The position numbers and the translations under genes were made by a program. Positions 1 through 64,000 of a DNA stretch of 64,000 nucleotides are shown piece by piece. Within the stretch, counting starts at the first letter, position 1. Each line of letters starts with the position of its first letter. The DNA comes from Kiritimatiellia bacterium (GTDB lineage Bacteria > Verrucomicrobiota > Kiritimatiellia > UBA8416 > JAWODU01): contig JAWODU010000119.1 of the NCBI GenBank assembly GCA_046483125.1, positions 1,584 through 65,583 of the forward strand, given 5' to 3'. The notes below the pieces were generated by a model. It was given only the letters and a program-made list of their open reading frames with translations. It was not told where the DNA came from and searched no databases.

Positions 1-780
1 GCCGCCGATTTCAAACCCGGTCACCGAATCAACGTCGTTACTCCGCGAAGCGTCCAGGTTGTCATCGTCGTTCGCCCAAGTGAACGCGCCAACGCCCAGA
101 TAGGCTTTGCCTTCACGGGAGAAGTCGCCCTGCGAAGGCTTATCCCAACCCATGGGATGTATAGCCAGGCGGGCCCCCGCCATCGGTCCTTCGCTCCAGT
201 CATCGCCCCTGTTCAACGACGCAATGGTGTCGAAATCCAGCTTCTTGTTACTCGGATCCTGTCCGCCTTCGGCCAGAGAAAGACCCCAGGCAACCGTCTT
301 GCTGTCATTGTTTCCCGTAAGGTGAATACCGGCCTGCCGGTCCGGGGTACCGTAGTTGTGGTCGCCCACAAACGTACGCTCGACCAACTGCTGTTTTTTC
401 GACGAGGTAAGCTTTTCACGGGAAAACGGGAAGTTCATATTCCCGATCCCGATTGCCACCCCTTCGAACTCCTTGTATTGCAGGTAGCAATCCTTGATTT
501 CCACTTTTCCCTTGCCCATGTCCCATTGCCACTTGCCCTTCCAGCCGGAGTGCGTCGAACCTTCTATGTAAGGACGCAAACGGCGAAAACGAAGTTCGTC
601 CTCGCTGTCTCCATCATCCGGATCTTCCGAATGGTATTGAAGCTGTATGCGCCCGCCGAGTTTTATGTAGTCGCCGTCTTCGTTTTTATATTTTACTCCG
701 CCGGCGAAAGCCGACATTGCCGTTGCCGCGCTGATGAGCAAAGCAACAGCCATATTCATGAACTTAACTTTATGTTTCAT
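1..780 (-). CDS. Phosphate-selective porin O/P (OprO/OprP) family outer-membrane protein, 5' partial; gene runs off the left edge with no stop in the window
   Basis: Absent from ORF track. The minus-strand frame from ATG at 780..778 stays open to position 1 (260 codons, checked codon by codon). The N-terminus MKHKVKFMNMAVALLISAATAMSAFA looks like a signal peptide. Downstream motifs GGRIQLQY, ELRFRRLRPYIEG and WQWDMGKGKVEIKDCYLQYK resemble OprO/P porins. A GGAG sits 7 nt upstream. Confidence 0.55.
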   Translation of the reverse strand, partial: MKHKVKFMNMAVALLISAATAMSAFAGGVKYKNEDGDYIKLGGRIQLQYHSEDPDDGDSEDELRFRRLRPYIEGSTHSGWKGKWQWDMGKGKVEIKDCYLQYKEFEGVAIGIGNMNFPFSREKLTSSKKQQLVERTFVGDHNYGTPDRQAGIHLTGNNDSKTVAWGLSLAEGGQDPSNKKLDFDTIASLNRGDDWSEGPMAGARLAIHPMGWDKPSQGDFSREGKAYLGVGAFTWANDDDNLDASRSNDVDSVTGFEIGG

Positions 781-797
781 TCTTGTCTCCAATACTT

Positions 798-813
798 CTG
801 TGAATACCTGTAA
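798..813 (-). promoter_or_regulatory. Possible Pho-box-like direct repeat (CTGTGAA tacc TGTAAT) about 20-35 nt upstream of the porin ATG
   Basis: Two CTGTNA / TNACAG half-sites sit 11 bp apart immediately upstream of a phosphate-porin gene. Orientation is reversed relative to canonical E. coli Pho boxes, so this is weak. Confidence 0.2.
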
Positions 814-1067
814 TTTGTTTACCAACAGATCTCGTGCTCTACTTCACATGCTCCTGACAGCGTCCCGGTTTCCGCATCACCTCCTTCCGCGTCAATTTGC
901 GGTCCGACTGCCGATCGGCAATCAGTACCGAATGCCGTGGATTGAAAAATCAGCCGGTTAATGAAAAGTGAGCGGATTGTCAGAATTGTGTTAACCCGTA
1001 CTCAGAATTGCCGGAGACCCGATACGGAGCGGTTATGAAGAGAAATGGGAACAACGCAAGGTAACAG

Positions 1068-1126
1068 AAAACCCTGAACTTGGGACCGGGAACCTTGAAC
1101 CCCAGGCGGATTTCAAGTCCGTTTGG
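1068..1126. repeat. Family E motif copy 1 (GAACCTTGAACCCCAGGCGGATTTCAAGTCCG) with anticodon-arm-like hairpin GCGGA-TTTCAAG-TCCG
   Basis: About 35 nt are near-identical to 31225..31268. A 5 bp stem with 7 nt loop is visible in the sequence. Confidence 0.7.
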
Positions 1127-1132
1127 ATGGTT

Positions 1133-2359
1133 TTATGAAATGCGGTTTCTGAAACGGTCCATCAATTCCAGCATTGTCTCCCTGAGGCCGAAAAGATCCG
1201 TTTGAAACTTGCGCAGTTCTTCAGAGGCCAGAATTTTTTTCTCGGCCACCACGCGGGAAAGCGCGAGAGACCTTTCCAGGTACCTTAATGCCCGCTTGAG
1301 GGAGGCTACCACAAATCCGCCTTCAGGCCCGGTGTCATATGCGAGGTGATCCAGCGCCCCTGCCAGTTTGGCGCTCAGTGTCTGTGCTTCAAATATCATA
1401 TCCCTCAGGTCCCTGTCGCCCCCGGGACCCAGCAAACCCCTGTTCCGGCACGAGTGCCACATGGCCATGGCCACATGAAACGCCCTGTTGGTCAACGGGT
1501 GAGTAATACGGCCTCGCTTCGTCCTTATCCAGTCAACACCCTCGGTCACGGGGTTCGGCTCCGGATGTGCGGTTTCTTCAATATATTCCTCGTCCTTTTC
1601 AATCACGCCCCGTTCTTCGGCATCCAGCGCGTCGTCAAGCCATTCCCATCCCATTTCCCGTACTATAAGTTTTTCGCGTTCGGGGTTGCCGGCGTATTTT
1701 TCGAAGAGCGCTGAAAATTTTTCAGTAAGTGCGTCGGATTCCTCAAGGCTCTTTTTCCACTCGAATTCGTCCATCGGCTCGTCGTCTTCCTCGACAGGGT
1801 AATCATCATCTTCATGCCATTCGTCTTCATCCATCTCCATGAATTCCGACGAAGGAAGAAAACGCCCGATCCACTCCCTTAAAGCCTCGCGATTACGGTC
1901 CAACTGCGCCTCCTCATCCGAAGCGGTCATCCGCCATTCCCCGGCGGACATCTCTTTTACGCGAAAGGCCGTGGATTCTACGACGACCCTTCCGTTCGCC
2001 TCGCTGAACCATTCCATATACAGGCAGTTCTCGGTGCGCAGAGGTATGTGCTTGCCTTTTTCTTCAAGATGGCAGGCTTCCAGGGGCGAACAGGCCGGCA
2101 CTTTTACCTTACGCGAGGCGGTGATATCACCGGCTATTCCCGTCTGCGTGCCGGCCAGCATATCCGCACTTTTTTCCGGTTCCGCTCCATTCCGCTCCAG
2201 AATAACGCGGTAACCGGCTATGTCCCTGAGGCAATTACCGGCAAGCAATAGTTCTATGGGCAAATCCCTTCCGGCCAGCCAGAGACGCCCCTTAACGCGG
2301 TCACGCCTGCGGTTATCTATTTCTATCCCCTTTACACCGCTGTCGAGTCTCAAGGCCAT
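1133..2359 (-). CDS. Hypothetical protein with a strongly acidic central segment (DEDEWHEDDDYPVEEDDEPMDEFEW)
   Basis: Long ORF with coding-like composition. No family recognised. Confidence 0.4.
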   Translation of the reverse strand: MALRLDSGVKGIEIDNRRRDRVKGRLWLAGRDLPIELLLAGNCLRDIAGYRVILERNGAEPEKSADMLAGTQTGIAGDITASRKVKVPACSPLEACHLEEKGKHIPLRTENCLYMEWFSEANGRVVVESTAFRVKEMSAGEWRMTASDEEAQLDRNREALREWIGRFLPSSEFMEMDEDEWHEDDDYPVEEDDEPMDEFEWKKSLEESDALTEKFSALFEKYAGNPEREKLIVREMGWEWLDDALDAEERGVIEKDEEYIEETAHPEPNPVTEGVDWIRTKRGRITHPLTNRAFHVAMAMWHSCRNRGLLGPGGDRDLRDMIFEAQTLSAKLAGALDHLAYDTGPEGGFVVASLKRALRYLERSLALSRVVAEKKILASEELRKFQTDLFGLRETMLELMDRFRNRIS

Positions 2360-2393
2360 TGCCGAACCCGGGTCTGTGAGTAAGTAAATCAGG

Positions 2394-2723
2394 TCAAATG
2401 CTTTGCGACAGTTTTTCCTTGATCGCCGCCTTGCCCAAGGCCCCTACCATCTGGTCCTTCACAGCACCGTCCTTAAAAACAAGCAAAGTGGGAATGGACC
2501 GTATGCCGAATTGCGCCGCAATCTGCTGGTTTTCATCCACATTCACCTTCGCAATCCTGACTTTGCCGTCCATTTCAGCGGAAATTTCTTCGAGAACAGG
2601 GGCTATCATGCGGCACGGACCGCACCATTCGGCCCAGAAATCCACGACCACGGGAATATCGCATTCAAGCACTTCGCTCTGCCAGTTCTCCTGGTTGATG
2701 TGAATTATTTTACCCTCTCCCAT
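2394..2723 (-). CDS. trxA: Thioredoxin
   Basis: WCGPC active site in FWAEWCGPCRMIAPVLEE. Length 109 aa. Confidence 0.9.
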   Translation of the reverse strand: MGEGKIIHINQENWQSEVLECDIPVVVDFWAEWCGPCRMIAPVLEEISAEMDGKVRIAKVNVDENQQIAAQFGIRSIPTLLVFKDGAVKDQMVGALGKAAIKEKLSQSI

Positions 2724-2790
2724 AACAGCGCTCCTTTACTCCTGTACCTTCCGCAGTTGATCAATGTTCCGTGCCGCCTGAATTCTTTCC

Positions 2791-3915
2791 TTACTTTTGT
2801 ATCTTATTCGGCCACGGGAGATCCATGCCCGGGGCTCCGTAGGACAACTGGGTCAGTGAAATATTCGGCCCGAAGGTCTGGGCCGCCAGCATCCAGATGG
2901 TTACGCATATGACCAGTACGGCCGCGACCGCAAAAACAGGGAATACCACGCTCGGCTGTTCAACCGGAGCCTGCACCTGCTGTTGAGCCTTTGCCGCCGA
3001 TTCCTGCTGTTGGTCGCGCGATATCTTGATGCCTTTGGCGCCCTTTTTTCCCGGCCCCCGCGCAACTTTAATCGTTTTGCGCTTTGTAGGCGTCTGCCCT
3101 TCTGTCTCCGGAGGCGCCGCCTCGTCAAGCTGAGTAGTCTGATCCTTGGTCTGGCCCGCCGAAGGCACAGGCGCCGACGGCTTGCCCTGGGCGACCTTCA
3201 CGGTGCCCGCCTCCGTGGGCGGCTTGAGTTTTATGGTCTTGGGTCCGGAGCCCCCTCCTCCAGACTCCTTCGAATCACTCTCGGAAAGTACCGCGTCAAG
3301 CGAAATCCTGGACGTCTTCCTTTTTTCATCGCCTTCTTCGCCGGCCCCGCCCGCCGCCGGAGCCTTCTGTGCCTGGGCAGACGGAGGCTGAGCGCCGGCT
3401 TTCTGTTGCGCCTTGGGCTGTAAACGGACGGTTTTCGGTTCACCTGCCGTCTGTTCTTTGGCCTCTTCACCGGCCTCGGGTTCCTGCTTGTTGAGAGCTC
3501 TGGCTATATCGAGGGGTATCTTGGAAGTTTCTTTCTTAGCGGAAGATTTGGGGCCTATCCCGCGCTTCACGCCCCCGCCCGGAGCAGACGCGGGGGGTTT
3601 ACCGCCCGCGGAAGGCGGCTTCTGCATTTTGACGGTCGGACTCCCCGCCTCCTGCGAAGGTTTGGAAGCGGGGGTCTGTCCCGCGTCCTGTCCCGCGTCC
3701 TGCTCTTCCGGCTTTTCTTCCGGAACCTGGATATGCATCGTTTGCGAAAATTCGTCGCCTCCCTGTGCCGCTGACGGCTTGGGGGCATCCGCGTCGACGC
3801 TTTTTGAAGGTTCGGCGCCGGCAGGCGTCGACTCGCCGTTTCCCTGAGGCCGGATATTCAGCTTTGGAGGTACCGCGGAAGGTCCTTTTTCCTTATTGTT
3901 CGGGTCTTGCGCCAT
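2791..3915 (-). CDS. Hypothetical low-complexity Pro/Ala/Lys/Gln-rich protein with a single C-terminal transmembrane helix (tail-anchored)
   Basis: About 320 aa of disordered PKPSAAQGG / KAPAAGGAG-type sequence precede a hydrophobic VVFPVFAVAAVLVICVTIWMLAA near the C-terminus. Confidence 0.45.
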   Translation of the reverse strand: MAQDPNNKEKGPSAVPPKLNIRPQGNGESTPAGAEPSKSVDADAPKPSAAQGGDEFSQTMHIQVPEEKPEEQDAGQDAGQTPASKPSQEAGSPTVKMQKPPSAGGKPPASAPGGGVKRGIGPKSSAKKETSKIPLDIARALNKQEPEAGEEAKEQTAGEPKTVRLQPKAQQKAGAQPPSAQAQKAPAAGGAGEEGDEKRKTSRISLDAVLSESDSKESGGGGSGPKTIKLKPPTEAGTVKVAQGKPSAPVPSAGQTKDQTTQLDEAAPPETEGQTPTKRKTIKVARGPGKKGAKGIKISRDQQQESAAKAQQQVQAPVEQPSVVFPVFAVAAVLVICVTIWMLAAQTFGPNISLTQLSYGAPGMDLPWPNKIQK

Positions 3916-4165
3916 GTCAGCCTCCGGTGTTAATCAGATGCGTTCCACACACATATTTAAACTACCACTACCGCCGTAAACAGTCAAACAGCTTTTCCAG
4001 ATCCGGGCTAGCCAGCCTGTCTCTGCGGTGCTTCGCCTTAGTCCGGACTCCCTTGCTGAGGTCGGGACGAAGGCGGGTTGATCCTGTCTAAAGTTCTTCT
4101 CCTTTTTTGTGACTTTTTGTGCCTTTTTGCGGCTAGTCTTCCTCATGTGCACGGTCTCGAGCCGC

Positions 4166-4729
4166 CTACACGGCCATGATTTCCTTTTCCCTGGCCTCCA
4201 GGGACCTGTCTATTTCCGCGGTATGCGCATCCGTACGTTTCTGGATGTCATCCAGCGCCTGCTTTCTGTCATCCTCGGTAATTTTACCGTCTTTCTGAAG
4301 GCTTTTAATTGTGTCGTTGGCCTCGCGTCTGACATTTCTGACGGCTACCCGCCCCTCTTCCGCTATCCTTTTGGCTACTTTTGTCATTTCCGTTCTGCGT
4401 TCTTCATTCAGCGGAGGAATGGGTACGCGAACGACTCTCCCGTCGTTCGCGGGTGTTACACCGAGGTTGGCGGCAAGAATCGCCTTTTCTATTTCAGGCA
4501 GTGCCGTGGGGTCATACGGACTAATAACAATCAGCCTGGGTTCCGGGGTCGCGATTCCGGCTATTTCTTTCAATCGCGTAGGATTGCCGTAATATGAAAC
4601 GGATATATTTTCAACAAGAGCGGGCGAAGCCTTACCCGTTCTGATGCCGGAAAACTGTTCGTGCATCAGACTCAAGCTCTTGGACATTTTCTGGTCTGCG
4701 TCTTTGATAACCTGATCCAGCGATTCCAT
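4166..4729 (-). CDS. frr: Ribosome recycling factor
   Basis: 187 aa with a full-length Frr match (ENISVSYYGNPTRLKEIAGIATPEPRLIVISPYD). Confidence 0.95.
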   Translation of the reverse strand: MESLDQVIKDADQKMSKSLSLMHEQFSGIRTGKASPALVENISVSYYGNPTRLKEIAGIATPEPRLIVISPYDPTALPEIEKAILAANLGVTPANDGRVVRVPIPPLNEERRTEMTKVAKRIAEEGRVAVRNVRREANDTIKSLQKDGKITEDDRKQALDDIQKRTDAHTAEIDRSLEAREKEIMAV

Positions 4730-4753
4730 AATACCTCCCGTGGATTTTGGGTT

Positions 4754-4788
4754 TTCAGTATTCAGTGTTCAGTGTTCAGTGTTCAGCA
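4754..4788. repeat. Heptanucleotide tandem repeat TTCAGTG x5 (CACTGAA on the coding strand) in the frr 5' leader
   Basis: ttcagta ttcagtg ttcagtg ttcagtg ttcagca lies 25-60 nt upstream of the frr ATG. Confidence 0.8.
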
Positions 4789-4834
4789 GTCCGGCCGGAA
4801 ACGGGGCACCAGGTAACGGCCGGCGGAATAGACC

Positions 4835-5545
4835 CTATGCCGACACCAGAGTACCCACATCCTCTCCGTTCAGCGCTTTTTCAAGCATCCCTTCTTTTTC
4901 AAAGTTGAATACCACTATGGGAATGCCGTTTTCCCTGCAAATGGAAAATGCCGCCGCGTCCATCACCTTCAGCGACTTCCTTATGGCTTCGTCATAACTG
5001 AGATTCCTGTAAAAGCGCGCATCGGGGTCCTTCTCGGGGTCGGAGGAGTATACTCCGTCCACCTTGGTAGCCTTGAGCAGAACATCGGCTCGCATTTCAC
5101 TCGCTCTTAATGCAGCGGCACTATCGGTGCTGAAATAAGGATTCCCGGTGCCGCCGGCGAAGATAACCGCACGGCCTGCTGTAAAGTGATCCTCGGCGCC
5201 GCGAACAGTAAATGTTTCGGCGACTTCCGCCGTTTCAATTGCCGAGAGTACCCGTGCGCCGCATCCTGAATTACGCAGGAGAGATTCCAGAACGAGGCTG
5301 TTAATAACGGTAGCCAGCATACCTATATAGTCGCCCTTCAAACGGCTGATTCCGCTGTCCCCGCTTCCCGCTCCTCTGAAAATATTGCCCCCGCCAGTCA
5401 CTACGCCGACCTCGACACCTTTCTTCACCGCATTGCGGATCTCGCGGCAAAGACGGTTAACGGCTCCAAAATCAAATACCAGCCCCCCGCTTTTGTTTCC
5501 GAAAGCCTCTCCGCTCAACTTTAACAGCACTCTCTTATACTTCAT
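4835..5545 (-). CDS. pyrH: UMP kinase
   Basis: MKYKRVLLKLSGEAF start and an amino-acid kinase fold. Start chosen at M14 of the longer ORF. Confidence 0.9.
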   Translation of the reverse strand: MKYKRVLLKLSGEAFGNKSGGLVFDFGAVNRLCREIRNAVKKGVEVGVVTGGGNIFRGAGSGDSGISRLKGDYIGMLATVINSLVLESLLRNSGCGARVLSAIETAEVAETFTVRGAEDHFTAGRAVIFAGGTGNPYFSTDSAAALRASEMRADVLLKATKVDGVYSSDPEKDPDARFYRNLSYDEAIRKSLKVMDAAAFSICRENGIPIVVFNFEKEGMLEKALNGEDVGTLVSA

Positions 5546-5672
5546 TCGCGTCAGTACCTCCGAGCAAAAGAAATTCACCGTCACTTTACACCACCCCGGA
5601 GCAGATGGAAAAGCAAAATCGCGGGTCGATTTGCATCGCTTCCATCCCGCCGTGACGCTAAATTATGGAGTG

Positions 5673-6152
5673 ATGAGCTGGCACGTACTGCATCTTAAGC
5701 CGCGCAGTGAAAAGAAAACGGCAAAATACTGCGGTCTCCTCGGCATGGACTGCTACCTTCCTCTCCGCCGTGAAAGCAGGATTTACCAGCGGCGCAAGGT
5801 CGTGGTGGACAAACCGCTGTTTCCGGGCTATCTCTTCGTTTCATTAACCCGCCCGGGGCGGCTCGCTCTGCTCAAAACAAACAACGTACTGCGTGAACTC
5901 TCCGCTCCCGACGATTCACGTCTGCTTTACGAGCTGGACCAGATCAGGAAAGCCTTGAGCGTGGACCCCGCCCTGGGTGCCTGTAAGGCGCTGGAAAAAG
6001 GCAAACGTGTCAGGGTCCGCGGCGGTCCTTTCATGGGCGTAGAGGGCATAGTTTCTTTCAAGGGGAAAACCCGGGTCCGCCTCAATGTTGAGATGATAGG
6101 CCAGGCCGTCGCCGTGGAAGTGGAAGAAGAATGGCTTGAAGTTATCGACTGA
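5673..6152 (+). CDS. NusG-family transcription antiterminator paralog (UpxY/RfaH-like; NGN plus KOW)
   Basis: MSWHVLHLKPRSEKK...KPLFPGYLFV is an NGN domain. The C-terminal KRVRVRGGPFMGVEGIV is a KOW motif. The true start lies inside the longer ORF 5385..6152. Confidence 0.7.
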   Translation: MSWHVLHLKPRSEKKTAKYCGLLGMDCYLPLRRESRIYQRRKVVVDKPLFPGYLFVSLTRPGRLALLKTNNVLRELSAPDDSRLLYELDQIRKALSVDPALGACKALEKGKRVRVRGGPFMGVEGIVSFKGKTRVRLNVEMIGQAVAVEVEEEWLEVID

Positions 6153-6247
6153 CACGGGATACGGGGTAACAGGCCGCAAACAGAGATCAGGGACACAAAC
6201 CGGATCGCACGGTCTAAAACTTTACATATCGATTCTTTCTGGCGGAT

Positions 6248-7210
6248 TCAGCGTCCCGCATCATCGCGATGTCTTCCGTACCACTCAACAAACCGCCCGA
6301 TGCCTTCATCCATGGAAGTAGACGGATTGTACGAGAGCAGTTCTCCGGCTTTTGAAACGTCCGCGCAGGTGACCCTCATGTCACCCGGCTGTGCCGGCTG
6401 AAAGTCCAGTTCCGCTTTCCTCCCCAGTGCATCTTCCAGGAGTTTGACCATTTCGGAAAGAGTCGTGGTCTCGGATTCGCCGAGATTGATGATTTCAAAA
6501 CCGAGGTCGCGGTCTATCGACGCTACTACTCCGTCGATAATATCCGTGTAATAGGTATAGTCCCGTTCAGTGGTGCCGTCACCGAAAAAAGGAACAGGCC
6601 GTCCCTTATCGATAAGCCGCGTAAACTTACTGATAGCCATATCCGGACGCTGGCGCGGACCGTACACGGTAAAGAACCGCAGAGCGGTTACCGATATCCC
6701 GTAAAGCCTGTGGTAGTTTCTGCAGTAAAGTTCTCCGGCAACCTTTGTGGCCGCGTACGGACTCAGAGGATTATCCACGCGGGCATCCTCGGAAAACGGA
6801 ACTTCCCTGCGGCCTCCGTACACGCTTGAAGACGACGCGAACACCACTCGCCGGATACCGTGTCGGCGGACCGCTTCCATCAGGGTCAAGGTTCCCCCGC
6901 AATTCACCTTCTCATACAGGACCGGACTGCTCAGGCTCGCCCTGACGCCTGCCCTGGCGGCCAGATGCACTACCACGTCGAATTTGCGGGAGTCAAAAAT
7001 ATTTTCAAGCAGATCGCCGTCAAGGATATCGCCCTCGATAAAGGTGAACAGTTCGGACGTGCGCGCTTTCTGAAGGTTCGAGATTTTCAAAGCGGGGTCG
7101 TAATAGTCGTTGAGATTGTCCAGGGCCGCCACCTCGTCACCCCTTTCAAGCAGTCTCTCGGACAGATGACTTCCGATGAACCCCGCCCCGCCGGTAACCA
7201 ATACTTTCAT
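6248..7210 (-). CDS. NAD-dependent nucleotide-sugar epimerase/dehydratase (UDP-glucuronate/UDP-GlcNAc 4-epimerase-like)
   Basis: MKVLVTGGAGFIGSHL Rossmann motif and SDR-extended architecture. Confidence 0.85.
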   Translation of the reverse strand: MKVLVTGGAGFIGSHLSERLLERGDEVAALDNLNDYYDPALKISNLQKARTSELFTFIEGDILDGDLLENIFDSRKFDVVVHLAARAGVRASLSSPVLYEKVNCGGTLTLMEAVRRHGIRRVVFASSSSVYGGRREVPFSEDARVDNPLSPYAATKVAGELYCRNYHRLYGISVTALRFFTVYGPRQRPDMAISKFTRLIDKGRPVPFFGDGTTERDYTYYTDIIDGVVASIDRDLGFEIINLGESETTTLSEMVKLLEDALGRKAELDFQPAQPGDMRVTCADVSKAGELLSYNPSTSMDEGIGRFVEWYGRHRDDAGR

Positions 7211-7220
7211 ATCAGCCCTT

Positions 7221-9128
7221 TCAGAATACCACGTTGACGCCCGCCCTGGCCGTCCTGCCGGGCCGCTCCGATCCCGGGAATTCCTCATAAGTCTCGTCGA
7301 AAATATTGTCTACGCCCAGGACAACTTCCTGCCCGAGAAGAGCGAAGCCGCCGTGAAAATCAACGGTTAGATAAGAGCCCATGGTATTCTCAGCGCTGTT
7401 CTGAGCATCGCCGTACCTGTTTCCAACGTACCTGCACTGAACCACGGCATTTGCTGTCTCCAAAACGGCGTACTCAAACGAACAGTTGGCCTTGTGCCGG
7501 GCCAGGTAGGCAAGGCGATTGCCTTCCAACGCCGGATTGGCTCCGAATTCTTCGTATTCCCCGTCGGTAAATGTGTAATTGGCGGAGACAACCATGTTGC
7601 GGCTCATCCTCCAGCGCACACGGGTCTCGACGCCGTAAGTTTCCGCCGCCGTAACGTTCCTGATGCGAAATACTCCGTCGTCTTCAAGGAGAAAGTCAAA
7701 TGAATCTCTCATGTCGTTGTAAAAACCGACAATTTCCGTCCTCACCGGTGATTGCCTGCCGTACCTGACCCCCGCTTCATAAGCCTTCAGCGTTTCCGGT
7801 TCGAGGTCGGGATTTCCTTCAAAAAGCATGCCGTTGTATTCCTGCTTGACGTAACGGTCGGAAAGGGCCGGTTCCCGATGGGCCATATTCGCCGAGGCAA
7901 AGATCCCGACTGCACCCGCAGGTCTACAGAAAAAGCCTACTCTGGGACTCAGCCTGGAACCGAAATCAGAGCTGTAATCCTGCCTCACACCGGCAATGAC
8001 GCGGAAAACATCCGCAAGATACAATTCATCCTGGCAGTAAAACCCGAACACAGACGTCCGTTCGTCTATGGGTCCGGTAGCTTCCTCAATGTCTACGTTG
8101 TCGCTTCTGCCGTCCACGCCGACGACGGCAAAGTTGTTCTCCCCTGTCCAGAGCGACTGCTGGATTTCCCCGCCCAGGGTGTACTGATCGTAAATGCCTT
8201 CTCCGGGATATTTCCAATCGTATTCGTGTTTCCGGAAATCCCGGTAAAGCCGCGTCGTAAAAGACGCGTCCCTCTTTCCGCCCCGGTTCCACCGGTACAG
8301 CACGCCTTCGTGGTCCTTTCTAGTGTCCTGCTCGAAATTTTCCGCTGTGCCCCCGGCCGTCAGCGCCCCGAGGAAAAGGCGTATTTCCGAGTTGTCGGTG
8401 ATCTGCCATCCCGCGTTACCTTCGATACTCTGAGCGATCCAGTCCCTGTCCGTTCCGTCCGAATTATCCGTGTAGCCGTCCGTCCTGACATCGGACACGG
8501 TTATGAAACAGTCCAGCGCCTCTTTTCGGTAGCCGCTGGAAATCCGGTTGTGCCAGGTGTTGTGACTGCCGCCGGAAACCATGATTTCCGTGCCGGGCCT
8601 GGTTTTACCCCTCCTGGTTACAATATTGATAACCCCGCCCATGGCGTTGGACCCGTAAATCGCCGAAGCGGGACCCCGGACGATTTCCACCCGTTCTATA
8701 CTGTCGGCGGTAAGGAGAGAAAGCTCGGCTGTGCCCTGGTACTGTTCATTGATCCGCCGCCCGTCGATAAGCACCAGGACCCGTTTCGTGCCGTAACCCG
8801 GCGTCAGACCCCGCATATTCAGCCTCACCTCCTCGCCCGGAAAACCGCCTCCCTGTAAATCAATTCCCACGGCGTTTTTAAAGAGTTTGGCGAGCGTCAC
8901 CGGCGCCGCCCGCCGTATGGCGGCGCTGTCTATAACCTGTACGCCGGCAGGCACGTCGAATACATCCTTCTTTACGCGCGAAGCCGTAATAATAATATCT
9001 TCTCCGTCCCCGCCTGAACCGTACGCGGTACAGGACAGGAGGAGAGCCGTCAGCACCGGACAAAACCCGAACCTGCCGGAGCCGTGCCTGCTTTCAGAAC
9101 AGTTCGCCTTCGCTTTCGTTTGCTTCAT
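7221..9128 (-). CDS. TonB-dependent outer-membrane receptor
   Basis: Signal peptide and a plug domain (DIIITASRVKKDVFDVPAGVQVID) are present. The protein is 22-strand-barrel length and ends in a C-terminal aromatic (..NVVF). Confidence 0.8.
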   Translation of the reverse strand: MKQTKAKANCSESRHGSGRFGFCPVLTALLLSCTAYGSGGDGEDIIITASRVKKDVFDVPAGVQVIDSAAIRRAAPVTLAKLFKNAVGIDLQGGGFPGEEVRLNMRGLTPGYGTKRVLVLIDGRRINEQYQGTAELSLLTADSIERVEIVRGPASAIYGSNAMGGVINIVTRRGKTRPGTEIMVSGGSHNTWHNRISSGYRKEALDCFITVSDVRTDGYTDNSDGTDRDWIAQSIEGNAGWQITDNSEIRLFLGALTAGGTAENFEQDTRKDHEGVLYRWNRGGKRDASFTTRLYRDFRKHEYDWKYPGEGIYDQYTLGGEIQQSLWTGENNFAVVGVDGRSDNVDIEEATGPIDERTSVFGFYCQDELYLADVFRVIAGVRQDYSSDFGSRLSPRVGFFCRPAGAVGIFASANMAHREPALSDRYVKQEYNGMLFEGNPDLEPETLKAYEAGVRYGRQSPVRTEIVGFYNDMRDSFDFLLEDDGVFRIRNVTAAETYGVETRVRWRMSRNMVVSANYTFTDGEYEEFGANPALEGNRLAYLARHKANCSFEYAVLETANAVVQCRYVGNRYGDAQNSAENTMGSYLTVDFHGGFALLGQEVVLGVDNIFDETYEEFPGSERPGRTARAGVNVVF

Positions 9129-9423
9129 TTTCCCCTCCGTCACGAGTTTCGGCGTTCGAATCTTCATCTTCAAACGGTACTGTTTCCAGTTTGCCGTCTT
9201 TTTTTACCAGCATTTCGATTTTGCGCTCCACTTCGTTCAGTTTCCCGTTACAGAACTTCAACAGCGCCTGCCCTTCCTCGAAACGGGCGACCATCTCCTC
9301 CAGCCCCATGTTCCCGCTTTCCATGTCGCCGACGATTGTTTCGAGTTTTTCCAGGGCCTGTTCAAAAGTAATTTTTTCCGATGAAGTCCCCTCAGTTTTT
9401 CCCGGAGTCTTTTTCTTTGCCAT
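9094..9423 (-). CDS. xseB: Exodeoxyribonuclease VII small subunit with acidic C-terminal tail
   Basis: EQALEKLETIVGDMESGNMGLEEMVARFEEGQALLKFC matches XseB. The 3' end overlaps the TonB-receptor start by about 35 nt. Confidence 0.8.
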   Translation of the reverse strand: MAKKKTPGKTEGTSSEKITFEQALEKLETIVGDMESGNMGLEEMVARFEEGQALLKFCNGKLNEVERKIEMLVKKDGKLETVPFEDEDSNAETRDGGENEANESEGELF

Positions 9424-10732
9424 AAGAATGTCTCCTTTGTGTTTGTCCTCCAACGCCGCACTCTTTATTGAGATCCGCTACTTCCGATACCACCGACCCC
9501 TTCGCCAGGCGTGTCCGCAACTGCTGTCCCTTGCGCAGATTACCGGCGTTTCGAATCACACGCCCTTCGCTGTCCCTTGTAATGCTGTATCCCCTGTCGA
9601 GTACTGCCAGCGGATTCAAGGCTCTCATCTGAGTAGCCAGTCTTTCAAGATCCTGTCTGCAGGATTGTCGTTTGATCCGGATCTCATGAAGGACGCGGAG
9701 GCCTGCGTCGTCCAGTCTCTGCCGGTTTTCGCGGACCTCTACTCCACACTCGCTTCTCATCCTCAATTTCAACTCGTTCAGTTTCTGAACGCATCGCCGG
9801 ACAGCGTTCGACGGTTCGCGAAATACGTAACTGCCCGCAACGGTGCCGAGGCGGCCTTTAAGAACTGCCGCCCGCTGAACGGCCGCTTCCCGCATACGCC
9901 TTCTCTTCTCCGCGAGGAGTTCACTGAGAGCGTCCTTTTTCTCTACAACCAGCTCCGCCGCTGCCGAGGGAGTCGGCACTCTCAGATCGGCCGCGAAATC
10001 GGTTATAGTAAAATCTATTTCATGACCAACGGCCGATATAACCGGGATCGAGGAGTTCGCCACGGCCCTCGCTGCAATTTCTTCATTGAAGCACCATAAA
10101 TCCTCCAGACTGCCTCCGCCGCGGCCGACTATTAAAACGTCCAGGCCTCCCATTTTGTTCAAAGTGTCTATTGCCCCGGCTATTTCGCCGGCCGCGCCTT
10201 CGCCCTGGACCCGTACCGGCGCAAGAATCACGTGAATGTCCGGGAACCTCCGCCCGATTACCTGCAGTATGTCCCGCACCGCCGCCCCCGTCGGAGAGGT
10301 CACTATTCCGACGTGCCGCGGCAGGAGAGGAACAGGTTTTTTCCGCGATGCGGCAAACAATCCCTCGGCGGCCAGTTTCTTTTTCAAAGCCTCGAACCTG
10401 GCATGAAGTGCCCCCTTTCCGCTTTCTTCCATTTCGCGGATTATTATCTGGTGCCTTCCGTTTCTTTCGTAAACGGTAATGTCTCCGAAAGCGCGGACCT
10501 GCAGGCCGTCGGCAAGTTCGAACTTCACCCGCCCCCGGCTGTTCCTGAAAAGCACCGCGCTGAGCTGGGCCGATTCATCTTTTATGGTAAAATAGCAGTG
10601 TCCGGAAGACGGCCTCCGAACGTTCGAAACTTCACCTTCCACCCAAACCGAGCCGATTCCGGACTCCAGAACGGTTCTTATGAAACGTGTCAGCTCTCCG
10701 ACACTGTAGACTTTTCTTTCCCCGGAATTCAC
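9392..10732 (-). CDS. xseA: Exodeoxyribonuclease VII large subunit
   Basis: Has an OB-fold N-terminus (VWVEGEVSNVRRPSSGHCYFTIKD). 446 aa, immediately upstream of xseB. Confidence 0.9.
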   Translation of the reverse strand: MNSGERKVYSVGELTRFIRTVLESGIGSVWVEGEVSNVRRPSSGHCYFTIKDESAQLSAVLFRNSRGRVKFELADGLQVRAFGDITVYERNGRHQIIIREMEESGKGALHARFEALKKKLAAEGLFAASRKKPVPLLPRHVGIVTSPTGAAVRDILQVIGRRFPDIHVILAPVRVQGEGAAGEIAGAIDTLNKMGGLDVLIVGRGGGSLEDLWCFNEEIAARAVANSSIPVISAVGHEIDFTITDFAADLRVPTPSAAAELVVEKKDALSELLAEKRRRMREAAVQRAAVLKGRLGTVAGSYVFREPSNAVRRCVQKLNELKLRMRSECGVEVRENRQRLDDAGLRVLHEIRIKRQSCRQDLERLATQMRALNPLAVLDRGYSITRDSEGRVIRNAGNLRKGQQLRTRLAKGSVVSEVADLNKECGVGGQTQRRHSYGKEKDSGKN

Positions 10733-10735
10733 AGT

Positions 10736-11524
10736 TCACTCCGTCTCGGGAGAGTTTATCCGCAAACGGTTTATTGCCCTCGCCTTCCCGCTGTCTTCGT
10801 CCGCATCCACAATAACTCCCTCAAGTACAGCTTTTCCACGCGCCATTCTGAAACGGGAAGGCATGCCCGTCAGAAATGTTTTTGTCACCAACTCGATGTC
10901 CCTGCCCAATACCGAGTCCGTCACACCCGTCATACCTGCATCCGTGATGTAGGCAGTGCCCCCCGGCAGTACGCGTTCATCGCTTGTCTGCACGTGTGTA
11001 TGAGTGCCCACCACGGCGGTCACCCGTCCGTCCAGGTATCTGCCGATTGCCAGTTTTTCTGAAGTCGCTTCCGCGTGTATATCAACCAGAGTCACATCAG
11101 CGTTGTTTTGCTCCTCTTCCAGAACAGCGTCCGCCGTTCTGAATGGGCAGTCCATGGGCGGCATAAAAACTCTACCCAGCAGATTTATCACCGTTACCCG
11201 GCACGGACCCACGCTCACCGTAACGCGGCCGGTGCCCGGGCAGCCAGGCGGATAATTCGCCGGCCGGACAAGCCGCGGAAGATCGTCCATACGGCTTTCG
11301 ATTTCCTTCTTGTCCCAGGTATGGTCCCCCATGGTAATAACGTCAGCTCCGCCTTCCAGCAATTCGTTGACCAGCGGCCCGGTAATGCCTTTGCCGCCCG
11401 CGGCGTTTTCGCCGTTTACAACGACAAAATCCGCCTTGCCCTGCTCCTTCATAGCCGAAGCAACTTTCCCGAATACAGCCCGCCCCGGAGCCCCCACCAC
11501 GTCACCCGCTATAAGAATCTTCAC
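10736..11524 (-). CDS. ymdB: YmdB-family metallophosphoesterase (2',3'-cyclic-nucleotide phosphodiesterase)
   Basis: MKILIAGDVVGAPGR...VVNGENAAGGKGIT matches TIGR00282-type sequence. It lies immediately downstream of rny, as in Firmicutes. Confidence 0.8.
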   Translation of the reverse strand: MKILIAGDVVGAPGRAVFGKVASAMKEQGKADFVVVNGENAAGGKGITGPLVNELLEGGADVITMGDHTWDKKEIESRMDDLPRLVRPANYPPGCPGTGRVTVSVGPCRVTVINLLGRVFMPPMDCPFRTADAVLEEEQNNADVTLVDIHAEATSEKLAIGRYLDGRVTAVVGTHTHVQTSDERVLPGGTAYITDAGMTGVTDSVLGRDIELVTKTFLTGMPSRFRMARGKAVLEGVIVDADEDSGKARAINRLRINSPETE

Positions 11525-11527
11525 TTT

Positions 11528-13081
11528 TCACCTCGCGTATTCCACGCATCTCGTTTCCCGTAATACTACTACTTTGATCTGCCCCGGATACTGCAGTTCT
11601 TCCTGCATTTTTCTACTGATGTCCCTGGCCAGAACCATCGCCCCGTTATCGTCCACGTTTTCGGGTTCAACAATAACCCGTACTTCGCGTCCCGCCTGTA
11701 TTGCGTAACTCTTTGAAACCCCTTCGAAACTGCCGGCAAGGTTTTCCAGGGCCTCCAGCCGCTTCAGGTATATCTCCGTCGTTTCAGAACGCGCCCCGAC
11801 CCTGGACCCCGATATGGCGTCCGCCGCAGAAGCCAGCACCGCGTAGACGCTCTCGGCCCCCACTTCTTCGTGATGCGCCGCGGCCGCGTTGACCACGACC
11901 TGATCCTCGCCGTGTTTCTTAAGGAAATCCGCGCCTATGGCGGCATGTCCGCCTTCCACGGTATGATCAAGGGCCTTGCCGATATCGTGAAAGAGCCCGA
12001 CCCGTTTGCCCGTGGCCGCGTCCAGGCCGAGTTCCCCCGCCATGACACCGATCAGGTGTGCTACCTCCAGCGAATGCTTTAGAACATTCTGGCTGTAACT
12101 GGTGCGGAACTTCAACCTGCCCAGCATGTGAACCAGTTCCGGATGTACGTCCTGAACGCCGACCTCATATGCCGCCGCTTCTCCGGACGATCTTATGGTT
12201 TCCTCCATTTCTTCAATGTATTTGGATACAACTTCTTCTATCCGGGCCGGGTGTATGCGTCCGTCCGCTACCAGGTTCTCAAGCGACAACCGCGCTATCT
12301 CCCGCCGAACCGGGTCAAAGCCCGAAATTACTACGGCTTCCGGCGTATCATCGATAAGCACGTTCACGCCCGTGGCCGCTTCCAGGGCTCTGATATTGCG
12401 TCCTTCACGCCCGATAATACGGCCTTTCATATCGTCGTCCGGCAAAGCGACGGTACTGGTCATAAGCTCCCCGGCGTGCGATATCGTACAGCGCTGAACG
12501 GCGTTGGCCACGATTTCCTGCGCTTTTTTCTCGGCCGTATCCAGCGCTTCATCCTGCATTCTGCGGATTAAAGCGCCTGTTTCGTTCTGCATTTCTTTTT
12601 CCGTCCGGAGCAGAAGCCGCCTGCGTGCTTCTTCCCGGCTCATTCCAGCTATCTTCTGCAGTCTGTTGAATTCATCTTCAATCAACTGCTTCAGCTTCTT
12701 TCTTTCCTCTCCCAGTTCCAGGTTATGACGTTCGATTTCAGCGGATTTCTCATCGAGTGCCGCTTCCTTCCTGTCCAATACCGAGACTTTGCGGTCAAGA
12801 TTGACCTCACGAGTTGAAATGCGCTCCTCCAATGCCGCGAGTTCTTTTTTTCTGGAAGCCGTTGCCGATTCGAATTCCTCCCTGGCCCGCAGGACCTCGG
12901 CTTTTGCCTGTATCTTCGCTTCCTTCCGTATAGTCTCCGCGTCCCTTTCAGCCTGACGCACCTTCTCCCTGGTCATTTTCTCCGCCGACATACTGCCGTA
13001 ACGCCCGACAAAGAAACGGATAACGTAGCCCGCGACCACCCCGGCAGTTCCGGCTATACCCGCAATAACGCCGCTGTTCAT
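11528..13081 (-). CDS. rny: Ribonuclease Y
   Basis: N-terminal TM, coiled coil, KH domain (GREGRNIRALEAATG) and HD domain (HSLEVAHLIGVMAGELG..FHDIGK) are all present. Confidence 0.9.
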   Translation of the reverse strand: MNSGVIAGIAGTAGVVAGYVIRFFVGRYGSMSAEKMTREKVRQAERDAETIRKEAKIQAKAEVLRAREEFESATASRKKELAALEERISTREVNLDRKVSVLDRKEAALDEKSAEIERHNLELGEERKKLKQLIEDEFNRLQKIAGMSREEARRRLLLRTEKEMQNETGALIRRMQDEALDTAEKKAQEIVANAVQRCTISHAGELMTSTVALPDDDMKGRIIGREGRNIRALEAATGVNVLIDDTPEAVVISGFDPVRREIARLSLENLVADGRIHPARIEEVVSKYIEEMEETIRSSGEAAAYEVGVQDVHPELVHMLGRLKFRTSYSQNVLKHSLEVAHLIGVMAGELGLDAATGKRVGLFHDIGKALDHTVEGGHAAIGADFLKKHGEDQVVVNAAAAHHEEVGAESVYAVLASAADAISGSRVGARSETTEIYLKRLEALENLAGSFEGVSKSYAIQAGREVRVIVEPENVDDNGAMVLARDISRKMQEELQYPGQIKVVVLRETRCVEYAR

Positions 13082-13114
13082 GGCGATTTCTCCTTTCTGT
13101 ACCCCTTACCCCTG

Positions 13115-13744
13115 TCAAAAACCCTTCGCGTACATCACTCTTTTTTCCGTCACCACGGCGTCCAGGCGGATGTCTCTTTTTCCCGCCGGAACCCGTTTCT
13201 CAATCTGAAATTCGAAGCCCAGACCCGCCGCAAAACAGCCGCGAACGCGCCCTTTCCGTTTTCCTGCAATTTCGCCCAGCATACGGTCATAATGACCTCC
13301 GCCCCGTCCAAGCCTGTTCCCGAGGCCGTCAAAAGCAACACCTGGAACCACGACAAAATCCACTTCCTCGAAAGGTTCCAGTTCCCGCACACCGGGTTCA
13401 GGAACACCGAAAGGGCCGGCGATGATCGGCGTCCGTTCGGTCAGGCGCGCGGGACGGTACCGTTCTTCCTCCGCAGCAAAGACAGGCACACATAACTTCT
13501 TACCGGAAGCCCTGCAATGCCCGATGATCGCTTCCGTGCATACTTCTCCGCCGAAGGCCATATAACAAAGAACTGTTTCGGCCGAATTGAATTCCGGAAG
13601 CCCGGCCAGGCGGTCCTGTGCTTTGCGGCTTTCCTCTTCAATCCATTCAGCTTTCAGCTCAGCCCGGCATTTCTTTATTTTTCCGCGAAGATCGGCCTTT
13701 CGGAAATCAATCGACAGGGTTTTGTCGTCTGCGTTCATTTTCAC
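13115..13744 (-). CDS. 5-formyltetrahydrofolate cyclo-ligase
   Basis: VDFVVVPGVAFDGLGNRLGRGGGHYDR motif. 209 aa. Confidence 0.8.
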   Translation of the reverse strand: MKMNADDKTLSIDFRKADLRGKIKKCRAELKAEWIEEESRKAQDRLAGLPEFNSAETVLCYMAFGGEVCTEAIIGHCRASGKKLCVPVFAAEEERYRPARLTERTPIIAGPFGVPEPGVRELEPFEEVDFVVVPGVAFDGLGNRLGRGGGHYDRMLGEIAGKRKGRVRGCFAAGLGFEFQIEKRVPAGKRDIRLDAVVTEKRVMYAKGF

Positions 13745-15060
13745 AGCTTTCTTTGGCGAAGGCGCTTCATTCGTTTCGCGATCACTTCTTCGTACCCGCT
13801 GGGTTTCGGTTCGTAATAGGCTTCTTTTCCCGGCAAATACTCCTGCCGCAGACCGCCCTCTTCATCATCATGCGGATAAACGTACTTCGGGGCGCCCGCG
13901 CCGCCTTCGGCGTCCACGTGTATATTCTTGAGGTGCTCCGGCACCATGGCGCTCCTTCCCTCCCTGACGTCGGAACCGGCTTTCTCTATCGCCGTGTAGG
14001 AAGCGTTGCTTTTAGGGGCGGCCGCAAGATAGGTGACAGCGTGAGCAAGAATGATTCTCGCTTCAGGCATGCCCGTGAACTCCACAGCGTGCATTGCCGA
14101 TACCGCCAGTGTCAAGCCGCGCGGATCGGCATTACCCACGTCTTCCGATGCCAGTATAACCAGACGACGCGCTATGAACCTGGGATCCTCCCCCGCGTAA
14201 AGCATCTTTGCCAGCCAGTAAATCGCGGCGTCCGGGTCGGAGCCCCTGATACTCTTTATAAAGGCCGATATGGTATCGTAGTGACCGTCTTCGTCGTGAT
14301 CATATACCACGGCCTTTTTCTGAATGGACTCCTCGGCGACTTCCCTGCTCAGACGGACCGTTCCGTCCTTTTCCGGCCTGGTCGTAAGCACGGCTATTTC
14401 AAGCGCGTTCAGCGCCCTCCTGGCATCCCCGTCGCATACCCGCGCCAGGTGGTCCAGGGCGGCGTCATCGGCACTGATCTTCCACGATGCGAAGCCTCTC
14501 TCGTCGGACAGGGCCCTGGCGAGGAGTGATCGCACCGCCTTTTCACTCAGCGGATTCAGTTCAAACACAAGCGACCTGGAGAGAAGCGGACTGTTTATGA
14601 AGAAAAGAGGGTTGTGAGTAGTAGCCCCGACAAGCGTTACGGCGCCCTCTTCAACGTGCGGCAACAGGACGTCCTGCTGGGACTTGCTGAACCTGTGCAT
14701 TTCATCAATGAACAGGATAGTTTCTCCGCCGCCTCGCTGTCTGCGGGTCCCGGCCCGTTTGAGAATATCCCGCAGAGCCGCGACACTTGCCGCAGAGCCG
14801 CTGGTGCGTTCGAAACTTCGCTTTGTAACCCCCGCGATAACTTCGGCAATAGATGTCTTGCCGCATCCCGGAGGGCCGTACAGAATTACACTGGTGAGTC
14901 TGTCGGCCTCAACGGCCCTTCTCAACAGCCTGCCCGGGCCCAGAATAGACTCCTGGCCTGCGATTTCGTCGAGAGTCCGGGGGCGCAGTCTGGCCGCAAG
15001 GGGCCGTTTTGCGGAACCCTTCCCCTCCCGCTCCTTTCCAAACAGGTCCATGTCCTGCAT
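13741..15060 (-). CDS. rarA: Replication-associated recombination protein A (AAA ATPase)
   Basis: Walker A ILYGPPGCGKTS and MgsA C-terminal domains are present. Confidence 0.9.
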   Translation of the reverse strand: MQDMDLFGKEREGKGSAKRPLAARLRPRTLDEIAGQESILGPGRLLRRAVEADRLTSVILYGPPGCGKTSIAEVIAGVTKRSFERTSGSAASVAALRDILKRAGTRRQRGGGETILFIDEMHRFSKSQQDVLLPHVEEGAVTLVGATTHNPLFFINSPLLSRSLVFELNPLSEKAVRSLLARALSDERGFASWKISADDAALDHLARVCDGDARRALNALEIAVLTTRPEKDGTVRLSREVAEESIQKKAVVYDHDEDGHYDTISAFIKSIRGSDPDAAIYWLAKMLYAGEDPRFIARRLVILASEDVGNADPRGLTLAVSAMHAVEFTGMPEARIILAHAVTYLAAAPKSNASYTAIEKAGSDVREGRSAMVPEHLKNIHVDAEGGAGAPKYVYPHDDEEGGLRQEYLPGKEAYYEPKPSGYEEVIAKRMKRLRQRKL

Positions 15061-15538
15061 GGCGAAAAAAAATACCCCGCCATGAGTCGTAAAGGCATCT
15101 ATCTCCGTTCCTCTGATAACGAGGTGGGTGCTCTATCCGCCGCTTCATCGGGTCCCCTTACGGGGCTCCTTTCCACGCCGTTTTCAAGCTCCCTTGACTA
15201 CAATAAAGGGTCAGAGATTTTCTGCCTGTCAGCGAACAAGGCAGGGTATTTGTTCCCCATACAAGAGCCTCTTTGAGGCTATTCTCAAAGAACCAGGAAC
15301 ACGCGCGACACCGGTACAGCCGGCGGAATTCAGCACAGCCGCCAAACCCGGCGCCACGGTATTTTGGAATATTCCGGATATAACAAAATTCGCCTTCCCC
15401 GCGTCGTTAAACACAACGGGCGACGAAATCCAATTTCTCAGCCTTGTAATCATAGGGGCGGAAACCCTGTCTTATTCATATTTTTGCGACTTCGGGTGTC
15501 TTTCCGTTTTTCTTAACAGCCGGCTGATACATCGGCCT

Positions 15539-17608
15539 TTATTCTCTTATTTCAGCTTCTAATTCCGTCTCCAAGGCCTTTTTGAGCGCGTCCCTGAATC
15601 CGTTGACGCGTTCATCGGTCAATGTACCCTCCGGAGACCGGAAAACCAGAGAATAGGCAAGACTCTTTTTCCCTCTGCCTATCCCACTGCCTGTATATAT
15701 ATCAAATAGAGTCACGGAAGTCAACTCCGAAGGAGCGTTTTTCCACAGCGTTCTTACAATATCTCCGTGTTTTACGCTCCGGTCGACTATCGCCGCAATA
15801 TCCCGGAAAACCGCCGGATAAGGGCAGACTTTCTCGATACGGGGAGTATTAAATATATTCAGCAACAGCGGTTTCGTGGACATTTCCAGCAAACCCACCG
15901 GTTCGGACAGCCGCCACCGGCCACGGACCCGCGGACTCAGCACTCCCATCCGGCCGCACAGGGAACCGTCAACGGCGATATCAACCTGCGCGGTTTCGGA
16001 CCACGGCGTCCCGTTGCCGGGACGGAATTCCACCCCCCCCGCGCCCTGCACTGAAGCAAGAGATTCAATAATTCCTTTCAGCCGCAGAAACACTTCCCCG
16101 TTCCCTGCCGGACGCCGGCCGCTCCCGGCCGCCTGCCCCGCTTTGCCCGACAAGCCTATGCACAACCTTTCTTCTTCACTGCTGGCGCCGTCGCCGTGCT
16201 TGCGGTAAACCCGGCCCAGTTCAAAGCATGCCGCCTCCGGGGTCTGGCGGGCCGTATTCGCCCCCAGTGTTTCCGCCATCTGGGGAAGGAGCGAAGTGCG
16301 CAATACGTTCTCGCGCCTGTTATTGGGATTTACGGGTCTGATCCGCTTTGCCTCTTCCGGCTCTTCCCCTTCGAAAAGATCGAGTACCTCGTCGGACACA
16401 AAGCTGTAATTGACGATTTCCGCCAGCCCGAGCGCCGTAAGATTGCTCCGTAACGCGAACACGGCCCTCAATCCCGAGTCATCCGCCGACGGAATCACGG
16501 CCGCGCGCGGCCTGTCATCCGGGACTTTATCCAGCCCGTGTATCCTTGCCACCTCTTCAATAAGGTCCGCTTCTCTCTTCAGATCCACCCGGAAAGTCGG
16601 CACTTTCACGGAACAGGAACCAGGTATCCTCTCATCCGGCTTCAATTCAAGTGAACGCAGAATGGAGAGAATGACCTGATCGTCTATTTCCACTCCGAGC
16701 AATCGGCGGACCCTGTCAAAACGACACTCTATTGTTTTTGTCTCAGCCTGAAGACCCGAAACATCCACACAGCCAGGCGCGACCCGGGCTTCCGCAATCT
16801 CTGCAATCAGGAAAGCCGCCCGCCGACTTGCCCATTCAACGATCCCGATATCGGCTCCCCGCTCGAAACGGGCCGAAGATTCAGTCTCAAGCGACAGTTT
16901 CTTAGAGGCAGACCTGATATTCCGGGGGTCGAAATACGCGCTTTCCAGTATTATGCTTTCCGTGGACGGCGATATTTCGCTCTCCGCGCCTCCCATAATG
17001 CCCGCCACCGCCGCCGGCTTCGAGGAATCGGCGATTACCAGAACATCGGGATCCAGTCTCCTTGCCTCGCCGTCCAAAGTTGTAATTGTTTCTCCCTTTC
17101 CCGCGTTGCGAACAACAATACGCTCTTCGGACAGCTTCCGTTTGTCAAAAGCGTGCAACGGGTGCCCGCACTCCATCAGGACGTAGTTTGTCACATCCAC
17201 GACGTTGTTGACCGGATTCATTCCGCATTGAACCAGCCGCTTCCTCAACCATGCGGGACCGGGTCCAACATTAACTCCTCTCAGAATACGCGCCGTGTAC
17301 TTGCCGCATTTGTCCTTATCATGCACTTCAATGTTCGTCAGACTTTCGGCAGGTTCTCCCTCCTCGGCCAAATCCGCCGATGGAAAACGTATTTTCGTGC
17401 CGTAAATAGCGGCGACTTCCCGGGCCACGCCTATGACCCCGAGACAATCCGGCCTGTTGGGAGTAACTTCTATGTCAAACACGGGCTCGGATTCGACGGT
17501 ATCGACACTTTCAACCTCGAGGCCCGCAAAGGTAAGCTTTTCAGCCAGATCCCGGGCCGTGCAATCGAAGTCAACGTATTCTTTCAGCCATTCAAACGGT
17601 ATTTTCAT
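15539..17608 (-). CDS. pheT: Phenylalanine--tRNA ligase beta subunit (short form, no N-terminal OB-fold tRNA-binding domain)
   Basis: MKIPFEWLKEYVDFD start with B3/4, B5 and FDX-ACB domains. 689 aa, versus about 795 in E. coli. Confidence 0.9.
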   Translation of the reverse strand: MKIPFEWLKEYVDFDCTARDLAEKLTFAGLEVESVDTVESEPVFDIEVTPNRPDCLGVIGVAREVAAIYGTKIRFPSADLAEEGEPAESLTNIEVHDKDKCGKYTARILRGVNVGPGPAWLRKRLVQCGMNPVNNVVDVTNYVLMECGHPLHAFDKRKLSEERIVVRNAGKGETITTLDGEARRLDPDVLVIADSSKPAAVAGIMGGAESEISPSTESIILESAYFDPRNIRSASKKLSLETESSARFERGADIGIVEWASRRAAFLIAEIAEARVAPGCVDVSGLQAETKTIECRFDRVRRLLGVEIDDQVILSILRSLELKPDERIPGSCSVKVPTFRVDLKREADLIEEVARIHGLDKVPDDRPRAAVIPSADDSGLRAVFALRSNLTALGLAEIVNYSFVSDEVLDLFEGEEPEEAKRIRPVNPNNRRENVLRTSLLPQMAETLGANTARQTPEAACFELGRVYRKHGDGASSEEERLCIGLSGKAGQAAGSGRRPAGNGEVFLRLKGIIESLASVQGAGGVEFRPGNGTPWSETAQVDIAVDGSLCGRMGVLSPRVRGRWRLSEPVGLLEMSTKPLLLNIFNTPRIEKVCPYPAVFRDIAAIVDRSVKHGDIVRTLWKNAPSELTSVTLFDIYTGSGIGRGKKSLAYSLVFRSPEGTLTDERVNGFRDALKKALETELEAEIRE

Positions 17609-18648
17609 GCCGATTTGTTCCCCGGTCGCGCGAACTGTTTCAGAAACCTCAGATCGTTTTCGTAAAACAGCCTCATATCGTCTATCCCGTATTTGATCAT
17701 GGCAATTCGCTCAACGCCCATTCCAAAAGCATAGCCGCTGACCGATTCAGGATCGTACCCGACGGTTTCAAGCACCGCCGGATTGACCATGCCCGCTCCC
17801 GATATTTCTATCCATCCCTTGTTCTTGCATATTTTACAACCCCTGCCGCCGCAGGCATGGCATGAAAAGTCATACTCCACGCTCGGCTCGGTAAACGGGA
17901 AGAAGTGGGGCCGGAACCGTACCTTGACCTCAGGACCTATCATCCTGCGGGCAAAGTACGTTATATCGCTTTTCAGATCCCGCATGGACACATCCCGGTC
18001 CACGTACAATCCTTCAATCTGATGGAAACAGGCGCTGTGAGTGGCGTCCGCGGTATCCCTGCGATAACACCTCCCCGGCGCGATTACCCTGACTGGCGGT
18101 CGGTTTTTTTCCATAACCCTGATCTGCACGGGTGAAGTCTGGGTCCTGAGCAGTTCACCGGATTCGAGCCAGAAAGTGTCCTGAATGTCCCGCGAAGGAT
18201 GATCCGCGGGCGTGTTGAGCGCGTCAAAATTGTAATACTCCGTCTCTATGTCCGGACCGTCAGCCATCGTGAAACCAAGCAGACTGAAAATGCGGGCCGA
18301 CTCTTCAATTACAAGACTCAGAGGATGCCTGGAACCGATAGAACGCCATGTTCCCGGCAATGTATAGTCGAACGATTGTTCAGGCCCCATGGCCGCGCCC
18401 GCGCTTTCGAAATCGCTTTTGCGCGTTTTCAGAAGATTATTCAACTCGCTTTTCAGCTCGTTTGCCGCGCGCCCTGCTTCCGCCCGCTTGTCGGAAGGCA
18501 CCCGCTTGAGGTCCTTCATCAGACTCTGAACCACGCCCCGGCGACTCAGGTATTTGATCCTTACCGCTTCAAGTTCCTTCAACGATGCCGCCCCGCGGCA
18601 TTCAGAGAGGGCCTGGTCTTTAATCGCGCTGATGTCGGAAGGGTTCAT
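17605..18648 (-). CDS. pheS: Phenylalanine--tRNA ligase alpha subunit
   Basis: Class II aaRS motifs are present. It overlaps pheT by 4 nt. Confidence 0.9.
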   Translation of the reverse strand: MNPSDISAIKDQALSECRGAASLKELEAVRIKYLSRRGVVQSLMKDLKRVPSDKRAEAGRAANELKSELNNLLKTRKSDFESAGAAMGPEQSFDYTLPGTWRSIGSRHPLSLVIEESARIFSLLGFTMADGPDIETEYYNFDALNTPADHPSRDIQDTFWLESGELLRTQTSPVQIRVMEKNRPPVRVIAPGRCYRRDTADATHSACFHQIEGLYVDRDVSMRDLKSDITYFARRMIGPEVKVRFRPHFFPFTEPSVEYDFSCHACGGRGCKICKNKGWIEISGAGMVNPAVLETVGYDPESVSGYAFGMGVERIAMIKYGIDDMRLFYENDLRFLKQFARPGNKSA

Positions 18649-18696
18649 GTCACGCGTCCGGGAAACGAAAAGGACACATTGAGCGGCCCATTACGG

Positions 18697-19053
18697 TTAA
18701 GACAGAGACGCCTTAGCCAGCGCCGCAACCTGCTCAAAGCCGTCCGGGTTGTGAATGGCTATTTCAGAAAGCATCTTTCTGTTTAAAGCCACGTTGGCCT
18801 TTGCCAAACCTTCAGTCAACCGGCTGTATGAAATGCCGTTTGCCCGGGCGGCCGCTGAAATCCTGGCTATCCAGAGCCGCCTGTAGTCGCGTTTTCTGTG
18901 CCGGCGATGAATGGTTGAAAGCCACATTGCCCGGTCTACAGCTTCTGTGGCCGTTCTGAAAAGCTTACTCCGCGCGCCCCGGAACCCCGAGGCCCGCTTC
19001 AGACGGCGTTTATGTCTGCGGCGTGACGCTGGTGCATTTGTAACTCTCGACAT
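18697..19053 (-). CDS. rplT: 50S ribosomal protein L20
   Basis: Full-length L20 match. Confidence 0.95.
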   Translation of the reverse strand: MSRVTNAPASRRRHKRRLKRASGFRGARSKLFRTATEAVDRAMWLSTIHRRHRKRDYRRLWIARISAAARANGISYSRLTEGLAKANVALNRKMLSEIAIHNPDGFEQVAALAKASLS

Positions 19054-19073
19054 CCGTCCCTCCAGTCCGCCTT

Positions 19074-19262
19074 CTAAAACAACTCTCTCACGCGCGCTTC
19101 TTCCACGCTGTCGAGAATGCCGGCGGCTCTCAAACGACGCTTGCGCTTTCTGGTCTTGCTCCCCATGAGGTGCCCCCCGCCGGCCTTCGCGTACTTCACC
19201 TTTCCGCCGGAAGTCTTCTTCAGCCGTTTCGCCGCCGCTTTTCTGGTTTTCTTCTTAGGCAT
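19074..19262 (-). CDS. rpmI: 50S ribosomal protein L35
   Basis: MPKKKTRKAAAKRLKKTSGGKVKYAKAGGGHL, 62 aa. Confidence 0.95.
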   Translation of the reverse strand: MPKKKTRKAAAKRLKKTSGGKVKYAKAGGGHLMGSKTRKRKRRLRAAGILDSVEEARVRELF

Positions 19263-19337
19263 GTGTACAACCTACGGATTCGCCTGCCCGCCGTCAAGAC
19301 GGGAAATAGAGTAAAAAAACCAGGCGTCGATACTCTC

Positions 19338-19862
19338 CTACTTCTTCTTTTTCCCGCTCTGCCCCGTTATCACCGCCACAAGGCTCCTGCCGGCCATTCT
19401 CGGGGCCATGTTTACCGTACACATCCCCTCACAATCAGCCAGGACCCTGTTCACCAGTTTGAAGCCCAGGTCCCGGTGGGCGTGTTCCCTGCCCCTGAAC
19501 GTCAGAGTGATTTTTACTTTATGCCCTTTCTGCAGAAACTCCTTAACGTGGTTCAGTTTTGTCTGGTAATCGTTTTCGGCCACGTTCGGGTGAAATTTAA
19601 CTTCTTTTACCGTCTGGGCATGCTGGTGCTTGCGCGTCTGCCGCTTTTTGCGGCTTTCGTCGTACCTGTACTTGCCAAAGTCCATTATCCTGCACACCGG
19701 CGGATCCGCCTTCGGAGAGATCTCCACCAGGTCCAGACCGTATTCCCGCGCAAGTTTGCGGGCATCGTCTGTAGCCATTACACCTGCCATCGAACCGTCC
19801 GGTTTCACACAACGAACTTTCGGTACTCTGATCTTAAGATTTGTCCTGACAAACGAACGAAT
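19338..19862 (-). CDS. infC: Translation initiation factor IF-3, initiating at AUU
   Basis: The ORF track starts at an internal GTG (19808). Extending the frame gives IRSFVRTNLKIRVPKVRCVKPDG, which matches the IF-3 N-terminus (INxEIR..VRLI..DG). The ATT at 19862..19860 is preceded by AGGAGG with a 6 nt spacer. AUU initiation of infC is classic. Confidence 0.85.
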   Translation of the reverse strand: MRSFVRTNLKIRVPKVRCVKPDGSMAGVMATDDARKLAREYGLDLVEISPKADPPVCRIMDFGKYRYDESRKKRQTRKHQHAQTVKEVKFHPNVAENDYQTKLNHVKEFLQKGHKVKITLTFRGREHAHRDLGFKLVNRVLADCEGMCTVNMAPRMAGRSLVAVITGQSGKKKK

Positions 19863-21645
19863 AGTCGGCCTCCTTTTTGAACAGTTTTATCACTTCCTCT
19901 ATTTCCATTGCACCCAGATCACCCTTGCTCCGGCTTCTTACCGAAATGGTTCCGGCTTCAACCTCTCTGGGCCCGGCTATGAGCATATACGGCACTTTCT
20001 CCAGTTCGGCTCTTCTGATTTTGGCTCCTATCTTTTCGGATTTACGGTCAGACGACGCCCTCAGGTGCTCCGACGACAATTCCCGCTTTACCGATTCGGC
20101 GTACTCGGTCTGCTTTTCCGTCAGCGGAAGTACTCTGGCCTGTTCCGGAGCCAGCCATAACGGGAAAGCCCCGCCGTAGTGCTCTACAAGAATTCCGAAA
20201 AAACGCTCCAGACTCCCCAGTAAAGCTCGATGAATCATGTAGGGTCTGTGTTCCGCGCCGTCCGAGCCCGTGTAAACCATATCGAACCGCTCCGGCATGT
20301 TGAAATCGAATTGTATCGTGCTCAACTGCCATTCTCGTCGGAGAGCATCCTTCACTTTCAGATCAATCTTCGGACCGTAAAAGGCTCCCCCGCCCTCCTC
20401 CACTTCGTATTTCACGGATTCGCTCCGCAAAGCTTTTTCGAGGGATGCCGTCGCTTCTTTCCAGCGCGAGTTTTCTCCCACGGCCTTACCCGGCCGTGTC
20501 GCGAGGTAAGCGGTAATTTCCGTGAATTCAAACGCCCTTAACATGCGCATGGCAAAACGGACCGTAGAAGATATTTCAGTTTCGATCTGACCGGGAGTGC
20601 AGAAGACATGGGCATCGTCCTGCGTAAAGCCCCGGACCCGAAGCAAGCCGTGCAATACACCGCTTTTTTCGTACCTGTAAACCGTCCCAAGCTCCGCCCA
20701 ACGAAGAGGCAGATCGCGATACGAACGTTTCTGCGATTTGTAGATCTGAATATGAAACGGACAGTTCATCGGTTTGATGAAGTATTCTTCTTCCTCTATA
20801 TCCATCGGCGAATACATGTTCTCGCGATAGAAACCGAGATGGCCCGACCGTTCCCAGAGCAGGGAACGCCCTATGTGGGGCGTGTACAGTAAATCGTATC
20901 CCGCGCGCGTGTGTTCACGCCGCCAGAAATCCTCTATGACCGACCGTATTCTGGCTCCCCTGGGATGCCACAGAATCAGCCCCGGGCCTGTTTCCTCCTG
21001 TACGCTGAACAGATCAAGAGCCCGCCCGAGCTTTCTATGGTCCCGTTTGCCGGCCTCTTCGATTGCCTTGATGACGGCGTCGACCTGTTCGGCTGAGCCC
21101 TCCGCGACTCCGTAGACGCGCTGAAGCATGGCATTTGTTTCAACACCGCGGTAATACGAACCCGCGACGGACGTAAGCTTGAACGCCGGAATCGCGCCTG
21201 TACTCGCCACGTGAGGACCCGAACACAGGTCACAAAAGTCCCCGGAACGATAAAACGTGATTTCTTCGCCTTCCGGTATGTCCGCCAGCCGTTCCAGCTT
21301 GTAAGTCTGCCCGGACTCTTCAAGCATTTGCTCGGCTTCTTCTCTTGGCAGAACAAGCCGTTCAAACGGGATATCCTCGGCGATGATCGCGGACATTTCC
21401 CGCTCCATGGCAGGAAAATCCTCGGGAGCGATGCGATGAGGAAGGTCGAAATCGTAGTAGAAACCGTCCTTTGCGGCGGGTCCTATGTCCAGCTTTACAT
21501 CGTCAAACAGTCTGCAGACTGCCGCGGCTAAAACATGCGCCGCACTGTGACGCACTTTTTCCAGATCCAAACTCGATGCCTCCTCTTTCGGTTGCCCAGT
21601 AATAAGACGGGCAAGATACCGCCGACCCCCGCCGCCTGTCAACAT
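19834..21645 (-). CDS. thrS: Threonine--tRNA ligase (no N-terminal TGS domain)
   Basis: RHSAAHVLAAAV...GFYYDFDL plus the class II core and anticodon-binding domain. 603 aa. Its 3' end overlaps the infC start by 29 nt. Confidence 0.9.
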   Translation of the reverse strand: MLTGGGGRRYLARLITGQPKEEASSLDLEKVRHSAAHVLAAAVCRLFDDVKLDIGPAAKDGFYYDFDLPHRIAPEDFPAMEREMSAIIAEDIPFERLVLPREEAEQMLEESGQTYKLERLADIPEGEEITFYRSGDFCDLCSGPHVASTGAIPAFKLTSVAGSYYRGVETNAMLQRVYGVAEGSAEQVDAVIKAIEEAGKRDHRKLGRALDLFSVQEETGPGLILWHPRGARIRSVIEDFWRREHTRAGYDLLYTPHIGRSLLWERSGHLGFYRENMYSPMDIEEEEYFIKPMNCPFHIQIYKSQKRSYRDLPLRWAELGTVYRYEKSGVLHGLLRVRGFTQDDAHVFCTPGQIETEISSTVRFAMRMLRAFEFTEITAYLATRPGKAVGENSRWKEATASLEKALRSESVKYEVEEGGGAFYGPKIDLKVKDALRREWQLSTIQFDFNMPERFDMVYTGSDGAEHRPYMIHRALLGSLERFFGILVEHYGGAFPLWLAPEQARVLPLTEKQTEYAESVKRELSSEHLRASSDRKSEKIGAKIRRAELEKVPYMLIAGPREVEAGTISVRSRSKGDLGAMEIEEVIKLFKKEADYSFVCQDKS

Positions 21646-21683
21646 AATGCTTCGCGTATCTTATTATCCCAGTCTGTATCCCC

Positions 21684-21758
21684 ATCTTAATCCCAATCTT
21701 AATCTTTATCTTAATCTCCCTGATATCAGATTATGATTAAGATTGTGATTAAGATTAC
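21684..21758. repeat. Palindromic repeat array: 3x ATCTTAATC, then ctGATATCag, then 2x GATTAAGAT (inverted)
   Basis: Seen directly. Lies between the thrS start and the stop of the vWA gene. Confidence 0.85.
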
Positions 21759-21765
21759 TAATCCT

Positions 21766-23523
21766 TTACATCTCCTCCCTGTACGGGATGCGGATACCGT
21801 AGGATTCGGCCGTCTTTTCCATTGCCCGGAGAATACGCACGTCGGGTTTCCGCGCGTATTCCCCGGTCAGATGATATATTTTCCGCCTTGCCCATTCGGT
21901 CTTGATCCTCTTGTTTCCGCGCTCGACGTTCCCTGTCAACGGCAGATCGAAAACCATATCGCATTCCAGTTCGCCTGCACGCCCCGCCGCCTGAAACGTC
22001 ACTTTTTCCAGCCCCTTCGGATATCGCCCGTACAGCACCAGCGGTCTGTCGAGATACAGATTACTGCACAAAACCGGATACACCTCGCAACCGGTATCCG
22101 AAGCGAATACAAAGTCCAGGTCCGTAATGACGGGTCTCCTTATCCCCGCGCACATCTCCTTTATTACGTCCGGAATAGACCACCTGCCCCGTGATATTAT
22201 GCGCGAATCTCCTCTGTTACAGTAACTCAGCAGGTCCAGCAGGTAGGAATTGGCGGTTTGCACAGTGCCCGCCGTGAACACGGAGATTTCGCCTTTATTG
22301 AGTTTACTGAATTCTCCTATGATTTCAGAGCTGTGTACTACACCGGCGGTAGGACGGCCGTCGGTAATCAACAGCGCGGTAACGGGCCTTCCCGGTTTCC
22401 GCTGTAATTTCAAGAGCGCTTTCATGGATTCAAATATGTCCGTATTTCCGCCCGCCTGAAGGCTGTCTATGAAATCTTTCGCTTTTCCCAGGCTTGCCGG
22501 AACCGGGCGCGCCCAGTCCTTGAAACACATTTCCGGAGAGTCCCTGAACCCAACCACATTGAACCTGTCGCCTTCGCCCAGCATCGCAAGACAGTTCTTC
22601 AAGCCTTCTCTGCAGAAATGAAGTCTTCGTTCGGCCATGCTGTTCGAACAATCCTGCACAAGCAGTACGTCTCTCGACAGGACCGGCAGTACTTTTTCAC
22701 CCTTCCTTTCTATTTCCACCTTGAAGTAGCCGTAGTCAAAGTCGAAGAAACGGGAATAAACGGTGATTTCCGCCTTCAGAACGTCTTCCACCGGTTTCAG
22801 GTCCTTTACCCTTCCGGTCCCCTCCACGTCCTCCGGCCTGCCGGGTTCGGGCCCCTTTCCTCCTTTGCCGTCGGACGGCATATCGCGCAAACGCCGTCTT
22901 ACGGTAACTTTCACGTCCAAACCTCCCTTACCGGAAAAATCCTCACGCCCGGAGCCGCGCCCCTGCATTTTTATCAAGTCGGACGATTCCACCGGCGCGG
23001 TAATGTCAGGCGCCCCGGTCCTCCTTTCGATATCCGGAATGACTCTTCTTTCCAGCCCCCGGATTTCAGACCCGGCCGCCTCCCTGCTCACTGAAATAAT
23101 TTCTTCTCTGGGCTCCCAGGCGCCGGGAGTGACGGAAGCATCACTTTCCGGCCCCCTCTTCATCTCACCGGCCGTGTCGCCGTTGTCGAAAGCCGGCGGC
23201 TCAAGGTCCGACTCGCTCGGAGGCGTCCCGAGTTTGCGCACTTCTTCGGTCAGTTCCATAACCGAGGGCGATTCACCGGGGCGCGTCACTTTGCCTCCCG
23301 GCCTCATGCTGAACGCCTCCCGCTTTAAATCTTTTATTCTTAAACCCGAACGGTTAATTACACTTTCGGACAGCGGCTCTGCGGACGACAGCCGTATGGC
23401 GTACCTTGAGGCCACAGTCAAAACCAGAACGTGGATTACAAAAGATACCGCGCAGGCCGATAAAGCGGCGGCGGTGCGGAATGATCCCGACCTTGCGCTC
23501 GAATTTTTTTTGCCGTAACTCAT
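21766..23523 (-). CDS. Membrane-anchored von Willebrand factor type A (vWA) domain protein
   Basis: N-terminal TM (SACAVSFVIHVLVLTVA), then a long disordered Pro/Glu/Gly linker. The C-terminal vWA has MIDAS DCSNSM...GGNTD...TDG. Confidence 0.7.
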   Translation of the reverse strand: MSYGKKNSSARSGSFRTAAALSACAVSFVIHVLVLTVASRYAIRLSSAEPLSESVINRSGLRIKDLKREAFSMRPGGKVTRPGESPSVMELTEEVRKLGTPPSESDLEPPAFDNGDTAGEMKRGPESDASVTPGAWEPREEIISVSREAAGSEIRGLERRVIPDIERRTGAPDITAPVESSDLIKMQGRGSGREDFSGKGGLDVKVTVRRRLRDMPSDGKGGKGPEPGRPEDVEGTGRVKDLKPVEDVLKAEITVYSRFFDFDYGYFKVEIERKGEKVLPVLSRDVLLVQDCSNSMAERRLHFCREGLKNCLAMLGEGDRFNVVGFRDSPEMCFKDWARPVPASLGKAKDFIDSLQAGGNTDIFESMKALLKLQRKPGRPVTALLITDGRPTAGVVHSSEIIGEFSKLNKGEISVFTAGTVQTANSYLLDLLSYCNRGDSRIISRGRWSIPDVIKEMCAGIRRPVITDLDFVFASDTGCEVYPVLCSNLYLDRPLVLYGRYPKGLEKVTFQAAGRAGELECDMVFDLPLTGNVERGNKRIKTEWARRKIYHLTGEYARKPDVRILRAMEKTAESYGIRIPYREEM

Positions 23524-25938
23524 CTACTCTTCGCCGCTCTCCGTCTTCTTACGCCATCTGCTGTCCGGATATCTATCAGACAGTTCACGGACGGCTTTCT
23601 GTGCCGATTCATTCCTGCCCGCTTTTCTCAATACTTCAGAGGCTTCATACAGCGCCTCGGGCACAATATCCGGGTGATCAAAGAGAGTTGCCACAATCAT
23701 GAAATATCGCGCGGCTTCTTCAAAATCCGACCGTCCCTCGGCGGCTTTGCCCAGGCCCATGTAAGCCCTTGCCCTCAAGCCTGTTTGTTCGTCTTCTCCG
23801 GCCATTCTTGCGGCTTTCGAAAACAGAGCACGGGACCGGTCATATTCTTTCTTTTCCAGCATCAAATATCCGAGTTTAAGCGCGCATTCCGGCGCATATT
23901 CAGTAACAACATCCTCTTTGAGCGCCCCGGAAAAGGCGCCGGACGCTTTTTTCTTTTCCCCGAGAGCCGAATACGCTCTTCCGGCCAGACACAGGGCCGC
24001 CTGGCGCCATTCGGGATCATCACTCCGTTTCAAAATCAGTTCCGCCGCGGATACCGCTTCGGCGTATTCCTTTTCTTCGTGCCAGTACTCGGACAGCCAT
24101 TTCAGCAGACCGGGGGTAAACTCCTGTTTCAAGGGGGAATCGAGCAAAGGCCTGAGGAGAGAAGCCGCGCTTTCATCCTTTTCCTGTTTCAGAAGCGCAA
24201 GCGCCATGCTGTATGAAGCGTGCCGTTTGAGTTCGTTGTCCGAGGCCTTCTCCAGCACTTCTTTGAATTCCTCGGCCGCGTCGGCGGGTTTGTCCTGTGA
24301 GAACAACAACCTTCCAAGCCAGTAGCGCGCTTCAACCGCGAATTCGGATTCCGGAAATGTTTGCAGAAAAGATCTGAAGGTGCGCTCGGCGTCTTCACGG
24401 AGTTTCAACCGGATTTGAGCCCTGCCCATCTGATAAATGGCCTCTTCCGCGAGAGAATGATTCTGATGTCCGTTAATCAGCTCCGACCAGTCCCGGACCG
24501 CCTCGGCATCGTCTCCGTTTTCCGCCATGCACAGCCCTGAAGCAAAAAGAGCCCGCCCCGCAAGTCCGCTTTCGGAAGCGCCGGCAGACAGCCTGTAATA
24601 ACGCGAAGCCTCTTTGTAAGATCCGCGTTTCCGGAGCATATGAGCCAACCGAAACGCGGCTTCATGCGCCGCTTCGGTCTTCGGGAACTCTTTCAATATC
24701 AGTTTGTAGTACTGAATCGCCCTGTCCCCGTCATTCAGCCCCGCGTAAGCTTCGGCCATGAGCCGATAAACGTCTTTTTTTCTTCCGCCCGCATCCAGCG
24801 CGCGGCGCGCGTCCGCAACCGCCTGAAGCAAATTATTCATTTTGTAACTGCTCAACGCTCTTTCATAAAATGAAGGCCCGGTGAATTCGCTGTCAGGATA
24901 CTTCTTCTGCAGACGCAGGTAAGTCTCAGCGGCCGCCTTGTACCTTGCCAGTTGACGCTCGCAATTAGCCTTGAGATAAAGCCATTCGGCCCGTTTGTCC
25001 CCGGAGAGCCCGTCCCCTTTCAAGGCCGTATCCGCCAGCTCGAGCGCCCGCGCGTAAAAGCCGGCGTTATGCGAAGCCCAGGCCGCGGGCAACGGCGATT
25101 CGACTGCGCGACTGTCCTCGGAATATTCTAAAAGCAAACGGTCATAGGCTTTCGCGCTCCGGGCGTACTCTTCCCGCCGAAACCGCAGTAAGCCGGCCTG
25201 AAACAGGGCCTCAGCCGCGACACGGTCCGTTTGGGCCGTCTTAACGACCTTGTCGTAAAGTTCAAGAGCCTTCTTCTGAGTATCGGCCTGCCGGCCGTAT
25301 ATTCCAGCGAGTTTTAAAAGAGCGTAAGGGTAAAAGCGGGACTGCGGGTGGTTCCCGGTGATTTCTTCCAGACGTTGAACCGCTTTTTTCTTATCTTCAG
25401 GAAGAAGGGCTTCGCCAAGGTAATAAAGGGCGCCGGCAGTAATATCCCCGCCGGGGTTCCGCTCAAGCAGTTCCCGCAGTAACCGGACCGCTTCCCGGCG
25501 CTCTTCGCGGTCAAGATGCAGAATCGCCGCTCTGAAACCGGCTTTGTGACTCAACTTACCCGCAGAACGGTTGAAAACGCGCTTGTACATGGAGCAGGCG
25601 TCTTCACTCCTGCCGAGTTTCTCAAAGCTCAACCCAGCCCCGAACACGGCCCGCGGAGTCTTTTCACTGTCAGGACAGGCTTCGATGAAAGCTTCGTATT
25701 CTCCAGCCGCCGCTTCATACATTTCCCTGCTGAAAAGCGCATCCGCGAAACGCAGTCTGTCTTCCGGAGTCACTGTTTCCCCGGCCGCAGCCCCAGCGCA
25801 CAGCAGAATCAGGCAAATACTACGGATCAACAAACGCATCCCCGTGCCCACGGTGAAAAAACTGTTCTTCATGCAATCGACGGTCTCGCAATCGCGGCAT
25901 GCCCGGGCCGCCTGTGGATACCCGCCCCGGGGGTTCAC
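23524..25938 (-). CDS. Secreted tetratricopeptide-repeat (TPR) protein
   Basis: About 800 aa of TPR-like repeats. Signal peptide MRLLIRSICLILLCAGAAAG. The ORF-track start is a GTG overlapping the exbD stop (GTGA); the true start may be M23 or M34. Confidence 0.75.
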   Translation of the reverse strand: MNPRGGYPQAARACRDCETVDCMKNSFFTVGTGMRLLIRSICLILLCAGAAAGETVTPEDRLRFADALFSREMYEAAAGEYEAFIEACPDSEKTPRAVFGAGLSFEKLGRSEDACSMYKRVFNRSAGKLSHKAGFRAAILHLDREERREAVRLLRELLERNPGGDITAGALYYLGEALLPEDKKKAVQRLEEITGNHPQSRFYPYALLKLAGIYGRQADTQKKALELYDKVVKTAQTDRVAAEALFQAGLLRFRREEYARSAKAYDRLLLEYSEDSRAVESPLPAAWASHNAGFYARALELADTALKGDGLSGDKRAEWLYLKANCERQLARYKAAAETYLRLQKKYPDSEFTGPSFYERALSSYKMNNLLQAVADARRALDAGGRKKDVYRLMAEAYAGLNDGDRAIQYYKLILKEFPKTEAAHEAAFRLAHMLRKRGSYKEASRYYRLSAGASESGLAGRALFASGLCMAENGDDAEAVRDWSELINGHQNHSLAEEAIYQMGRAQIRLKLREDAERTFRSFLQTFPESEFAVEARYWLGRLLFSQDKPADAAEEFKEVLEKASDNELKRHASYSMALALLKQEKDESAASLLRPLLDSPLKQEFTPGLLKWLSEYWHEEKEYAEAVSAAELILKRSDDPEWRQAALCLAGRAYSALGEKKKASGAFSGALKEDVVTEYAPECALKLGYLMLEKKEYDRSRALFSKAARMAGEDEQTGLRARAYMGLGKAAEGRSDFEEAARYFMIVATLFDHPDIVPEALYEASEVLRKAGRNESAQKAVRELSDRYPDSRWRKKTESGEE

Positions 25939-26363
25939 TTTCGCGTCTCCTGCTCCGGTTCAGTCGCGGCAAACGATACATTCCAGATATCGGCCGACGC
26001 GCACATATCCAGCACGCGGATCACGAATCCGTAAGGAGTTTCCCTGTCTGCCCGTATCAGGACCGGTGAACCTGGAAACAGCTCCACCACCCGGTTCAGC
26101 AGAGAACCGAGATCCTCTTCGTTCAGCGTCTTCTTGTTTACCACAACCGTTCCGTCCGGGAGAATATTCAGGATAATTTCGCCGGGCAGACGCTGGGGCA
26201 CTTCGCCCGATTTCGCCGTTGGAAGCGTAATATCCAGTTCGGTTTCCCACTGCGAATATATCTGCGTGGCGATAAAGAAAGACAGCAAAAGAAACACCAC
26301 GTCTATCATCGGCGCAATCTGAAAACCGGGTTCGGATGAAGAAAGTCGAGCACGAAATCTCAT
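25935..26363 (-). CDS. exbD: Biopolymer transport protein ExbD/TolR
   Basis: Single TM (IAPMIDVVFLLLSFFIA) plus periplasmic domain. 142 aa. Confidence 0.85.
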   Translation of the reverse strand: MRFRARLSSSEPGFQIAPMIDVVFLLLSFFIATQIYSQWETELDITLPTAKSGEVPQRLPGEIILNILPDGTVVVNKKTLNEEDLGSLLNRVVELFPGSPVLIRADRETPYGFVIRVLDMCASADIWNVSFAATEPEQETRK

Positions 26364-27142
26364 ACCTGTTTCTTGCTGAGGAAGGCCGTAAGAAGCCGGG
26401 TTGAAGCCGATTCAAGACAGGAAACAAGCCGCGAAGCCTTTCTGCGGAAATAAGCGTAAAAGGCCATGGCCACAATACCGACTACCAGGCCCGCCGCCGT
26501 GGTAACAAGCGCTTTGGAAACGCCCATGGCCACCGCTACCGGTTTGGCGCTCGCAGTTTCAAGGCCAAGGGATGTAAACGCATTCAGCATGCCCCACACT
26601 GTCCCGAGCAAACCGATCATCGGCGATACCACGGCTATATCCATCAGGTACTGGGTCTGCCCCTGTATGGCATCCGCCTGCCGCGCTCCTTCGCCTTCCA
26701 TCACATCCTTCATCAACAGCGGATCCGCCGCCGGCACCTCGCGCACATAATCAATCACCGCGCCGGCTACGTCCGAAAGCGGGCAGGGGCGGTAATCGCA
26801 GGTTCTGCGAGCCTCTTCAAACGCTCCGCCCTCGATCTTATCCAGTAATTCACGAAACAGCGCTTTCGGAGCCACCTGCGAAGGACGCAATACCGCAAAG
26901 AAATACGCTATTAAAGCCACGGCCGCAAAAGATATGCCGATCAGGACAAAAAATATTGCGCCCCCGCTCTCAACGATCCACCGGGTTGTCAAGCCGGCCT
27001 CGCCGCTCTCTCCGGCTTTCTCGACGGTTTCAACGGCGGCCCGCGGGGACGTTTCCTGCGCCGATAGAACGCCCGCGGTCCCGAACATCCACCCGCACGC
27101 CATAATCGCCACCAGAGTTATTTTCAGATATTTCAAGTCCAC
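26360..27142 (-). CDS. exbB: MotA/TolQ/ExbB proton-channel protein with N-terminal signal peptide/periplasmic extension
   Basis: Three C-terminal TM helices with the conserved MGVSKALVTTAAGLVVGIVAMAFY. Confidence 0.85.
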   Translation of the reverse strand: MDLKYLKITLVAIMACGWMFGTAGVLSAQETSPRAAVETVEKAGESGEAGLTTRWIVESGGAIFFVLIGISFAAVALIAYFFAVLRPSQVAPKALFRELLDKIEGGAFEEARRTCDYRPCPLSDVAGAVIDYVREVPAADPLLMKDVMEGEGARQADAIQGQTQYLMDIAVVSPMIGLLGTVWGMLNAFTSLGLETASAKPVAVAMGVSKALVTTAAGLVVGIVAMAFYAYFRRKASRLVSCLESASTRLLTAFLSKKQV

Positions 27143-27171
27143 TCTCTCCTTGTACTCCGCAAAACGGGGGT

Positions 27172-28581
27172 TCAGGCCTTCCTTTTACGCGCCGACAATT
27201 CCGGATACGGCACGCCGAAAAGGCGCGATACACACTTATGATAGTTTCTTAATTCACTTCCGGCAAAGCTTTTTGCCGATTTTAACTGGCTCCGAAGCTC
27301 GTCTATGCCGAGATCCAGAGGACCGCCGGTATGCTTTCTTTTCGACATCGCCTCCACGGGATTGAATTCACCCGCGGATCCGGGATTCTTTTTCACATGA
27401 TCGTAAGCCTTTCTGAAACTCATCCCCCTCGCCGCCATTTCCAGTGCCCGGTCCGTCGCAAACACAGCCGGCTCAAAAGCTGAAACCAGCGCTTTTTTAT
27501 TAACCCTGATATTTTCCACCAGAGACCAAAGCACCTTTACACAGCCCCCCGTTATCTTAAGCCCTTCCATGAGCGGCGCCTTGGTTTCCTGCAGGTCCCT
27601 GCTGTACCCGCCCGGCAGTGAACTTACAATCGATGCCGCGTTCAAGGCCCCGGCCTGCACGGAAGACGCCCTAGCCCTGACCAGTTCCAGTACATCCGGG
27701 TTCTTTTTCTGAGGCATTATACTGCTTCCCGTACAGTATTCCCCGGGCAGGCTGAAATACCCGAACTCCGGAGTCGAATAAAGTATCAGGTCCGAAGAAA
27801 ACCTCGAAAGTGATATCATGATCTGACCCAGCGCCGAAAGAACCGCCGCTTCGCACTTTCCGCGCGTGTTCGAAGCGTGAAGCACGTTGTGTACCGGTCC
27901 TTTCATTCCAAGGAGCCGCGCCGTCAAATCACGGTCGATTCCAAAAGGAACGCCATAGCCCGCGGCGGAACCCAGAGGGGACCGATTGTTGAGATCGTAC
28001 ACGGTCATTATGAGAGACAGATCATCAAGCAGGCTTTCCGCGTAAGCCGCAGACCACAGCCCCACGGAACCCGGCATAGCCGGTTGTGTATGCGTTCTGC
28101 CCACCATGGGAACCCGGGCATGCTTTTTCGCGAAACCCGACAGGGCGTTCGCAAGGCCGGCAGTATCCGTTATAAGATGCGCCAGCCGTTCTTTCGTATA
28201 CAGCCGGATGTCAAGCGCCGCCTGATCGTTTCTGCTCCGGCAGGTATGCAGTCTGGCGCCCAGGTCTCCCAGTTTCGCGGTCAGCGCTCTTTCCACGGCC
28301 AGATGTATGTCCTGGTCGGCCTGCTTTATTCTGAAGGAACCTTTCCTCGCAGACCGCATAATCCTCAACAGCTCGGCTTTTATTTTTTCGCTGTCCTTTT
28401 TCCCGAAAGGCCTCACCGCCCGCGGCAGATGTACCAAAGTATCGGCGTGGGCCGCGGAGCCTATGCAGTCTGCCTCGGCCAGTTCCAGGTCCATCTCCGC
28501 ATCCCTGCCCACGGTAAAGGACAGAATATCTTTTTTGACCGTTCCCACTATTGTTTTCACGCTTTCCCCGCTGTCCGGCAT
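27172..28581 (-). CDS. argH: Argininosuccinate lyase
   Basis: Fumarate-lyase signature GSSIMPQKKNPD. 469 aa. Confidence 0.9.
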   Translation of the reverse strand: MPDSGESVKTIVGTVKKDILSFTVGRDAEMDLELAEADCIGSAAHADTLVHLPRAVRPFGKKDSEKIKAELLRIMRSARKGSFRIKQADQDIHLAVERALTAKLGDLGARLHTCRSRNDQAALDIRLYTKERLAHLITDTAGLANALSGFAKKHARVPMVGRTHTQPAMPGSVGLWSAAYAESLLDDLSLIMTVYDLNNRSPLGSAAGYGVPFGIDRDLTARLLGMKGPVHNVLHASNTRGKCEAAVLSALGQIMISLSRFSSDLILYSTPEFGYFSLPGEYCTGSSIMPQKKNPDVLELVRARASSVQAGALNAASIVSSLPGGYSRDLQETKAPLMEGLKITGGCVKVLWSLVENIRVNKKALVSAFEPAVFATDRALEMAARGMSFRKAYDHVKKNPGSAGEFNPVEAMSKRKHTGGPLDLGIDELRSQLKSAKSFAGSELRNYHKCVSRLFGVPYPELSARKRKA

Positions 28582-28702
28582 TCCGCCGGGGATTATTCAA
28601 ACAAAACCGGGCTGTGCCTGTCGAGCATAACGTACGAAAACCCCGCCTCCCCGGCCAGGCCGAAGGGCCAACCGCCTGTCCCGGCGTAGTCCCGTCCACC
28701 GT

Positions 28703-28772
28703 CCGTCATCTGCCATCCGTCATCTGCAATCCGTCATCTGTCGTCCGTCATCCGCCCTCCGTCCTCCGCCAT
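28703..28772. repeat. Family B tandem repeat, 14 bp period (CCGTCATCTG + 4 nt) x5
   Basis: Seen directly. Overlaps the last codons and stop of the 28734..30020 gene. Confidence 0.85.
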
Positions 28773-30020
28773 CTCCCCTCTGACCTTATCCTCCAGCTCT
28801 TCAAGCGCCTTTTCCGCTTCCGACAGCAGGTCCCTGAGAACGTCTTCTCTGCGCCCGTTTCGCACCGCCTGAAGGAAAGCACAGTACTTTTCCACCACGG
28901 CCGCGAACTCTTTGCCGCGGCCTACAGCCAGTAGTCGCAGTGTAATACTTTTGCTCTTCAGCGCCGAATCAATCCACTCCGCGTCACGCAACCCGGCTAA
29001 ATCGCCGAATGCGATAAATCTGCCGGGATCTTCAGCCAGCGGTACGCCGCCTTCTCCGGGACGCAAACGGAGTTCCGTCTTGAATTGCTCAATACCCAGC
29101 GGCGTAATGGAGCCGAGGCGGTAGACCATACGCCGCTGACTCAGTATCCACTCGTCCCATCCATCCTCCATTTCCAGGATTTTGTCGTACCGTCCGATGT
29201 AAGAAAGCGCAATACCGGCGGTTATCTCTTGTCTGTCTGCAATGCGCTCAATCATCCCGGTAAAAAACCCTCTCTTGTCCGGAAGAGATTTAAGCCAGCC
29301 GAAAAAGACGCCGCACACGGCTTCGCCGGCGTCGCTTCCCCCCGACGCAAGTATTTCCGCCGCCGTCGGCACCAGTCCCTCCCGCCACATCCGGTAAACA
29401 CGGTGCCCGTTTCGCGCTCTCAGGGCGGGATACAGGTCCTCGGCCAGGCCGTACCACAGCCAAAAGGGAATCCTGCTTCCCTGCGGTCCGCCCGGGCCCG
29501 CCTTCAAACCCTTCCGGAGCCTCATGCCGGCAATCTTCGCTTCAAGCAGTACCCTGCAAAGTGCGGCCTGGGCTTTTCTCCCGTCAACTTCGGGATAACC
29601 GTTGAGTATCAGCCTCTGGATGAACTTGCCGTTTTCGAAGGAAATCGTTCTCAGTATCCGTCCTTCCGGCATGCCCTCGGCACCTTTGCCTCCGCCGGTC
29701 TGCGTTTCCCGGGCCTGCGGCCCGCGAAGCACGATAAAGACATCACATTCCCCGCCCGTGGACAGATCCACGCCGAGTGCTTTTTCAGCTTTTGAAGCCG
29801 TTTCCTCGGCCCATGAGCCGATTTGCATATTGTACCGGGCGTTTGTGCTTGAAACCAGGAAGCGGCCGCCGGGACTCCTGGCGACCCGAAAAGAGCGGTA
29901 AAGACCGGCGGCAGTGCTTTCGGCGGCGTCGCTTCCAGCACCGACAGACGCCCCGATAAGGATAACAAGTACCGGGAAAAGAGCGCGGCACCGCATGCCG
30001 CCTTGCGCGGGGTGAATCAT
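28734..30020 (-). CDS. Hypothetical exported protein
   Basis: The start ATG at 30020 forms an ATGA overlap with the upstream gene's stop. Signal peptide MRCRALFPVLVILIGASVGAG. No family recognised. Confidence 0.5.
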   Translation of the reverse strand: MIHPAQGGMRCRALFPVLVILIGASVGAGSDAAESTAAGLYRSFRVARSPGGRFLVSSTNARYNMQIGSWAEETASKAEKALGVDLSTGGECDVFIVLRGPQARETQTGGGKGAEGMPEGRILRTISFENGKFIQRLILNGYPEVDGRKAQAALCRVLLEAKIAGMRLRKGLKAGPGGPQGSRIPFWLWYGLAEDLYPALRARNGHRVYRMWREGLVPTAAEILASGGSDAGEAVCGVFFGWLKSLPDKRGFFTGMIERIADRQEITAGIALSYIGRYDKILEMEDGWDEWILSQRRMVYRLGSITPLGIEQFKTELRLRPGEGGVPLAEDPGRFIAFGDLAGLRDAEWIDSALKSKSITLRLLAVGRGKEFAAVVEKYCAFLQAVRNGRREDVLRDLLSEAEKALEELEDKVRGEMAEDGGRMTDDR

Positions 30021-30700
30021 TTTTCGATCATCACCGTCAGTTTGTCGTCCGAAATTTCCATTTCGGCAACACCCGCGATCTTCTTCCATTCCTCCGTCCG
30101 GCTCACTACATCGCGAATCCTGCCTTCCGCAATGCCTTTCAGCGGCCCGGGGAGGCGCATGTGCCCTACCCACCCCTTGGCCACGAACAGTTCGCCGTTC
30201 CACGGATAACAGAGAATCTCGTAAGACATGTGTGCCGTCCACTTGAATTTAACAAGGGGCAGTGTGAATAGTTTTTTAACCATTCTTACCTTGCACGCTC
30301 CATTGCTGAGAGAAGCGCTGAAGCCTTCAAGGTCCATTTTTTCAGCCTTGTGCCTCAGCATTCCGTTTATGTCCTTTTCACTGAACTCGAGGCGCGCCCT
30401 CTGGCCGGTCCGCAGACGCTCAATAACGCCTATGCCGCGGGCGACCCTGTTTTTACCGACGGCGGTGCCCTCTTCTCCCAGAGTACCCATCCTGGGCCAC
30501 AGTATTATACCGATGAGACCGGCAACCAGTACAACCGCCGCCAGGACAAGCTTGCGCCAGTGTTTCTGCATCCAGCTTACTTTCTGGGTCTCGGCCAGAT
30601 TCTGAGAACTCATCCTGCTCAAGTCGAGCTTGTTGCCGCACGACACACAGAAAACACGACCCAGAGGGTTTTCGGATCCGCATTTCGGACATGTAATCAT
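30017..30700 (-). CDS. Zinc-ribbon, single-pass membrane protein (MITCPKCGSENPLGRVFCVSCGNKL + TM + periplasmic domain)
   Basis: CxxC..CxxC N-terminus followed by hydrophobic LVLAAVVLVAGLIGIILW. ATGA overlaps on both sides. Confidence 0.55.
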   Translation of the reverse strand: MITCPKCGSENPLGRVFCVSCGNKLDLSRMSSQNLAETQKVSWMQKHWRKLVLAAVVLVAGLIGIILWPRMGTLGEEGTAVGKNRVARGIGVIERLRTGQRARLEFSEKDINGMLRHKAEKMDLEGFSASLSNGACKVRMVKKLFTLPLVKFKWTAHMSYEILCYPWNGELFVAKGWVGHMRLPGPLKGIAEGRIRDVVSRTEEWKKIAGVAEMEISDDKLTVMIEK

Positions 30701-31029
30701 AATTGCACCTTTTGAGCGTCTTTCTTGCCCTTCGTTTCCCCGGTTTTTTTCTTCTGCGCCGGCTCGCTTTTTCCTCCGGATTCCTTTTTGCCGCCGTCAG
30801 CGCCGCCCGTCTTCTCCGTATCCTTCTCGGCGGCTTTCTTATAGCTCTCACTCCGATAATCCGTCTCGTAAAAGCCGGAGCCCTTGAACAGAATCCCCGC
30901 GCCTACTCCAAGAACCCGTCTCACCTTGCCCCGGCATTCGGGACAGCGCTTTCTGGGCTCATCGGTCATGCTCTGAAACAGTTCGAAACTATGGCCGCAT
31001 TTCAGACATTCATATTCGTACGTAGGCAT
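30697..31029 (-). CDS. FmdB-family zinc-ribbon protein with Lys/Glu-rich tail
   Basis: MPTYEYECLKCGHSFE..RCPECRG matches the CxxC_CxxC_SSSS family. Start chosen at M56 of the longer ORF. Confidence 0.7.
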   Translation of the reverse strand: MPTYEYECLKCGHSFELFQSMTDEPRKRCPECRGKVRRVLGVGAGILFKGSGFYETDYRSESYKKAAEKDTEKTGGADGGKKESGGKSEPAQKKKTGETKGKKDAQKVQL

Positions 31030-31224
31030 ACGGGTATCCCGGAGTTGAAATTCGCACTGGAATGTACCCTGTTTTGCCCCCCCTGTCAATCCGCTTAAAA
31101 GCACGACGGGGCCGGGGGGAGCGCAAGCCACTTCCGCGGGGTTTCTGTCTGAAGCAGAGCTTGCTTGATGATCCCATGGTCGTGTACCTTGCAATGACGA
31201 AGCAAGAAGTACCCAAGCCCGGAA

Positions 31225-31268
31225 GAACCCTGAACCTTGAACCCCAAGCGGATTTCAAGTCCGCCTGG
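31225..31268. repeat. Family E motif copy 2 (GAACCCTGAACCTTGAACCCCAAGCGGATTTCAAGTCCGCC)
   Basis: Near-identical to 1091..1122. Hairpin GCGGA-TTTCAAG-TCCGC. Lies in the divergent region between the FmdB gene and ispA. Confidence 0.7.
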
Positions 31269-31318
31269 CCAGGCCTCTTTATTCTTGCCCGGGACGTATT
31301 TCAGGATAAGCTCCTTTT

Positions 31319-32176
31319 ATGGGTTTTGATCTGGCACACTACATGGAAGAAAAACAACGCGCCGTGGATGCCGCGCTCGATCAGGTACTGCCGCCCGAAA
31401 CCGAGTGGCCCGCGACTCTGCACAGGGCAATGCGCTACAGCGTGTTCAGCGGCGGCAAACGTATCCGCCCTGTACTATGTATCGCTTCATGCGCCGCGTG
31501 CGGCGGTTCATCCGCTTCCGCCATGCCGGCGGCCGCGGCGATAGAGCTGATCCACGCTTATACTCTGGTCCACGACGATCTGCCCGCCATGGATAACGAC
31601 GCCGTGAGACGCGGTCGGCCTTCCTGCCACGCCGCCTTCGGCGAGGCAGACGCGATTCTCACGGGCGACGCCCTGCAGACCCTGGCGTTCGGAACACTCT
31701 CCACGGCTTCTTCCGTTCCCGTTATTCGTCTGATATCCGAACTGGCGGACGCCGCAGGGAGTACCGGCATAGCCGGCGGACAGGCCGAGGACATTTCAAC
31801 TTCGACTCAGGCAATCACGGCCCGGGAAATCGAAAGAATCCACCTCAAGAAGACCGCCGCTCTTTTCCGTTGTTCGACGCGGGCCGGAGCGCTGTGCGCA
31901 CGGGCTTCGGAGAAACAGATAGCGGCGCTTTCGGTATACGGGGAAAGTCTCGGACTGGCATTTCAAATAACCGACGACCTTCTCGACGCGGACACAACCG
32001 GCCCCTGCGGCGGCCTTGAAAAAGTTTCCTGTCTCAGAGTCTACGACAGGAACTTTGCGCAAGAACGCGCGGAACAAATGGGCGAAAAAGCGAGAAGAGC
32101 CATCAACGGTATTTTCGAGAAGGACACCGAACCACTGGAAGCCCTGGCCATGTTTTCCATACGGCGGAACAGCTGA
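31319..32176 (+). CDS. ispA: Polyprenyl diphosphate synthase (farnesyl/geranylgeranyl diphosphate synthase)
   Basis: First and second Asp-rich motifs are present (LVHDDLPAMDNDAVRRG; ITDDLLD). Confidence 0.85.
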   Translation: MGFDLAHYMEEKQRAVDAALDQVLPPETEWPATLHRAMRYSVFSGGKRIRPVLCIASCAACGGSSASAMPAAAAIELIHAYTLVHDDLPAMDNDAVRRGRPSCHAAFGEADAILTGDALQTLAFGTLSTASSVPVIRLISELADAAGSTGIAGGQAEDISTSTQAITAREIERIHLKKTAALFRCSTRAGALCARASEKQIAALSVYGESLGLAFQITDDLLDADTTGPCGGLEKVSCLRVYDRNFAQERAEQMGEKARRAINGIFEKDTEPLEALAMFSIRRNS

Positions 32177-32820
32177 TGAACAGAACATTGATATACATCT
32201 CAGCAGTTGCGGTATCCTATTTCCTGGGCGCTGTGCCCACGGGACTACTGGCTGGCCGTGCCGGGGGCGTTGATATACGCACATCCGGCAGTGGCAACAT
32301 CGGAGCTACAAACGTCTTTCGCGTTCTCGGGGCCCGCTGGGGCGTAACGGTGCTGATCCTTGATATCGCCAAGGGCTTCGTTCCAGCTTTTTTCTTCCCG
32401 ATTATTGTTTCGTGGCTGAGCGGCCCAGCGGAAACGGGAACGGAGTTCGGCATGTTGTGTGGTTTCATGGCGGTAATCGGTCATAACTGGCCGGTTTATC
32501 TCAAGTTCAAGGGCGGCAAGGGCGTGGCCGCAAGCCTGGGCATGCTGGCGGGCATAGCGTGGATTTCCGTCCTGTGGGGGATGGGAGTGTGGATTGTTTT
32601 CACGACGGTTACCCGTTACGTTTCAGCCGGGTCCATTGCCGCCGCGCTTACCGTCGCAGTGACCGGATGGTTCTTCCATGCAAAAGAAGGCCCGCTTCTG
32701 CCCGCTGTCTTGACTGTACTGGCGGGCATTGTAGTATGGCGGCATAGAAAGAACATAATCAGATTGATGAACGGCACCGAAAACCGGATACACTTTTCCG
32801 GGAAAAGCCATGACAGATAA
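32176..32820 (+). CDS. plsY: Glycerol-3-phosphate acyltransferase PlsY
   Basis: GSGNIGATNVFRVLG motif. 214 aa membrane protein. Confidence 0.9.
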   Translation: MNRTLIYISAVAVSYFLGAVPTGLLAGRAGGVDIRTSGSGNIGATNVFRVLGARWGVTVLILDIAKGFVPAFFFPIIVSWLSGPAETGTEFGMLCGFMAVIGHNWPVYLKFKGGKGVAASLGMLAGIAWISVLWGMGVWIVFTTVTRYVSAGSIAAALTVAVTGWFFHAKEGPLLPAVLTVLAGIVVWRHRKNIIRLMNGTENRIHFSGKSHDR

Positions 32821-33802
32821 AGCAGTTGTAATCGGAGACGGCGGATGGGGCACCGCCCTGGCCCTTTTGCTGACCGGGAACGGCGCTTCGACAACCATCT
32901 GGAGCGCCTTTCCGGAACATGTCGAGGAATTCACAGAAAAGCGTGAAAATACTTTCTTTCTCCCCGGCGTGCCTCTTCCGGAAGAAATTCGCATCACGCA
33001 TGACCGCCTCGAAGCCGTAGACGGCGCGAGTCTGGCGATTCTTGCCGTGCCGTCAAAGTATTTCGCTTCGGTTGCCGCCTCTTTCAAGGATATCCTTCCG
33101 GATCAATGCCGTGTTCTGACTGTAGCCAAGGGTCTGGCGCCGGAAACATTCCAGAGAATGAGCCAGGTGGCGGAACGGGCGCTCGACAAAAAGCCCGTAG
33201 CGGCGCTCTCCGGTCCCAGCCATGCAGAAGAGGTAGCCAGAAAAGTACCGACCGCGGTCGTTGCCGCGTCGCCGGACACGGAGTACTGCCGCTGGATTCA
33301 GAAACTTCTGACCAACGAAAGATTCCGGGTTTACACATCGCCGGATATCGTAGGCGTCGAATTAGGCGGCGCGCTTAAAAACGTTATCGCCCTGGCCGTG
33401 GGTATAGGCGACGGCCTGGGATTCGGCGACAACACCAGGGGCGCTTTAATTACCCGGGGCCTGGCCGAAATATCGCGGCTGGGATGCGCTCTTGGCGGGA
33501 AGCCGGAAACCTTTGCCGGCCTGAGCGGCATGGGCGATTTGATAGCCACATGCACCGGCCGCTACAGCAGAAACCGCCACGTCGGCGAACGCCTCGGCAA
33601 AGGAGAAAAGCTGGCCGACATCCAGGCCGCCATGAAACAGGTCGCAGAAGGCGTCGATAACTGCGACGCGGCTCACAGTCTTGCCGGGCGGGAGGGGCTC
33701 GAAATGCCTATAACCGACCAGGTCCACGCGCTTCTCCGGCGCGGCGCCGATCCCCTGGACGCCGTCCGCTTGCTCATGCACAGAGAACCGAAACCGGAAT
33801 AG
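32810..33802 (+). CDS. gpsA: NAD(P)H-dependent glycerol-3-phosphate dehydrogenase
   Basis: VIGDGGWGTALA Rossmann motif and GpsA C-terminal domain. Confidence 0.9.
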   Translation: MTDKAVVIGDGGWGTALALLLTGNGASTTIWSAFPEHVEEFTEKRENTFFLPGVPLPEEIRITHDRLEAVDGASLAILAVPSKYFASVAASFKDILPDQCRVLTVAKGLAPETFQRMSQVAERALDKKPVAALSGPSHAEEVARKVPTAVVAASPDTEYCRWIQKLLTNERFRVYTSPDIVGVELGGALKNVIALAVGIGDGLGFGDNTRGALITRGLAEISRLGCALGGKPETFAGLSGMGDLIATCTGRYSRNRHVGERLGKGEKLADIQAAMKQVAEGVDNCDAAHSLAGREGLEMPITDQVHALLRRGADPLDAVRLLMHREPKPE

Positions 33803-33814
33803 CCGGCACCAGCC

Positions 33815-35713
33815 TCAAGAGGCCGAAGCCTCGCGGCGGCGCTGAAGCAGGACCTGCGCAATCGACAGGCATTGGCTCACCGTCCAGTACAGCAGAAGCG
33901 CCGACGGCATGCTGTAAAGAACAAACAGCAGTACAACCGGCATAATGGTCATCATCTTCTGCTGTTGCGAGTCCCCGCCGGCGGTCGTCAGTTTCTGCTG
34001 CCAGTACATGGTAACGGCCATCAGAAGAGGCAATATATTCAGCGAGTCTATCAGCGGAAGTTTTTCAAACAAAGCGGTGCCGGCAAAAAGGGCCTCCGGC
34101 TCGCTCAAATCTCTTATCCACAGGAAAGAAGCAAACCTCAACTCCACCGCACTGCGCAGAACCGTAAACAGGGCGATAAATACCGGCATCTGTACAAGTA
34201 TCGGCAGACACCCCGCCATCGGATTAACACCGTGCTCTTTGTACAGAGCCATGGTCGCCCTCTGAAGTTTCTGAGGATCTCCTTTGTGTTTTTCCCGCAA
34301 TGCAGTCAGTTCCGGCTGTAACTTCTGCATTTTTTTCATGCTCTCCGTGCTTTTGTGAGTCACCGGCCAGAACAGAACACGCACGATAAACGTCAGAATT
34401 ATGATCGCCGCACCGTAATTGGGCATGAAGCTGTGAATTCCGTTCAACGTCCAAAGCATGATTATGCAGAGGCCCCGCCACCAGTCCCACCAGGCGTACA
34501 GCATTACCTCGTCCTGCCTTTTCCCCAGGTCCTTCAGCAGAGAATATTTCTTGGGGCCGATGTAACACTGTGCGGTTCTTTTAAAGCTTTCTCCGGGCTG
34601 AAGAAGGGCTTCGTCGAAAATCATTTCCGCCCGGACCGAATCGAGTACGGCAGAGGCCATCCAGGTGCCCCGTTTCCGAGGATCTTCCGTTTCCGGAACA
34701 TTTCTCCGGGCGCTTACACGGAGCGCCGCGGCGGGCTCCGCCGCGGACATCAACTGGACAAAGAACTTGTTTTTGGCCGCAATCCAGTCCGTGGCATTCG
34801 TTCTTGTAAAACTGACAGAGTGCGGCAGAGGTTCATCGAGCCCGGGCTTGAAGCACGCGAAACCTCCGCGCTTGCCTTTCTTTCTGAATCTTTCGGCAAG
34901 GCTCGCCTTATCGTCCTTTGGACCCTTCTTGACCCAGTGGATCACGTCCCTGCCGCCCCCCGCGGGAAGAGAGTCAACGCCAAGGTAGGAGAAACGCCTG
35001 CTCTGTTTGGACTGGGTCTCTATCGTGCTCATCGGGCCCAGGCTCATGCCATAAGGAGGAACTGCCCTGGGTTCATCGCCCGTGTTCGTAAAAGTATCCG
35101 TAACAATCAGCTTGTAGCCGTTAGTGACGATGAAGGTACGTTCAAGTTTGAATCCCCCGCTTTCTCTCACGATCATCACCATCCTGCCCGACGAATCCCT
35201 GGAAACCGTGAAATCGTTGTTCGTAGTGAAGCCGGGAAAATCCACCAGCGACAGGGCGGGCCCGGCGGAAAATTCCAGTCTCAGGGGACCGCTGTCTTCC
35301 TCCAGGCCCGCCCTGTATTCCTGAAGTTCCGCGCCCACTATTCCGCCGCCCCGCGACGAAACAGTAAACCGCGAGCGGTCCGACCCGAAAACAACCGTCT
35401 TTTCCGGCAAGCCGTGACCTTCATCCGTTAATCCATACTTCTCCTCGATAAGGTTCGATCTTTCCGGTTCCGGGTGTTCGTCTTTTTCTTTCCGCTTTTC
35501 GCCCGCGGCCCGGAGACCTCTTTCCCCCGCACCGGCCCCCGGGTCCGCGCCGAACCTTCCCGGATCTTCGGCATCTTCCCCGGTTGTTTCGACCGCCTTT
35601 TCTGCCGTTGCAGGCCGCAAAGGGGCCTGGTTTTCTCGCCCGCTGTTCCAGAACCCCCACCCCAGAAGCAGTAGAAACAGCAATACGATTATCGCTATAT
35701 CAGACTTGTTCAT
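33815..35713 (-). CDS. yidC: Membrane protein insertase YidC
   Basis: Large periplasmic domain plus conserved C-terminal 5-TM core (..LPILVQMPVFIALF..). Start chosen at MNKSDIAIIVLLFLLLL. Confidence 0.85.
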   Translation of the reverse strand: MNKSDIAIIVLLFLLLLGWGFWNSGRENQAPLRPATAEKAVETTGEDAEDPGRFGADPGAGAGERGLRAAGEKRKEKDEHPEPERSNLIEEKYGLTDEGHGLPEKTVVFGSDRSRFTVSSRGGGIVGAELQEYRAGLEEDSGPLRLEFSAGPALSLVDFPGFTTNNDFTVSRDSSGRMVMIVRESGGFKLERTFIVTNGYKLIVTDTFTNTGDEPRAVPPYGMSLGPMSTIETQSKQSRRFSYLGVDSLPAGGGRDVIHWVKKGPKDDKASLAERFRKKGKRGGFACFKPGLDEPLPHSVSFTRTNATDWIAAKNKFFVQLMSAAEPAAALRVSARRNVPETEDPRKRGTWMASAVLDSVRAEMIFDEALLQPGESFKRTAQCYIGPKKYSLLKDLGKRQDEVMLYAWWDWWRGLCIIMLWTLNGIHSFMPNYGAAIIILTFIVRVLFWPVTHKSTESMKKMQKLQPELTALREKHKGDPQKLQRATMALYKEHGVNPMAGCLPILVQMPVFIALFTVLRSAVELRFASFLWIRDLSEPEALFAGTALFEKLPLIDSLNILPLLMAVTMYWQQKLTTAGGDSQQQKMMTIMPVVLLFVLYSMPSALLLYWTVSQCLSIAQVLLQRRREASAS

Positions 35714-35717
35714 GTCG

Positions 35718-35972
35718 TTAAGACCTTCTTCCTGACGGATCTGCGCCCGGCACCGGATCAAAACCTCCCGGATGCAGGGGGTGGCATTTCAGAACGCGAA
35801 CAATGCCCAGTTTCAGTCCCCTCGCCGCGCCGCGCCGCCGCACGGCTTCCAGGCAATAAGCCGAACACGAAGGATAAAATCTGCAGGAATTTCCCAGAAG
35901 AGGAGAAACAAGCGACTGATACGCTCGAATCACAAGGATCAGAAGCTTTGCCGGAATGCTTGCGTTTTTCAT
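35718..35972 (-). CDS. yidD: Membrane protein insertion efficiency factor YidD
   Basis: [15 protein letters not shown]...HPGGFDPVP motif. Confidence 0.8.
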
Positions 35973-36002
35973 GTCAGAAATTTCCATAATCCCATGGCGC
36001 AA

Positions 36003-36434
36003 TCAACACCGCTGTTTCCCTTCGCCGGCTGTTTTGTGTTTTGCGCTCAACGCCGTTTTAAGAATTCCCTCTTTCCGGGCGAGAACCAGCAGGTCCTTTT
36101 CAACCTCCTGTCTTTTCACGCCCAGTATCGGTTTTCTGGCGATAAGAATCACGTCGTTCGTTCCGCTGAACCTGTGCCGGTTCAGACGATAAGCTTCACG
36201 AAGAAGTCTTTTGGCCCTTACGCGGTCCACCGACCGCCGGAATGTCCGTTTTCCGGCAATCACGCCCAGCCGTCCCCGGCCTTCATCCCCGGATACACGA
36301 AGAACGATGAACCGTCCCGCCCTGCCGCCTCTCCGGCTCATCGCTCTTGAGAACACTTTCGACTCTCGAATACGCCGTGTCCGGCCAAGACGCCTGTCAT
36401 GGGACGGCCCGCCTCTCGGGGACCCCTCGCGCAT
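36003..36434 (-). CDS. rnpA: Ribonuclease P protein component
   Basis: Basic 143 aa protein in the conserved rpmH-rnpA-yidD-yidC context. Confidence 0.8.
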   Translation of the reverse strand: MREGSPRGGPSHDRRLGRTRRIRESKVFSRAMSRRGGRAGRFIVLRVSGDEGRGRLGVIAGKRTFRRSVDRVRAKRLLREAYRLNRHRFSGTNDVILIARKPILGVKRQEVEKDLLVLARKEGILKTALSAKHKTAGEGKQRC

Positions 36435-36568
36435 TATTTGGCCACTTTCTTACGCCCTTTACGCCGCCTCCGGGCTATAATCTGCCTCCCTCCCCGGGTT
36501 GACATTCGCGCCCTGAAGCCGACCTTTCTCTTTCTCTTTACCTTGGAAGGCTGATATGTTCGTTTCAT
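36434..36568 (-). CDS. rpmH: 50S ribosomal protein L34
   Basis: Absent from ORF track (<60 aa). The minus-strand translation is [44 protein letters not shown]. Its stop overlaps the rnpA ATG (TAATG). Confidence 0.85.
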
Positions 36569-36578
36569 TTCCTCTCCA

Positions 36579-37418
36579 TTATTCGGCGGCTTTACGGAGA
36601 ACAGCCTCGCTGATCGACCTGCCGTCGGTCAGAACGGGAGTTTCCCTGGGCCTCCATCCCCGCCGTTTTGCTTTGGCCACCTGATAATGGCCCTTAGTGA
36701 AAAAAAGCAATAAATCCAACTGTGAAGCAATATTGTAAAATATGTTGCCGGCCGTACGCAGCCGATCCAGCGACGCGCCCGTCTGCCCCTGCCGCACTTT
36801 TCTCTTCTCCAGGCAGGCCATGATTAAACGGACAAACTCCGTAAAGAAACGCGAATACGTTTTTACCTGGCAAACGTCAAATCCATTTTTCAACACGGAA
36901 AACAACCGTGATTCGGTGTAGCCCGGCCTGGCCAGCCCGCGTGCTTCCGGCAGGAGGCCGAATACGTTCTCCATCATGCGCAGAAGACCTGCCTTTTTCG
37001 TCCTTGCCGTCGTCACAATCAGCATCCCGTCAGGCTTGAGTATCCTGTGGCATTCCCCTGCAAAAGCGGCATCATTGTCAAGTTTCTCGAGGAAATTCAG
37101 AACCAGTACCGTATCGAAGAGTTTGTCTTCAAACGGCAGAGCGTCATTGCTGAACTCGTGCACATTGTCTTTTACCAGCTGCCTTACAATCGGCGTTCTG
37201 GACGCATCGCCCGCAATCGAATGCCACTGCCCGCCGTGGCGCCTCAAGTGGTAACTGGTCAAACCGTTCTCTGCGCCGATATCCAGGCACAGCTTGCCGC
37301 GCGTATTACCGAGAAAACCCAGCACCTCGTGAAGCTGAATGCGCAAAGGCAGGTTTTTCTCAAATAATTCGACTTCCCTGCCTGCATCAGGCGTCGATTC
37401 GCCAAGAGCCTCGTTCAT
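36579..37418 (-). CDS. Class I SAM-dependent methyltransferase
   Basis: CLDIGAENG motif I and [10 protein letters not shown] post-II motif. Confidence 0.7.
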
Positions 37419-37469
37419 CCATTTTCCTCACAGTTATCGCGGTGCATTATATCCGCGCGCAAGCGCGGG

Positions 37470-38768
37470 TCAAAACAAATGCCCGGGACTTTTTTCCAGG
37501 GCATTCCACAGCATGATCCCGTTTCGGAAGGTATAAACTGCCCTGCCCGTCACGTTCCATCCTTCAAATGGAGTATTCCGCGCCCGCGAACGGAACATCG
37601 AAGAACGTATGGTGTACGGATTCTGCAAGTCAAGAAAGGTAATATCCGCGGGGGCGCCCGGCGCCAGCGACGGCACAGGCAGATTCAGAACTTTCGCGGG
37701 TCCTGCAGTCCATCGACTGATCCATTGGGCCAGTTCCATAAGCCCGCTTTTGACCATAATCGTGTAGGTTACCGGAACCGCGGTTTCAAGCCCGATAACC
37801 CCGAAAGGCGCTTCAACAAAGCCCCTCCCCTTGGCCGCAGGAGTATGAGGGGCGTGGTCGGTGGCAAAAACGGAAATCGAGCCTTCGGCAGTTGCGGCGC
37901 GGAGAGCTTCCCGATCCTTGGCACTTCCCAAAGGCGGATTCATCTTAAAATCCGGGTCAGCGGACCCGATATCCGCATCGCAGAGGGCAACATGATGGGG
38001 GGTGACTTCAGCGGATACCCGCGAATCCGACGCCTCGGCCACGGCACGGACTGAATCCCGGGACGACAAATGCTGAACATGAAGCGCGCAACCGGTTCGC
38101 CGGGCCAGTCTTATGTCACGCTCGACAATGCTCGCTTCCGCCTCAGCCGGTATTCCGGGAAGTCCCAATCGCTTCGACTCCTCTCCCTCGCGTATGACCC
38201 CCCTGCCGGCCAGCGACGGATCCAGCGCGTGATCCAGCACGGGTTTGCCAAGTGAATCTGCCTTGCGCATGGCCTGCTCCATAAGACGGCTGTCGCCAAC
38301 AGTGGAACCGTCGTCGGTAAAAGCACATGCACCGGCCTTTGCCATGGCCGGAAAATCGCCCAGGGAACCGCCGCCGCGGTTCAGCGTGACACAGGCGGCG
38401 GGCAGAATCCTCGCAAATTCAGGGCCGGAAACCTTTTCCAGCAGCCGGAGTACACGGTCGCTTGAATCGACCGGGGGAACGGTATTGGGCATCATAAGAA
38501 CCGTCGAAAAACCGCCGGCTGACGCCGCACGCGAACCGGACTCAAGAGTTTCTGCGTCGGGATCGCCCGGCTCCCGGAAATGCACGTGCATATCTATCAG
38601 GCCGGGAACGGCTGTCAACCCCGCCCCCTCAATACGGGCGACCTTTCCCGTCAAGCGTTCGGGAACGGGCCGGATGAAGCCGTTTTCGACATAAATATCC
38701 GATATTTCATCCCGGGACAAAACCGGGTCAACGACCCGCGCACCGGTTATGAGCCATGTGTCATTCAT
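37470..38768 (-). CDS. pyrC: Dihydroorotase (amidohydrolase superfamily)
   Basis: GLIDMHVHFREPG metal-binding motif. 432 aa. Confidence 0.8.
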   Translation of the reverse strand: MNDTWLITGARVVDPVLSRDEISDIYVENGFIRPVPERLTGKVARIEGAGLTAVPGLIDMHVHFREPGDPDAETLESGSRAASAGGFSTVLMMPNTVPPVDSSDRVLRLLEKVSGPEFARILPAACVTLNRGGGSLGDFPAMAKAGACAFTDDGSTVGDSRLMEQAMRKADSLGKPVLDHALDPSLAGRGVIREGEESKRLGLPGIPAEAEASIVERDIRLARRTGCALHVQHLSSRDSVRAVAEASDSRVSAEVTPHHVALCDADIGSADPDFKMNPPLGSAKDREALRAATAEGSISVFATDHAPHTPAAKGRGFVEAPFGVIGLETAVPVTYTIMVKSGLMELAQWISRWTAGPAKVLNLPVPSLAPGAPADITFLDLQNPYTIRSSMFRSRARNTPFEGWNVTGRAVYTFRNGIMLWNALEKSPGHLF

Positions 38769-39114
38769 AGCGGCCGACTATAGCATAGCGCCCGCCGCAC
38801 TGAAACGGCGTTTTTGCCGCGGAACGCGTTATGAAATCAGGGGCACGACAATTGTAATTATGGCGTCAGACCTCCGCGACCTCGTGTCGCGGGTGGAGGA
38901 GATTTGGGAAAAACTCTGCCGTTTTCCCCAAATCTTTTGCTCCTGCCGCACCCGCCTTCGTCCGTCAGCCGACGGACTACGGCGGACAGGCAAGGCGGCA
39001 GGGGGCGGAAGCCAAAATGAGGATTTTTGAGGGAGACCCGTCCGGCCTTGACACCGGCACTCCCGTATGCGAATAATTCTTTTTGACGCTTACCGCCCCG
39101 AAAGGCAGGCAGAC

Positions 39115-39624
39115 ATGGCATTTCTCAAAGTAACATCGGGTCCGTCGAAAGGGAAAGACTTCAAGGTTGATCGTGACGAGGTCGTGATCGGCCGCAGTCA
39201 CGACAACGCTGTTCCCCTGGGCGATCCCTCCGTCTCCGGCCGGCACTGCGTAATCGAACGAAGCGGCAGAAAATATGTGCTCAGGGACCTCGACTCCACC
39301 AACGGCACTCTCCTGAACAACGTGCGAATTACAGAATACCGCCTCAGCCCGAAAGACGTGATTCGCGTGGGCGCCAACGAAATGATCTTCGACGGCAGTG
39401 ATATCGAACCGCCCGGAGATGACTCATCTCTTGATGAAACGCAGGTTACCGTAAAACTCCCGTCGGAAAGCGTCTCCAGCCAAACGCCGTCTCCACGTTT
39501 CGCCGCTCCCAAAGACAGCAGAATGAAATGGGTTATAATCCTCGCCGTACTGGGAGTTGTAACCCTGGCGGCTCTGGCGTGGTTTCTTGTCAGGCTTTTC
39601 GGAAGCTGGCCGCTCACAGATTAG
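39115..39624 (+). CDS. FHA-domain protein with C-terminal transmembrane helix
   Basis: VVIGRSHDNAVPLGDPSVSGRHCVI..STNGTLLNN is FHA. C-terminal WVIILAVLGVVTLAALAWFLV. Confidence 0.7.
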   Translation: MAFLKVTSGPSKGKDFKVDRDEVVIGRSHDNAVPLGDPSVSGRHCVIERSGRKYVLRDLDSTNGTLLNNVRITEYRLSPKDVIRVGANEMIFDGSDIEPPGDDSSLDETQVTVKLPSESVSSQTPSPRFAAPKDSRMKWVIILAVLGVVTLAALAWFLVRLFGSWPLTD

Positions 39625-39633
39625 GCCGCTGGA

Positions 39634-40626
39634 TCAAATTCTCAGTAATGCCGCCTCATCTTCCTTCGCTGACTCAACTTCCAGCGTATACATCCCGCGG
39701 GCGGATCTTACCCTGACCGACACCTTGTCCCCGGGCAGGCAATCGCTGTATCTGGCGCATATCGCCGCGCCCTCCGCTACATCGGACTCCCGCGCAGTAA
39801 AAGGAAGAAGTCCGGTCGGCCCCGGCGCACTTTCCACCTTGAGCAGGAGGTCATACAGTTCTGCAGTACCTTCAAGATAAATGTTTTCCGGCTCGTTTCT
39901 ACCCACTATCAACTTCAGTTTCTCGCCCAGCCGGAAGTGTCTTCCGACTCTCAAAAGGTCAATCGACCTTACTCCGTTCAACCCCTCATGAGTTTTCAAA
40001 TCCTCCAGCCGCCTGCAGAAATTGGGTTCAGTAAGCCTGCATCCTCCCGCCGGGGCCGGTATGTCCTTCAGCCCGAATTCTCCCGCAAGCTTGATCTGGC
40101 TTTTCCGGCCCCTGCCGCTCAATGAAAGCAGTTTTGCCCTGTCAATCAGGCCTTTTTCCTCCAGAGGAGTGGGAGGCAGAAGACCCGCGCTGAGAGGCCT
40201 GAGCAGTACGTCGCCGCAGGCAGACTCTCCGGCTATCAGTTCCAGGCTCTGCATGTTTTGAGACATCGGCCTTTCGTTAAGCACTTCGCCCGTAGCGATA
40301 AAGTCAAAACCGAGATCCACCCGCAATTCTTCCGCTCTTTTGAGCATGAGGATATGGCAGTCGATGCAGGGATTCATGCAGGAACCGAATCCGTGTTTCG
40401 GTTTCTCCAGAAGAGAAACGATATCGGCCGAGAAATTGACAATTTCAAGAGGAACGTCAAGCTGAACACCTGCGTCTTTCGCGGATTCAATATCGAAAAA
40501 CGGGCTGTCAAACACAACGCCGTGAACCACTATCCCCTGCTGTCTCAAGACGCATACGGCCAGTCTGCTGTCCAGCCCGCCCGAAAGAAGGACAAGCCCG
40601 CGCATCGGTTTGTCATGCTCCGTCAT
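39634..40626 (-). CDS. PP-loop ATP pyrophosphatase, ThiI-like tRNA sulfurtransferase without THUMP domain
   Basis: LLSGGLDS PP-loop. ATGEVLNERPMSQ..LRPL resembles ThiI ALVTGEALGQVSSQ..LRPL. Confidence 0.5.
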   Translation of the reverse strand: MTEHDKPMRGLVLLSGGLDSRLAVCVLRQQGIVVHGVVFDSPFFDIESAKDAGVQLDVPLEIVNFSADIVSLLEKPKHGFGSCMNPCIDCHILMLKRAEELRVDLGFDFIATGEVLNERPMSQNMQSLELIAGESACGDVLLRPLSAGLLPPTPLEEKGLIDRAKLLSLSGRGRKSQIKLAGEFGLKDIPAPAGGCRLTEPNFCRRLEDLKTHEGLNGVRSIDLLRVGRHFRLGEKLKLIVGRNEPENIYLEGTAELYDLLLKVESAPGPTGLLPFTARESDVAEGAAICARYSDCLPGDKVSVRVRSARGMYTLEVESAKEDEAALLRI

Positions 40627-40908
40627 CGCGGCTAAAAGATATATACTGAAAGCATGTTGGTAAAGCGTAAAAGAACAGTGCCCACAATGTCTCTACTGCT
40701 CTGCTCCCTTTGCATCGCGCCCGGCGGCGCTGGAGCCCGGAAAAGGTGACAGACCCCGGCTCACTGCGTGACGCGGGGGAGAAAGAGCTCAGAGAAACCA
40801 ACAGACGGGTGCGGGCGGCTTCCAGGCTCCCCCCGCTTGACGAGGGGGAGGCAAACTGATAGTCTTACTTGTTGTAGAACCCAAAGCTATACAGACAGGA
40901 GGCAGGAC

Positions 40909-42009
40909 ATGGCACTGATAAACTTCGGCGGCGTAAAAGAAAACGTCATCACCAGGAAAGAGTTCCCTCTCAGCAAGGCCCGCAGAATCCTGAAGAACGA
41001 GACCATTGCCGTTCTCGGCTACGGTGTGCAGGGCCCGGCCCAGTCGCTGAATATGCGCGACAACGGCTTTAAGGTAATAATCGGCCAGTCCAAAGCCTTC
41101 AAGAAGGACTGGAACCGCGCCAGAAACGACGGCTGGGTACCGGGGAAAACGCTTTTTGACCTCGAGGAAGCCGCCGAACGCGGAACCATTATTCAAATGC
41201 TGGTAACCGACGCGGCGCAGAGAATAATCTGGCCCAAAATAAAAAAGAAACTCAACCCTGGTGACGCCCTGTATTTTTCGCACGGCTTTTCCATAGTCTA
41301 CAGGAAACAGACCGGTGTCATACCTTCCGGGGACCTGGACGTCATTATGGCAGCTCCCAAAGGCTCCGGGACTTCCGTACGGCGAAATTTTCTTGCGGGA
41401 GCGGGTATCAACTCCAGTTACGCGGTTTTTCAGGACGCCACCGGCAACGCCGATGAAAGATGCAAGGCTATCGGAATAGCCATCGGTTCAGGGTATCTCT
41501 TCCCGACAACGTTCGAACACGAGGTCTATAGCGACCTGACAGGCGAACGCGGCGTTCTCATGGGAGCGCTGGCCGGTGTCATGGAAGCGCAGTACCAGGT
41601 ACTGAGGCGCCACGGACATTCTCCCAGCGAGGCCTTTAACGAAACGGTCGAAGAACTGACCCAGAGCCTCATCAGGCTCGTCGACGAAAACGGCATGGAC
41701 TGGATGTTCTCCAACTGTTCGGCAACGGCTCAGCGCGGCGCCCTTGACTGGAAATCGAAATTCAAAAAGGCGGTCCTTCCGGTCTTCAACACGCTCTACG
41801 AGTCCGTGAAATCGGGCAAAGAAACACGTCGCGTAATCACGGCCTGCGGTAAAAAGAACTACCAGCAGATGCTGGCGAACGAGCTGGATAAGATAGGTAA
41901 TTCGGAAATGTGGCGCGCCGGAAAAGCGGTGCGGGATCTCCGGCCGCACGCGAAAGCCAGGAAGATCACGAAATCCACAAAGGGAGTCAAGGGGCGCAAA
42001 TCACGCTGA
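40909..42009 (+). CDS. ilvC: Ketol-acid reductoisomerase with Lys-rich C-terminal tail
   Basis: AVLGYGVQGPAQSLNMRDNG Rossmann motif and KARI C-terminal knotted domain. Start at MALINFGG inside the longer ORF. Confidence 0.8.
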   Translation: MALINFGGVKENVITRKEFPLSKARRILKNETIAVLGYGVQGPAQSLNMRDNGFKVIIGQSKAFKKDWNRARNDGWVPGKTLFDLEEAAERGTIIQMLVTDAAQRIIWPKIKKKLNPGDALYFSHGFSIVYRKQTGVIPSGDLDVIMAAPKGSGTSVRRNFLAGAGINSSYAVFQDATGNADERCKAIGIAIGSGYLFPTTFEHEVYSDLTGERGVLMGALAGVMEAQYQVLRRHGHSPSEAFNETVEELTQSLIRLVDENGMDWMFSNCSATAQRGALDWKSKFKKAVLPVFNTLYESVKSGKETRRVITACGKKNYQQMLANELDKIGNSEMWRAGKAVRDLRPHAKARKITKSTKGVKGRKSR

Positions 42010-42022
42010 TCTGCCGTAACCC

Positions 42023-43108
42023 GTGAAGAAACAGATCCCTTTACTTCTTGCAGGTTCGGCGGTAATCACAGCGGCGGCGGCTCTTTTTTTCGTTCTGACA
42101 AGAACAACGGGGCCTCCGGCCGGAGACGTGCGGGAGGCGGAAAGTCTACCCGACACAAGCGTAGAACATGGCATATCGACAAACGGAACAGCAACGGCCG
42201 AACAACCGATTGAATCGACTCTGACGGAGGACCCGGCCGCTCTCGTTCTTGAACTACGTCGAAGTATTCTCTGGAACCGTCCCCGGCGCGTGAGGGCCGC
42301 CCGCGCCGCTCTACTGACTGTCGGAGATCAGGCCGTTCCCGAGCTGATAAACCTGCTCAATTCCGGCAACCCGGTATTGGAAACAGCCTCTTTCAATATA
42401 CTCATGGACATGGGAAGCGCCGCGGCCGTGGGCGCGGCTATCGGCAAAGCTCTGTCCATCCCGGAGGATGCCCGACATAAAGCGGATATTCTGGAGAGCT
42501 TCGCTTCCATTCGGGAAAAGCCCGTTGTCCGGCTTCTGATCGATATGCTGGGCCGCGAATCCGACGCGTCAGCCCGCGGCAGGATTATGGAAATCCTCTC
42601 GGTTATGCGCGGCCCCGCCGTGGTGGAAACGCTTGCAGCGTCGATCGAGGACCCCCGGAACAGCGAAGAGATCCGGAACAGCACAGCCGTACTGGCTACC
42701 CTGAGCCATACTTCCAACGTTCCGGCACTGGCCGATGCCATTCAAAGCTCAGGAGAGCCTACCGTATGGCGGGCATCCGCCGTTGCACTGGCAAATATCG
42801 GCAACCCCGAAGCATGCACGCGCCTTATCGAGTTTTCGGCCTATGAAGGTCTCTCGGAATACTGTCTGACGGCCCTTGCCACGGTGAGCTCTCCCCCGGC
42901 GCTTACGTTTCTGCTCGATGTTCTCGCCGACACGGAAAAGAGGCCGGAAGTCCGGTCAGCCGCCGCCCGCGCCCTCGGCAATTATCCCGAACGCCGGGCG
43001 GCGCTGGAACTGACGGTTCTGCTGGACGGCGAGGAAGATATTCGCGTCAGAGAAGCTATCGCGGAATCGCTCGACACAATAATCTCGAATCTGGACTACC
43101 AGCCCTGA
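42023..43108 (+). CDS. HEAT/PBS-lyase repeat protein with N-terminal TM
   Basis: Repeated (A/S)xxALxxIGxxxA HEAT-like units. Confidence 0.6.
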   Translation: MKKQIPLLLAGSAVITAAAALFFVLTRTTGPPAGDVREAESLPDTSVEHGISTNGTATAEQPIESTLTEDPAALVLELRRSILWNRPRRVRAARAALLTVGDQAVPELINLLNSGNPVLETASFNILMDMGSAAAVGAAIGKALSIPEDARHKADILESFASIREKPVVRLLIDMLGRESDASARGRIMEILSVMRGPAVVETLAASIEDPRNSEEIRNSTAVLATLSHTSNVPALADAIQSSGEPTVWRASAVALANIGNPEACTRLIEFSAYEGLSEYCLTALATVSSPPALTFLLDVLADTEKRPEVRSAAARALGNYPERRAALELTVLLDGEEDIRVREAIAESLDTIISNLDYQP

Positions 43109-43208
43109 AGGAGGCTATCCGGGAAAGAATCCGCCCCGGTTCCGCCGGGCACCGCCCCACTGCAAGTCTGCGCCGAATTCCTCAATGCGCACCTTTGCAT
43201 ATCTTCAG

Positions 43209-43262
43209 ACATGTTCTTATTTTACTTCACGATCGTGAAGTAAAATAAGAACATGTTTTTTC
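43209..43262 (+). terminator. Intrinsic terminator: perfect 24+24 bp AT-rich palindrome (ACATGTTCTTATTTTACTTCACGA|TCGTGAAGTAAAATAAGAACATGT) followed by TTTTTT
   Basis: Seen directly. The T-run is on the plus strand only, so it terminates the ilvC-HEAT transcript. Confidence 0.7.
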
Positions 43263-43420
43263 AACAAGCGCATATTAAACAAGCAAAAGCGAGGATAAAC
43301 GGCTCGCGGCATTGCCGGAATGCGCGGATTGTCCCGGGAATTATACGGGTTGACGCCGTTAATGGTGTTCGTCCGGCGACTTTCGGAGATAGCCACCTGC
43401 AGGAAAGCACCAATACTGGA

Positions 43421-43496
43421 TGGAGCCAACGGTCGGGATCGAACCGACGACCTGCTCATTACGAGTGAGCTGCTCTACCGACTGAGCTACGTTGGC
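43421..43496 (-). tRNA. tRNA-Thr (anticodon CGU)
   Basis: Minus-strand sequence GCCAACGTAGCTCAGTCGGTAGAGCAGCTCACTCGTAATGAGCAGGTCGTCGGTTCGATCCCGACCGTTGGCTCCA. Cloverleaf with 7 bp acceptor stem, GG in D-loop, TTCGATC T-loop, CUCGUAA anticodon loop and encoded CCA. Coordinates +/-1. Confidence 0.85.
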
Positions 43497-43519
43497 TTTG
43501 TCGACTGTTCTTCTTTTTA

Positions 43520-44665
43520 TTAGACGGGGCTGACGGGATCAACAGGATTTTTTATTGATCCGCCGGACTTCTTCTGTCCGATGCATTTCATCAGCAGTAT
43601 TTCCAGCACTGTCTCCGGAGGCACACTCGTTCTCACCAACTGCTCGTGCGCCTCAAGTGCAAGGTCCAGGCACGCTTCAAGCCTGCGCCGGGAAAACTTT
43701 TTAGCCTGCAATGCCAGCAAAAAGGTTCTGTAAGGATGAGTCTTTCGCGGATCCCTGTTCATTTGCGTCGAAAATCTTTCTTCCGCTTCAGGAGGGACGT
43801 CCCGCCATACTGCCGTGGATTTCCTGCCATTTCTTTTTCTTACGAGCCAGCCGTTGTCAAGGGCCTCCCGGTATATCAACAGTTCTCGGATCCTGTTTTC
43901 TATTGCGATAATCAGGCCTATGGGATTCTCCTTCTGGAAAATCAACTGACGAAGCACCCCGAGGGCGCTGACTGCATCGCGCTTCCCGAAGGCGTCGGCA
44001 AGATCCCAGGCCAGCGCGGAGCGCCCGGAAGAAGTAATCGCCCGAACGTCCTGTATTCCCGCCTCCCGGTCTTCCCCGACGAAAACTTTCATTTTTTCGA
44101 TTTCAGATGCAATAAAACGGCTGTCGGTACCAGTCTTTTCTACAAACGCGTTCAGCGCGTCCTCTCCGATCCTGAGGCCCGACTTCCTGAACATTTCCTT
44201 TGCCGTCGACATGGCCTGCTTCTCCGCCATATACGGCTTATCCGACACTGCGAACTCATACAGCTCTCCTGCGGCCTTGCACGCCTTGTAGATGCTCCAT
44301 CGTTTGTCCGCCCGAGGCGCCGTAATAACCAGCGCCTGGCCTCCGGGAAGGCCTTCCTTTATCAACAAAGCAATTTCGTTGACGCTTTCTTTCACCGCCG
44401 AGGACCTCCCGACGGTACTTTCGCTCAGAAAGCCCGCGTTCCTCAGCCAGACAGTTTTGCCTGACCCCAGAAAGCCGGGTGTTCGCAGGGCTTCAACGCA
44501 TCGGCCCAGGGCCTCCAGGGCTGTCTCCGTGTTCTCCGCTCTTCCCTCCACTATTTCCAGGCCGAAATCGCGGTCTTCAGGAGAGACCAGCGAATCAACT
44601 ATCTCCCTGCCCTTTCCGTCAGCGAGATACTCGTCCCCGACAATCAGATATACTCCGCTTTCCAA
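43520..44665 (-). CDS. holA: DNA polymerase III delta subunit
   Basis: MESGVYLIVGDEYLADGKGREI N-terminus typical of HolA. 381 aa. Confidence 0.7.
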   Translation of the reverse strand: MESGVYLIVGDEYLADGKGREIVDSLVSPEDRDFGLEIVEGRAENTETALEALGRCVEALRTPGFLGSGKTVWLRNAGFLSESTVGRSSAVKESVNEIALLIKEGLPGGQALVITAPRADKRWSIYKACKAAGELYEFAVSDKPYMAEKQAMSTAKEMFRKSGLRIGEDALNAFVEKTGTDSRFIASEIEKMKVFVGEDREAGIQDVRAITSSGRSALAWDLADAFGKRDAVSALGVLRQLIFQKENPIGLIIAIENRIRELLIYREALDNGWLVRKRNGRKSTAVWRDVPPEAEERFSTQMNRDPRKTHPYRTFLLALQAKKFSRRRLEACLDLALEAHEQLVRTSVPPETVLEILLMKCIGQKKSGGSIKNPVDPVSPV

Positions 44666-44835
44666 GCCGGATTCCTTTCTTTTCCGCTGATATTGTCAGA
44701 AACAGCGCTGAAATACCAATAAAATGCGCTTTTGCCGGCCCCTGACAAGCGCATTTTTGGCTGACAACCACCCGCCGGCGGGCGTATTATCTCTCCTGAT
44801 AACGAACGGGCCTGTCGGATTCATGACAGGCCCGG

Positions 44836-46497
44836 TTGCATGTCAAAGGAAATGATTCGCCGATCATGAATCGCATGGTATCAAAATCAAGGGCCAGGAA
44901 AACAAGGTCGCGCGACAGAAAGGCGCGGGAACGGAAGACAGGGAACAGCCGGTCCCTCGAGGCAAACCCCCTCCTGGGCCTGTCTATAGCCTTTCTACTG
45001 TGGGCCGCTGCGACTTTTATCCTGGAAATTGAAAACATAGTCGGCGGTTATGCCGACCCGGCTTCGGTTTTCAATATGACCGGCAACAGCGCTTTTCTGC
45101 TCGTGGGCCTTTTCGCAGCCGGCCTGTTCCTGAATATTGCGAGCCCGAAGGTGATCCGGCAGAATTCAAGATTGCTCCTGCTGGGCCTGGTAACGATTAT
45201 AGCGGTAACGGCCTCCAAAGCACTGTATTCCCTGGCCGGCAAATACGAGTTCATGCCCTGGGAAGTAGCGCTTTTCCTTCTGCCCCTGGCGCTGGCGCCG
45301 CTTCTGACCACAATACTTGTCGGCAGTAATGCGGGAATCGGCGTGGGCGTCTGGACCAGCTTTGCAGTCGCAATTATGGACGGACGGAATTTTTCCCTTT
45401 TCCTTGTCGGCATTGTGGCGACCGCCGTAGCCGCGCAAACGGGCAGAGACGTGCGCACAAGATACAGGGTCTTCAGAACGGGATTGGTAATAGGCCTGGC
45501 GGAGACCACCTGCCTGTTGGGACTCACCGCGCTGGGGTGGCAGACCGTCGATATTCTGACCGTGCTGAGGCAGGCAGGCGCCTGTCTTGTCGGCGGCTTT
45601 TTCTCGGCAGTCGTCGTACTTCTGATACTTCCGCTTTTTGAAATGCTGTTCAACATTACAACGGACATAACCCTTCTGGAGCTGTCGGATATGGGCCATC
45701 CTCTACTGCAGAGACTGGCAATGGAAGCTCCCGGCACTTATCACCACAGTCTTGTCGTGGCCAGCCTCGCACAGTCCGCGGCCGATACGATAGGAGCCAA
45801 TTCCCTTCTCGCCAGAGTAGCGGCTTATTTTCATGACGTCGGCAAGTTGACCAAACCCGATTTTTTCGTCGAAAACATACGGCGAAAAATCAACCCCCAC
45901 GACTCTCTGCCGCCCAGCATGAGCACCCTCGTTATTACTTCTCACGTGAAGGAGGGAATGAGCCTCGCCATTCTGCACAAACTTCCGGCCCCGGTAGTCA
46001 GGGTACTGAGGGAACATCACGGCACCAGCCTGCTTTCCTGTTTCCATCACAAGGCCAGGAACCAGCTTGAACTGGACCTGGCAGGCCGGGAATCCCGGCA
46101 GGAAGAGGCTAAGGCTAAAGTGGATGAAAACGATTTCCGTTATCCCGGGCCGAAGCCGATCAGCCGTGAATCGGGCATCATATGCCTTGCCGACGCCGTG
46201 GAAGCCGCTTCAAGAACCATGGAGAAACCTACCCCGAATCACATCGAGGAACTTGTGGATGAGATCACGAATACGCGTTTCGAAGACGGCCAGCTCGACG
46301 AATGCGAACTCACCCTGTCAGAGATCACGAAAGTCAGGAAATCCTTTGTTTTTACTCTTACCAACATGCTGCACGGCCGCGTGCCGTACCCGAAAAATGA
46401 AGATAGAAATAAACAACAGCCAAAAAATACGCAATCCCGACCTGCGCCGGACGCACGGCCTCCTGCGCCTGCTGATGCGCAAGGTAACCCAGGCTGA
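44836..46497 (+). CDS. 7TM-receptor-with-HD-domain phosphohydrolase (PgpH/YqfF-like)
   Basis: Multi-TM N-terminus plus HD domain (YFHDVGKL..HH). Lies immediately upstream of and overlapping ybeY, as in phoH-yqfF-ybeY operons. Confidence 0.6.
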   Translation: MHVKGNDSPIMNRMVSKSRARKTRSRDRKARERKTGNSRSLEANPLLGLSIAFLLWAAATFILEIENIVGGYADPASVFNMTGNSAFLLVGLFAAGLFLNIASPKVIRQNSRLLLLGLVTIIAVTASKALYSLAGKYEFMPWEVALFLLPLALAPLLTTILVGSNAGIGVGVWTSFAVAIMDGRNFSLFLVGIVATAVAAQTGRDVRTRYRVFRTGLVIGLAETTCLLGLTALGWQTVDILTVLRQAGACLVGGFFSAVVVLLILPLFEMLFNITTDITLLELSDMGHPLLQRLAMEAPGTYHHSLVVASLAQSAADTIGANSLLARVAAYFHDVGKLTKPDFFVENIRRKINPHDSLPPSMSTLVITSHVKEGMSLAILHKLPAPVVRVLREHHGTSLLSCFHHKARNQLELDLAGRESRQEEAKAKVDENDFRYPGPKPISRESGIICLADAVEAASRTMEKPTPNHIEELVDEITNTRFEDGQLDECELTLSEITKVRKSFVFTLTNMLHGRVPYPKNEDRNKQQPKNTQSRPAPDARPPAPADAQGNPG

Positions 46498-46867
46498 TTC
46501 CTCGACACGGTGGGGCGAAATTTCCGTACTGCTTACCGATAATGAAGGAATTTGCGCGCTGAACCGGGACCGGCTGGGACGCAACGAGACGACGGACGTC
46601 CTTGCATTCCGATACCGTCCCATGCCCGGAGAAAACGGCCTCAAGAGCGCGGACATAGCGGTAAACGTCGAAAGAGCGGTGGAAGTCGCATCGGCATGTT
46701 CCGATTCAACCGCCGGAAGAGAACTGGCCCTGTATCTGGCGCACGCCTGCGATCACCTGCTCGAAAGCGACGACGATGCCGCCCCGGCGGGACGCAGACG
46801 AATGAGACGCCGTGAACTCCAATGGCTCAGGGAAGCCGGAGAATCACTGGCGAATAATCTCATATAG
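46397..46867 (+). CDS. ybeY: rRNA maturation endoribonuclease YbeY
   Basis: 157 aa with an HAxDHLLxxDD-type zinc motif in a slightly degenerate form. Start at MKIEINNSQ inside the longer ORF. Confidence 0.7.
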   Translation: MKIEINNSQKIRNPDLRRTHGLLRLLMRKVTQADSSTRWGEISVLLTDNEGICALNRDRLGRNETTDVLAFRYRPMPGENGLKSADIAVNVERAVEVASACSDSTAGRELALYLAHACDHLLESDDDAAPAGRRRMRRRELQWLREAGESLANNLI

Positions 46868-46891
46868 CGGCCGATCTCAAGCCAGAGAACC

Positions 46892-47728
46892 ATGATAGAA
46901 AAAACCGAGGCCATAGTACTCAGAACCGCGCCGTTTTCCAATACGTCGCGAATAGTCACCTGGCTCACTCCGGCCTTCGGGAAAGTTACAACAATTCTCA
47001 AGGGGGCCTGTCGTCCGAAAAGCCTTTTCCTCGGGCAGTACGATCTTTTCTACACGTGCGAACTTCTATTTTACTCCCGTGACAGGAACGGCATCCACGT
47101 ATGCAGGGAATGCTCGCCCATATCCGCCCGTCCGTCCCTGCGCCGCAACTGGAAATCCGCCTTTCTCGCGTCTTATGCCTGCGGGCTGACCGAACAGACG
47201 GTCACTGAAAAAGAACCCCATCCCGCCATATATCGCCACCTCTCTTCCGCTCTGGACTGTCTTGCTGAAAGACCCGAACGGCTCTTTATTCCATGGTTCG
47301 AAACGGGCCTGATGAGACTGGCCGGGGTAGGACCTCAACTTGGCCGATGCGCCGTCTGCGGTTCGGACACAGCCCCCGATCTCAACCGGATGTATAACTT
47401 TTCCTTTTCCAGGGGAGGCATTCTGTGCCGGGACTGCGCCGCCCGCGACCGCATGCGCGCCGAGGGCTTTGCTCTCGCGGGCACACGCAAATCCGAGCCG
47501 CGACCGCCCGGATCGACGCTTATTCCGGCCCCGATCCTCAATCTGCTCAGAAACCGGCTCACTGCGGCCACCCCGGCGCTGTATTCCATTCCCCGCGGGT
47601 ACGAAAAGTCTGCGTTTGACTTCACGCGCAGATTCGGTATGTTTCTTGCGTATCATCTGGGCTTAAGGGTCAGAGGACGCGAATTCGCGCTTCAAATCTG
47701 CAACACCCTGAAAAACCCTCGAAACTGA
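46892..47728 (+). CDS. recO: DNA repair protein RecO
   Basis: OB-fold N-terminus and Cys4 zinc motif (CAVCGS..CRDC). Confidence 0.85.
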   Translation: MIEKTEAIVLRTAPFSNTSRIVTWLTPAFGKVTTILKGACRPKSLFLGQYDLFYTCELLFYSRDRNGIHVCRECSPISARPSLRRNWKSAFLASYACGLTEQTVTEKEPHPAIYRHLSSALDCLAERPERLFIPWFETGLMRLAGVGPQLGRCAVCGSDTAPDLNRMYNFSFSRGGILCRDCAARDRMRAEGFALAGTRKSEPRPPGSTLIPAPILNLLRNRLTAATPALYSIPRGYEKSAFDFTRRFGMFLAYHLGLRVRGREFALQICNTLKNPRN

Positions 47729-47761
47729 TATAAACTCTAAACAGAGAAAAGGACACTAATT

Positions 47762-48880
47762 ATGCAGAAGATCAGCACTGCTACAGGTAACTCAACATCC
47801 ATTTTCAAGAAGCTCACAGGACTCATGGCGCTCGCCCTGGCGCTGGCGATGACTTCCTGCGGCGGCAGCGAGAAGCCGGAAGAGGAATTCGAAGCAGGTT
47901 TTGAACCTTCGCCCGTCCGCGAGACGGAGTTCGAGCCCGCCGCAGAAACCATTGCCCCGCCGACTGTAAACATCGAACAGCCGCCCTCTACGGCCATGGT
48001 TGTGCGCGTCGAGGACAAGATACTCACCGAGGCGGAACTGGCCTCACAGATAAACCGGGTTATGACACAACTTACCCCCGGGAGAGAAATGACCGAAGCG
48101 CAGAAACAGCAGGCCCGCCGCAATCTCAGGACACGTGTGATAGAGGATTTTGTTAATCACACGCTGGTTAAGGAGGAAATGGAAAAACGCGATATCCTGG
48201 TAACCGGAGAGGAAATAGAGAAAGAACTCAAGAACCTTGAATCGCAACTGCCGGAAGGAGTAACCCTCGATGAGCTGCTCGCCCAGCGCGGCATGAGCCG
48301 GGATGAGATGGGTGAAATGGTAAGATCAAAGCTTTCCCTGGATAAGCTCATCCGGCAATACGCCGCAAACGGCATAGAGATTACCGAAGACGAGATTAAC
48401 TCCTACTACGAGAAGAACAAAGAAAATCTCAGCCTGCCCGAGACGGTGCACGCCAGGCATATACTGATTTCCTCAGCCGAAGACGACAGCGAAGCCGAAA
48501 AAGCCGCGAAGAAGGAAAAAGCCGCCGAGATACGGGAAAAGCTGGCTGAAGGCGCCGATTTCGCCGAAATGGCGGAGAAACATTCGGACTGTCCCACGGG
48601 ACAGAGAAGCGGAGGAGATCTCGGCACCTTCCCCCGCGAACGCATGGTCGAGAGTTTTTCCAACGCCGCCTTCAGCCAGGAAACAGGCGATATCGGACCG
48701 GTCGTGGGCACGAAGTACGGCTACCATATAATCCAGGTACTGGAACACAACAAGCCCGGGCTGGTGCCGAGGGACAAGGTAACGGCAAGGCTCAATATAC
48801 AGAAGCGCGAAAAACTCCTTTCCTCAATGCTGTCCGAACTCAAGAGCAGGGCCGATATAGAGTACGCGCGCGACCGGTGA
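47762..48880 (+). CDS. Parvulin-type peptidyl-prolyl cis-trans isomerase (PrsA/SurA-like), probably exported
   Basis: PpiC domain (HILIS..ADFAEMAEKHSDCPTGQRSGGDLG..GYHIIQV) plus N-terminal signal sequence. Confidence 0.75.
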   Translation: MQKISTATGNSTSIFKKLTGLMALALALAMTSCGGSEKPEEEFEAGFEPSPVRETEFEPAAETIAPPTVNIEQPPSTAMVVRVEDKILTEAELASQINRVMTQLTPGREMTEAQKQQARRNLRTRVIEDFVNHTLVKEEMEKRDILVTGEEIEKELKNLESQLPEGVTLDELLAQRGMSRDEMGEMVRSKLSLDKLIRQYAANGIEITEDEINSYYEKNKENLSLPETVHARHILISSAEDDSEAEKAAKKEKAAEIREKLAEGADFAEMAEKHSDCPTGQRSGGDLGTFPRERMVESFSNAAFSQETGDIGPVVGTKYGYHIIQVLEHNKPGLVPRDKVTARLNIQKREKLLSSMLSELKSRADIEYARDR

Positions 48881-48890
48881 ACGGATCTTC

Positions 48891-48915
48891 GCCGATCGGG
48901 GGATCGGCTCCTACA
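48891..48915. repeat. REP-like palindrome GCCGATCGGGGGATCGGC + TCCTACA (Family C)
   Basis: Seen directly, in the convergent spacer after the PPIase gene. Other copies at 58080..58105 and (inverted) 61967..61992. Confidence 0.8.
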
Positions 48916-48991
48916 ACGTCCCGATGTTACGGGCACTGCGGGCTGATTACGCCGAAGGGATACTGGACGCGGCTTGGCCGATACGGACAGG

Positions 48992-49693
48992 CTATGATTT
49001 CTTCCGGAATTTCTTCCGGAATGGAACCGCCAGGGAGACAAACGCGAAGGCCAGCGTAGCGCACGTGCCGGGCTCGGGAATTTCCACCGTGTAGTCGTCG
49101 AGACCGTAGTGCTCGTCCTCGGTCCCGCGCCACGTAAGCAGGATACCGATCTCATCCACGTCGGCGAGGTCGTCGTAGTAGGAAGCCCCCGCGTCCTCAC
49201 TGTACCACCCGCCGCCCCCGCGGACATCCGCTGAATAGTACTTCCAGCCCGATGATTGCTGAACCGTCAGATCGTAAAACCATGCGTAATCGCCTCCGGC
49301 GTTGCGGTCGCTCCAGAAATACAGCGAAAGCGCCGAGGGCCAGTCCGTGTTGTTCGCCGCGTCCTGGTATAGACTAAAGCTTATCCGCCACGCGCCGCTG
49401 AAATCCTTATTTCCCGCAAGCCCGGCTGGACTGCCCGCGTCCGTGTAAATCAGGTCATCCCGCGGGCCGCCTGCCGAATTGTCCGCGTGCAGGCGCAACG
49501 CTCCGTCGCCGCCTATAGTCTCGTGACTCGGCGCGTCGCTGTATGAAGCGACTCCCGTGTCGGGTTTTGCCGCCCAACCCGCGGCGTTTCCGTCTTCCCA
49601 CGTTTCCTTTATCAAAACCGCCGCACCGGCGCTGTAAACACAGGCCGCCAGAAGCAGAACTGCTCCCGCCGCGGCGATGTAAATTCTTTTCAT
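48992..49693 (-). CDS. PEP-CTERM-anchored secreted protein
   Basis: Signal peptide. C-terminus IPEPGTCATLAFAFVSLAVPFRKKFRKKS is a PEP motif plus TM plus basic tail. Confidence 0.7.
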   Translation of the reverse strand: MKRIYIAAAGAVLLLAACVYSAGAAVLIKETWEDGNAAGWAAKPDTGVASYSDAPSHETIGGDGALRLHADNSAGGPRDDLIYTDAGSPAGLAGNKDFSGAWRISFSLYQDAANNTDWPSALSLYFWSDRNAGGDYAWFYDLTVQQSSGWKYYSADVRGGGGWYSEDAGASYYDDLADVDEIGILLTWRGTEDEHYGLDDYTVEIPEPGTCATLAFAFVSLAVPFRKKFRKKS

Positions 49694-49710
49694 TTATCTC
49701 CCCCTGCCGT

Positions 49711-50703
49711 TCAGGGCTTTGCTTTCACTTTGTAATAAAACGGACCCGATCCGGTTGCCGTAACATCCGTATAACTCATGTAACCGGTCTGGACGGCCTC
49801 AAGATCTTTCGCGTCCTGCAGTAATTCAAATTCCGAGAACAGGTTGCCCGACCGGAACACGTTGTACCTGTATCCCGCCACGCACGGCCACCTGATCGTG
49901 ATCCCGTCGTCCGTCACCTCGACAACCTGGGCCGCGAACAACGATTTCATATGATTCTCGTCGTATTCAAGCAGAATTTCCAGATAATCCGGCATGCCGT
50001 CGCCGTCCGAATCTTCCGCCTTCTGTTTCTCGGACAACGCCTCCACGCTTGTAACGCCGAACCTGTTTTTCAGCAACTGTTCCACCATCGTAAACGTGGC
50101 CGCGGTGTAGTCGAAGCTTCCCGCCCCCGCCAGTCTGAAGTTGTCCACCGAGTACGACTGTTCGGCCGTGCCGCGCTGGGCGAAACGCAGGCTGATTGAT
50201 TTAACAAACTGCAGATCGTCCTGCCAGATTGCGTCCGTGTTGATATCGCCCACGCCGATCCACCCCGCGGATCGGTCCAGGGATATGCCGTTTTGCGTCC
50301 ATATTTCCGCTTCAGCCGATACCTGAATGCGCTTGTTGTACCACTTATGGCCGTTCGACGTTTTGATATACAGAATGGCGTTCTGCGGCAGTTCCCCCGT
50401 TCCCATAACGTCGAACATCACGCCCGCGGCCCCGGCCGAATCGTAATCGCCGGCAAAAGCGCCGTCGGACACGCCGGGATCGGCCAGAAGAGTACCCGCC
50501 GAATAGGTCGGCATATATTCCGTGTATTTCTCGGGGAAATCCACGCTCGTGTAACCCTCGGAAGCCGTTGAAAACCGGGCTCCGCCTTCGGCGTCGGTCA
50601 ACACCCAGTCCTGCGCTTCAACGTCAAGACTTGCCGCGCCCGCGGCGCAGACACAGGCAATTGCCGCCGTCAACGCCGCAATATATTTTACTCCATACTT
50701 CAT
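49711..50703 (-). CDS. Hypothetical secreted protein
   Basis: Signal peptide MKYGVKYIAALTAAIACVCAAGAAS. No family recognised. Confidence 0.45.
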   Translation of the reverse strand: MKYGVKYIAALTAAIACVCAAGAASLDVEAQDWVLTDAEGGARFSTASEGYTSVDFPEKYTEYMPTYSAGTLLADPGVSDGAFAGDYDSAGAAGVMFDVMGTGELPQNAILYIKTSNGHKWYNKRIQVSAEAEIWTQNGISLDRSAGWIGVGDINTDAIWQDDLQFVKSISLRFAQRGTAEQSYSVDNFRLAGAGSFDYTAATFTMVEQLLKNRFGVTSVEALSEKQKAEDSDGDGMPDYLEILLEYDENHMKSLFAAQVVEVTDDGITIRWPCVAGYRYNVFRSGNLFSEFELLQDAKDLEAVQTGYMSYTDVTATGSGPFYYKVKAKP

Positions 50704-50708
50704 GATTT

Positions 50709-51992
50709 CTACTTTGCGTTTTGTACGGCCCAGGTTTCCGTGCCCCCCGACAGGTTCCGATACCAGAACCCCTGGTAGGGTTTTATTTCATAAGAGGAAC
50801 TGCTTGCGCCGTCATACCATGTTCCGCTACTGCTTCGGAGCCGGGTATAAAGGGTGTCGTCCAGCAGGTAAATCTTGTCCCCGTCATTCGCGCCGCTGAA
50901 CCCCCAGCTCGTTCCGCTGTTGACCTGCTTCGTCGTCAGGTAAGGCCACGCGACAAGATTCCAGCCGTTGCCCAGTGAAACATCGGAAAGCGAAGGTTCT
51001 ACGGAATTCGGGTAGAAAGCAACAATGGCCGTACTGGTGGAGTTCGTACGTCTCAGCCAGAAACCCTGGGTCGGGCCGATCACAAGGTTCTGGTCCCCTT
51101 CGGAGTAGTCCCAGCTTCCGCCGCTCAGCGTATAAATATTCCAGCCGCCGGTCCCGCCGTTGTTGGTATAGACTCGAACCTGGTCGTTGTCGTCCAGCCC
51201 CTGCTTGAGATCGGTTCCCAATGTACTGTCCATCTGGGCCTGGTCACTGGTGTAGGCCCTCGGCGGCCGGCCCGAAAGGGTCCATGCGTTGTACGATCTT
51301 TCAGCCGTGTACACATTCGTCAGGCTCACCCCGCAGGCGTCACTGCCCACGGCAAGGGCGAAGCCGTCCACGTAAGCGTTATTGGACACGGATATAAACT
51401 CAAATTCGTTTGTCCAGACCGCGTTCGTATGGAAGCCCATGGAGGCGGCATTGGCCCTCGACATGATAGTCTCGTATCCGTCCGTGCTGTAATAAAGATC
51501 CCATTGGCCCGCCCGGTAATCCACATGAATCCCGAACCCCAGCCACGAATTGGTCGGCAGACCCGTCACCAGGTTGCTCCAGCCGTTCGAAGCGCCCATG
51601 TCTATATAAGCTCGAAGCACCCCGGCCGTGCTCAGGTAAAAGGCCCCGGTGTCGTTTGAAGAAACGTTCGGCTCACTGCTGGCGGCGTTGGGCTTCACGT
51701 AAAAGCGGACCCACACGTTGGTATAGTCATTGGCGTTGGTGTCCGCGTTCAGAGCCAAAGCAGACTTGTTCGTGATGTAACACCCGTATGTTCCCGCCAT
51801 TTTGTATGAAGTCTGTATAACGGGATTACTGCCCGACAGGGTCCACTTCCCCCACGCGGACATTTCTCCCGCGCTGTTGGTCTCGAACCCGTCGGCGTAG
51901 GGCAAATCCACCCCGAACCCGAAGGATATGGCGGGCACGGCCAGCAGGGCTATGCAGGCCAACACGGCAAATTGTACATACATCTGCTTCAT
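50709..51992 (-). CDS. Hypothetical secreted protein (Gly/Ser/Thr/Asn-rich, lectin/LamG-like composition)
   Basis: Signal peptide MKQMYVQFAVLACIALLAVPAIS. Start chosen at M14 of the ORF 50709..52031. Confidence 0.45.
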   Translation of the reverse strand: MKQMYVQFAVLACIALLAVPAISFGFGVDLPYADGFETNSAGEMSAWGKWTLSGSNPVIQTSYKMAGTYGCYITNKSALALNADTNANDYTNVWVRFYVKPNAASSEPNVSSNDTGAFYLSTAGVLRAYIDMGASNGWSNLVTGLPTNSWLGFGIHVDYRAGQWDLYYSTDGYETIMSRANAASMGFHTNAVWTNEFEFISVSNNAYVDGFALAVGSDACGVSLTNVYTAERSYNAWTLSGRPPRAYTSDQAQMDSTLGTDLKQGLDDNDQVRVYTNNGGTGGWNIYTLSGGSWDYSEGDQNLVIGPTQGFWLRRTNSTSTAIVAFYPNSVEPSLSDVSLGNGWNLVAWPYLTTKQVNSGTSWGFSGANDGDKIYLLDDTLYTRLRSSSGTWYDGASSSSYEIKPYQGFWYRNLSGGTETWAVQNAK

Positions 51993-52066
51993 TGTTGCCC
52001 TAATTATCCCAATTTGGACCACCGGAGTCAATAAAAAAACAGAATTTCTCGTTTTGGCTTCCGCCC

Positions 52067-52200
52067 CTGCCGCCTTGCCTGTCCACCGTAGTCCGGCGGG
52101 CGCGGCAGGAGCGGAAGATTGGGGGAAAACGCCGGCGTTTTCCCCTTATTTCCTTCACGCCTTCGTCCGTCATCTGACGGACTACGGCGGGCGGGGCAAG
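52067..52200. repeat. Inverted pair of the GACGGACTACGGCGG(R)CAGGCAAGG motif (third copy at 38958..39000)
   Basis: 52067..52100 is the reverse complement of 52166..52196. A copy sharing about 35 of 40 nt lies in the pyrC/FHA divergent spacer. Confidence 0.65.
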
Positions 52201-52206
52201 GTCAGA

Positions 52207-53580
52207 TCAGCCTCCTCGCACAAACCGGTCATTTTCCCATACCCCCTCAACCCGTCTCCCGTCGGAAAATATCCACACCCCGCGCCCGTGTTTTTTTCCG
52301 CTTCGGAATTCCCCCCTGTATTCCTCTCCCCCGGGATAAATGTAACGGCCTTTCTGCCCGTGTCTCCTGCCGTCCCTGAAGGGGCCTATGTATTTAGCCC
52401 CGTCGGCGTAGGTGTAGATACCCGGACCTTCCCGCACGCCGTTTACGAATTTTCCTTTATACACGTCGCCGTTCGTAAAACAGAACACTCCCTGTCCGTG
52501 TTTCACTCCGTTTTTGAAATCCCCTTCGTACTTACTGCCGTCCCTGTAAACCATCGTTCCCTTACCGCTCATTACGCCGTCCCTGAATTCACCCGTGTAT
52601 CTGTTCCCGTTGTGAAACGTCATTGTCCCTCTGCCGTGTTTCACGTCGTCCCTGAACCCGCCCACGTAGCGGTCCCCGTTATGATGAATGAACACGCCAT
52701 GCCCGTGTTTCATATCGTTCCTGAATTCGCCTTCGTAACGGTCCCCGTTCCTGTAATAGTAAACGCCGCGCCCGTGAAACAGACCGTCCTTGAACTGCCC
52801 CTCGTAGCGGTCCCCGTTCGGCAATTCGACTACCGATATTTCAGAAGGCGATATTTCTTCAGTTGTCACGTCCCCGCCGGTTTCAGGCGGCGGTTCCGGA
52901 ACGGATTCCGCGTAAGCGCCGGATGCCGCTTCAGGTTCATCCTTTATTGCGAAGGGAGCCGAGGTTTCCGTCGCAAATTCTTCCGTCCCCGCGCCGGTAA
53001 ACGTCTCTGTTTCTGCATGCTTCAGCAGATTCGAATACTGCGTTTTCAGCTCCCGGATCTGCTGTTTGCCCTGCAGTAATTCTTCTTCCGCCTTCTCAAG
53101 ACGGAGCCGGAGCCTCGTGACAGTCTCGTCGCCGCCGTTATCCGGTTCGACGCGCGAAGCAACCCATCGGCTGAACCTCTTCAGGTCGCGCTTCAGCACT
53201 ACACTTTCTCTTTCATGCTCGGTCACGGTATCATCAAGACTGGCTTTTAATTCCGCTTCCGTCTCCCGCAGGTTGTTCACTTCGCCGCCCAGGTCCACCA
53301 TGTCCGCGGCGTAGCGGGCGGTCTGGGCGCTTATTTCATTCACGCCTTCCATGGCTTTTCTGGATCTGCGCAGGACCGTGATGCCGACCGAGCTGAAGAC
53401 AACCAGCATGCCTGCCACGATAAGCAGAAACGTCGTTCCCAGCCACGCGACGATTCGCCTGGTCCGGTTGCGTTCCGTTTCAACGAAACGCTGAACCACG
53501 GCCATCGTCGCCACCGGGTCCAGCACCCGGGGCAGTGAATCGCCGCCGGGGCCGTGGACTTCGTACTGTTCCGTTTCCAT
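52207..53580 (-). CDS. MORN-repeat membrane protein (TM + coiled coil + about 8 MORN repeats)
   Basis: Repeats YEGQFKDGLFHGRG / YEGEFRNDMKHGHG / YVGGFRDDVKHGRG and so on. N-terminal TM WLGTTFLLIVAGMLVVF. Confidence 0.7.
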   Translation of the reverse strand: METEQYEVHGPGGDSLPRVLDPVATMAVVQRFVETERNRTRRIVAWLGTTFLLIVAGMLVVFSSVGITVLRRSRKAMEGVNEISAQTARYAADMVDLGGEVNNLRETEAELKASLDDTVTEHERESVVLKRDLKRFSRWVASRVEPDNGGDETVTRLRLRLEKAEEELLQGKQQIRELKTQYSNLLKHAETETFTGAGTEEFATETSAPFAIKDEPEAASGAYAESVPEPPPETGGDVTTEEISPSEISVVELPNGDRYEGQFKDGLFHGRGVYYYRNGDRYEGEFRNDMKHGHGVFIHHNGDRYVGGFRDDVKHGRGTMTFHNGNRYTGEFRDGVMSGKGTMVYRDGSKYEGDFKNGVKHGQGVFCFTNGDVYKGKFVNGVREGPGIYTYADGAKYIGPFRDGRRHGQKGRYIYPGGEEYRGEFRSGKKHGRGVWIFSDGRRVEGVWENDRFVRGG

Positions 53581-53593
53581 GTTAAGTATTTTC

Positions 53594-53628
53594 CCGACCT
53601 TCGGCGAACAGGGGTTCGCCTCCTACAG
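53594..53628. repeat. REP-like element CCTTCGGCGAACAGGGGTTCGCC + TCCTACAG (Family D; second copy at 62010..62046)
   Basis: Seen directly. Shares the TCCTRCA tail with Family C. Confidence 0.75.
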
Positions 53629-53686
53629 TTTCTTCCCGGCCTTTCCGCCCTTCCTGTGAATCTCTCTCCCCGTCGGTCATCCCTTC

Positions 53687-54256
53687 TTACTCGCCCGCTT
53701 TTTCCCCTTCCGGAACTCTGACCAGTTTTGTCACCAGCATGGAGCCCTTGCGGGACTCCGGACCTTCCCCGCCGGGAGACAGCGTAAGGTTCTGGACGGT
53801 AAGCAAACCGGGTCTTGTACGCACCGTGTAGAGAAACCTCAGCAGTTGATCCATCCCGGCGCCGAATCTGCCGATTTCCACCAGGCACTCTTCGCACCAT
53901 CCCATCTCCCGCGGTTCTCTGGGCAGAGTGGAATCAAGACGCAGACCGGTTTCCCTTGCCATCATATCGATTTCCATGTTCAGCCCGTCAATGGCTTCGG
54001 CGCTTGACGGCGCCTTTTCGATTCTATCGCTGATCCGGAGAAAACGCGCGTGTGCAACCCCCTTGCGGCTCAAAGCGCTTTTACGATAATCGAAAAGGTT
54101 CTCTTCCTTTTCAATATCCATGCTCAGTTCCCGGAATGTCCCGGTTATTGTCTGTATCACCAGCCGGTCCATGAAAACCCAGAAAACACAGGCTACAGCT
54201 ATGATCAGGCCGATTTTTTCCCGCTGTTTGAGTTTGTCGAGCTTGTCGAGGATCAT
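53687..54256 (-). CDS. gspM: Type II secretion system protein M-like (GspM/PilO-like)
   Basis: Single N-terminal TM, about 190 aa, lying directly downstream of the gspL-like gene. Confidence 0.5.
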   Translation of the reverse strand: MILDKLDKLKQREKIGLIIAVACVFWVFMDRLVIQTITGTFRELSMDIEKEENLFDYRKSALSRKGVAHARFLRISDRIEKAPSSAEAIDGLNMEIDMMARETGLRLDSTLPREPREMGWCEECLVEIGRFGAGMDQLLRFLYTVRTRPGLLTVQNLTLSPGGEGPESRKGSMLVTKLVRVPEGEKAGE

Positions 54257-55716
54257 TCTTCTTTCTCCAGTTCACACACAACCGTGAACTTGTACTTCCT
54301 GGTCCGCGAATCTCTGTTTATCCTGTCGGCTTTGACGTTTTCAAAAAGGGGTGAATTTTCCAGGTTCTGCACAAAACCGCTGATTTCCCCCCGCGAGTCC
54401 GAACTGCCTTCAAACCGCGCCCTCCCGCCTTCACGGGCGATGCCCATGTTCTGAAACATCACACCGCTCTTTTCCGGAACCGAATGATGGATTTCATTCA
54501 GCAGATTCACCATTGAGCGTTTCAGATCCGCTCGTTTTGCCCCTGTATTCGCTATCCGGGTCCACATTTCAATTTTCTTCACCTCCGGGGCAATGCGCTC
54601 GGACTCGGCTCTGACGGCATCCAGCCGGCTCTCCATCGTGCTGAACTTTGTCGTCGCGTAAAGTGATCCCGATACCATCACCGCCATTATCATCGCGGCC
54701 AGCGCGGTAAGGTTTCTCGCTTTCCCGGTAAGCTTTTTTCTCAACAGGACCGACTCGGGAACAAGATTCAATTCGAGGCCGTCCTGTGCCAGCGCCATCC
54801 CGGCCAGCGATACCAGCGATACCGCGCTTATTTTCTTCTCCATGCCCGCCGGAGGCCTGACTTTCCCGCCAAGGGCGTCGGTGCAATCACGCGTTTCCAC
54901 CGGCAGATCCGTTTCGGTGTTCAAAGCATTATGGAGATCTTTAACATGCGGTCCCGCGCCGGTGATAATTATTCGCTCCGGGGCGGGCGAGTCCGATTCC
55001 CCGCGGTAAGCTTCAAGCAGGCGCTTGGCCTCCCTGCAGTATTTCTGCGTTGCCGCCGCGTCTCCCCCGGCCAGTTCCTCCGCCCCGGTAAGTATGCTCT
55101 GCGTAAACAGAAGCTGATCGCCGGCGATAACGCAGAAATCAGTGTAATACGAGTCAATATCCAGCACCACCGAAGTCTTTCCGGATTTTCCTTCCGAAAA
55201 AGCGTGCCCGTACCAGTTCAGCAGTCCTTCAGTGCTCACCGACATGACCGCTTCTTCGACTCCCGCCGCTTCCAGAACGCTGAACCTCTGCCTCAGGATA
55301 CTGCGCTGGGCTATTGCCAGCATAATCCTGCTGTAACCTTCCCGTCCCGACGATCCGATTCTGTAATCGTAAACGATTTCGTCCTTCGAATACGGAGTCT
55401 GCCTGCCAACCTGCAGATCCAGCATATCTTCCAGTTCGGCCTGATCGGTCGAAGGCATTTCAAGCATCCTCACGTTCACCATCTGCCTTGGAATACATGC
55501 GGCTACCGGCGCCTTCGACGAACCCGCAGTCTTCATTGCCGCCGACAGCGCTTTCTGGAGTGATTGCGCCGAACCATCCACCTCGGCGATATAGAGACCC
55601 GAAAGCGCCGCGCCGCGCCGTGAAGGCCGCGCCAGCGCCGCCTTTACCCACCGCGAGCCCAGCTCAACTACAATAAAGGGCTTTCCCGACCGTGATTTGG
55701 ATTTCTTCTGCGCCAT
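54253..55716 (-). CDS. gspL: Type II secretion system protein L-like (PilM-like actin-fold cytoplasmic domain + TM + PilN-like periplasmic domain)
   Basis: Domain order and TM at LTALAAMIMAVMVSGSLY. ATGA overlap with the gspM-like gene. Confidence 0.6.
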   Translation of the reverse strand: MAQKKSKSRSGKPFIVVELGSRWVKAALARPSRRGAALSGLYIAEVDGSAQSLQKALSAAMKTAGSSKAPVAACIPRQMVNVRMLEMPSTDQAELEDMLDLQVGRQTPYSKDEIVYDYRIGSSGREGYSRIMLAIAQRSILRQRFSVLEAAGVEEAVMSVSTEGLLNWYGHAFSEGKSGKTSVVLDIDSYYTDFCVIAGDQLLFTQSILTGAEELAGGDAAATQKYCREAKRLLEAYRGESDSPAPERIIITGAGPHVKDLHNALNTETDLPVETRDCTDALGGKVRPPAGMEKKISAVSLVSLAGMALAQDGLELNLVPESVLLRKKLTGKARNLTALAAMIMAVMVSGSLYATTKFSTMESRLDAVRAESERIAPEVKKIEMWTRIANTGAKRADLKRSMVNLLNEIHHSVPEKSGVMFQNMGIAREGGRARFEGSSDSRGEISGFVQNLENSPLFENVKADRINRDSRTRKYKFTVVCELEKEE

Positions 55717-55747
55717 TAAGACCGACCTGCTCGTTCAAGGTTGTTTA

Positions 55748-55877
55748 CCTCATCCCTCATCCGTCATCTGTGGTTGCTCCCCTCTCCTCCCATCTTAATC
55801 CCCATCTTTATCTTAATCCTTATCTCCCCGTCTGAACTCCGTCGTCCGTCATCCGTCGTCCGCCCTCCGTCGTCCGA
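55748..55877. repeat. Composite intergenic repeat: B-like (CCTCATCCGTCATCTG), then A (CATCTTAATCCCCATCTTTATCTTAATCC), then B (CCGTCGTCCGTCATCCGTCGTCCG..)
   Basis: Seen directly, in the gspK/gspL spacer. Confidence 0.85.
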
Positions 55878-55881
55878 CAGA

Positions 55882-56919
55882 CTACCGTTCCCGCCAGTCC
55901 AGAACCGTATCATTTTCCCGGTCGAACACAAAGGCTATCCGGTAACCGGCCTGTATTTCCCCTGAACCCTTGCCTCCTGCCCGCTCTACCCACCCTGTGC
56001 TTGTGCCGCGAAAACACGAAGAACGGATCTCTGCGTCGGCCATCATGGCCGCCAAAACACCTCTCTCCTCCGGTTCAAGCGGCTCAAATCCGTGCAGAGC
56101 CGCCATAACCGACGGGATACTCGGTTCGGTAAACTGCCCCCCGGCTTCCCGGAAATCAACTATACGCTCAACTACTGCAAGCGCAACGTCCGTTTCCCCG
56201 CGGCAATGCGAAACCGCCAGACATTCGAGCGCCTCCCTGCCGGCAGTGTTGATATTGATCTTCCCCCTACCGTACAGCGTAACGTGCGGTCCGATCCTTG
56301 CCGCAACTTCTTCGTTTATGCCCTTAATCAACAGCAATTCTTCGATACAGCCGATCGCGCCGTCACGACACTCGTAAGGCGGTCTCAGGTTCTGATAATA
56401 TTCGTTTTCCGCCCCGCCGGTCAAGACGTCTTGATTCCTGTCGCGCCAGTCCATCACGGCAGACGCCGTTTCCCCGGCCGTCAAAGGGTCGAGATCGCCG
56501 ACGCGTACCAGAAGAGCTTCCAGCAGGGGCCGGCCCGCGCTATTCAGGTTAATGCGGCTCTCCTCGTCGGAAAGACCGAAGCTTTCCTCACCGCCGGATA
56601 CCACCGAAAAGCCGCCCGCCCCGATACTCACTGACCAAAGCCCGTCCTCGATGTCCGAATTCCAGGCTTCTCCCGGTCCGTCCCATGCGTTGGTGTCCGT
56701 CATCAGGATAAAAAACGCTTGTTCCGCCCCGGCCGCGGCCAGGCATCGCGCCTTCGCGGAGTACCTGTTCCTTTCAGCCAGCGCCAGGTTCGCCGAAACA
56801 TACGCCCCAACGGCCACTGCCAGGGCCGCCAGAAAAAAAAGCACCCAGACAGCCAGGATCACGACGCTCGAAGACCGCCTTCCTGCGTCCCGGAATCCTG
56901 TCACACCGGCATTCTTCAT
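55882..56919 (-). CDS. gspK: Type II secretion system protein K
   Basis: N-terminal TM plus GspK-type periplasmic domain. 345 aa. Confidence 0.65.
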   Translation of the reverse strand: MKNAGVTGFRDAGRRSSSVVILAVWVLFFLAALAVAVGAYVSANLALAERNRYSAKARCLAAAGAEQAFFILMTDTNAWDGPGEAWNSDIEDGLWSVSIGAGGFSVVSGGEESFGLSDEESRINLNSAGRPLLEALLVRVGDLDPLTAGETASAVMDWRDRNQDVLTGGAENEYYQNLRPPYECRDGAIGCIEELLLIKGINEEVAARIGPHVTLYGRGKININTAGREALECLAVSHCRGETDVALAVVERIVDFREAGGQFTEPSIPSVMAALHGFEPLEPEERGVLAAMMADAEIRSSCFRGTSTGWVERAGGKGSGEIQAGYRIAFVFDRENDTVLDWRER

Positions 56920-57551
56920 CGTTTCTGAGAATCCACTGCCCCCCGGGCCCGCAGAACAACAGTTCTGCTGAAAGTCTTTCTCCCCCCTTCGCCCGAAAAC
57001 GATACCTCTATTCTCACCGCCGACGGCGGATTGGTCGGATTATGCCACTCCTCATGCCATACAGCGCCATCCGGACCCTCGACAAGCCCGTCGCTTTTGT
57101 CTTCCCGGGGCGCTTCCAGATAAAGAAACTTCACGCTTTCAGCCCCGTCAAAAAGGTTTTCTTCCCCCCTGCCCGGCGGCGGCTCGGCGCCCGGGAAGGG
57201 CCATGTTTTACGCATCAGGGCGCCGCGCCTGAAATCAAAACTGTATCTGACCGTTCCCATTCGCCCGACGCCCTCCGCCTCGCTTCCGTCCAGCCGGACA
57301 GGGAGCGAAAATTCGCTCCGTTCACCTTTGAAAGCAACGCCGTAAAAGTCGGGAACACCGGCCAGGTCTTTTGCCGTTATGCCCAGCCCCGGAATCACCT
57401 TTGACTCAACGGCGTGATGTTCGACGGCTTTTTCCCAGACCTTTATGCCTCCCGATACCGACGCTCCAATTACGCCGATCACCACCCCCAATATCAGGAC
57501 CGCGACAAGAAGTTCGATAAGGGTAAAACCTTTGCGGCTTACGGACGTCAT
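56916..57551 (-). CDS. Type II secretion minor pseudopilin (GspJ/GspH-like)
   Basis: Canonical prepilin leader MTSVSRKG|FTLIELLVAVLILGVVIG. ATGA overlaps both neighbours. Confidence 0.7.
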   Translation of the reverse strand: MTSVSRKGFTLIELLVAVLILGVVIGVIGASVSGGIKVWEKAVEHHAVESKVIPGLGITAKDLAGVPDFYGVAFKGERSEFSLPVRLDGSEAEGVGRMGTVRYSFDFRRGALMRKTWPFPGAEPPPGRGEENLFDGAESVKFLYLEAPREDKSDGLVEGPDGAVWHEEWHNPTNPPSAVRIEVSFSGEGGRKTFSRTVVLRARGAVDSQKR

Positions 57552-58252
57552 TTTTTCTCTTTTGTTCCCAAGTAAGTGCACAACGCAACACTGCGGTCGG
57601 AGCCTTCCTTCCACACCGTTACCTTAACCAGGTTCAGCTTCCTTTCGGTTATGCCTTCCTTTTCGTCGATTCCGCGTTCCACGCTTCCGATCTCCTCTGT
57701 TTCCACCTGCCAGTAGAAAAGAGGCTCTTTCTTTTCGAATATACCTCCGGAGGCCGTGACACCCAACTCTCCGTACTTTGCCGCCGACAGTTCTAACTCG
57801 GACATTTTTTCGCGTGCCAGCTCAGTGCACTTCACGGTTTCGGCCGAAGCCCCCATGGCCGACAGGCATGTGTTCATGGCCTGAAGAACAGCGGTGATCC
57901 CGACGGAAAGTATTACCACCGCAACCAGAACTTCTATGAGAGTGAAGGAAGAGTGCGATGTGCGGTGTGCGGTGTGCGATGTGCGATGTGGGTTGTGCGT
58001 TGTGCGATGTGGGTTGTGCGATGTGGGTTGCGGGTTTTGCGATGCGGCTTGCGGGTTCCGGGTTGCGGGATGGGAGATTCGCCGATCAGGGGATCGGCTC
58101 CTACAGTGGGAGGTGCATCGGGTGCTCGCCCCGGCGTAGTACCGCGCAAGCGGGACGAAGCCGGGCCGGGTGTCGGCCGCATCCCGAACCTGCCCCGGCG
58201 CAGTTCCGCGCAAGCGGGACGAAGCCGGGTTACTCCTCATCCGGGCGCACAT
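57548..58252 (-). CDS. GspI-like pseudopilin with anomalous ~100 aa N-terminal extension; the 5' extent is uncertain
   Basis: The mature part FTLIEVLVAVVILSVGITAVLQAM.. is GspI-like. No ATG/GTG/TTG lies in-frame between the repeat tract and FTLIE. The -1 residue is Ser, not Gly. The extension is composed of repeat elements. Confidence 0.5.
   Translation of the reverse strand: MCARMRSNPASSRLRGTAPGQVRDAADTRPGFVPLARYYAGASTRCTSHCRSRSPDRRISHPATRNPQAASQNPQPTSHNPHRTTHNPHRTSHTAHRTSHSSFTLIEVLVAVVILSVGITAVLQAMNTCLSAMGASAETVKCTELAREKMSELELSAAKYGELGVTASGGIFEKKEPLFYWQVETEEIGSVERGIDEKEGITERKLNLVKVTVWKEGSDRSVALCTYLGTKEKK
57952..58070. repeat. 17-unit imperfect heptanucleotide tandem repeat (GTGCGAT / GTGCGGT / GTGGGTT ...)
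   Basis: Seen directly. On the minus strand it encodes 7-aa repeats NPHRT(S/T)H. The adjacent Family C palindrome (58080..58105) and a 2x direct repeat CCGCGCAAGCGGGACGAAGCCGGG (58141..58164, 58205..58228) complete the extension. Coordinates +/-1. Confidence 0.85.
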
Positions 58253-58646
58253 CGTCTTCAGTTCCCTCTTCGCCGTCCGGCCCCACGGACCAGATGTCGA
58301 ATTCCGTGATCCCGTGAGTTCCCGGGTACTGGTAACGGTATTTAAAACCCCAGGGATCCCGGGGTTTCTTCTCCAGGTAGGGTCCGTCCCAGTTCGGGGC
58401 TGACCCCGGATTGCTGATCAGAGCGTCCAGGCCCTGTTCGGTCGACGGATATTTGCCGACGTCAAGGCGGTAGAACTTGAGGCCGGTCGTGATATTGGCC
58501 ATTTCAGCGCGGGAGATTTTCGCTCTGGCTTTTTCGGCTCGCGGCAGAAGACGCGGCACAACCATTCCGGCGAGGGCCGCAATGATGATAACAACGATCA
58601 TCAATTCGATCAGTGTGAACGCGGAACTGCGGGTAGAGCTTTGCAT
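58230..58646 (-). CDS. gspG: Type II secretion major pseudopilin GspG
   Basis: MQSSTRSSA|FTLIELMIVVIIIAALAGMVVP...WDGPYLEKKPRDPWGFKYRY is a GspG signature, but with Ala at -1. Confidence 0.85.
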   Translation of the reverse strand: MQSSTRSSAFTLIELMIVVIIIAALAGMVVPRLLPRAEKARAKISRAEMANITTGLKFYRLDVGKYPSTEQGLDALISNPGSAPNWDGPYLEKKPRDPWGFKYRYQYPGTHGITEFDIWSVGPDGEEGTEDDVRPDEE

Positions 58647-58796
58647 ATGTCCTTCTCCTGCCTGAGACGGTACCTCCCAGCCTCCACGGCGTCAAGCGTT
58701 TACATGCGCCTTGCGTCCCCGCGTTACTCATCGCTGGCGGCGTACTGGAGGTTTTGTAGCGCCGCTTATCCGCGATGCAAGAAGAGCGGGGCAGGA

Positions 58797-58933
58797 GGGA
58801 CTAAGTGCAGGGACCAGGAGTCCATCCCCTCCCGTCTTAATCTTAATCCTAATCTTTATCTCCCCGAATCTTAATCCCAATCTTAATCTCTCCCTCCGTC
58901 ATCCGTCCTCCGTCATCCGTCATCCGTCCTCCG
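58797..58933. repeat. Composite G-A-B repeat element: GGGACTAAGTGCAGGGACCAGGAGTCC, then (ATCTTAATC)n, then (CCGTCATCCG)n
   Basis: Seen directly in the 304-nt gspF/gspG spacer. Same module order as 63554..63725. Confidence 0.85.
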
Positions 58934-58950
58934 TAATTGCTCTCCTCTTC

Positions 58951-60156
58951 CTACAATGCCTCGCTGAGTTCGAAGATGGGGAGAAGCATCGCCGCCACTA
59001 TAAAACCCACAATCGCCCCCACCACCAGAATCAGCGCCGGTTCCAGCAGGGTTACGGCAAGCCCGGTCTGATGTTCCACTTCCCTGTCGTAAAACAGGGC
59101 TATTTCGTTCATGCTTTCTTCAAGTCTGCCCGACTCCTCGCCGACCGCCGCCATACCGGCTACAAAAAGGGGAAACTCACGGGATTTCCTCAGACCGGAG
59201 GAAAGAGAGGCGCCCTTTGTTACGATATCCGACCGTATACGCAGGATTTCATCCCTTAGAACACTGTTATCCAGCGAACCACTGCTCAAGTCCAGGGCCT
59301 TGTCGATAGATACGCCTCCTTCAAGAAGCAGAGCCAGCGTCCTGGCAAACCGCGCCGTACCGGACCATTTCAGCATCCGTCCGATAAAAGGAATCCGAAG
59401 TTTGACGGAATCAAGAAAGATTCTGCCTCTTTCGACCGAAGCCAGCCGTTTGACTATCGCCCAAAGCAGAATAATTATCGCCGCCGGCCAGTACCACTTG
59501 TCGGTCAGGAACCCGCTTACGGCCATCAGAGCCCGGGTCGGCGCGGGGAGATCGGAATAGTCCTCGAAGAGGCCGGTAATCCGGGGCAGGAAAAAAATAA
59601 GCAGAATCAGAACCGTCGCTATTCCGACGGTCACAATCAATACAGGATATGCCGTGGCCGACTGAACCCTGCGCCGTGTTTCATCCTCCTTCTCGCGATT
59701 TTCCGCCAGCCGCGCAAGCGCGGTATCGAGCATTCCGCCCGCTTCACCCGAACGTATCATATCCACGTAAAGTTCCGGGAACACATCCGGATAGGCGGCC
59801 AATCCTTCCGAAAGCATATCCCCCCCCCGCACGATGCCTGTCAGATCTTCTATAAGCCGCCGAAGGCCGGTATTCGGGGTCTGTGCGGAAATAATGGACA
59901 ACGCGCGCAGAATCGGGACTCCCGATTTTATCATGGAAGCCAGTTGACGGGTAAAAACCGTAACGTCTCTGCGCCTTATGCGCCCGGTCCGCACCCGGCC
60001 GGATTCACGGAATTGACGGTCTTTTTCTTTTATCCAGACGGGGCTTAATCCCATGCGGTCCAGCGCCAGCGCGGCGCTCCGCCGCGATTCCGCGTCCAGC
60101 TCGCCTTCGACAGTTTCGCCGGGTCCCTTCTTGGCCCTGTATGAGTACGTCGGCAT
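58951..60156 (-). CDS. gspF: Type II secretion system inner-membrane platform protein F
   Basis: Two GspF repeats and three TM segments. 401 aa. Confidence 0.85.
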   Translation of the reverse strand: MPTYSYRAKKGPGETVEGELDAESRRSAALALDRMGLSPVWIKEKDRQFRESGRVRTGRIRRRDVTVFTRQLASMIKSGVPILRALSIISAQTPNTGLRRLIEDLTGIVRGGDMLSEGLAAYPDVFPELYVDMIRSGEAGGMLDTALARLAENREKEDETRRRVQSATAYPVLIVTVGIATVLILLIFFLPRITGLFEDYSDLPAPTRALMAVSGFLTDKWYWPAAIIILLWAIVKRLASVERGRIFLDSVKLRIPFIGRMLKWSGTARFARTLALLLEGGVSIDKALDLSSGSLDNSVLRDEILRIRSDIVTKGASLSSGLRKSREFPLFVAGMAAVGEESGRLEESMNEIALFYDREVEHQTGLAVTLLEPALILVVGAIVGFIVAAMLLPIFELSEAL

Positions 60157-60170
60157 ATGGTCAGCGCGTT

Positions 60171-60258
60171 ATCTTAATCTCCTCATCCTGATCGTAATCC
60201 CGATCTTAATCGTAATCTTAATCCCAATCTTAATCTCCCCGATATCGGATTGAGATTT
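60171..60258. repeat. Palindromic Family A array: (ATCTTAATC / CGTAATC)n, then CCCGATATCGG, then GATTGAGAT
   Basis: Seen directly in the gspE/gspF spacer. Same GATATC core as 21684..21758. Confidence 0.85.
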
Positions 60259-60262
60259 GGAA

Positions 60263-61897
60263 CTACTCCCCGCTCGTCACCCTCATAATCTCTTCGGCCG
60301 TCGTAATCCCCGCCTCGACTTTTTCCCGACCGTCGGCCCGCAGGGACTTCATCCCGAGCTCATCGGCTTTCTTTCTGATATCCGCCGCCGAGGATTTATT
60401 CAGTATCAATTCCCGTATTTCAGGCCGCACGGGAAGGAATTCGGAAATTGCCACTCTCCCGAGATAGCCGCTGTTCCGGCATTTTCTGCACCCTTTCGGA
60501 CGGTAAAGGGTCTTACCCTCAAAACGGTACGACTCCTTACAGCCGCACAAAACCCGCACAAGCCTCTGGGCGGTAAAAATCTTCACCGTCGAAGCGATCA
60601 GATAAGGTTCAACTCCCATATCCATCAGCCGTACCGCGCCGCCCGCCGCATCGTTGGTATGAAGGGTACTCAGCACAAGATGTCCCGTCATGGCGGTCTG
60701 CACCGCGATGCGCGCCGTCTCCGCGTCTCTTACCTCGCCTACCATCATAACGTCCGGATCATGCCTCAGCATGCTCCGCAGAGATCTTGCAAAAGACAGG
60801 CCTATTTTCGGGTTGACCTGCGTCTGGGTTATGCCGGCAAGTTCGTACTCAACAGGTTCTTCAATGGTTATTATCTTCCGCTCACGCGTGTTAAGCCTGC
60901 TGAGGCACGCGTAAAGAGTGGTGCTCTTGCCGCTTCCGGTCGGTCCGGTAACAAAAATTATTCCATGCGCTTCCGACAGCATTTCCTCAAGGAGTTTGCG
61001 GTGTTCGCCGGAAAAACCCAGTTGCTCCAGTTCGAATGTCATTGTTGCCGGCAGAATCCGCACCACGATGTCCTCTCCCCGCATGGCCGGCACCGCCGAT
61101 ACTCTCAGGTCATACCTTTTGTGTCCTATATTCACGCCGGCCCGGCCGTCCTGCGGCAGACGCCTTTCGACTATATTCAGCCCGGACATCAGTTTTATCC
61201 TGGATACTATCGCCGGATACAGCAGTCTGATATTCTCGGGAACTTTGGTCTCGTACAGCACACCGTCTATCCTGCGCCTCACCGCGAGACCCTGGGGTTC
61301 GACTTCAAAATGTATATCGGTGGCTCTGTCCTTTATAGCCTCAAGCATAAGCTGGTTCACCAGTTTTACCACCGAAGCGTCTTCGGCCATCTTTTCGAGG
61401 TCCTGTGAATCCTCGACCGCCGCGTCCTCTTCTTCCCTGTCGGTTTCGGAAAGTATTCTTTCCACGGTATCCGCACCCACGCCGTAATGCGCGCGCAGGG
61501 CTTCCTGGATATCATTCCGGCGGGCAAGAACGCGGTCCACCTTAACACCGAGATTGGTCTGAATATCCTGCGAAGGCGCGGTATCGAGGGGATCGGACAC
61601 GGCTATAACAAGCACGCCCCCGCGGAATTCCACCGGCATAATCCCGTAATGTGATACAAGTTTCGGAGAAAGGGCCTTTACCGCCTTTTCTTCTACGCTG
61701 ACATCGCGAAGGTCCACAAACTCCATGCCGTAAAGCTCGGCCTGGGTTCGCAATAGATCCTCTTCGGGAAGATATCCTTCTTCGGATAGCACGGAGGACA
61801 GCGGCTTGAAGGCCTTGCGGGCGGCGGCCTGTGCGCGTTCTAGGTCCCGCCGCGAAAGCAGGCCCTTATCTACAAGTTTCTGTCCAAGTTTATCCAT
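60263..61897 (-). CDS. gspE: Type II secretion ATPase GspE (PilB/GspE family)
   Basis: N1/N2 domains, Walker A GPTGSGKST, Asp box, His box and tetracysteine motif (CGCKES...CRKCRNSG). Confidence 0.9.
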   Translation of the reverse strand: MDKLGQKLVDKGLLSRRDLERAQAAARKAFKPLSSVLSEEGYLPEEDLLRTQAELYGMEFVDLRDVSVEEKAVKALSPKLVSHYGIMPVEFRGGVLVIAVSDPLDTAPSQDIQTNLGVKVDRVLARRNDIQEALRAHYGVGADTVERILSETDREEEDAAVEDSQDLEKMAEDASVVKLVNQLMLEAIKDRATDIHFEVEPQGLAVRRRIDGVLYETKVPENIRLLYPAIVSRIKLMSGLNIVERRLPQDGRAGVNIGHKRYDLRVSAVPAMRGEDIVVRILPATMTFELEQLGFSGEHRKLLEEMLSEAHGIIFVTGPTGSGKSTTLYACLSRLNTRERKIITIEEPVEYELAGITQTQVNPKIGLSFARSLRSMLRHDPDVMMVGEVRDAETARIAVQTAMTGHLVLSTLHTNDAAGGAVRLMDMGVEPYLIASTVKIFTAQRLVRVLCGCKESYRFEGKTLYRPKGCRKCRNSGYLGRVAISEFLPVRPEIRELILNKSSAADIRKKADELGMKSLRADGREKVEAGITTAEEIMRVTSGE

Positions 61898-61966
61898 TCA
61901 AGAAAACCGATATGTTACCAATCTGTTCTCCGGGATCCTGTATCCTATCCGTCATCCGTCGCCCGT

Positions 61967-62123
61967 CTGTAGGAGCCGATCCCCCGATCGCCGAAGGTCA
62001 TTCGCCCGTCCCGACCTTCGGCGAACAGGGCTTCGCCTCCTGCACGCCTCTCCGCCCGTCCCCTCTTCCAACAAGCAACTAAGGCCTAAGGACCAGGGAC
62101 TAAGAACCAAGGACCAAGAACAG
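61967..62123. repeat. Intergenic repeat cluster: inverted Family C palindrome, Family D element and Family G (AACTAAGGCCTAAGGACCAGGGACTAAGAACCAAGGACCAAG)
   Basis: Seen directly in the gspE/atpD-like spacer. Confidence 0.8.
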
Positions 62124-62127
62124 CCCC

Positions 62128-63724
<1,597 letters not shown>

Positions 63725-63725
<1 letters not shown>

Positions 63726-63991
63726 TACGCCGGGGCCTTTTTCCGGCGTCTCTTTTTTCGCGTGGCCCCGAAACTTTCGCGCATACCCTTGTCGATATTT
63801 TCCCTCGAAGCCTTCTGGGCCATATGTTTTATCTTTTTGTACTCTTTTTCCACCTTGTCGAAACTCCCTTCAAGATGCATGGCCCGCGCGGAGAATTCCG
63901 CCAGCTTGCTGTCCTCGAATACTTCAAAAAATTTCGATGTCAGCCAGACCCCGGCGAGATATTCGAGCATATCGGAAAAAGACGATTCCAC
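63725..63991 (-). CDS. Hypothetical small protein with Lys/Arg-rich C-terminus; may be spurious
   Basis: ORF only. The 3' end overlaps the Family B repeat. Confidence 0.25.
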
Positions 63992-64000
63992 GATGAGTTT

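What the first reader, a model, noticed from the sequence alone, without database searches (positions are those of the whole stretch)
21766..27142. exbB-exbD-TPR-vWA four-gene operon without TonB; the vWA protein has TonB-like topology
Four tightly coupled minus-strand genes overlap or abut at 26360/26363, 25935/25938 and 23523/23524. They encode an ExbB with a signal-peptide extension, ExbD, an 800-aa secreted TPR protein, and a 585-aa protein with an N-terminal TM anchor, a long Pro/Glu/Gly-rich linker and a C-terminal vWA (MIDAS) domain. No TonB or TolA C-terminal domain is present. The anchored, linker-bearing vWA protein sits where the energy-transducing partner would be. This resembles, but is not identical to, Bat-type (vWA+TPR) aerotolerance operons and Tol/Exb-powered envelope machines.
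Basis: partly seen in the sequence, partly recalled or inferred. Interest (0 to 1): 0.55.

Follow-up and report, generated by a model that had tools for sequence, protein, structure and literature searches.

The report
Membrane motor with vWA-headed TonB-like arm
A Kiritimatiellia bacterium carries a conserved four-gene operon in which a proton-driven ExbB/ExbD motor is paired with a TPR protein and a TonB-like anchored arm ending in a von Willebrand A domain, a design first proposed from sequence data in 2025 and never tested, of which this is a sequence-distinct variant.

Summary
Four minus-strand genes, exbB (26360-27142), exbD (25935-26363), a TPR gene (23524-25938) and a vWA gene (21766-23523), are joined by ATGA, GTGA and TAGATG junctions. 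No TonB_C or TolA domain was found in any of the 54 window ORFs scanned.

The vWA protein has an N-in transmembrane helix whose Ser27-x3-His31 is present in every homologue that covers it (111/111 and 112/112). This is the motor-docking motif of TonB and TolA. A roughly 200-residue disordered linker follows, then a confidently modelled head with an intact MIDAS site. The head is most similar to inter-alpha-inhibitor heavy chain 1. exbB-exbD-TPR lies directly upstream of the vWA gene in 51 of 61 related PVC-group loci.

The idea is not new. A 2025 paper (PMC12204202) proposed "vWA force transducers" next to tolQR-like motors and TPR genes in PVC bacteria, with function unknown. This family shows no detectable sequence similarity to that paper's Tichowtungia exemplar beyond the membrane helix. 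It also has one ExbD, one transducer and a different gene order.

The most novel open reading is that this protein replaces TolA in Tol-Pal. It is not a Bat operon.

The parts
26360..27142 (-). exbB/tolQ-like proton-channel subunit (260 aa). It has a signal-peptide-like N-terminal segment (res 8-26) before TM1. The GTG start is preceded by AAGGAGAGA. It lies 29 nt downstream of argH.
   Evidence: Pfam MotA_ExbB 1.9e-27. NCBIfam TolQ 76 bits and ExbB 60 bits, both below cutoff. PDB ExbB 49 bits against TolQ 44 bits. GTVWG Thr181 and TTA Thr215 align with E. coli ExbB T148/T181. Sequence read.
25935..26363 (-). exbD/tolR-like subunit (142 aa). This is a single copy, with the conserved helix Asp21 in PMIDVVFLLL.
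   Evidence: Pfam ExbD 7.8e-25. It aligns with E. coli ExbD PFIDVMLVLL. ATGA overlap with exbB. Homologues are 52-65% identical.
23524..25938 (-). Secreted multi-TPR protein (804 aa from GTG, or about 771-782 aa from internal ATGs). It is built of about 7 CpoB/YbgF-like TPR modules. It has a type-I signal peptide and no conserved lipobox.
   Evidence: TIGR02795 tol_pal_ybgF 230 bits in 7 stretches, cutoff 90. The best natural PDB hit is CpoB 6g5s at 6e-7. Homologue N-termini. Start-site alternatives.
21766..23523 (-). vWA force-transducer candidate (585 aa): N-in TM helix, disordered linker, ITIH-like vWA head.
23404..23487 (-). Codons for the TM helix (res 13-40). It contains Ser27 (23443-23445) and His31 (23431-23433), the S-x3-H of the TonB/TolA SHLS motif.
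   Evidence: S27 in 111/111 and H31 in 112/112 non-gap sequences of A2. AF2 helix 13-40 with pLDDT about 95.
22789..23403 (-). Codons for the disordered periplasmic linker (res 41-245). It carries a conserved short strand-like motif at about res 62-70 (PMxLxxV in homologues), which is a motor-box candidate.
   Evidence: AF2 pLDDT 35-64. Alignments A1 and A3. Composition.
22993..23118 (-). Codons for the conserved linear motif in the linker (res 136-177): W-x-P-R-Q-E-I-x-A-I-E ... L-x-R-R-x-I-P-x-I-E-R-V-x-x-A-P-D. W136 and R159 are invariant. It is a candidate docking peptide for the TPR protein.
   Evidence: The role is inferred.
21769..22788 (-). Codons for the globular head (res 246-585): beta-hairpin, vWA domain with MIDAS (D291, S293, S295 at 22639-22653; T361; D388), beta-sandwich and C-terminal helices.
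   Evidence: pLDDT above 95. Foldseek ITIH1 6fpy E 7e-21 over 352 columns. phmmer ITIH4 3.9e-10. TIGR03788 residues 281-577 at 3.9e-30, below cutoff.
21684..21755 (-). 28-nt imperfect inverted repeat (89% complementary, 16-nt loop) immediately 3' of the vWA stop, made of 12-nt periodic AT-rich units. It probably marks the operon end or a thrS leader.
   Evidence: No Rfam match. The function was not tested.

Best explanation
The locus encodes a proton-motive-force-driven envelope machine of the Ton/Tol type.

ExbB and ExbD form the inner-membrane motor (by analogy a 5:2 complex). The 585-aa protein is its force transducer. Its N-in helix docks on the outside of the ExbB ring through Ser27/His31, as the TonB and TolA helices do. 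A short conserved strand after the helix probably engages the ExbD periplasmic domain, the 'motor box'. A roughly 200-residue disordered linker then spans the periplasm.

The C-terminal ITIH-like vWA head uses its metal-ion site (MIDAS) to grip an acidic side chain of an unidentified periplasmic or outer-membrane partner. The secreted protein of about 7 CpoB-like TPR modules is a periplasmic scaffold. It probably binds the conserved linear motif in the linker (res 136-177).

Shown here:
- the gene set and translational coupling;
- the conserved S-x3-H, ExbD Asp and ExbB Thr residues;
- the domain architecture;
- the synteny across the clade.

Inferred:
- docking of the helix on the motor;
- the motor-box role;
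- binding between the TPR protein and the linker;
- MIDAS-mediated capture of a target;
- the physiological role.

The housekeeping context and the CpoB-like partner make a Tol-like envelope-integrity or division role the likeliest.
For: - Junction overlaps ATGA, GTGA and TAGATG.
- Pfam assignments.
- S27 in 111/111 and H31 in 112/112 of 113 homologues that are only about 40% identical overall.
- ExbD D21 and ExbB T181/T215 align with the essential E. coli ExbD D25 and ExbB T148/T181 (the residue roles are established knowledge).
- AF2 model: helix 13-40 with pLDDT about 95, residues 41-240 below 60, head above 95.
- The head matches ITIH1 at E 7e-21, with MIDAS residues invariant.
- exbB-exbD-TPR lies directly upstream of the vWA gene in 51 of 61 loci with enough sequence, all from Kiritimatiellia, Lentisphaeria or 'Verrucomicrobia' MAGs.
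- The TPR protein scores 230 bits on the CpoB/YbgF model.
- An independent publication reached the same mechanistic proposal for an analogous PVC family, with AF3 models placing the conserved His at the TonB/TolA site on the motor (PMC12204202).
Against: - There is no experimental evidence for this or any related family.
- No complex model could be computed here.
- Only S-x3-H of the four-residue SHLS motif is conserved. The +7 position is Leu in 46 of 113 sequences, and the +11 Ser is absent.
- In 9 of 61 loci the vWA gene is not next to exbBD-TPR, so linkage is not obligatory.
- Much of the surrounding gene order (argH upstream in most loci, thrS-pheST downstream in some) is also conserved. 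Part of the synteny may therefore reflect general genome conservatism.
- The target of the head is unknown.
Confidence: 0.62

Rival explanations
1. Specific version: the vWA protein is the functional replacement of TolA in the Tol-Pal system of these lineages. TolQR-like motor, CpoB-like TPR protein and vWA transducer would together drive TolB-Pal dynamics and outer-membrane constriction. The TolA domain III would have been replaced by a non-homologous MIDAS head.
For: - The CpoB/YbgF-type TPR modules are in the same operon, and the best natural PDB hit of the TPR protein is CpoB.
- NCBIfam ranks TolQ above ExbB (76 vs 60 bits) and TolR above ExbD (53 vs 33 bits).
- The locus is single-copy, vertically conserved and sits among housekeeping genes.
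- The supplement of PMC12204202 records 'tolQ-tolR-???- No TolA found' plus a separate tolB-pal locus for Lentisphaerae bacterium RIFOXYA12_FULL_48_11. That is the MAG my locus L006 comes from, and L006 carries this four-gene cluster.
- The same supplement says of Kiritimatiella glycovorans 'unable to annotate TolA', and says Tichowtungia lacks discernible TolA and TonB.
Against: - The head is unrelated to TolA domain III, which binds TolB by beta-strand addition.
- No tolB or pal lies within the window or within 9 kb of the vWA gene in L001-L003.
- All NCBIfam Tol scores are far below the equivalog cutoffs.
- PDB scores do not separate ExbB from TolQ (49 vs 44 bits).
- I could not confirm that the paper's 'tolQ-tolR-???' is this locus.
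- I could not survey whole genomes for TolA.
Confidence: 0.3
2. A third kind of motor-driven system, neither Tol nor Ton. It might serve surface adhesion, gliding, secretion or polysaccharide handling, as the 2025 paper speculated for the Tichowtungia family.
For: - The paper's suggestion.
- vWA/MIDAS heads act as adhesins in gliding (CglB, PMC9946355, listed) and in pili (SpaC, PitA, Mfa5 among the fold matches).
- These bacteria are polysaccharide degraders with type II secretion and pilus genes nearby in the window.
Against: - No adhesin-secretion, Glt-like or outer-membrane partner gene sits in or beside the operon.
- The context is housekeeping.
- The head is tethered to the inner membrane and has no predicted route across the outer membrane.
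Confidence: 0.22
3. TonB substitute: the vWA arm energises TonB-dependent transporters.
For: - A TonB-dependent receptor (Plug plus barrel) lies at 7221-9173 in the same window.
- No TonB_C protein was found in the window.
- Tichowtungia is reported to lack TonB.
Against: - The receptor has a canonical TonB-box-like EDIIITA. That is the ligand of a TonB C-terminal domain by beta-strand pairing, not an obvious MIDAS ligand.
- Pontiella (Kiritimatiellota) has PF03544 TonB_C genes next to its transporters.
- The window covers only 64 kb of the genome.
- The receptor is 12 kb away and is not syntenic with the cluster in other loci.
Confidence: 0.08
4. Bat-type (aerotolerance) or otherwise motor-independent anchored vWA protein. 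On this view adjacency to exbBD is only conserved gene order.
For: - vWA plus TPR recalls BatA/B plus BatC/E.
- BatB (3ibs) and a B. fragilis aerotolerance protein (4jdu) appear among the fold matches at E about 1e-9.
- 9 of 61 loci lack the motor genes next to the vWA gene.
Against: - No BatA N-terminal domain and no MoxR or DUF58 genes.
- The Bat matches cover only the roughly 200-residue vWA core, whereas ITIH1 covers 352 columns.
- Invariant polar Ser and His inside the membrane helix are hard to explain without a helix-helix partner. The unlinked copies keep them too.
- The genes are translationally coupled.
Confidence: 0.07

Closest known systems
'vWA force transducers' of PMC12204202 (Mol Biol Evol 2025; exemplar Tichowtungia aerotolerans, Kiritimatiellota; in silico only)
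   Same: - Inner-membrane helix with the S-x3-H(is) motor-binding motif, then a disordered linker with a short strand after the helix, then a vWA-fold head.
- Neighbours are a tolQ/exbB-like motor, tolR/exbD and TPR genes.
- Found in the PVC group.
- Function unknown.
   Different: - No detectable sequence similarity outside the helix (BLASTP E 0.15 over 35 residues; hhalign probability 3.8%).
- The Tichowtungia proteins are 474-476 aa, hit no Pfam VWA model and show D-A-D/N-K where a MIDAS D-x-S-x-S would be.
- Their locus has two ExbD genes, two tandem transducers and TPR genes upstream of the motor (L084).
- Here there is one ExbD, one 585-aa transducer with a full MIDAS and an ITIH-like head, and the TPR gene lies between motor and transducer.
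ExbB-ExbD-TonB (Ton system)
   Same: - A motor pair with the essential ExbD Asp and ExbB Thr residues.
- A partner with an N-in helix carrying S-x3-H and a long periplasmic linker.
- Operon organisation.
   Different: - No TonB C-terminal domain.
- The linker is not proline-rich (9% Pro).
- The operon carries an extra large TPR protein.
TolQ-TolR-TolA with CpoB (Tol-Pal system)
   Same: - A motor plus an S-x3-H-anchored transducer plus a CpoB-type TPR protein in one operon.
- Housekeeping context.
   Different: - No TolA domain III.
- No adjacent tolB-pal.
- The TPR protein is 3 times longer (about 7 CpoB-like modules, no coiled coil detected) and is apparently not lipidated.
Inter-alpha-inhibitor heavy chains / VIT-vWA proteins (ITIH1 6fpy; TIGR03788 marine sortase target)
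   Same: The head fold: vWA with MIDAS plus the flanking beta domain and C-terminal helices (Foldseek E 7e-21; TIGR03788 3.9e-30 over residues 281-577).
   Different: - No VIT domain and no sortase signal.
- The N-terminus is a membrane helix plus a disordered linker.
- The TIGR03788 score (105 bits) is far below its cutoff (552).
Bat aerotolerance operon (BatA-E with MoxR/DUF58)
   Same: Membrane-anchored vWA protein(s) together with a TPR protein.
   Different: - No BatA N-terminal domain and no MoxR or DUF58 genes.
- An ExbBD motor is present.
- The helix carries S-x3-H.

Membership tests
vWA force transducers (PMC12204202) | N-terminal TM helix with SHLS-type motif and conserved His | tested here: met
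   S27 in 111/111 and H31 in 112/112 sequences. Leu at +7 in 46/113. No Ser at +11.
vWA force transducers (PMC12204202) | Disordered linker with a predicted motor-box strand after the helix | tested here: inconclusive
   Residues 41-240 have pLDDT below 60. A conserved PMxLxxV-type motif lies at about residues 62-70. It is not modelled as a strand in the monomer.
vWA force transducers (PMC12204202) | C-terminal vWA-fold domain instead of a TonB/TolA CTD | tested here: met
   Pfam VWA_3 4.7e-15. Foldseek ITIH1 7e-21.
vWA force transducers (PMC12204202) | Synteny with a tolQ-like gene, tolR-like gene(s) and a TPR gene | tested here: met
   51 of 61 loci. The window junctions overlap.
vWA force transducers (PMC12204202) | [quoted passage not shown] | tested here: not met
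   One exbD here and in the related loci. Two in Tichowtungia L084.
vWA force transducers (PMC12204202) | Sequence homology to the Tichowtungia transducers | tested here: not met
   BLASTP matches only the helix, E 0.15. hhalign probability 3.8%. The two homologue lists have no member in common.
TonB | TonB C-terminal domain (PF03544) | tested here: not met
   No hit in Pfam or NCBIfam.
TonB | N-terminal helix with S-x3-H and adjacent exbB-exbD | tested here: met
TolA / Tol-Pal | TolA domain III (PF06519) that binds the TolB N-terminus | tested here: not met
   No hit.
TolA / Tol-Pal | TolQ/TolR equivalogs | tested here: inconclusive
   TIGR02796 at 76 bits against a cutoff of 221. TIGR02801 at 53 bits against 127. 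PDB ExbB 49 bits, TolQ 44 bits.
TolA / Tol-Pal | CpoB/YbgF TPR protein in the cluster | tested here: met
   TIGR02795 at 230 bits, above its cutoff of 90, in 7 stretches. The architecture differs: 804 aa and multi-module.
TolA / Tol-Pal | tolB and pal adjacent, or present in the genome with no other TolA | not testable with these tools
   Neither gene is in the window or within 9 kb of the vWA gene in L001-L003. Whole genomes could not be read. The only evidence is the literature note for one MAG.
Bat aerotolerance operon | BatA N-terminal domain (PF07584) with MoxR ATPase and DUF58 neighbours | tested here: not met
   No such hits in the four proteins or their neighbours.
VIT-vWA / ITIH / marine sortase target (TIGR03788) | N-terminal VIT domain, full-length model score, sortase signal | tested here: not met
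   105 bits against a cutoff of 552, aligned only over residues 281-577. The N-terminus is a helix plus linker.

The most novel reading that the evidence does not exclude
This family may be the long-missing TolA of Kiritimatiellia and Lentisphaeria. On this reading the Tol-Pal system of a whole PVC clade kept TolQR, CpoB-type TPR modules, TolB and Pal. It replaced the TolA periplasmic domains with an unrelated linker and an integrin/ITIH-like MIDAS head. Force would then be coupled to the outer-membrane side by metal-ion-dependent capture of an acidic residue instead of beta-strand addition.
Probability: 0.3. Interest if true: 0.7.

Novelty: new variant of a known kind. Interest (0 to 1): 0.42.

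Why it matters
Ton and Tol are the two long-established ways diderm bacteria send inner-membrane energy to the outer membrane. Both use the same C-terminal domain and the same beta-strand-pairing grip. A conserved operon that keeps the motor and the S-x3-H docking helix but swaps the gripping domain for a MIDAS-bearing vWA head implies a different coupling chemistry. It also shows the transducer to be modular.

The 2025 paper raised this idea from one family. The present locus is a second, sequence-unrelated family with the same design. That strengthens the case that the design is real and recurrent.

The locus also offers a better-behaved test case. It has a single ExbD and a single transducer, a canonical MIDAS that can be mutated, and a CpoB-like partner. 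It gives a concrete candidate for the TolA that genome surveys failed to find in these lineages. All of this is still prediction, and no member has been tested.

Tried and rejected
- **Bat-operon reading:** rejected. There is no BatA_N, MoxR or DUF58.
- **Membership in the published Tichowtungia family:** tested by BLASTP, hhalign, Pfam and a look at the locus itself. Sequence homology was not met.
- **TonB/TolA ancestry of the N-terminal module:** I searched a 183-position profile of helix plus linker against 1.84 billion representatives. Only 219 hits had E<=1e-3. Nearly all of the 150 listed are about 580-610 aa or fragments of the same family, so no link to TonB or TolA appeared. The last 69 hits were not listed.
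- **Cultured carriers:** I looked for Kiritimatiella, Tichowtungia, Pontiella, Victivallis and Lentisphaera in two homologue searches and the genome scan. None was named among the hits shown, but only the top 120 proteins and top 80 loci are listed, so absence is not shown.
- **afdb50 fold search** (for named UniProt homologues): the library was unavailable.
- **Rfam** on the whole window, to explain the hairpin after the operon: no match there.
- **Promoter/terminator scan:** the counts do not exceed the shuffled controls, so it is uninformative.
- **TolQ versus ExbB assignment of the motor:** not resolvable.
- **Complex modelling** (motor with helix, TPR with linker): not possible with the single-chain tool.
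Full report
**1. The observation**

- exbB at 26360-27142 (260 aa)
- exbD at 25935-26363 (142 aa)
- a TPR gene at 23524-25938 (804 aa from a GTG start)
- a vWA gene at 21766-23523 (585 aa)

I read the junctions directly. exbB/exbD share ATGA, exbD/TPR share GTGA, and the TPR stop TAG is followed at once by the ATG of the vWA gene.

exbB starts 29 nt after argH, at a GTG preceded by AAGGAGAGA. thrS, infC, rplT, pheS and pheT follow the vWA gene. Read along the minus strand, the order is argH, the four genes, then thrS.

Pfam gives MotA_ExbB at 1.9e-27 and ExbD at 7.8e-25. It gives a long list of TPR families for the 804-aa protein, and VWA_3 at 4.7e-15 for residues 285-439 of the 585-aa protein.

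I scanned 54 of the 57 long non-overlapping ORFs of the window. None carries a TonB_C, TolA, TolB or OmpA/Pal domain.

Two small corrections apply. The linker is only moderately Pro/Glu/Gly-rich: 33% against 20% in the head, with Pro at 9%. The TPR start may be an internal ATG. The GTG start adds 33 residues in front of a signal peptide that homologues carry at their very N-terminus.

**2. Where it comes from and how conserved it is**

The vWA protein is identical to an NCBI entry named [quoted passage not shown]. It has more than 250 homologues of about 580-610 aa at 37-47% identity.

A scan of one genome per species returned 123 relatives. The 80 loci kept are all from Kiritimatiellia, Lentisphaeria/Victivallales or loosely labelled "Verrucomicrobia"/PVC MAGs, apart from a few labelled only "bacterium", a 1.6-kb contig in a Chloroflexota bin, and one single-cell genome. 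No cultured species was named among the hits shown.

In three metagenomic contigs with precomputed gene calls, the order argH-exbB-exbD-TPR-vWA is identical to the window. In two of them thrS-infC-rpmI-rplT-pheS-pheT follows.

Across all fetched loci, 51 of 61 with at least 4.5 kb of upstream sequence have exbB-exbD-TPR directly upstream of the vWA gene. There is always a single exbD.

In nine loci the vWA gene sits next to other genes instead. The two I checked (L011, L019) have DUF1015, a PAP2-like protein and a sugar transferase there. The seven of these proteins whose N-terminus I could read cleanly keep the helix motif, so they presumably use a motor encoded elsewhere.

**3. Anatomy of the vWA protein**

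AlphaFold2 on a 113-sequence alignment gave three parts:
- one confident helix, residues 13-40 (pLDDT about 95)
- a low-confidence region, residues 41-240 (below 60)
- a very confident globular head, residues 245-585 (above 95)

Basic residues precede the helix. The N-terminus is therefore cytoplasmic and the rest periplasmic, which is the TonB/TolA topology.

Within the helix, Ser27 is present in 111 of 111 sequences and His31 in 112 of 112 that cover the position. These sequences are only about 40% identical overall. The position seven residues after His is Leu in 46 of 113 and always hydrophobic. S-x3-H is the core of the SHLS motif through which TonB and TolA bind ExbB and TolQ (established knowledge, restated in PMC12204202).

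The linker carries two conserved islands. One is a short PMxLxxV-type strand-like motif at about residues 62-70. The other is a longer motif at residues 136-177, W-x-P-R-Q-E-I-x-A-I-E ... L-x-R-R-x-I-P-x-I-E-R-V-x-x-A-P-D.

The head has an intact MIDAS (D291-x-S293-x-S295, T361, D388, all invariant). Its best structural match is inter-alpha-inhibitor heavy chain 1 (6fpy, E 7e-21, 352 aligned columns). BatB and other plain vWA domains match only the core of about 200 residues. Sequence searches agree: ITIH4 at 3.9e-10, and TIGR03788 at 3.9e-30 over residues 281-577, far below its cutoff.

**4. The other three proteins**

ExbD keeps the helix Asp. PMID21VVFLLL aligns with E. coli ExbD PFID25VMLVLL.

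ExbB keeps the two pore threonines, T181 in GTVWG and T215. It also has a signal-peptide-like segment before TM1, as do its homologues.

The motor cannot be assigned to Ton or Tol. NCBIfam slightly favours TolQ and TolR (76 vs 60 bits, and 53 vs 33 bits, all below cutoffs). PDB scores are 49 bits for ExbB and 44 for TolQ.

The TPR protein is secreted, with a type-I signal peptide and no conserved lipobox in homologues. It matches the CpoB/YbgF TPR model in seven stretches (230 bits against a cutoff of 90). Among natural proteins in the PDB its best match is CpoB.

**5. How it most likely works**

The conserved polar Ser and His inside a single-pass helix are the main evidence. So are the intact catalytic residues of the motor, the translational coupling and the conserved synteny. 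Together they support a Ton/Tol-type machine.

In this model an ExbB/ExbD proton-driven motor holds the helix of the vWA protein at its periphery and pulls or rotates it. The strand after the helix probably engages ExbD, as the "motor box" of TonB and TolA does. The disordered linker crosses the periplasm. The MIDAS head grips an acidic residue of a partner.

TPR domains bind extended peptides, and CpoB binds TolA in E. coli (established knowledge). I therefore infer that the multi-TPR protein binds the conserved motif at residues 136-177. Everything past the sequence features is inference, because no complex could be modelled here.

I put 0.62 on this general mechanism.

**6. What it is for**

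Three readings remain open.

(a) *TolA substitute (0.30).* The CpoB-like partner, the housekeeping context and the single-copy vertical inheritance all fit. The supplement of PMC12204202 lists "tolQ-tolR-???- No TolA found" plus a separate tolB-pal locus for Lentisphaerae bacterium RIFOXYA12_FULL_48_11. My locus L006 is from that MAG and carries this cluster. The same supplement could not annotate TolA in Kiritimatiella glycovorans. Against this reading, the head is unrelated to TolA domain III, tolB-pal is not adjacent, and I could not read whole genomes.

(b) *A third system, such as adhesion or gliding (0.22).* The paper suggested this for its own family.

(c) *TonB substitute (0.08).* The window has a TonB-dependent receptor at 7221-9173. 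Its EDIIITA TonB box implies a conventional TonB C-terminal domain somewhere in the genome. Another Kiritimatiellota member, Pontiella, has TonB_C genes.

A motor-independent, Bat-like reading gets 0.07.

**7. Comparison with what is known**

[quoted passage not shown] These are inner-membrane helices with an SHLS motif and a conserved His, a disordered linker with a motor box, and a vWA head. [quoted passage not shown] Their function is unknown, and AF3 models place the His at the TonB/TolA site.

I retrieved that paper's exemplar, Tichowtungia aerotolerans P0121, and its locus L084. The locus reads TPR(904)-110-781-TPR(938)-262-ExbB-ExbD-ExbD-transducer(476)-transducer(474).

The Tichowtungia transducers hit no Pfam VWA model and lack D-x-S-x-S. 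They share nothing detectable with the present family except the helix (BLASTP E 0.15; hhalign probability 3.8%). The two homologue lists have no protein in common.

A profile of the present family's helix plus linker finds only 219 proteins among 1.84 billion representatives. Nearly all of those listed have the same length class or are fragments of it. The N-terminal module is therefore specific to this family.

The locus is a second, sequence-distinct realisation of a recently proposed design, not a member of the exemplar family.

**8. Verdict**

Novelty is reduced by the 2025 paper, so I class this as a new variant of a known but untested kind.

It remains a good experimental entry point. 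It has one ExbD, one transducer, a canonical MIDAS and a CpoB-like partner, and it offers a concrete candidate for the "missing TolA" of this clade. Interest 0.42.

Noticed in passing
window 21646-21765 (between the vWA stop and the thrS start, minus strand): An AT-rich spacer built of 12-nt periodic ATCTTAATCCCA-like units. It contains a 28-nt inverted repeat (21684-21711 / 21728-21755, 89% complementary, 16-nt loop). No Rfam family matches it. It could be an operon terminator or a thrS leader.
   Followed up: partly
window 7221-9173 (-): A TonB-dependent receptor (Plug plus barrel) with a lipobox-like LLSC and a canonical TonB-box-like EDIIITA. This implies that a conventional TonB C-terminal domain is encoded somewhere outside the window.
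   Followed up: partly
window 28734-30242 (-) and 30017-31194 (-): A secreted 502-aa protein with no Pfam or NCBIfam hit lies upstream of argH. It is conserved there at 22-31% identity in most related loci. Two zinc-ribbon proteins (Zn_Ribbon_1 plus TM, and Zn_ribbon_8) lie further upstream and are also syntenic in L003. Whether any of these belongs functionally to the exbBD cluster is unknown.
   Followed up: partly
window 15070-15250 (-) and 43424-43496 (-): A 6S RNA (Rfam 54.8 bits) lies downstream of the RarA-like gene at 13741-15060. A tRNA gene lies at 43424-43496.
   Followed up: no
window 54253-61897 (-): A type II secretion / type IV pilus-like cluster: a PilM-PilN fusion, T2SS K, a pseudopilin, T2SS G, F and E. 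It is flanked at 48992-54256 by a MORN-repeat protein and several ORFs with no family hit.
   Followed up: no
L011, L013, L019, L007, L016, L069 and others (related loci): A sub-lineage has the vWA transducer gene detached from exbB-exbD-TPR. In L011 and L019 it is preceded by DUF1015, PAP2-like and sugar-transferase genes. In L011, L013 and L019 it is still followed by thrS. The S-x3-H helix is retained.
   Followed up: partly
L084 (Tichowtungia aerotolerans CP047593, 3743679-3765109): The published exemplar locus also encodes a 781-aa paralogue of its transducers (P0219, 30% identical). It further encodes two very large TPR proteins (904 and 938 aa) and unannotated 110-aa and 262-aa proteins upstream of ExbB. 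The text of the paper that I read does not describe these.
   Followed up: no

What the first reader, a model, noticed from the sequence alone, without database searches (positions are those of the whole stretch)
57548..58252. GspI-like pseudopilin whose ~100-aa N-terminal extension is built from repeat elements, including a 17-unit heptanucleotide tract
The mature region FTLIEVLVAVVILSVG.. is an ordinary GspI-like pseudopilin. In-frame upstream there is no ATG, GTG or TTG for about 100 codons. The open frame runs back through three elements: 17 imperfect 7-nt repeats (57952..58070) encoding NPHRT(S/T)H heptapeptides, a REP-like palindrome (58080..58105), and a 2x direct repeat CCGCGCAAGCGGGACGAAGCCGGG. 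It reaches an ATG that overlaps the gspG stop. Heptanucleotide tracts are not multiples of 3, so a copy-number change would shift the frame, a possible phase-variation switch on a surface pseudopilin. The alternative reading is that a His-rich repetitive leader is truly translated. The residue at -1 of the prepilin site is Ser here and Ala in gspG, instead of the near-invariant Gly, although the neighbouring gene at 56916..57551 has the canonical KG|FTLIE.
Basis: partly seen in the sequence, partly recalled or inferred. Interest (0 to 1): 0.68.

Follow-up and report, generated by a model that had tools for sequence, protein, structure and literature searches.

The report
Pseudopilin with giant repeat-built leader peptide
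A minor pseudopilin gene of a type II secretion operon in an uncultured Kiritimatiellia bacterium most likely starts inside the end of the preceding gene and is read through about 280 bases of repeat DNA, giving a roughly 100-residue leader that is cut off; this is about four times the usual maximum, and related metagenome contigs show smaller versions of the same thing.

Summary
Between the gspG stop (58230) and the FTLIE codons (F at 57949) lie two 51-nt hairpin repeats, a REP-like palindrome and a 17-unit imperfect 7-nt array. All are open in the pseudopilin frame. The only in-frame starts are ATG 58252, ATG 58240 and TTG 58213.

- ATG 58252 lies in the gspG "DDV" codons, where relatives L107 and L113 start their gspI-like gene.
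- 25 of 144 family representatives carry the peptide signature of that overlapping start.
- Called leaders in the family reach 61 aa.
- Residue -1 is Ala in 23% and Ser in 2% of the family.
- Two contigs of another lineage, L115 and L116, also carry 7-nt arrays between the last possible start codon and the cleavage site of gspI- and gspJ-like genes. In L115 both sites are SS|FTL, as here.

Phase variation is not supported directly: the array is degenerate, with at most 2.9 perfect copies. It is one of many 7-nt arrays in this genome's spacers. A start-less pseudogene remains a serious rival, because an open frame alone is expected about half the time at this base composition. My verdict is a new variant of a known kind, of moderate interest, resting on a MAG with no expression data.

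The parts
58230..58646 (-). gspG, the major pseudopilin (138 aa). Leader MQSSTRSSA|FTLIEL with Ala at -1; C-terminus ...TEDDVRPDEE*.
   Evidence: Pfam T2SSG 2.1e-34 and N_methyl; ORF list.
58238..58252 (-). Candidate start codons of the gspI-like gene, inside the last codons of gspG and in its +1 frame. ATG 58252-58250 lies in GAC G|ATG|TG (the DDV codons). ATG 58240-58238 lies in ATGAGGAGTAA.
   Evidence: In-frame codon list. Start at the homologous position in L107 (GAT G|ATG|TC) and one codon upstream, across the two Asp codons (GAT GAC), in L113. 25 of 144 family representatives begin with M..[IT]G[KNE], the +1 reading of the gspG tail DDxxNWE.
57950..58252 (-). Proposed leader-coding segment: 101 codons, MCARMRSN...HRTSHSS. 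It has 16 Arg, 3 Asp+Glu and 9 His, and contains no further ATG/GTG/TTG after codon 14.
58179..58229 (-). Copy 1 of the 51-nt direct repeat. It starts at the base after the gspG stop, and its first 36 nt fold into a -20.9 kcal/mol hairpin.
58115..58165 (-). Copy 2 of the 51-nt direct repeat (84% identical, 64 nt from copy 1, so it is read in a different frame). Same hairpin, -20.9 kcal/mol.
58076..58105 (-). REP-like palindrome TGTAGGAGCCGATCCCCTGATCGGCGAA (7-bp stem, -11.6 kcal/mol). It is a dispersed element, with non-coding copies at 48890-48911 and 61972-61993.
57952..58070 (-). A 17-unit degenerate heptanucleotide array, C[G/C]C[A/G]CA[A/T/C]. It is 50% C and 13% G and is predicted to be almost unstructured (z = +1.9 against shuffles). 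It ends 6 nt before the F(+1) codon.
57548..57949 (-). Mature GspI/PilV-like minor pseudopilin (FTLIEVLVAVVILSVGI..., 133 aa, plus stop). The preceding TCT TCC codons give SS at -2/-1.
   Evidence: Pfam N_methyl 6.9e-07. TIGR01707 gspI and TIGR02523 PilV match below cut-off. Family search gives 221 representatives at E<1e-10. The model has a long N-terminal helix plus a 4-stranded sheet.
56916..57551 (-). gspJ-like minor pseudopilin. Its ATG overlaps the gspI-like stop (ATGA). Leader MTSVSRKG|FTLIEL.

Best explanation
The 280-nt 'spacer' between gspG and the FTLIE codons is most likely the coding sequence of an abnormally long class III (prepilin) leader peptide.

**Proposed steps (all inferred, none shown)**
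1. Ribosomes finishing gspG start the gspI-like gene at ATG 58252 (or 58240), in the +1 frame inside the last gspG codons. Part of this pseudopilin family starts there.
2. Translation runs through two 51-nt hairpin repeats, a REP-like palindrome and the 17-unit heptamer array. The product is a basic, hydrophilic, probably disordered leader of about 101 aa.
3. The FTLIEV... helix inserts into the membrane with the leader on the cytoplasmic side. This follows the positive-inside rule, the established topology of prepilins.
4. The prepilin peptidase removes the leader after Ser(-1).

**Why repeats would collect here.** The leader is discarded, so its sequence is almost unconstrained. In this clade the minor pseudopilin genes are coupled directly to the preceding gene, so the leader-coding DNA is the only spacer-like DNA between them. 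The short tandem arrays and palindromes that colonise this genome's spacers therefore accumulate there, filtered only for reading frame and absence of stops.

**Shown:** the anatomy, the position of the start codons, the family statistics and the parallel cases in L115 and L116.
For: **Start codon position**
- No canonical start exists within 88 codons of the cleavage site.
- The mature part is intact and still coupled to gspJ by an ATGA overlap.
- ATG 58252 sits in the gspG DDV codons, where the gspI-like gene starts in L107 and L113.
- 25 of 144 family representatives start with the +1-frame signature of the gspG tail.
- In seven relatives with GspF 53-60% identical, gspI starts between -32 and +36 nt from the gspG stop, so there is essentially no non-coding DNA between the two genes.

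**The family tolerates long leaders and non-Gly at -1**
- Called leaders have a median of 17 aa, a 95th percentile of 46 and a maximum of 61.
- Residue -1 is G in 108, A in 33 and S in 3 of 144.
- The window's SS|FTLIEV junction (TCT TCC|TTC AC) recurs in L115 and L116 gspI.

**Independent parallels checked on DNA**
- L115 gspI: arrays (TTTCGCG)x4 and (CTCGACA)x4 lie downstream of the last possible start; leader at least 56 aa.
- L115 gspJ: GTG overlaps the gspI stop (GTGA). About 180 nt follow, carrying three short arrays (two of 7 nt, one of 6 nt), and then ERSS|FTLVEL. Leader at least 54 aa.
- L116 gspJ: a perfect (TTTCAGG)x4.4 array lies downstream of both ATGs; leader at least 32 aa.

**Probability under a non-coding model.** Being in phase with the coupled start and stop-free is expected at about 1/3 x 0.51 for the window and 1/3 x 0.18 for L115 gspJ, jointly about 0.01.

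**Comparison with other spacers.** Of the frames in 12 other spacers of the window, 34 of 36 contain stops. This spacer has two open frames and lacks the stop-rich GACGGAT and GATTAAGATT arrays found in the operon's other repeat-filled spacers.

**Assembly.** The longest exact repeat touching the region is 24 nt, so a repeat-induced misassembly is unlikely.

**Topology.** The leader has net charge about +13. Reviews state that prepilin leaders stay cytoplasmic and are cleaved on that side of the membrane (PMC4471445, PMC10191384).
Against: - There are no expression, proteomic or read-level data, and the sequence is a MAG consensus.
- The open frame alone is weak evidence: about 50% of shuffles are stop-free and 2 of 3 frames are open.
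- Ser at -1 is rare: 3 of 144 in the family and 0 of 70 in more distant GspI-like loci. Reviews state that the leader ends in Gly or Ala and that this residue is critical.
- A 101-aa leader is 1.7 times the longest called in the family and about 4 times the 6-26 aa range given in PMC4471445.
- Three stable hairpins (-20.9, -20.9 and -11.6 kcal/mol) would lie inside the ORF, which looks like non-coding architecture.
- The REP-like element is extragenic in its other two copies.
- The overlapping ATG is partly a by-product of the conserved gspG DDV codons, and only about 1 in 6 family members use it.
- Long leaders in the protein database depend on gene callers, and internal GTG/TTG starts cannot be seen in protein sequences. 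L116 gspI could start at a TTG, giving 18 aa.
- NCBI's pipeline called the gene from an internal Met instead.
Confidence: 0.55

Rival explanations
1. The region is a non-coding spacer and the gene has lost its start. Genome-typical repeat elements inserted or expanded between gspG and gspI and destroyed the original 14-30-aa leader, leaving a 5'-truncated, untranslated or non-functional gspI-like gene. The open frame is a coincidence of C-rich, T-poor composition.
For: - Stop-free probability is about 0.5, and two of three frames are open.
- Hairpins directly after a stop codon, a REP-like element and a tandem array are typical non-coding architecture, and are seen in the window's other repeat-filled spacers.
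- Ser rather than Gly or Ala sits at -1.
- NCBI annotated only a 109-aa internal ORF.
Against: - The mature part has no defects, and the ATGA coupling to gspJ is kept.
- The rest of the operon is intact.
- The insert is in phase with the family-typical start.
- The same architecture occurs in three genes of another lineage, where the arrays lie downstream of all possible starts.
- SS|FTLIEV also occurs at the junction of L115 and L116 gspI.
- GspI is needed for the I-J-K tip complex in studied systems (established knowledge), so its loss would disable an otherwise intact machine.
Confidence: 0.22
2. The leader is translated, and the 7-nt array also acts as a slipped-strand switch. Gain or loss of one unit moves FTLIE out of phase with the coupled start, turning the minor pseudopilin, and with it secretion, off or on in a subpopulation. 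This is a refinement of the best explanation.
For: - The unit length is not a multiple of 3, and the array lies between the start and the mature part.
- One of the three upstream frames is closed by two stops in the palindrome and has no start after them, so an OFF state exists.
- 7-nt arrays recur at the same position in gspI- and gspJ-like genes of another lineage. One is perfect, (TTTCAGG)x4.4.
- Copy number of the homologous TTTCAGG module differs between L115 gspI, L116 gspI and L116 gspJ.
- By analogy (own knowledge), the Neisseria opa genes carry CTCTT repeats in the signal-peptide coding region.
Against: - The window array is degenerate, with 76-82% self-identity at lags 7-21 and a longest perfect 7-nt tandem of 2.9 copies. 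Slippage should therefore be slow.
- Equally imperfect 7-nt arrays fill non-coding spacers, so a permissive-site model needs no selection for switching.
- A second frame also has an ATG (58182), so a shift is not a clean ON/OFF.
- The tip of a periplasmic pseudopilus is not an obvious target for antigenic or phage selection.
- No copy-number data could be obtained.
Confidence: 0.12
3. The repeats act at the RNA level, whether or not they are translated. The hairpins after gspG protect or attenuate the gspG message. The 119-nt C-rich, G-poor, unstructured array acts as a Rho-loading (rut-like) site or as a binding array for a protein such as S1, Csp or CsrA. Together these would set the high ratio of major to minor pseudopilins and make downstream transcription depend on translation through the leader.
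For: - Two -20.9 kcal/mol hairpins and one -11.6 kcal/mol hairpin begin at the base after the gspG stop.
- The array is 50% C and 13% G (C/G 3.7) and folds less well than 98% of its own shuffles.
- In the window's other repeat-filled spacers the arrays begin a few to about 50 nt after the upstream stop codon.
- Intergenic heptamer arrays in Beggiatoaceae and cyanobacteria were proposed as post-transcriptional regulator sites (PMC4679880). GGGNATC arrays in Xanthomonas lie within 50 bp of stop codons and are transcribed (PMC4692102).
Against: - There is no intrinsic terminator or promoter in the spacer and no Rfam family.
- The whole spacer does not fold better than shuffles (z = -1.4).
- Relatives manage without any spacer.
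- The presence of Rho or CsrA in this genome was not tested.
- This model does not say how gspI would be translated.
Confidence: 0.2
4. The frame fusion or the missing start comes from an assembly or consensus error in the MAG.
For: The source is a short-read MAG, tandem arrays are error-prone, and only one contig carries the locus.
Against: - The longest exact repeat touching the region is 24 nt, below usual assembly k-mers.
- The array reaches to within 6 nt of the F codon, so no collapsed copy could hide a start codon and a leader.
- Independent assemblies from other samples (L115, L116) show the same architecture.
Confidence: 0.05

Closest known systems
Class III signal peptides (prepilin leaders) of type IV pilins and T2SS pseudopilins, including the long leaders of type IVb pilins and Streptococcus sanguinis pilins
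   Same: A hydrophilic, positively charged N-terminal leader is followed by F-T-L-I-E and about 20 hydrophobic residues. The leader stays cytoplasmic and is removed by a dedicated aspartic peptidase (PMC4471445, PMC10191384). The Pfam N_methyl match is above its cut-off.
   Different: The leader would be about 101 aa against the 6-26 (to about 30) aa described. It ends in Ser rather than Gly or Ala. It is built from recognisable repeat DNA: two 51-nt repeats, a REP-like palindrome and a 7-nt array.
GspI / XcpV / EpsI (and PilV), the minor pseudopilin that nucleates the I-J-K tip complex
   Same: The gene sits between gspG and the gspJ- and gspK-like genes and encodes a small protein of about 130 aa. 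TIGR01707 gspI matches all five aligned clade members, and XpsI matches over residues 1-121.
   Different: All matches are below the curated cut-offs. There is no Pfam T2SSI hit, no PDB sequence hit and no informative fold match. It belongs to a separate Kiritimatiellia-centred family.
Simple-sequence-repeat contingency loci with repeats in the 5' coding region (for example Neisseria opa CTCTT repeats in the signal-peptide region and Haemophilus tetranucleotide repeats; own knowledge), and SSR phase variation in H. influenzae (PMC12721329, listed; I did not read it)
   Same: A tandem array whose unit is not a multiple of 3 lies between the start codon and the mature part of an exported protein.
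   Different: The array is degenerate (at most 2.9 perfect copies), the organism is environmental, and no copy-number variation has been shown. Similar arrays in the same genome are non-coding.
Abundant heptamer direct repeats of bacterial genomes: TAACTGA in Beggiatoaceae, cyanobacteria and Bacteroidetes (PMC4679880); GGGNATC in Xanthomonas and Nostoc (PMC4692102); cyanobacterial STRR (own knowledge)
   Same: Many 7-nt arrays per genome, mostly intergenic and close to starts or stops. When they fall inside ORFs they sit at the periphery of the protein. This window has 11 period-7 rows against 1.4 expected.
   Different: The unit sequences differ (CGCACAT, GACGGAT, CTGAACA, GGTCCTT). The phylum is Kiritimatiellia. 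Here the array lies in a cleaved leader peptide, a position not described in those papers.
REP (repetitive extragenic palindromic) elements
   Same: A short imperfect palindrome occurs 3 times in 64 kb with a conserved TGTAGGAGC...CGAA frame, and it forms a hairpin. It resembles Pseudomonas REP sequences in outline (own knowledge).
   Different: One copy would lie inside a translated region. Association with a RAYT transposase was not tested.

Membership tests
Class III signal peptide / prepilin (type IV pilin-like) | N-terminal methylation/cleavage motif with F(+1), E(+5) and about 20 hydrophobic residues | tested here: met
   FTLIEVLVAVVILSVGITAVL; Pfam PF07963 scores 29 bits against a cut-off of 21.2; TIGR02532 scores 20.4 against 16.3.
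Class III signal peptide / prepilin (type IV pilin-like) | Leader ends in Gly (or Ala) at -1 | tested here: not met
   Ser at -1. In the family, -1 is G 108, A 33 and S 3 of 144. Reviews give Gly or Ala.
Class III signal peptide / prepilin (type IV pilin-like) | Short hydrophilic leader (6-26, up to about 30 aa) with a start codon close to the cleavage site | tested here: not met
   The nearest in-frame starts give leaders of 88, 97 and 101 aa. In 70 distant loci the nearest start gives a leader of 3-21 aa in 67.
Class III signal peptide / prepilin (type IV pilin-like) | Cleavage by a cognate prepilin peptidase | not testable with these tools
   No A24 peptidase was found among the ten window ORFs scanned. 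The rest of the genome is not available.
GspI (T2SS minor pseudopilin I) | Match to the curated GspI models | tested here: not met
   TIGR01707 scores 25.1 bits against a cut-off of 44.35. PF02501 is not reported at E<0.01.
GspI (T2SS minor pseudopilin I) | Gene order gspG - gspI - gspJ - gspK within a T2SS operon | tested here: met
   The E, F, G, x, J, K and PilM/N genes were identified by Pfam. The same order is seen in L108, L111, L113 and L116.
GspI (T2SS minor pseudopilin I) | GspI fold: a long N-terminal helix packed on a small beta-sheet | tested here: inconclusive
   The model (pLDDT 75.5) has helix 5-60 plus four strands. Foldseek against the PDB gave no match at E<=0.001.
SSR contingency (phase-variation) locus | Tandem array whose unit is not divisible by 3, inside the 5' coding region or promoter | tested here: met
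   A 7-nt unit, 17 copies, between the only start codons and the mature part.
SSR contingency (phase-variation) locus | Long run of perfect repeats that permits frequent slippage | tested here: not met
   The longest perfect 7-nt tandem is 20 nt (2.9 copies), and for a 14-nt unit it is 2.3 copies.
SSR contingency (phase-variation) locus | Copy-number polymorphism within or between populations | not testable with these tools
   No reads were available. The exact-protein look-ups and both collection scans found no second assembly of the locus.
REP elements | Short imperfect palindrome dispersed in many copies | tested here: met
   3 copies in 64 kb against 0.01 expected; hairpin of -11.6 kcal/mol.
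REP elements | Extragenic location | tested here: inconclusive
   The copies at 48890 and 61972 are intergenic. The copy at 58080 lies inside the proposed leader ORF.
Genome-wide bacterial heptamer arrays (STRR / TAACTGA / GGGNATC type) | Many 7-nt direct-repeat arrays per genome, mostly in spacers close to gene ends | tested here: met
   11 period-7 rows against 1.4 in shuffles. The arrays lie in spacers and begin a few to about 50 nt after stop codons.

The most novel reading that the evidence does not exclude
In a group of Kiritimatiellia, heptanucleotide arrays are maintained by selection, not just tolerated, inside the leader-coding segments of translationally coupled minor pseudopilin genes (gspI, gspJ). 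There they would act as frame-dependent stochastic switches and/or as ribosome-shielded Rho-loading sites, tying expression of the whole downstream T2SS assembly module to translation of the major pseudopilin. This would be a contingency or polarity device built into a cleaved prepilin leader in free-living bacteria.
Probability: 0.13. Interest if true: 0.75.

Novelty: new variant of a known kind. Interest (0 to 1): 0.55.

Why it matters
If the reading is right, three things follow.
[quoted passage not shown] It would imply that prepilin peptidases of this clade accept G, A or S at -1 and are indifferent to leader length. This bears on pilin-finding software and on genome annotation. NCBI, for example, calls this gene from an internal Met and loses the transmembrane helix.
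- **Repeat DNA becoming coding sequence.** It would be a clear natural case of 'junk' repeat DNA (a REP-like palindrome, hairpin repeats and a 7-nt array) being absorbed into coding sequence at a site where the product is thrown away.
- **A heptamer-rich lineage.** It points to a Kiritimatiellia lineage whose spacers are unusually rich in heptamer arrays, a class of bacterial repeat whose function is still open. That gives a concrete, testable locus for asking whether such arrays switch or tune gene expression.

If the pseudogene reading is right instead, the finding is an ordinary gene inactivation in a MAG.

Tried and rejected
**Searches for other copies of the locus**
- Genome-contig scan with the GspJ-like protein. 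It was saturated by the generic RKGFTLIE pattern and returned only distant pseudopilins. The window's own genome was not recovered.
- Metagenome-contig scan with the GspI alignment. It returned only distant relatives, at most 49% identical over the N-terminus. I used them as a baseline for leader length and the -1 residue.
- Exact-protein look-ups of gspG and of the NCBI 109-aa product. Neither is on record, so no second assembly was available to compare copy number.

**Searches for known elements and structures**
- Rfam scan of 55600-63900: nothing relevant.
- Promoter and terminator scan: nothing in the spacer.
- PDB sequence search with the clade profile and Foldseek of the model: no pseudopilin recovered, so fold membership is left open.

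**Tests for a coding signature**
- Higher-order 21-nt periodicity as a sign of frame-preserving duplication: lag 21 is only slightly better than lag 7 or 14 (0.82 against 0.76-0.77). A clearly non-coding array shows the same pattern, so the test does not discriminate.
- Stop-free frame as evidence of coding: rejected as a stand-alone argument, with P about 0.5.
- Near-cognate starts (CTG, ATT, ATC, ATA, ACG) close to the cleavage site: none in frame within 17 codons (the nearest is ACG at 58000).
- The match between 'PHRS' in the L111 leader and the window's NPHRTSH heptapeptide: considered and dropped as a likely chance match. This is my own rough estimate, not a tool result.

**Literature**
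- I searched for Ser at -1 and for very long leaders. This yielded only the canonical statements (Gly or Ala; 6-26 aa, 'variable').
Full report
**Context**

The window comes from an uncultured Kiritimatiellia bacterium. The 109-aa product that NCBI annotates in this gene and the GspF protein both match NCBI MAG proteins at 100% identity, on a 77,010-nt contig.

The finding lies in a type II secretion or type IV filament-like operon on the minus strand:

| Gene | Coordinates |
|---|---|
| gspE | 60263-61897 |
| gspF | 58951-60156 |
| gspG | 58230-58646 |
| the gene in question | ORF 57548-58252 |
| gspJ-like | 56916-57551 |
| gspK-like | 55882-56919 |
| pilM/N fusion | 54253-55716 |

These assignments rest on Pfam. 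Only three ORFs in the 64 kb carry an FTLIE-type N-terminus.

**Checking the observation**

All the described elements exist.
- The 7-nt array (57952-58070) has TRF scores of 97-108, against a maximum of 58 in 20 shuffled windows.
- In register it has 17 units with consensus C[G/C]C[A/G]CA[A/T/C].
- The palindrome at 58080-58101 is a dispersed element with two more copies in the window: 3 hits against 0.01 expected.
- The 24-nt exact repeat is the core of a 51-nt repeat present twice.
- Each 51-nt copy folds into a -20.9 kcal/mol hairpin and the palindrome into a -11.6 kcal/mol hairpin. The 119-nt array is less structured than 98% of its own shuffles.
- In the pseudopilin frame the only start codons are ATG 58252, ATG 58240 and TTG 58213. 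Then 88 codons follow without one, up to ...SHSS|FTLIE.

Two qualifications apply. The open frame is not in itself unusual, because the sense strand is 44% C and 12% T, two of the three frames are open, and about half of dinucleotide shuffles are stop-free. The array is also not special to this gene. The window has 11 period-7 TRF rows against 1.4 in shuffles. Several other spacers in the window, four of them inside this operon, are filled with other arrays: (GACGGAK)n, (GATTAAGATTGG)n and (GGTCCTT)n.

**What relatives show**

No close relative exists in the collections I could search. The best GspF match is 60% identical, and the best GspI-like matches are 34-41%. Seven contigs from the clade were examined on DNA.

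| Locus | gspI start relative to gspG stop | Leader |
|---|---|---|
| L107 | ORFs overlap by 26 nt | 20 aa |
| L113 | ORFs overlap by 32 nt | 30 aa |
| L114 | 25 nt downstream | 29 aa |
| L108 | 27 nt downstream | 16 aa |
| L111 | 28 nt downstream | 23 aa |
| L116 | 36 nt downstream | up to 46 aa |
| L001 | gspG stop about 80-115 nt upstream of the candidate ATGs | 2 aa as called, or 14 aa from an upstream in-frame ATG |

In all but L001 there is therefore essentially no non-coding DNA between gspG and gspI. Whatever lies between the gspG stop and FTLIE is leader.

In L107 and L113 the start ATG is formed by the conserved gspG C-terminal Asp-Asp-Val/Ile codons (GAT G|ATG|TC and ACT G|ATG|AC). 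Window ATG 58252 is at the homologous position (GAC G|ATG|TG).

A profile search of 1.84 billion representatives found 221 family members at E<1e-10. Of the 144 among the 150 best hits that had a recognisable motif:
- 25 begin with M..[IT]G[KNE], the +1-frame translation of the gspG tail DDxxNWE.
- Called leaders have a median of 17 aa, a 95th percentile of 46 and a maximum of 61.
- Residue -1 is Gly in 108, Ala in 33 and Ser in 3.

By contrast, in 70 distant GspI-like loci from metagenomes the nearest start gives a leader of 3-21 aa in 67, and -1 is Gly in 69. This clade is therefore unusually relaxed in both leader length and the -1 residue.

**Parallel cases**

Two of the three Ser(-1) representatives were traced to DNA.

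L115 is a 1.2-kb JGI contig.
- Its gspI-like gene has two 7-nt arrays, (TTTCGCG)x4 and (CTCGACA)x4. Both lie downstream of the last possible start codon, so the leader is at least 56 aa.
- It has the junction CTC TCT TCC|TTC ACG, close to the window's CAC TCT TCC|TTC ACT.
- Its gspJ-like gene starts at a GTG overlapping the gspI stop (GTGA). About 180 nt follow, carrying (GTGTCGA)x3, (CGTACT)x3 and (CCCTCGA)x4, and the leader ends ERSS|FTLVEL, at least 54 aa long.

L116 is a 7.3-kb ENA contig whose GspF is 53% identical to the window's.
- Its gspJ-like gene has a perfect (TTTCAGG)x4.4 array downstream of both available ATGs, so the leader is at least 32 aa.
- Its gspI has the junction ...ALSSS|FTLIEV.
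- A module of about 190 nt (spacer, ATG, leader with array and palindrome) is duplicated upstream of its gspI and gspJ.

The same genomes also share array families with the window: (CTGAACA)n occurs at window 4754-4786 and at L116 4332-4380. The window gene is thus the extreme member of a recurring pattern: a coupled start, then a repeat-rich in-frame insert, then a small residue at -1, then FTLxE.

**Weighing the explanations**

Under a non-coding model, being in phase with the coupled start and stop-free has probability of about 0.17 for the window and 0.06 for L115 gspJ. Under the translated-leader model it is required.

Further points favour translation:
- The mature part is intact, and the ATGA coupling to gspJ is retained.
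- This spacer lacks the stop-rich array families found in the operon's other repeat-filled spacers.
- The Ser-Ser codons directly before F also occur in L115 and L116 gspI.
- The leader is strongly basic: 16 Arg against 3 acidic residues. That fits the cytoplasmic location that prepilin leaders keep until cleavage (PMC4471445, PMC10191384).
- A repeat-induced misassembly is unlikely, because the longest exact repeat touching the region is 24 nt.

Against it:
- Ser at -1 is rare and outside the stated Gly/Ala rule.
- The length is without precedent.
- Three stable hairpins would be translated.
- There are no expression data.

I put the translated giant leader at about 0.55 and a start-less non-functional gene at about 0.22. 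The phase-variation refinement is at about 0.12, because the array is degenerate, with at most 2.9 perfect copies. An assembly artefact is at about 0.05. RNA-level roles are compatible with any of these and remain speculative: hairpins stabilising or attenuating the gspG message, and the C-rich unstructured array (C/G = 3.7) acting as a rut-like or protein-binding site.

**Comparison with what is known**

[quoted passage not shown] It passes the motif test but fails the two textbook features of a short leader and Gly/Ala at -1.

It is GspI-like by gene order and by sub-threshold matches only. The fold search was uninformative.

The array resembles SSR contingency loci in position and unit length but not in repeat perfection.

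Abundant bacterial heptamer arrays are a known, poorly understood class. Examples are TAACTGA in Beggiatoaceae, cyanobacteria and Bacteroidetes, mostly just upstream of start codons and occasionally at the periphery of ORFs (PMC4679880), and GGGNATC in Xanthomonas and Nostoc near stop codons (PMC4692102). Their presence inside a cleaved prepilin leader, and in Kiritimatiellia, was not described in the papers I could find.

**Verdict**

The phase-variation idea is untested and weakened by the array's degeneracy. The claim of near-invariant Gly at -1 is not valid for this clade. This is a new variant of a known kind, of moderate interest (0.55), limited mainly by the lack of read-level and expression data.

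Noticed in passing
window 21646-21765, 28582-28800, 55717-55881, 58647-58950, 60157-60262, 63568-63740; also 62077-62121: Several spacers in the window, four of them inside this operon, are filled with composite tandem arrays on the sense (minus) strand: (GACGGAK)n heptamers followed by (GATTAAGATTGG)n hexamer/dodecamer arrays. (GGTCCTT)n lies after atpD. The arrays begin a few to about 50 nt after the upstream stop codon. Relatives have compact spacers of -32 to about 50 nt. The window has 11 period-7 TRF rows against 1.4 in shuffles.
   Followed up: partly
window 21666-21757 and 60191-60262: Here the hexamer arrays occur as inverted blocks, (AATCTTAATC)n ... (GATTAAGATT)n, around GATATC or TGATATCA. 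They could form long hairpins.
   Followed up: no
window 4754-4786; L116 4332-4380: The same heptamer, CTGAACA, forms an array of 4.7 copies 25 nt upstream of ORF 4166-4729 in the window. It forms 7 perfect copies 20 nt upstream of pilM in L116, whose GspF is 53% identical. The array family is therefore shared across lineages and sits just upstream of start codons.
   Followed up: no
window 48890-48911 and 61972-61993: Two further copies of the REP-like palindrome TGTAGGAGCCGATCCCCYGATCGSCGAA, both intergenic. One lies between convergent genes and the other between atpD and gspE.
   Followed up: partly
window 58619-58621 (gspG -1 codon); L107, L108, L114: Ala rather than Gly at -1 of the major pseudopilin GspG in 4 of 7 clade members. 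It also occurs in L108 GspJ and in 23% of the GspI-like family. Ala at -1 is accepted in the recent literature, but it is unusually frequent here.
   Followed up: partly
L116 1808-1999 and 2354-2550: A module of about 190 nt is duplicated upstream of both gspI and gspJ. It comprises the spacer, ATG codons and a leader with a TTTCAGG array, the palindrome CCACGCCAACGGTGTGG and a CCCTCAGCCCTCTCTTC tail. The leader peptides of the two genes are therefore homologous (QRMNSKR...GFHPS and QRMNRKR...GFSPQ). L115 gspI shares the 3' half.
   Followed up: partly
window 57548-57877 (NCBI product P0001): The public annotation calls this gene from the internal Met (MNTCLSAMG..., 109 aa, 'hypothetical protein'). 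This drops the FTLIE transmembrane helix, so it is a likely start-site misannotation. JGI made the same kind of call for L115 gspJ.
   Followed up: yes
window 62128-63567 (atpD) to 52207-53580 (MORN-repeat gene); L109, L110, L113, L114: The T2SS-like operon directly follows the F1Fo ATP synthase genes. In the window and L113 it is followed by a MORN-repeat protein gene. The ATP synthase-T2SS linkage is conserved across the clade.
   Followed up: no
L115 1197-1232: A 9-nt array, (ATCCGACGG)x4, lies in frame inside the gspJ-like coding region and encodes SDGSDGSD. Tandem arrays whose unit is a multiple of 3 are tolerated inside the mature part.
   Followed up: no
window 52634-52819: A 69-nt tandem repeat (2.7 copies, 75% identical) lies inside the gene whose product has 7 MORN repeats. 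This is ordinary coding repeat structure.
   Followed up: no
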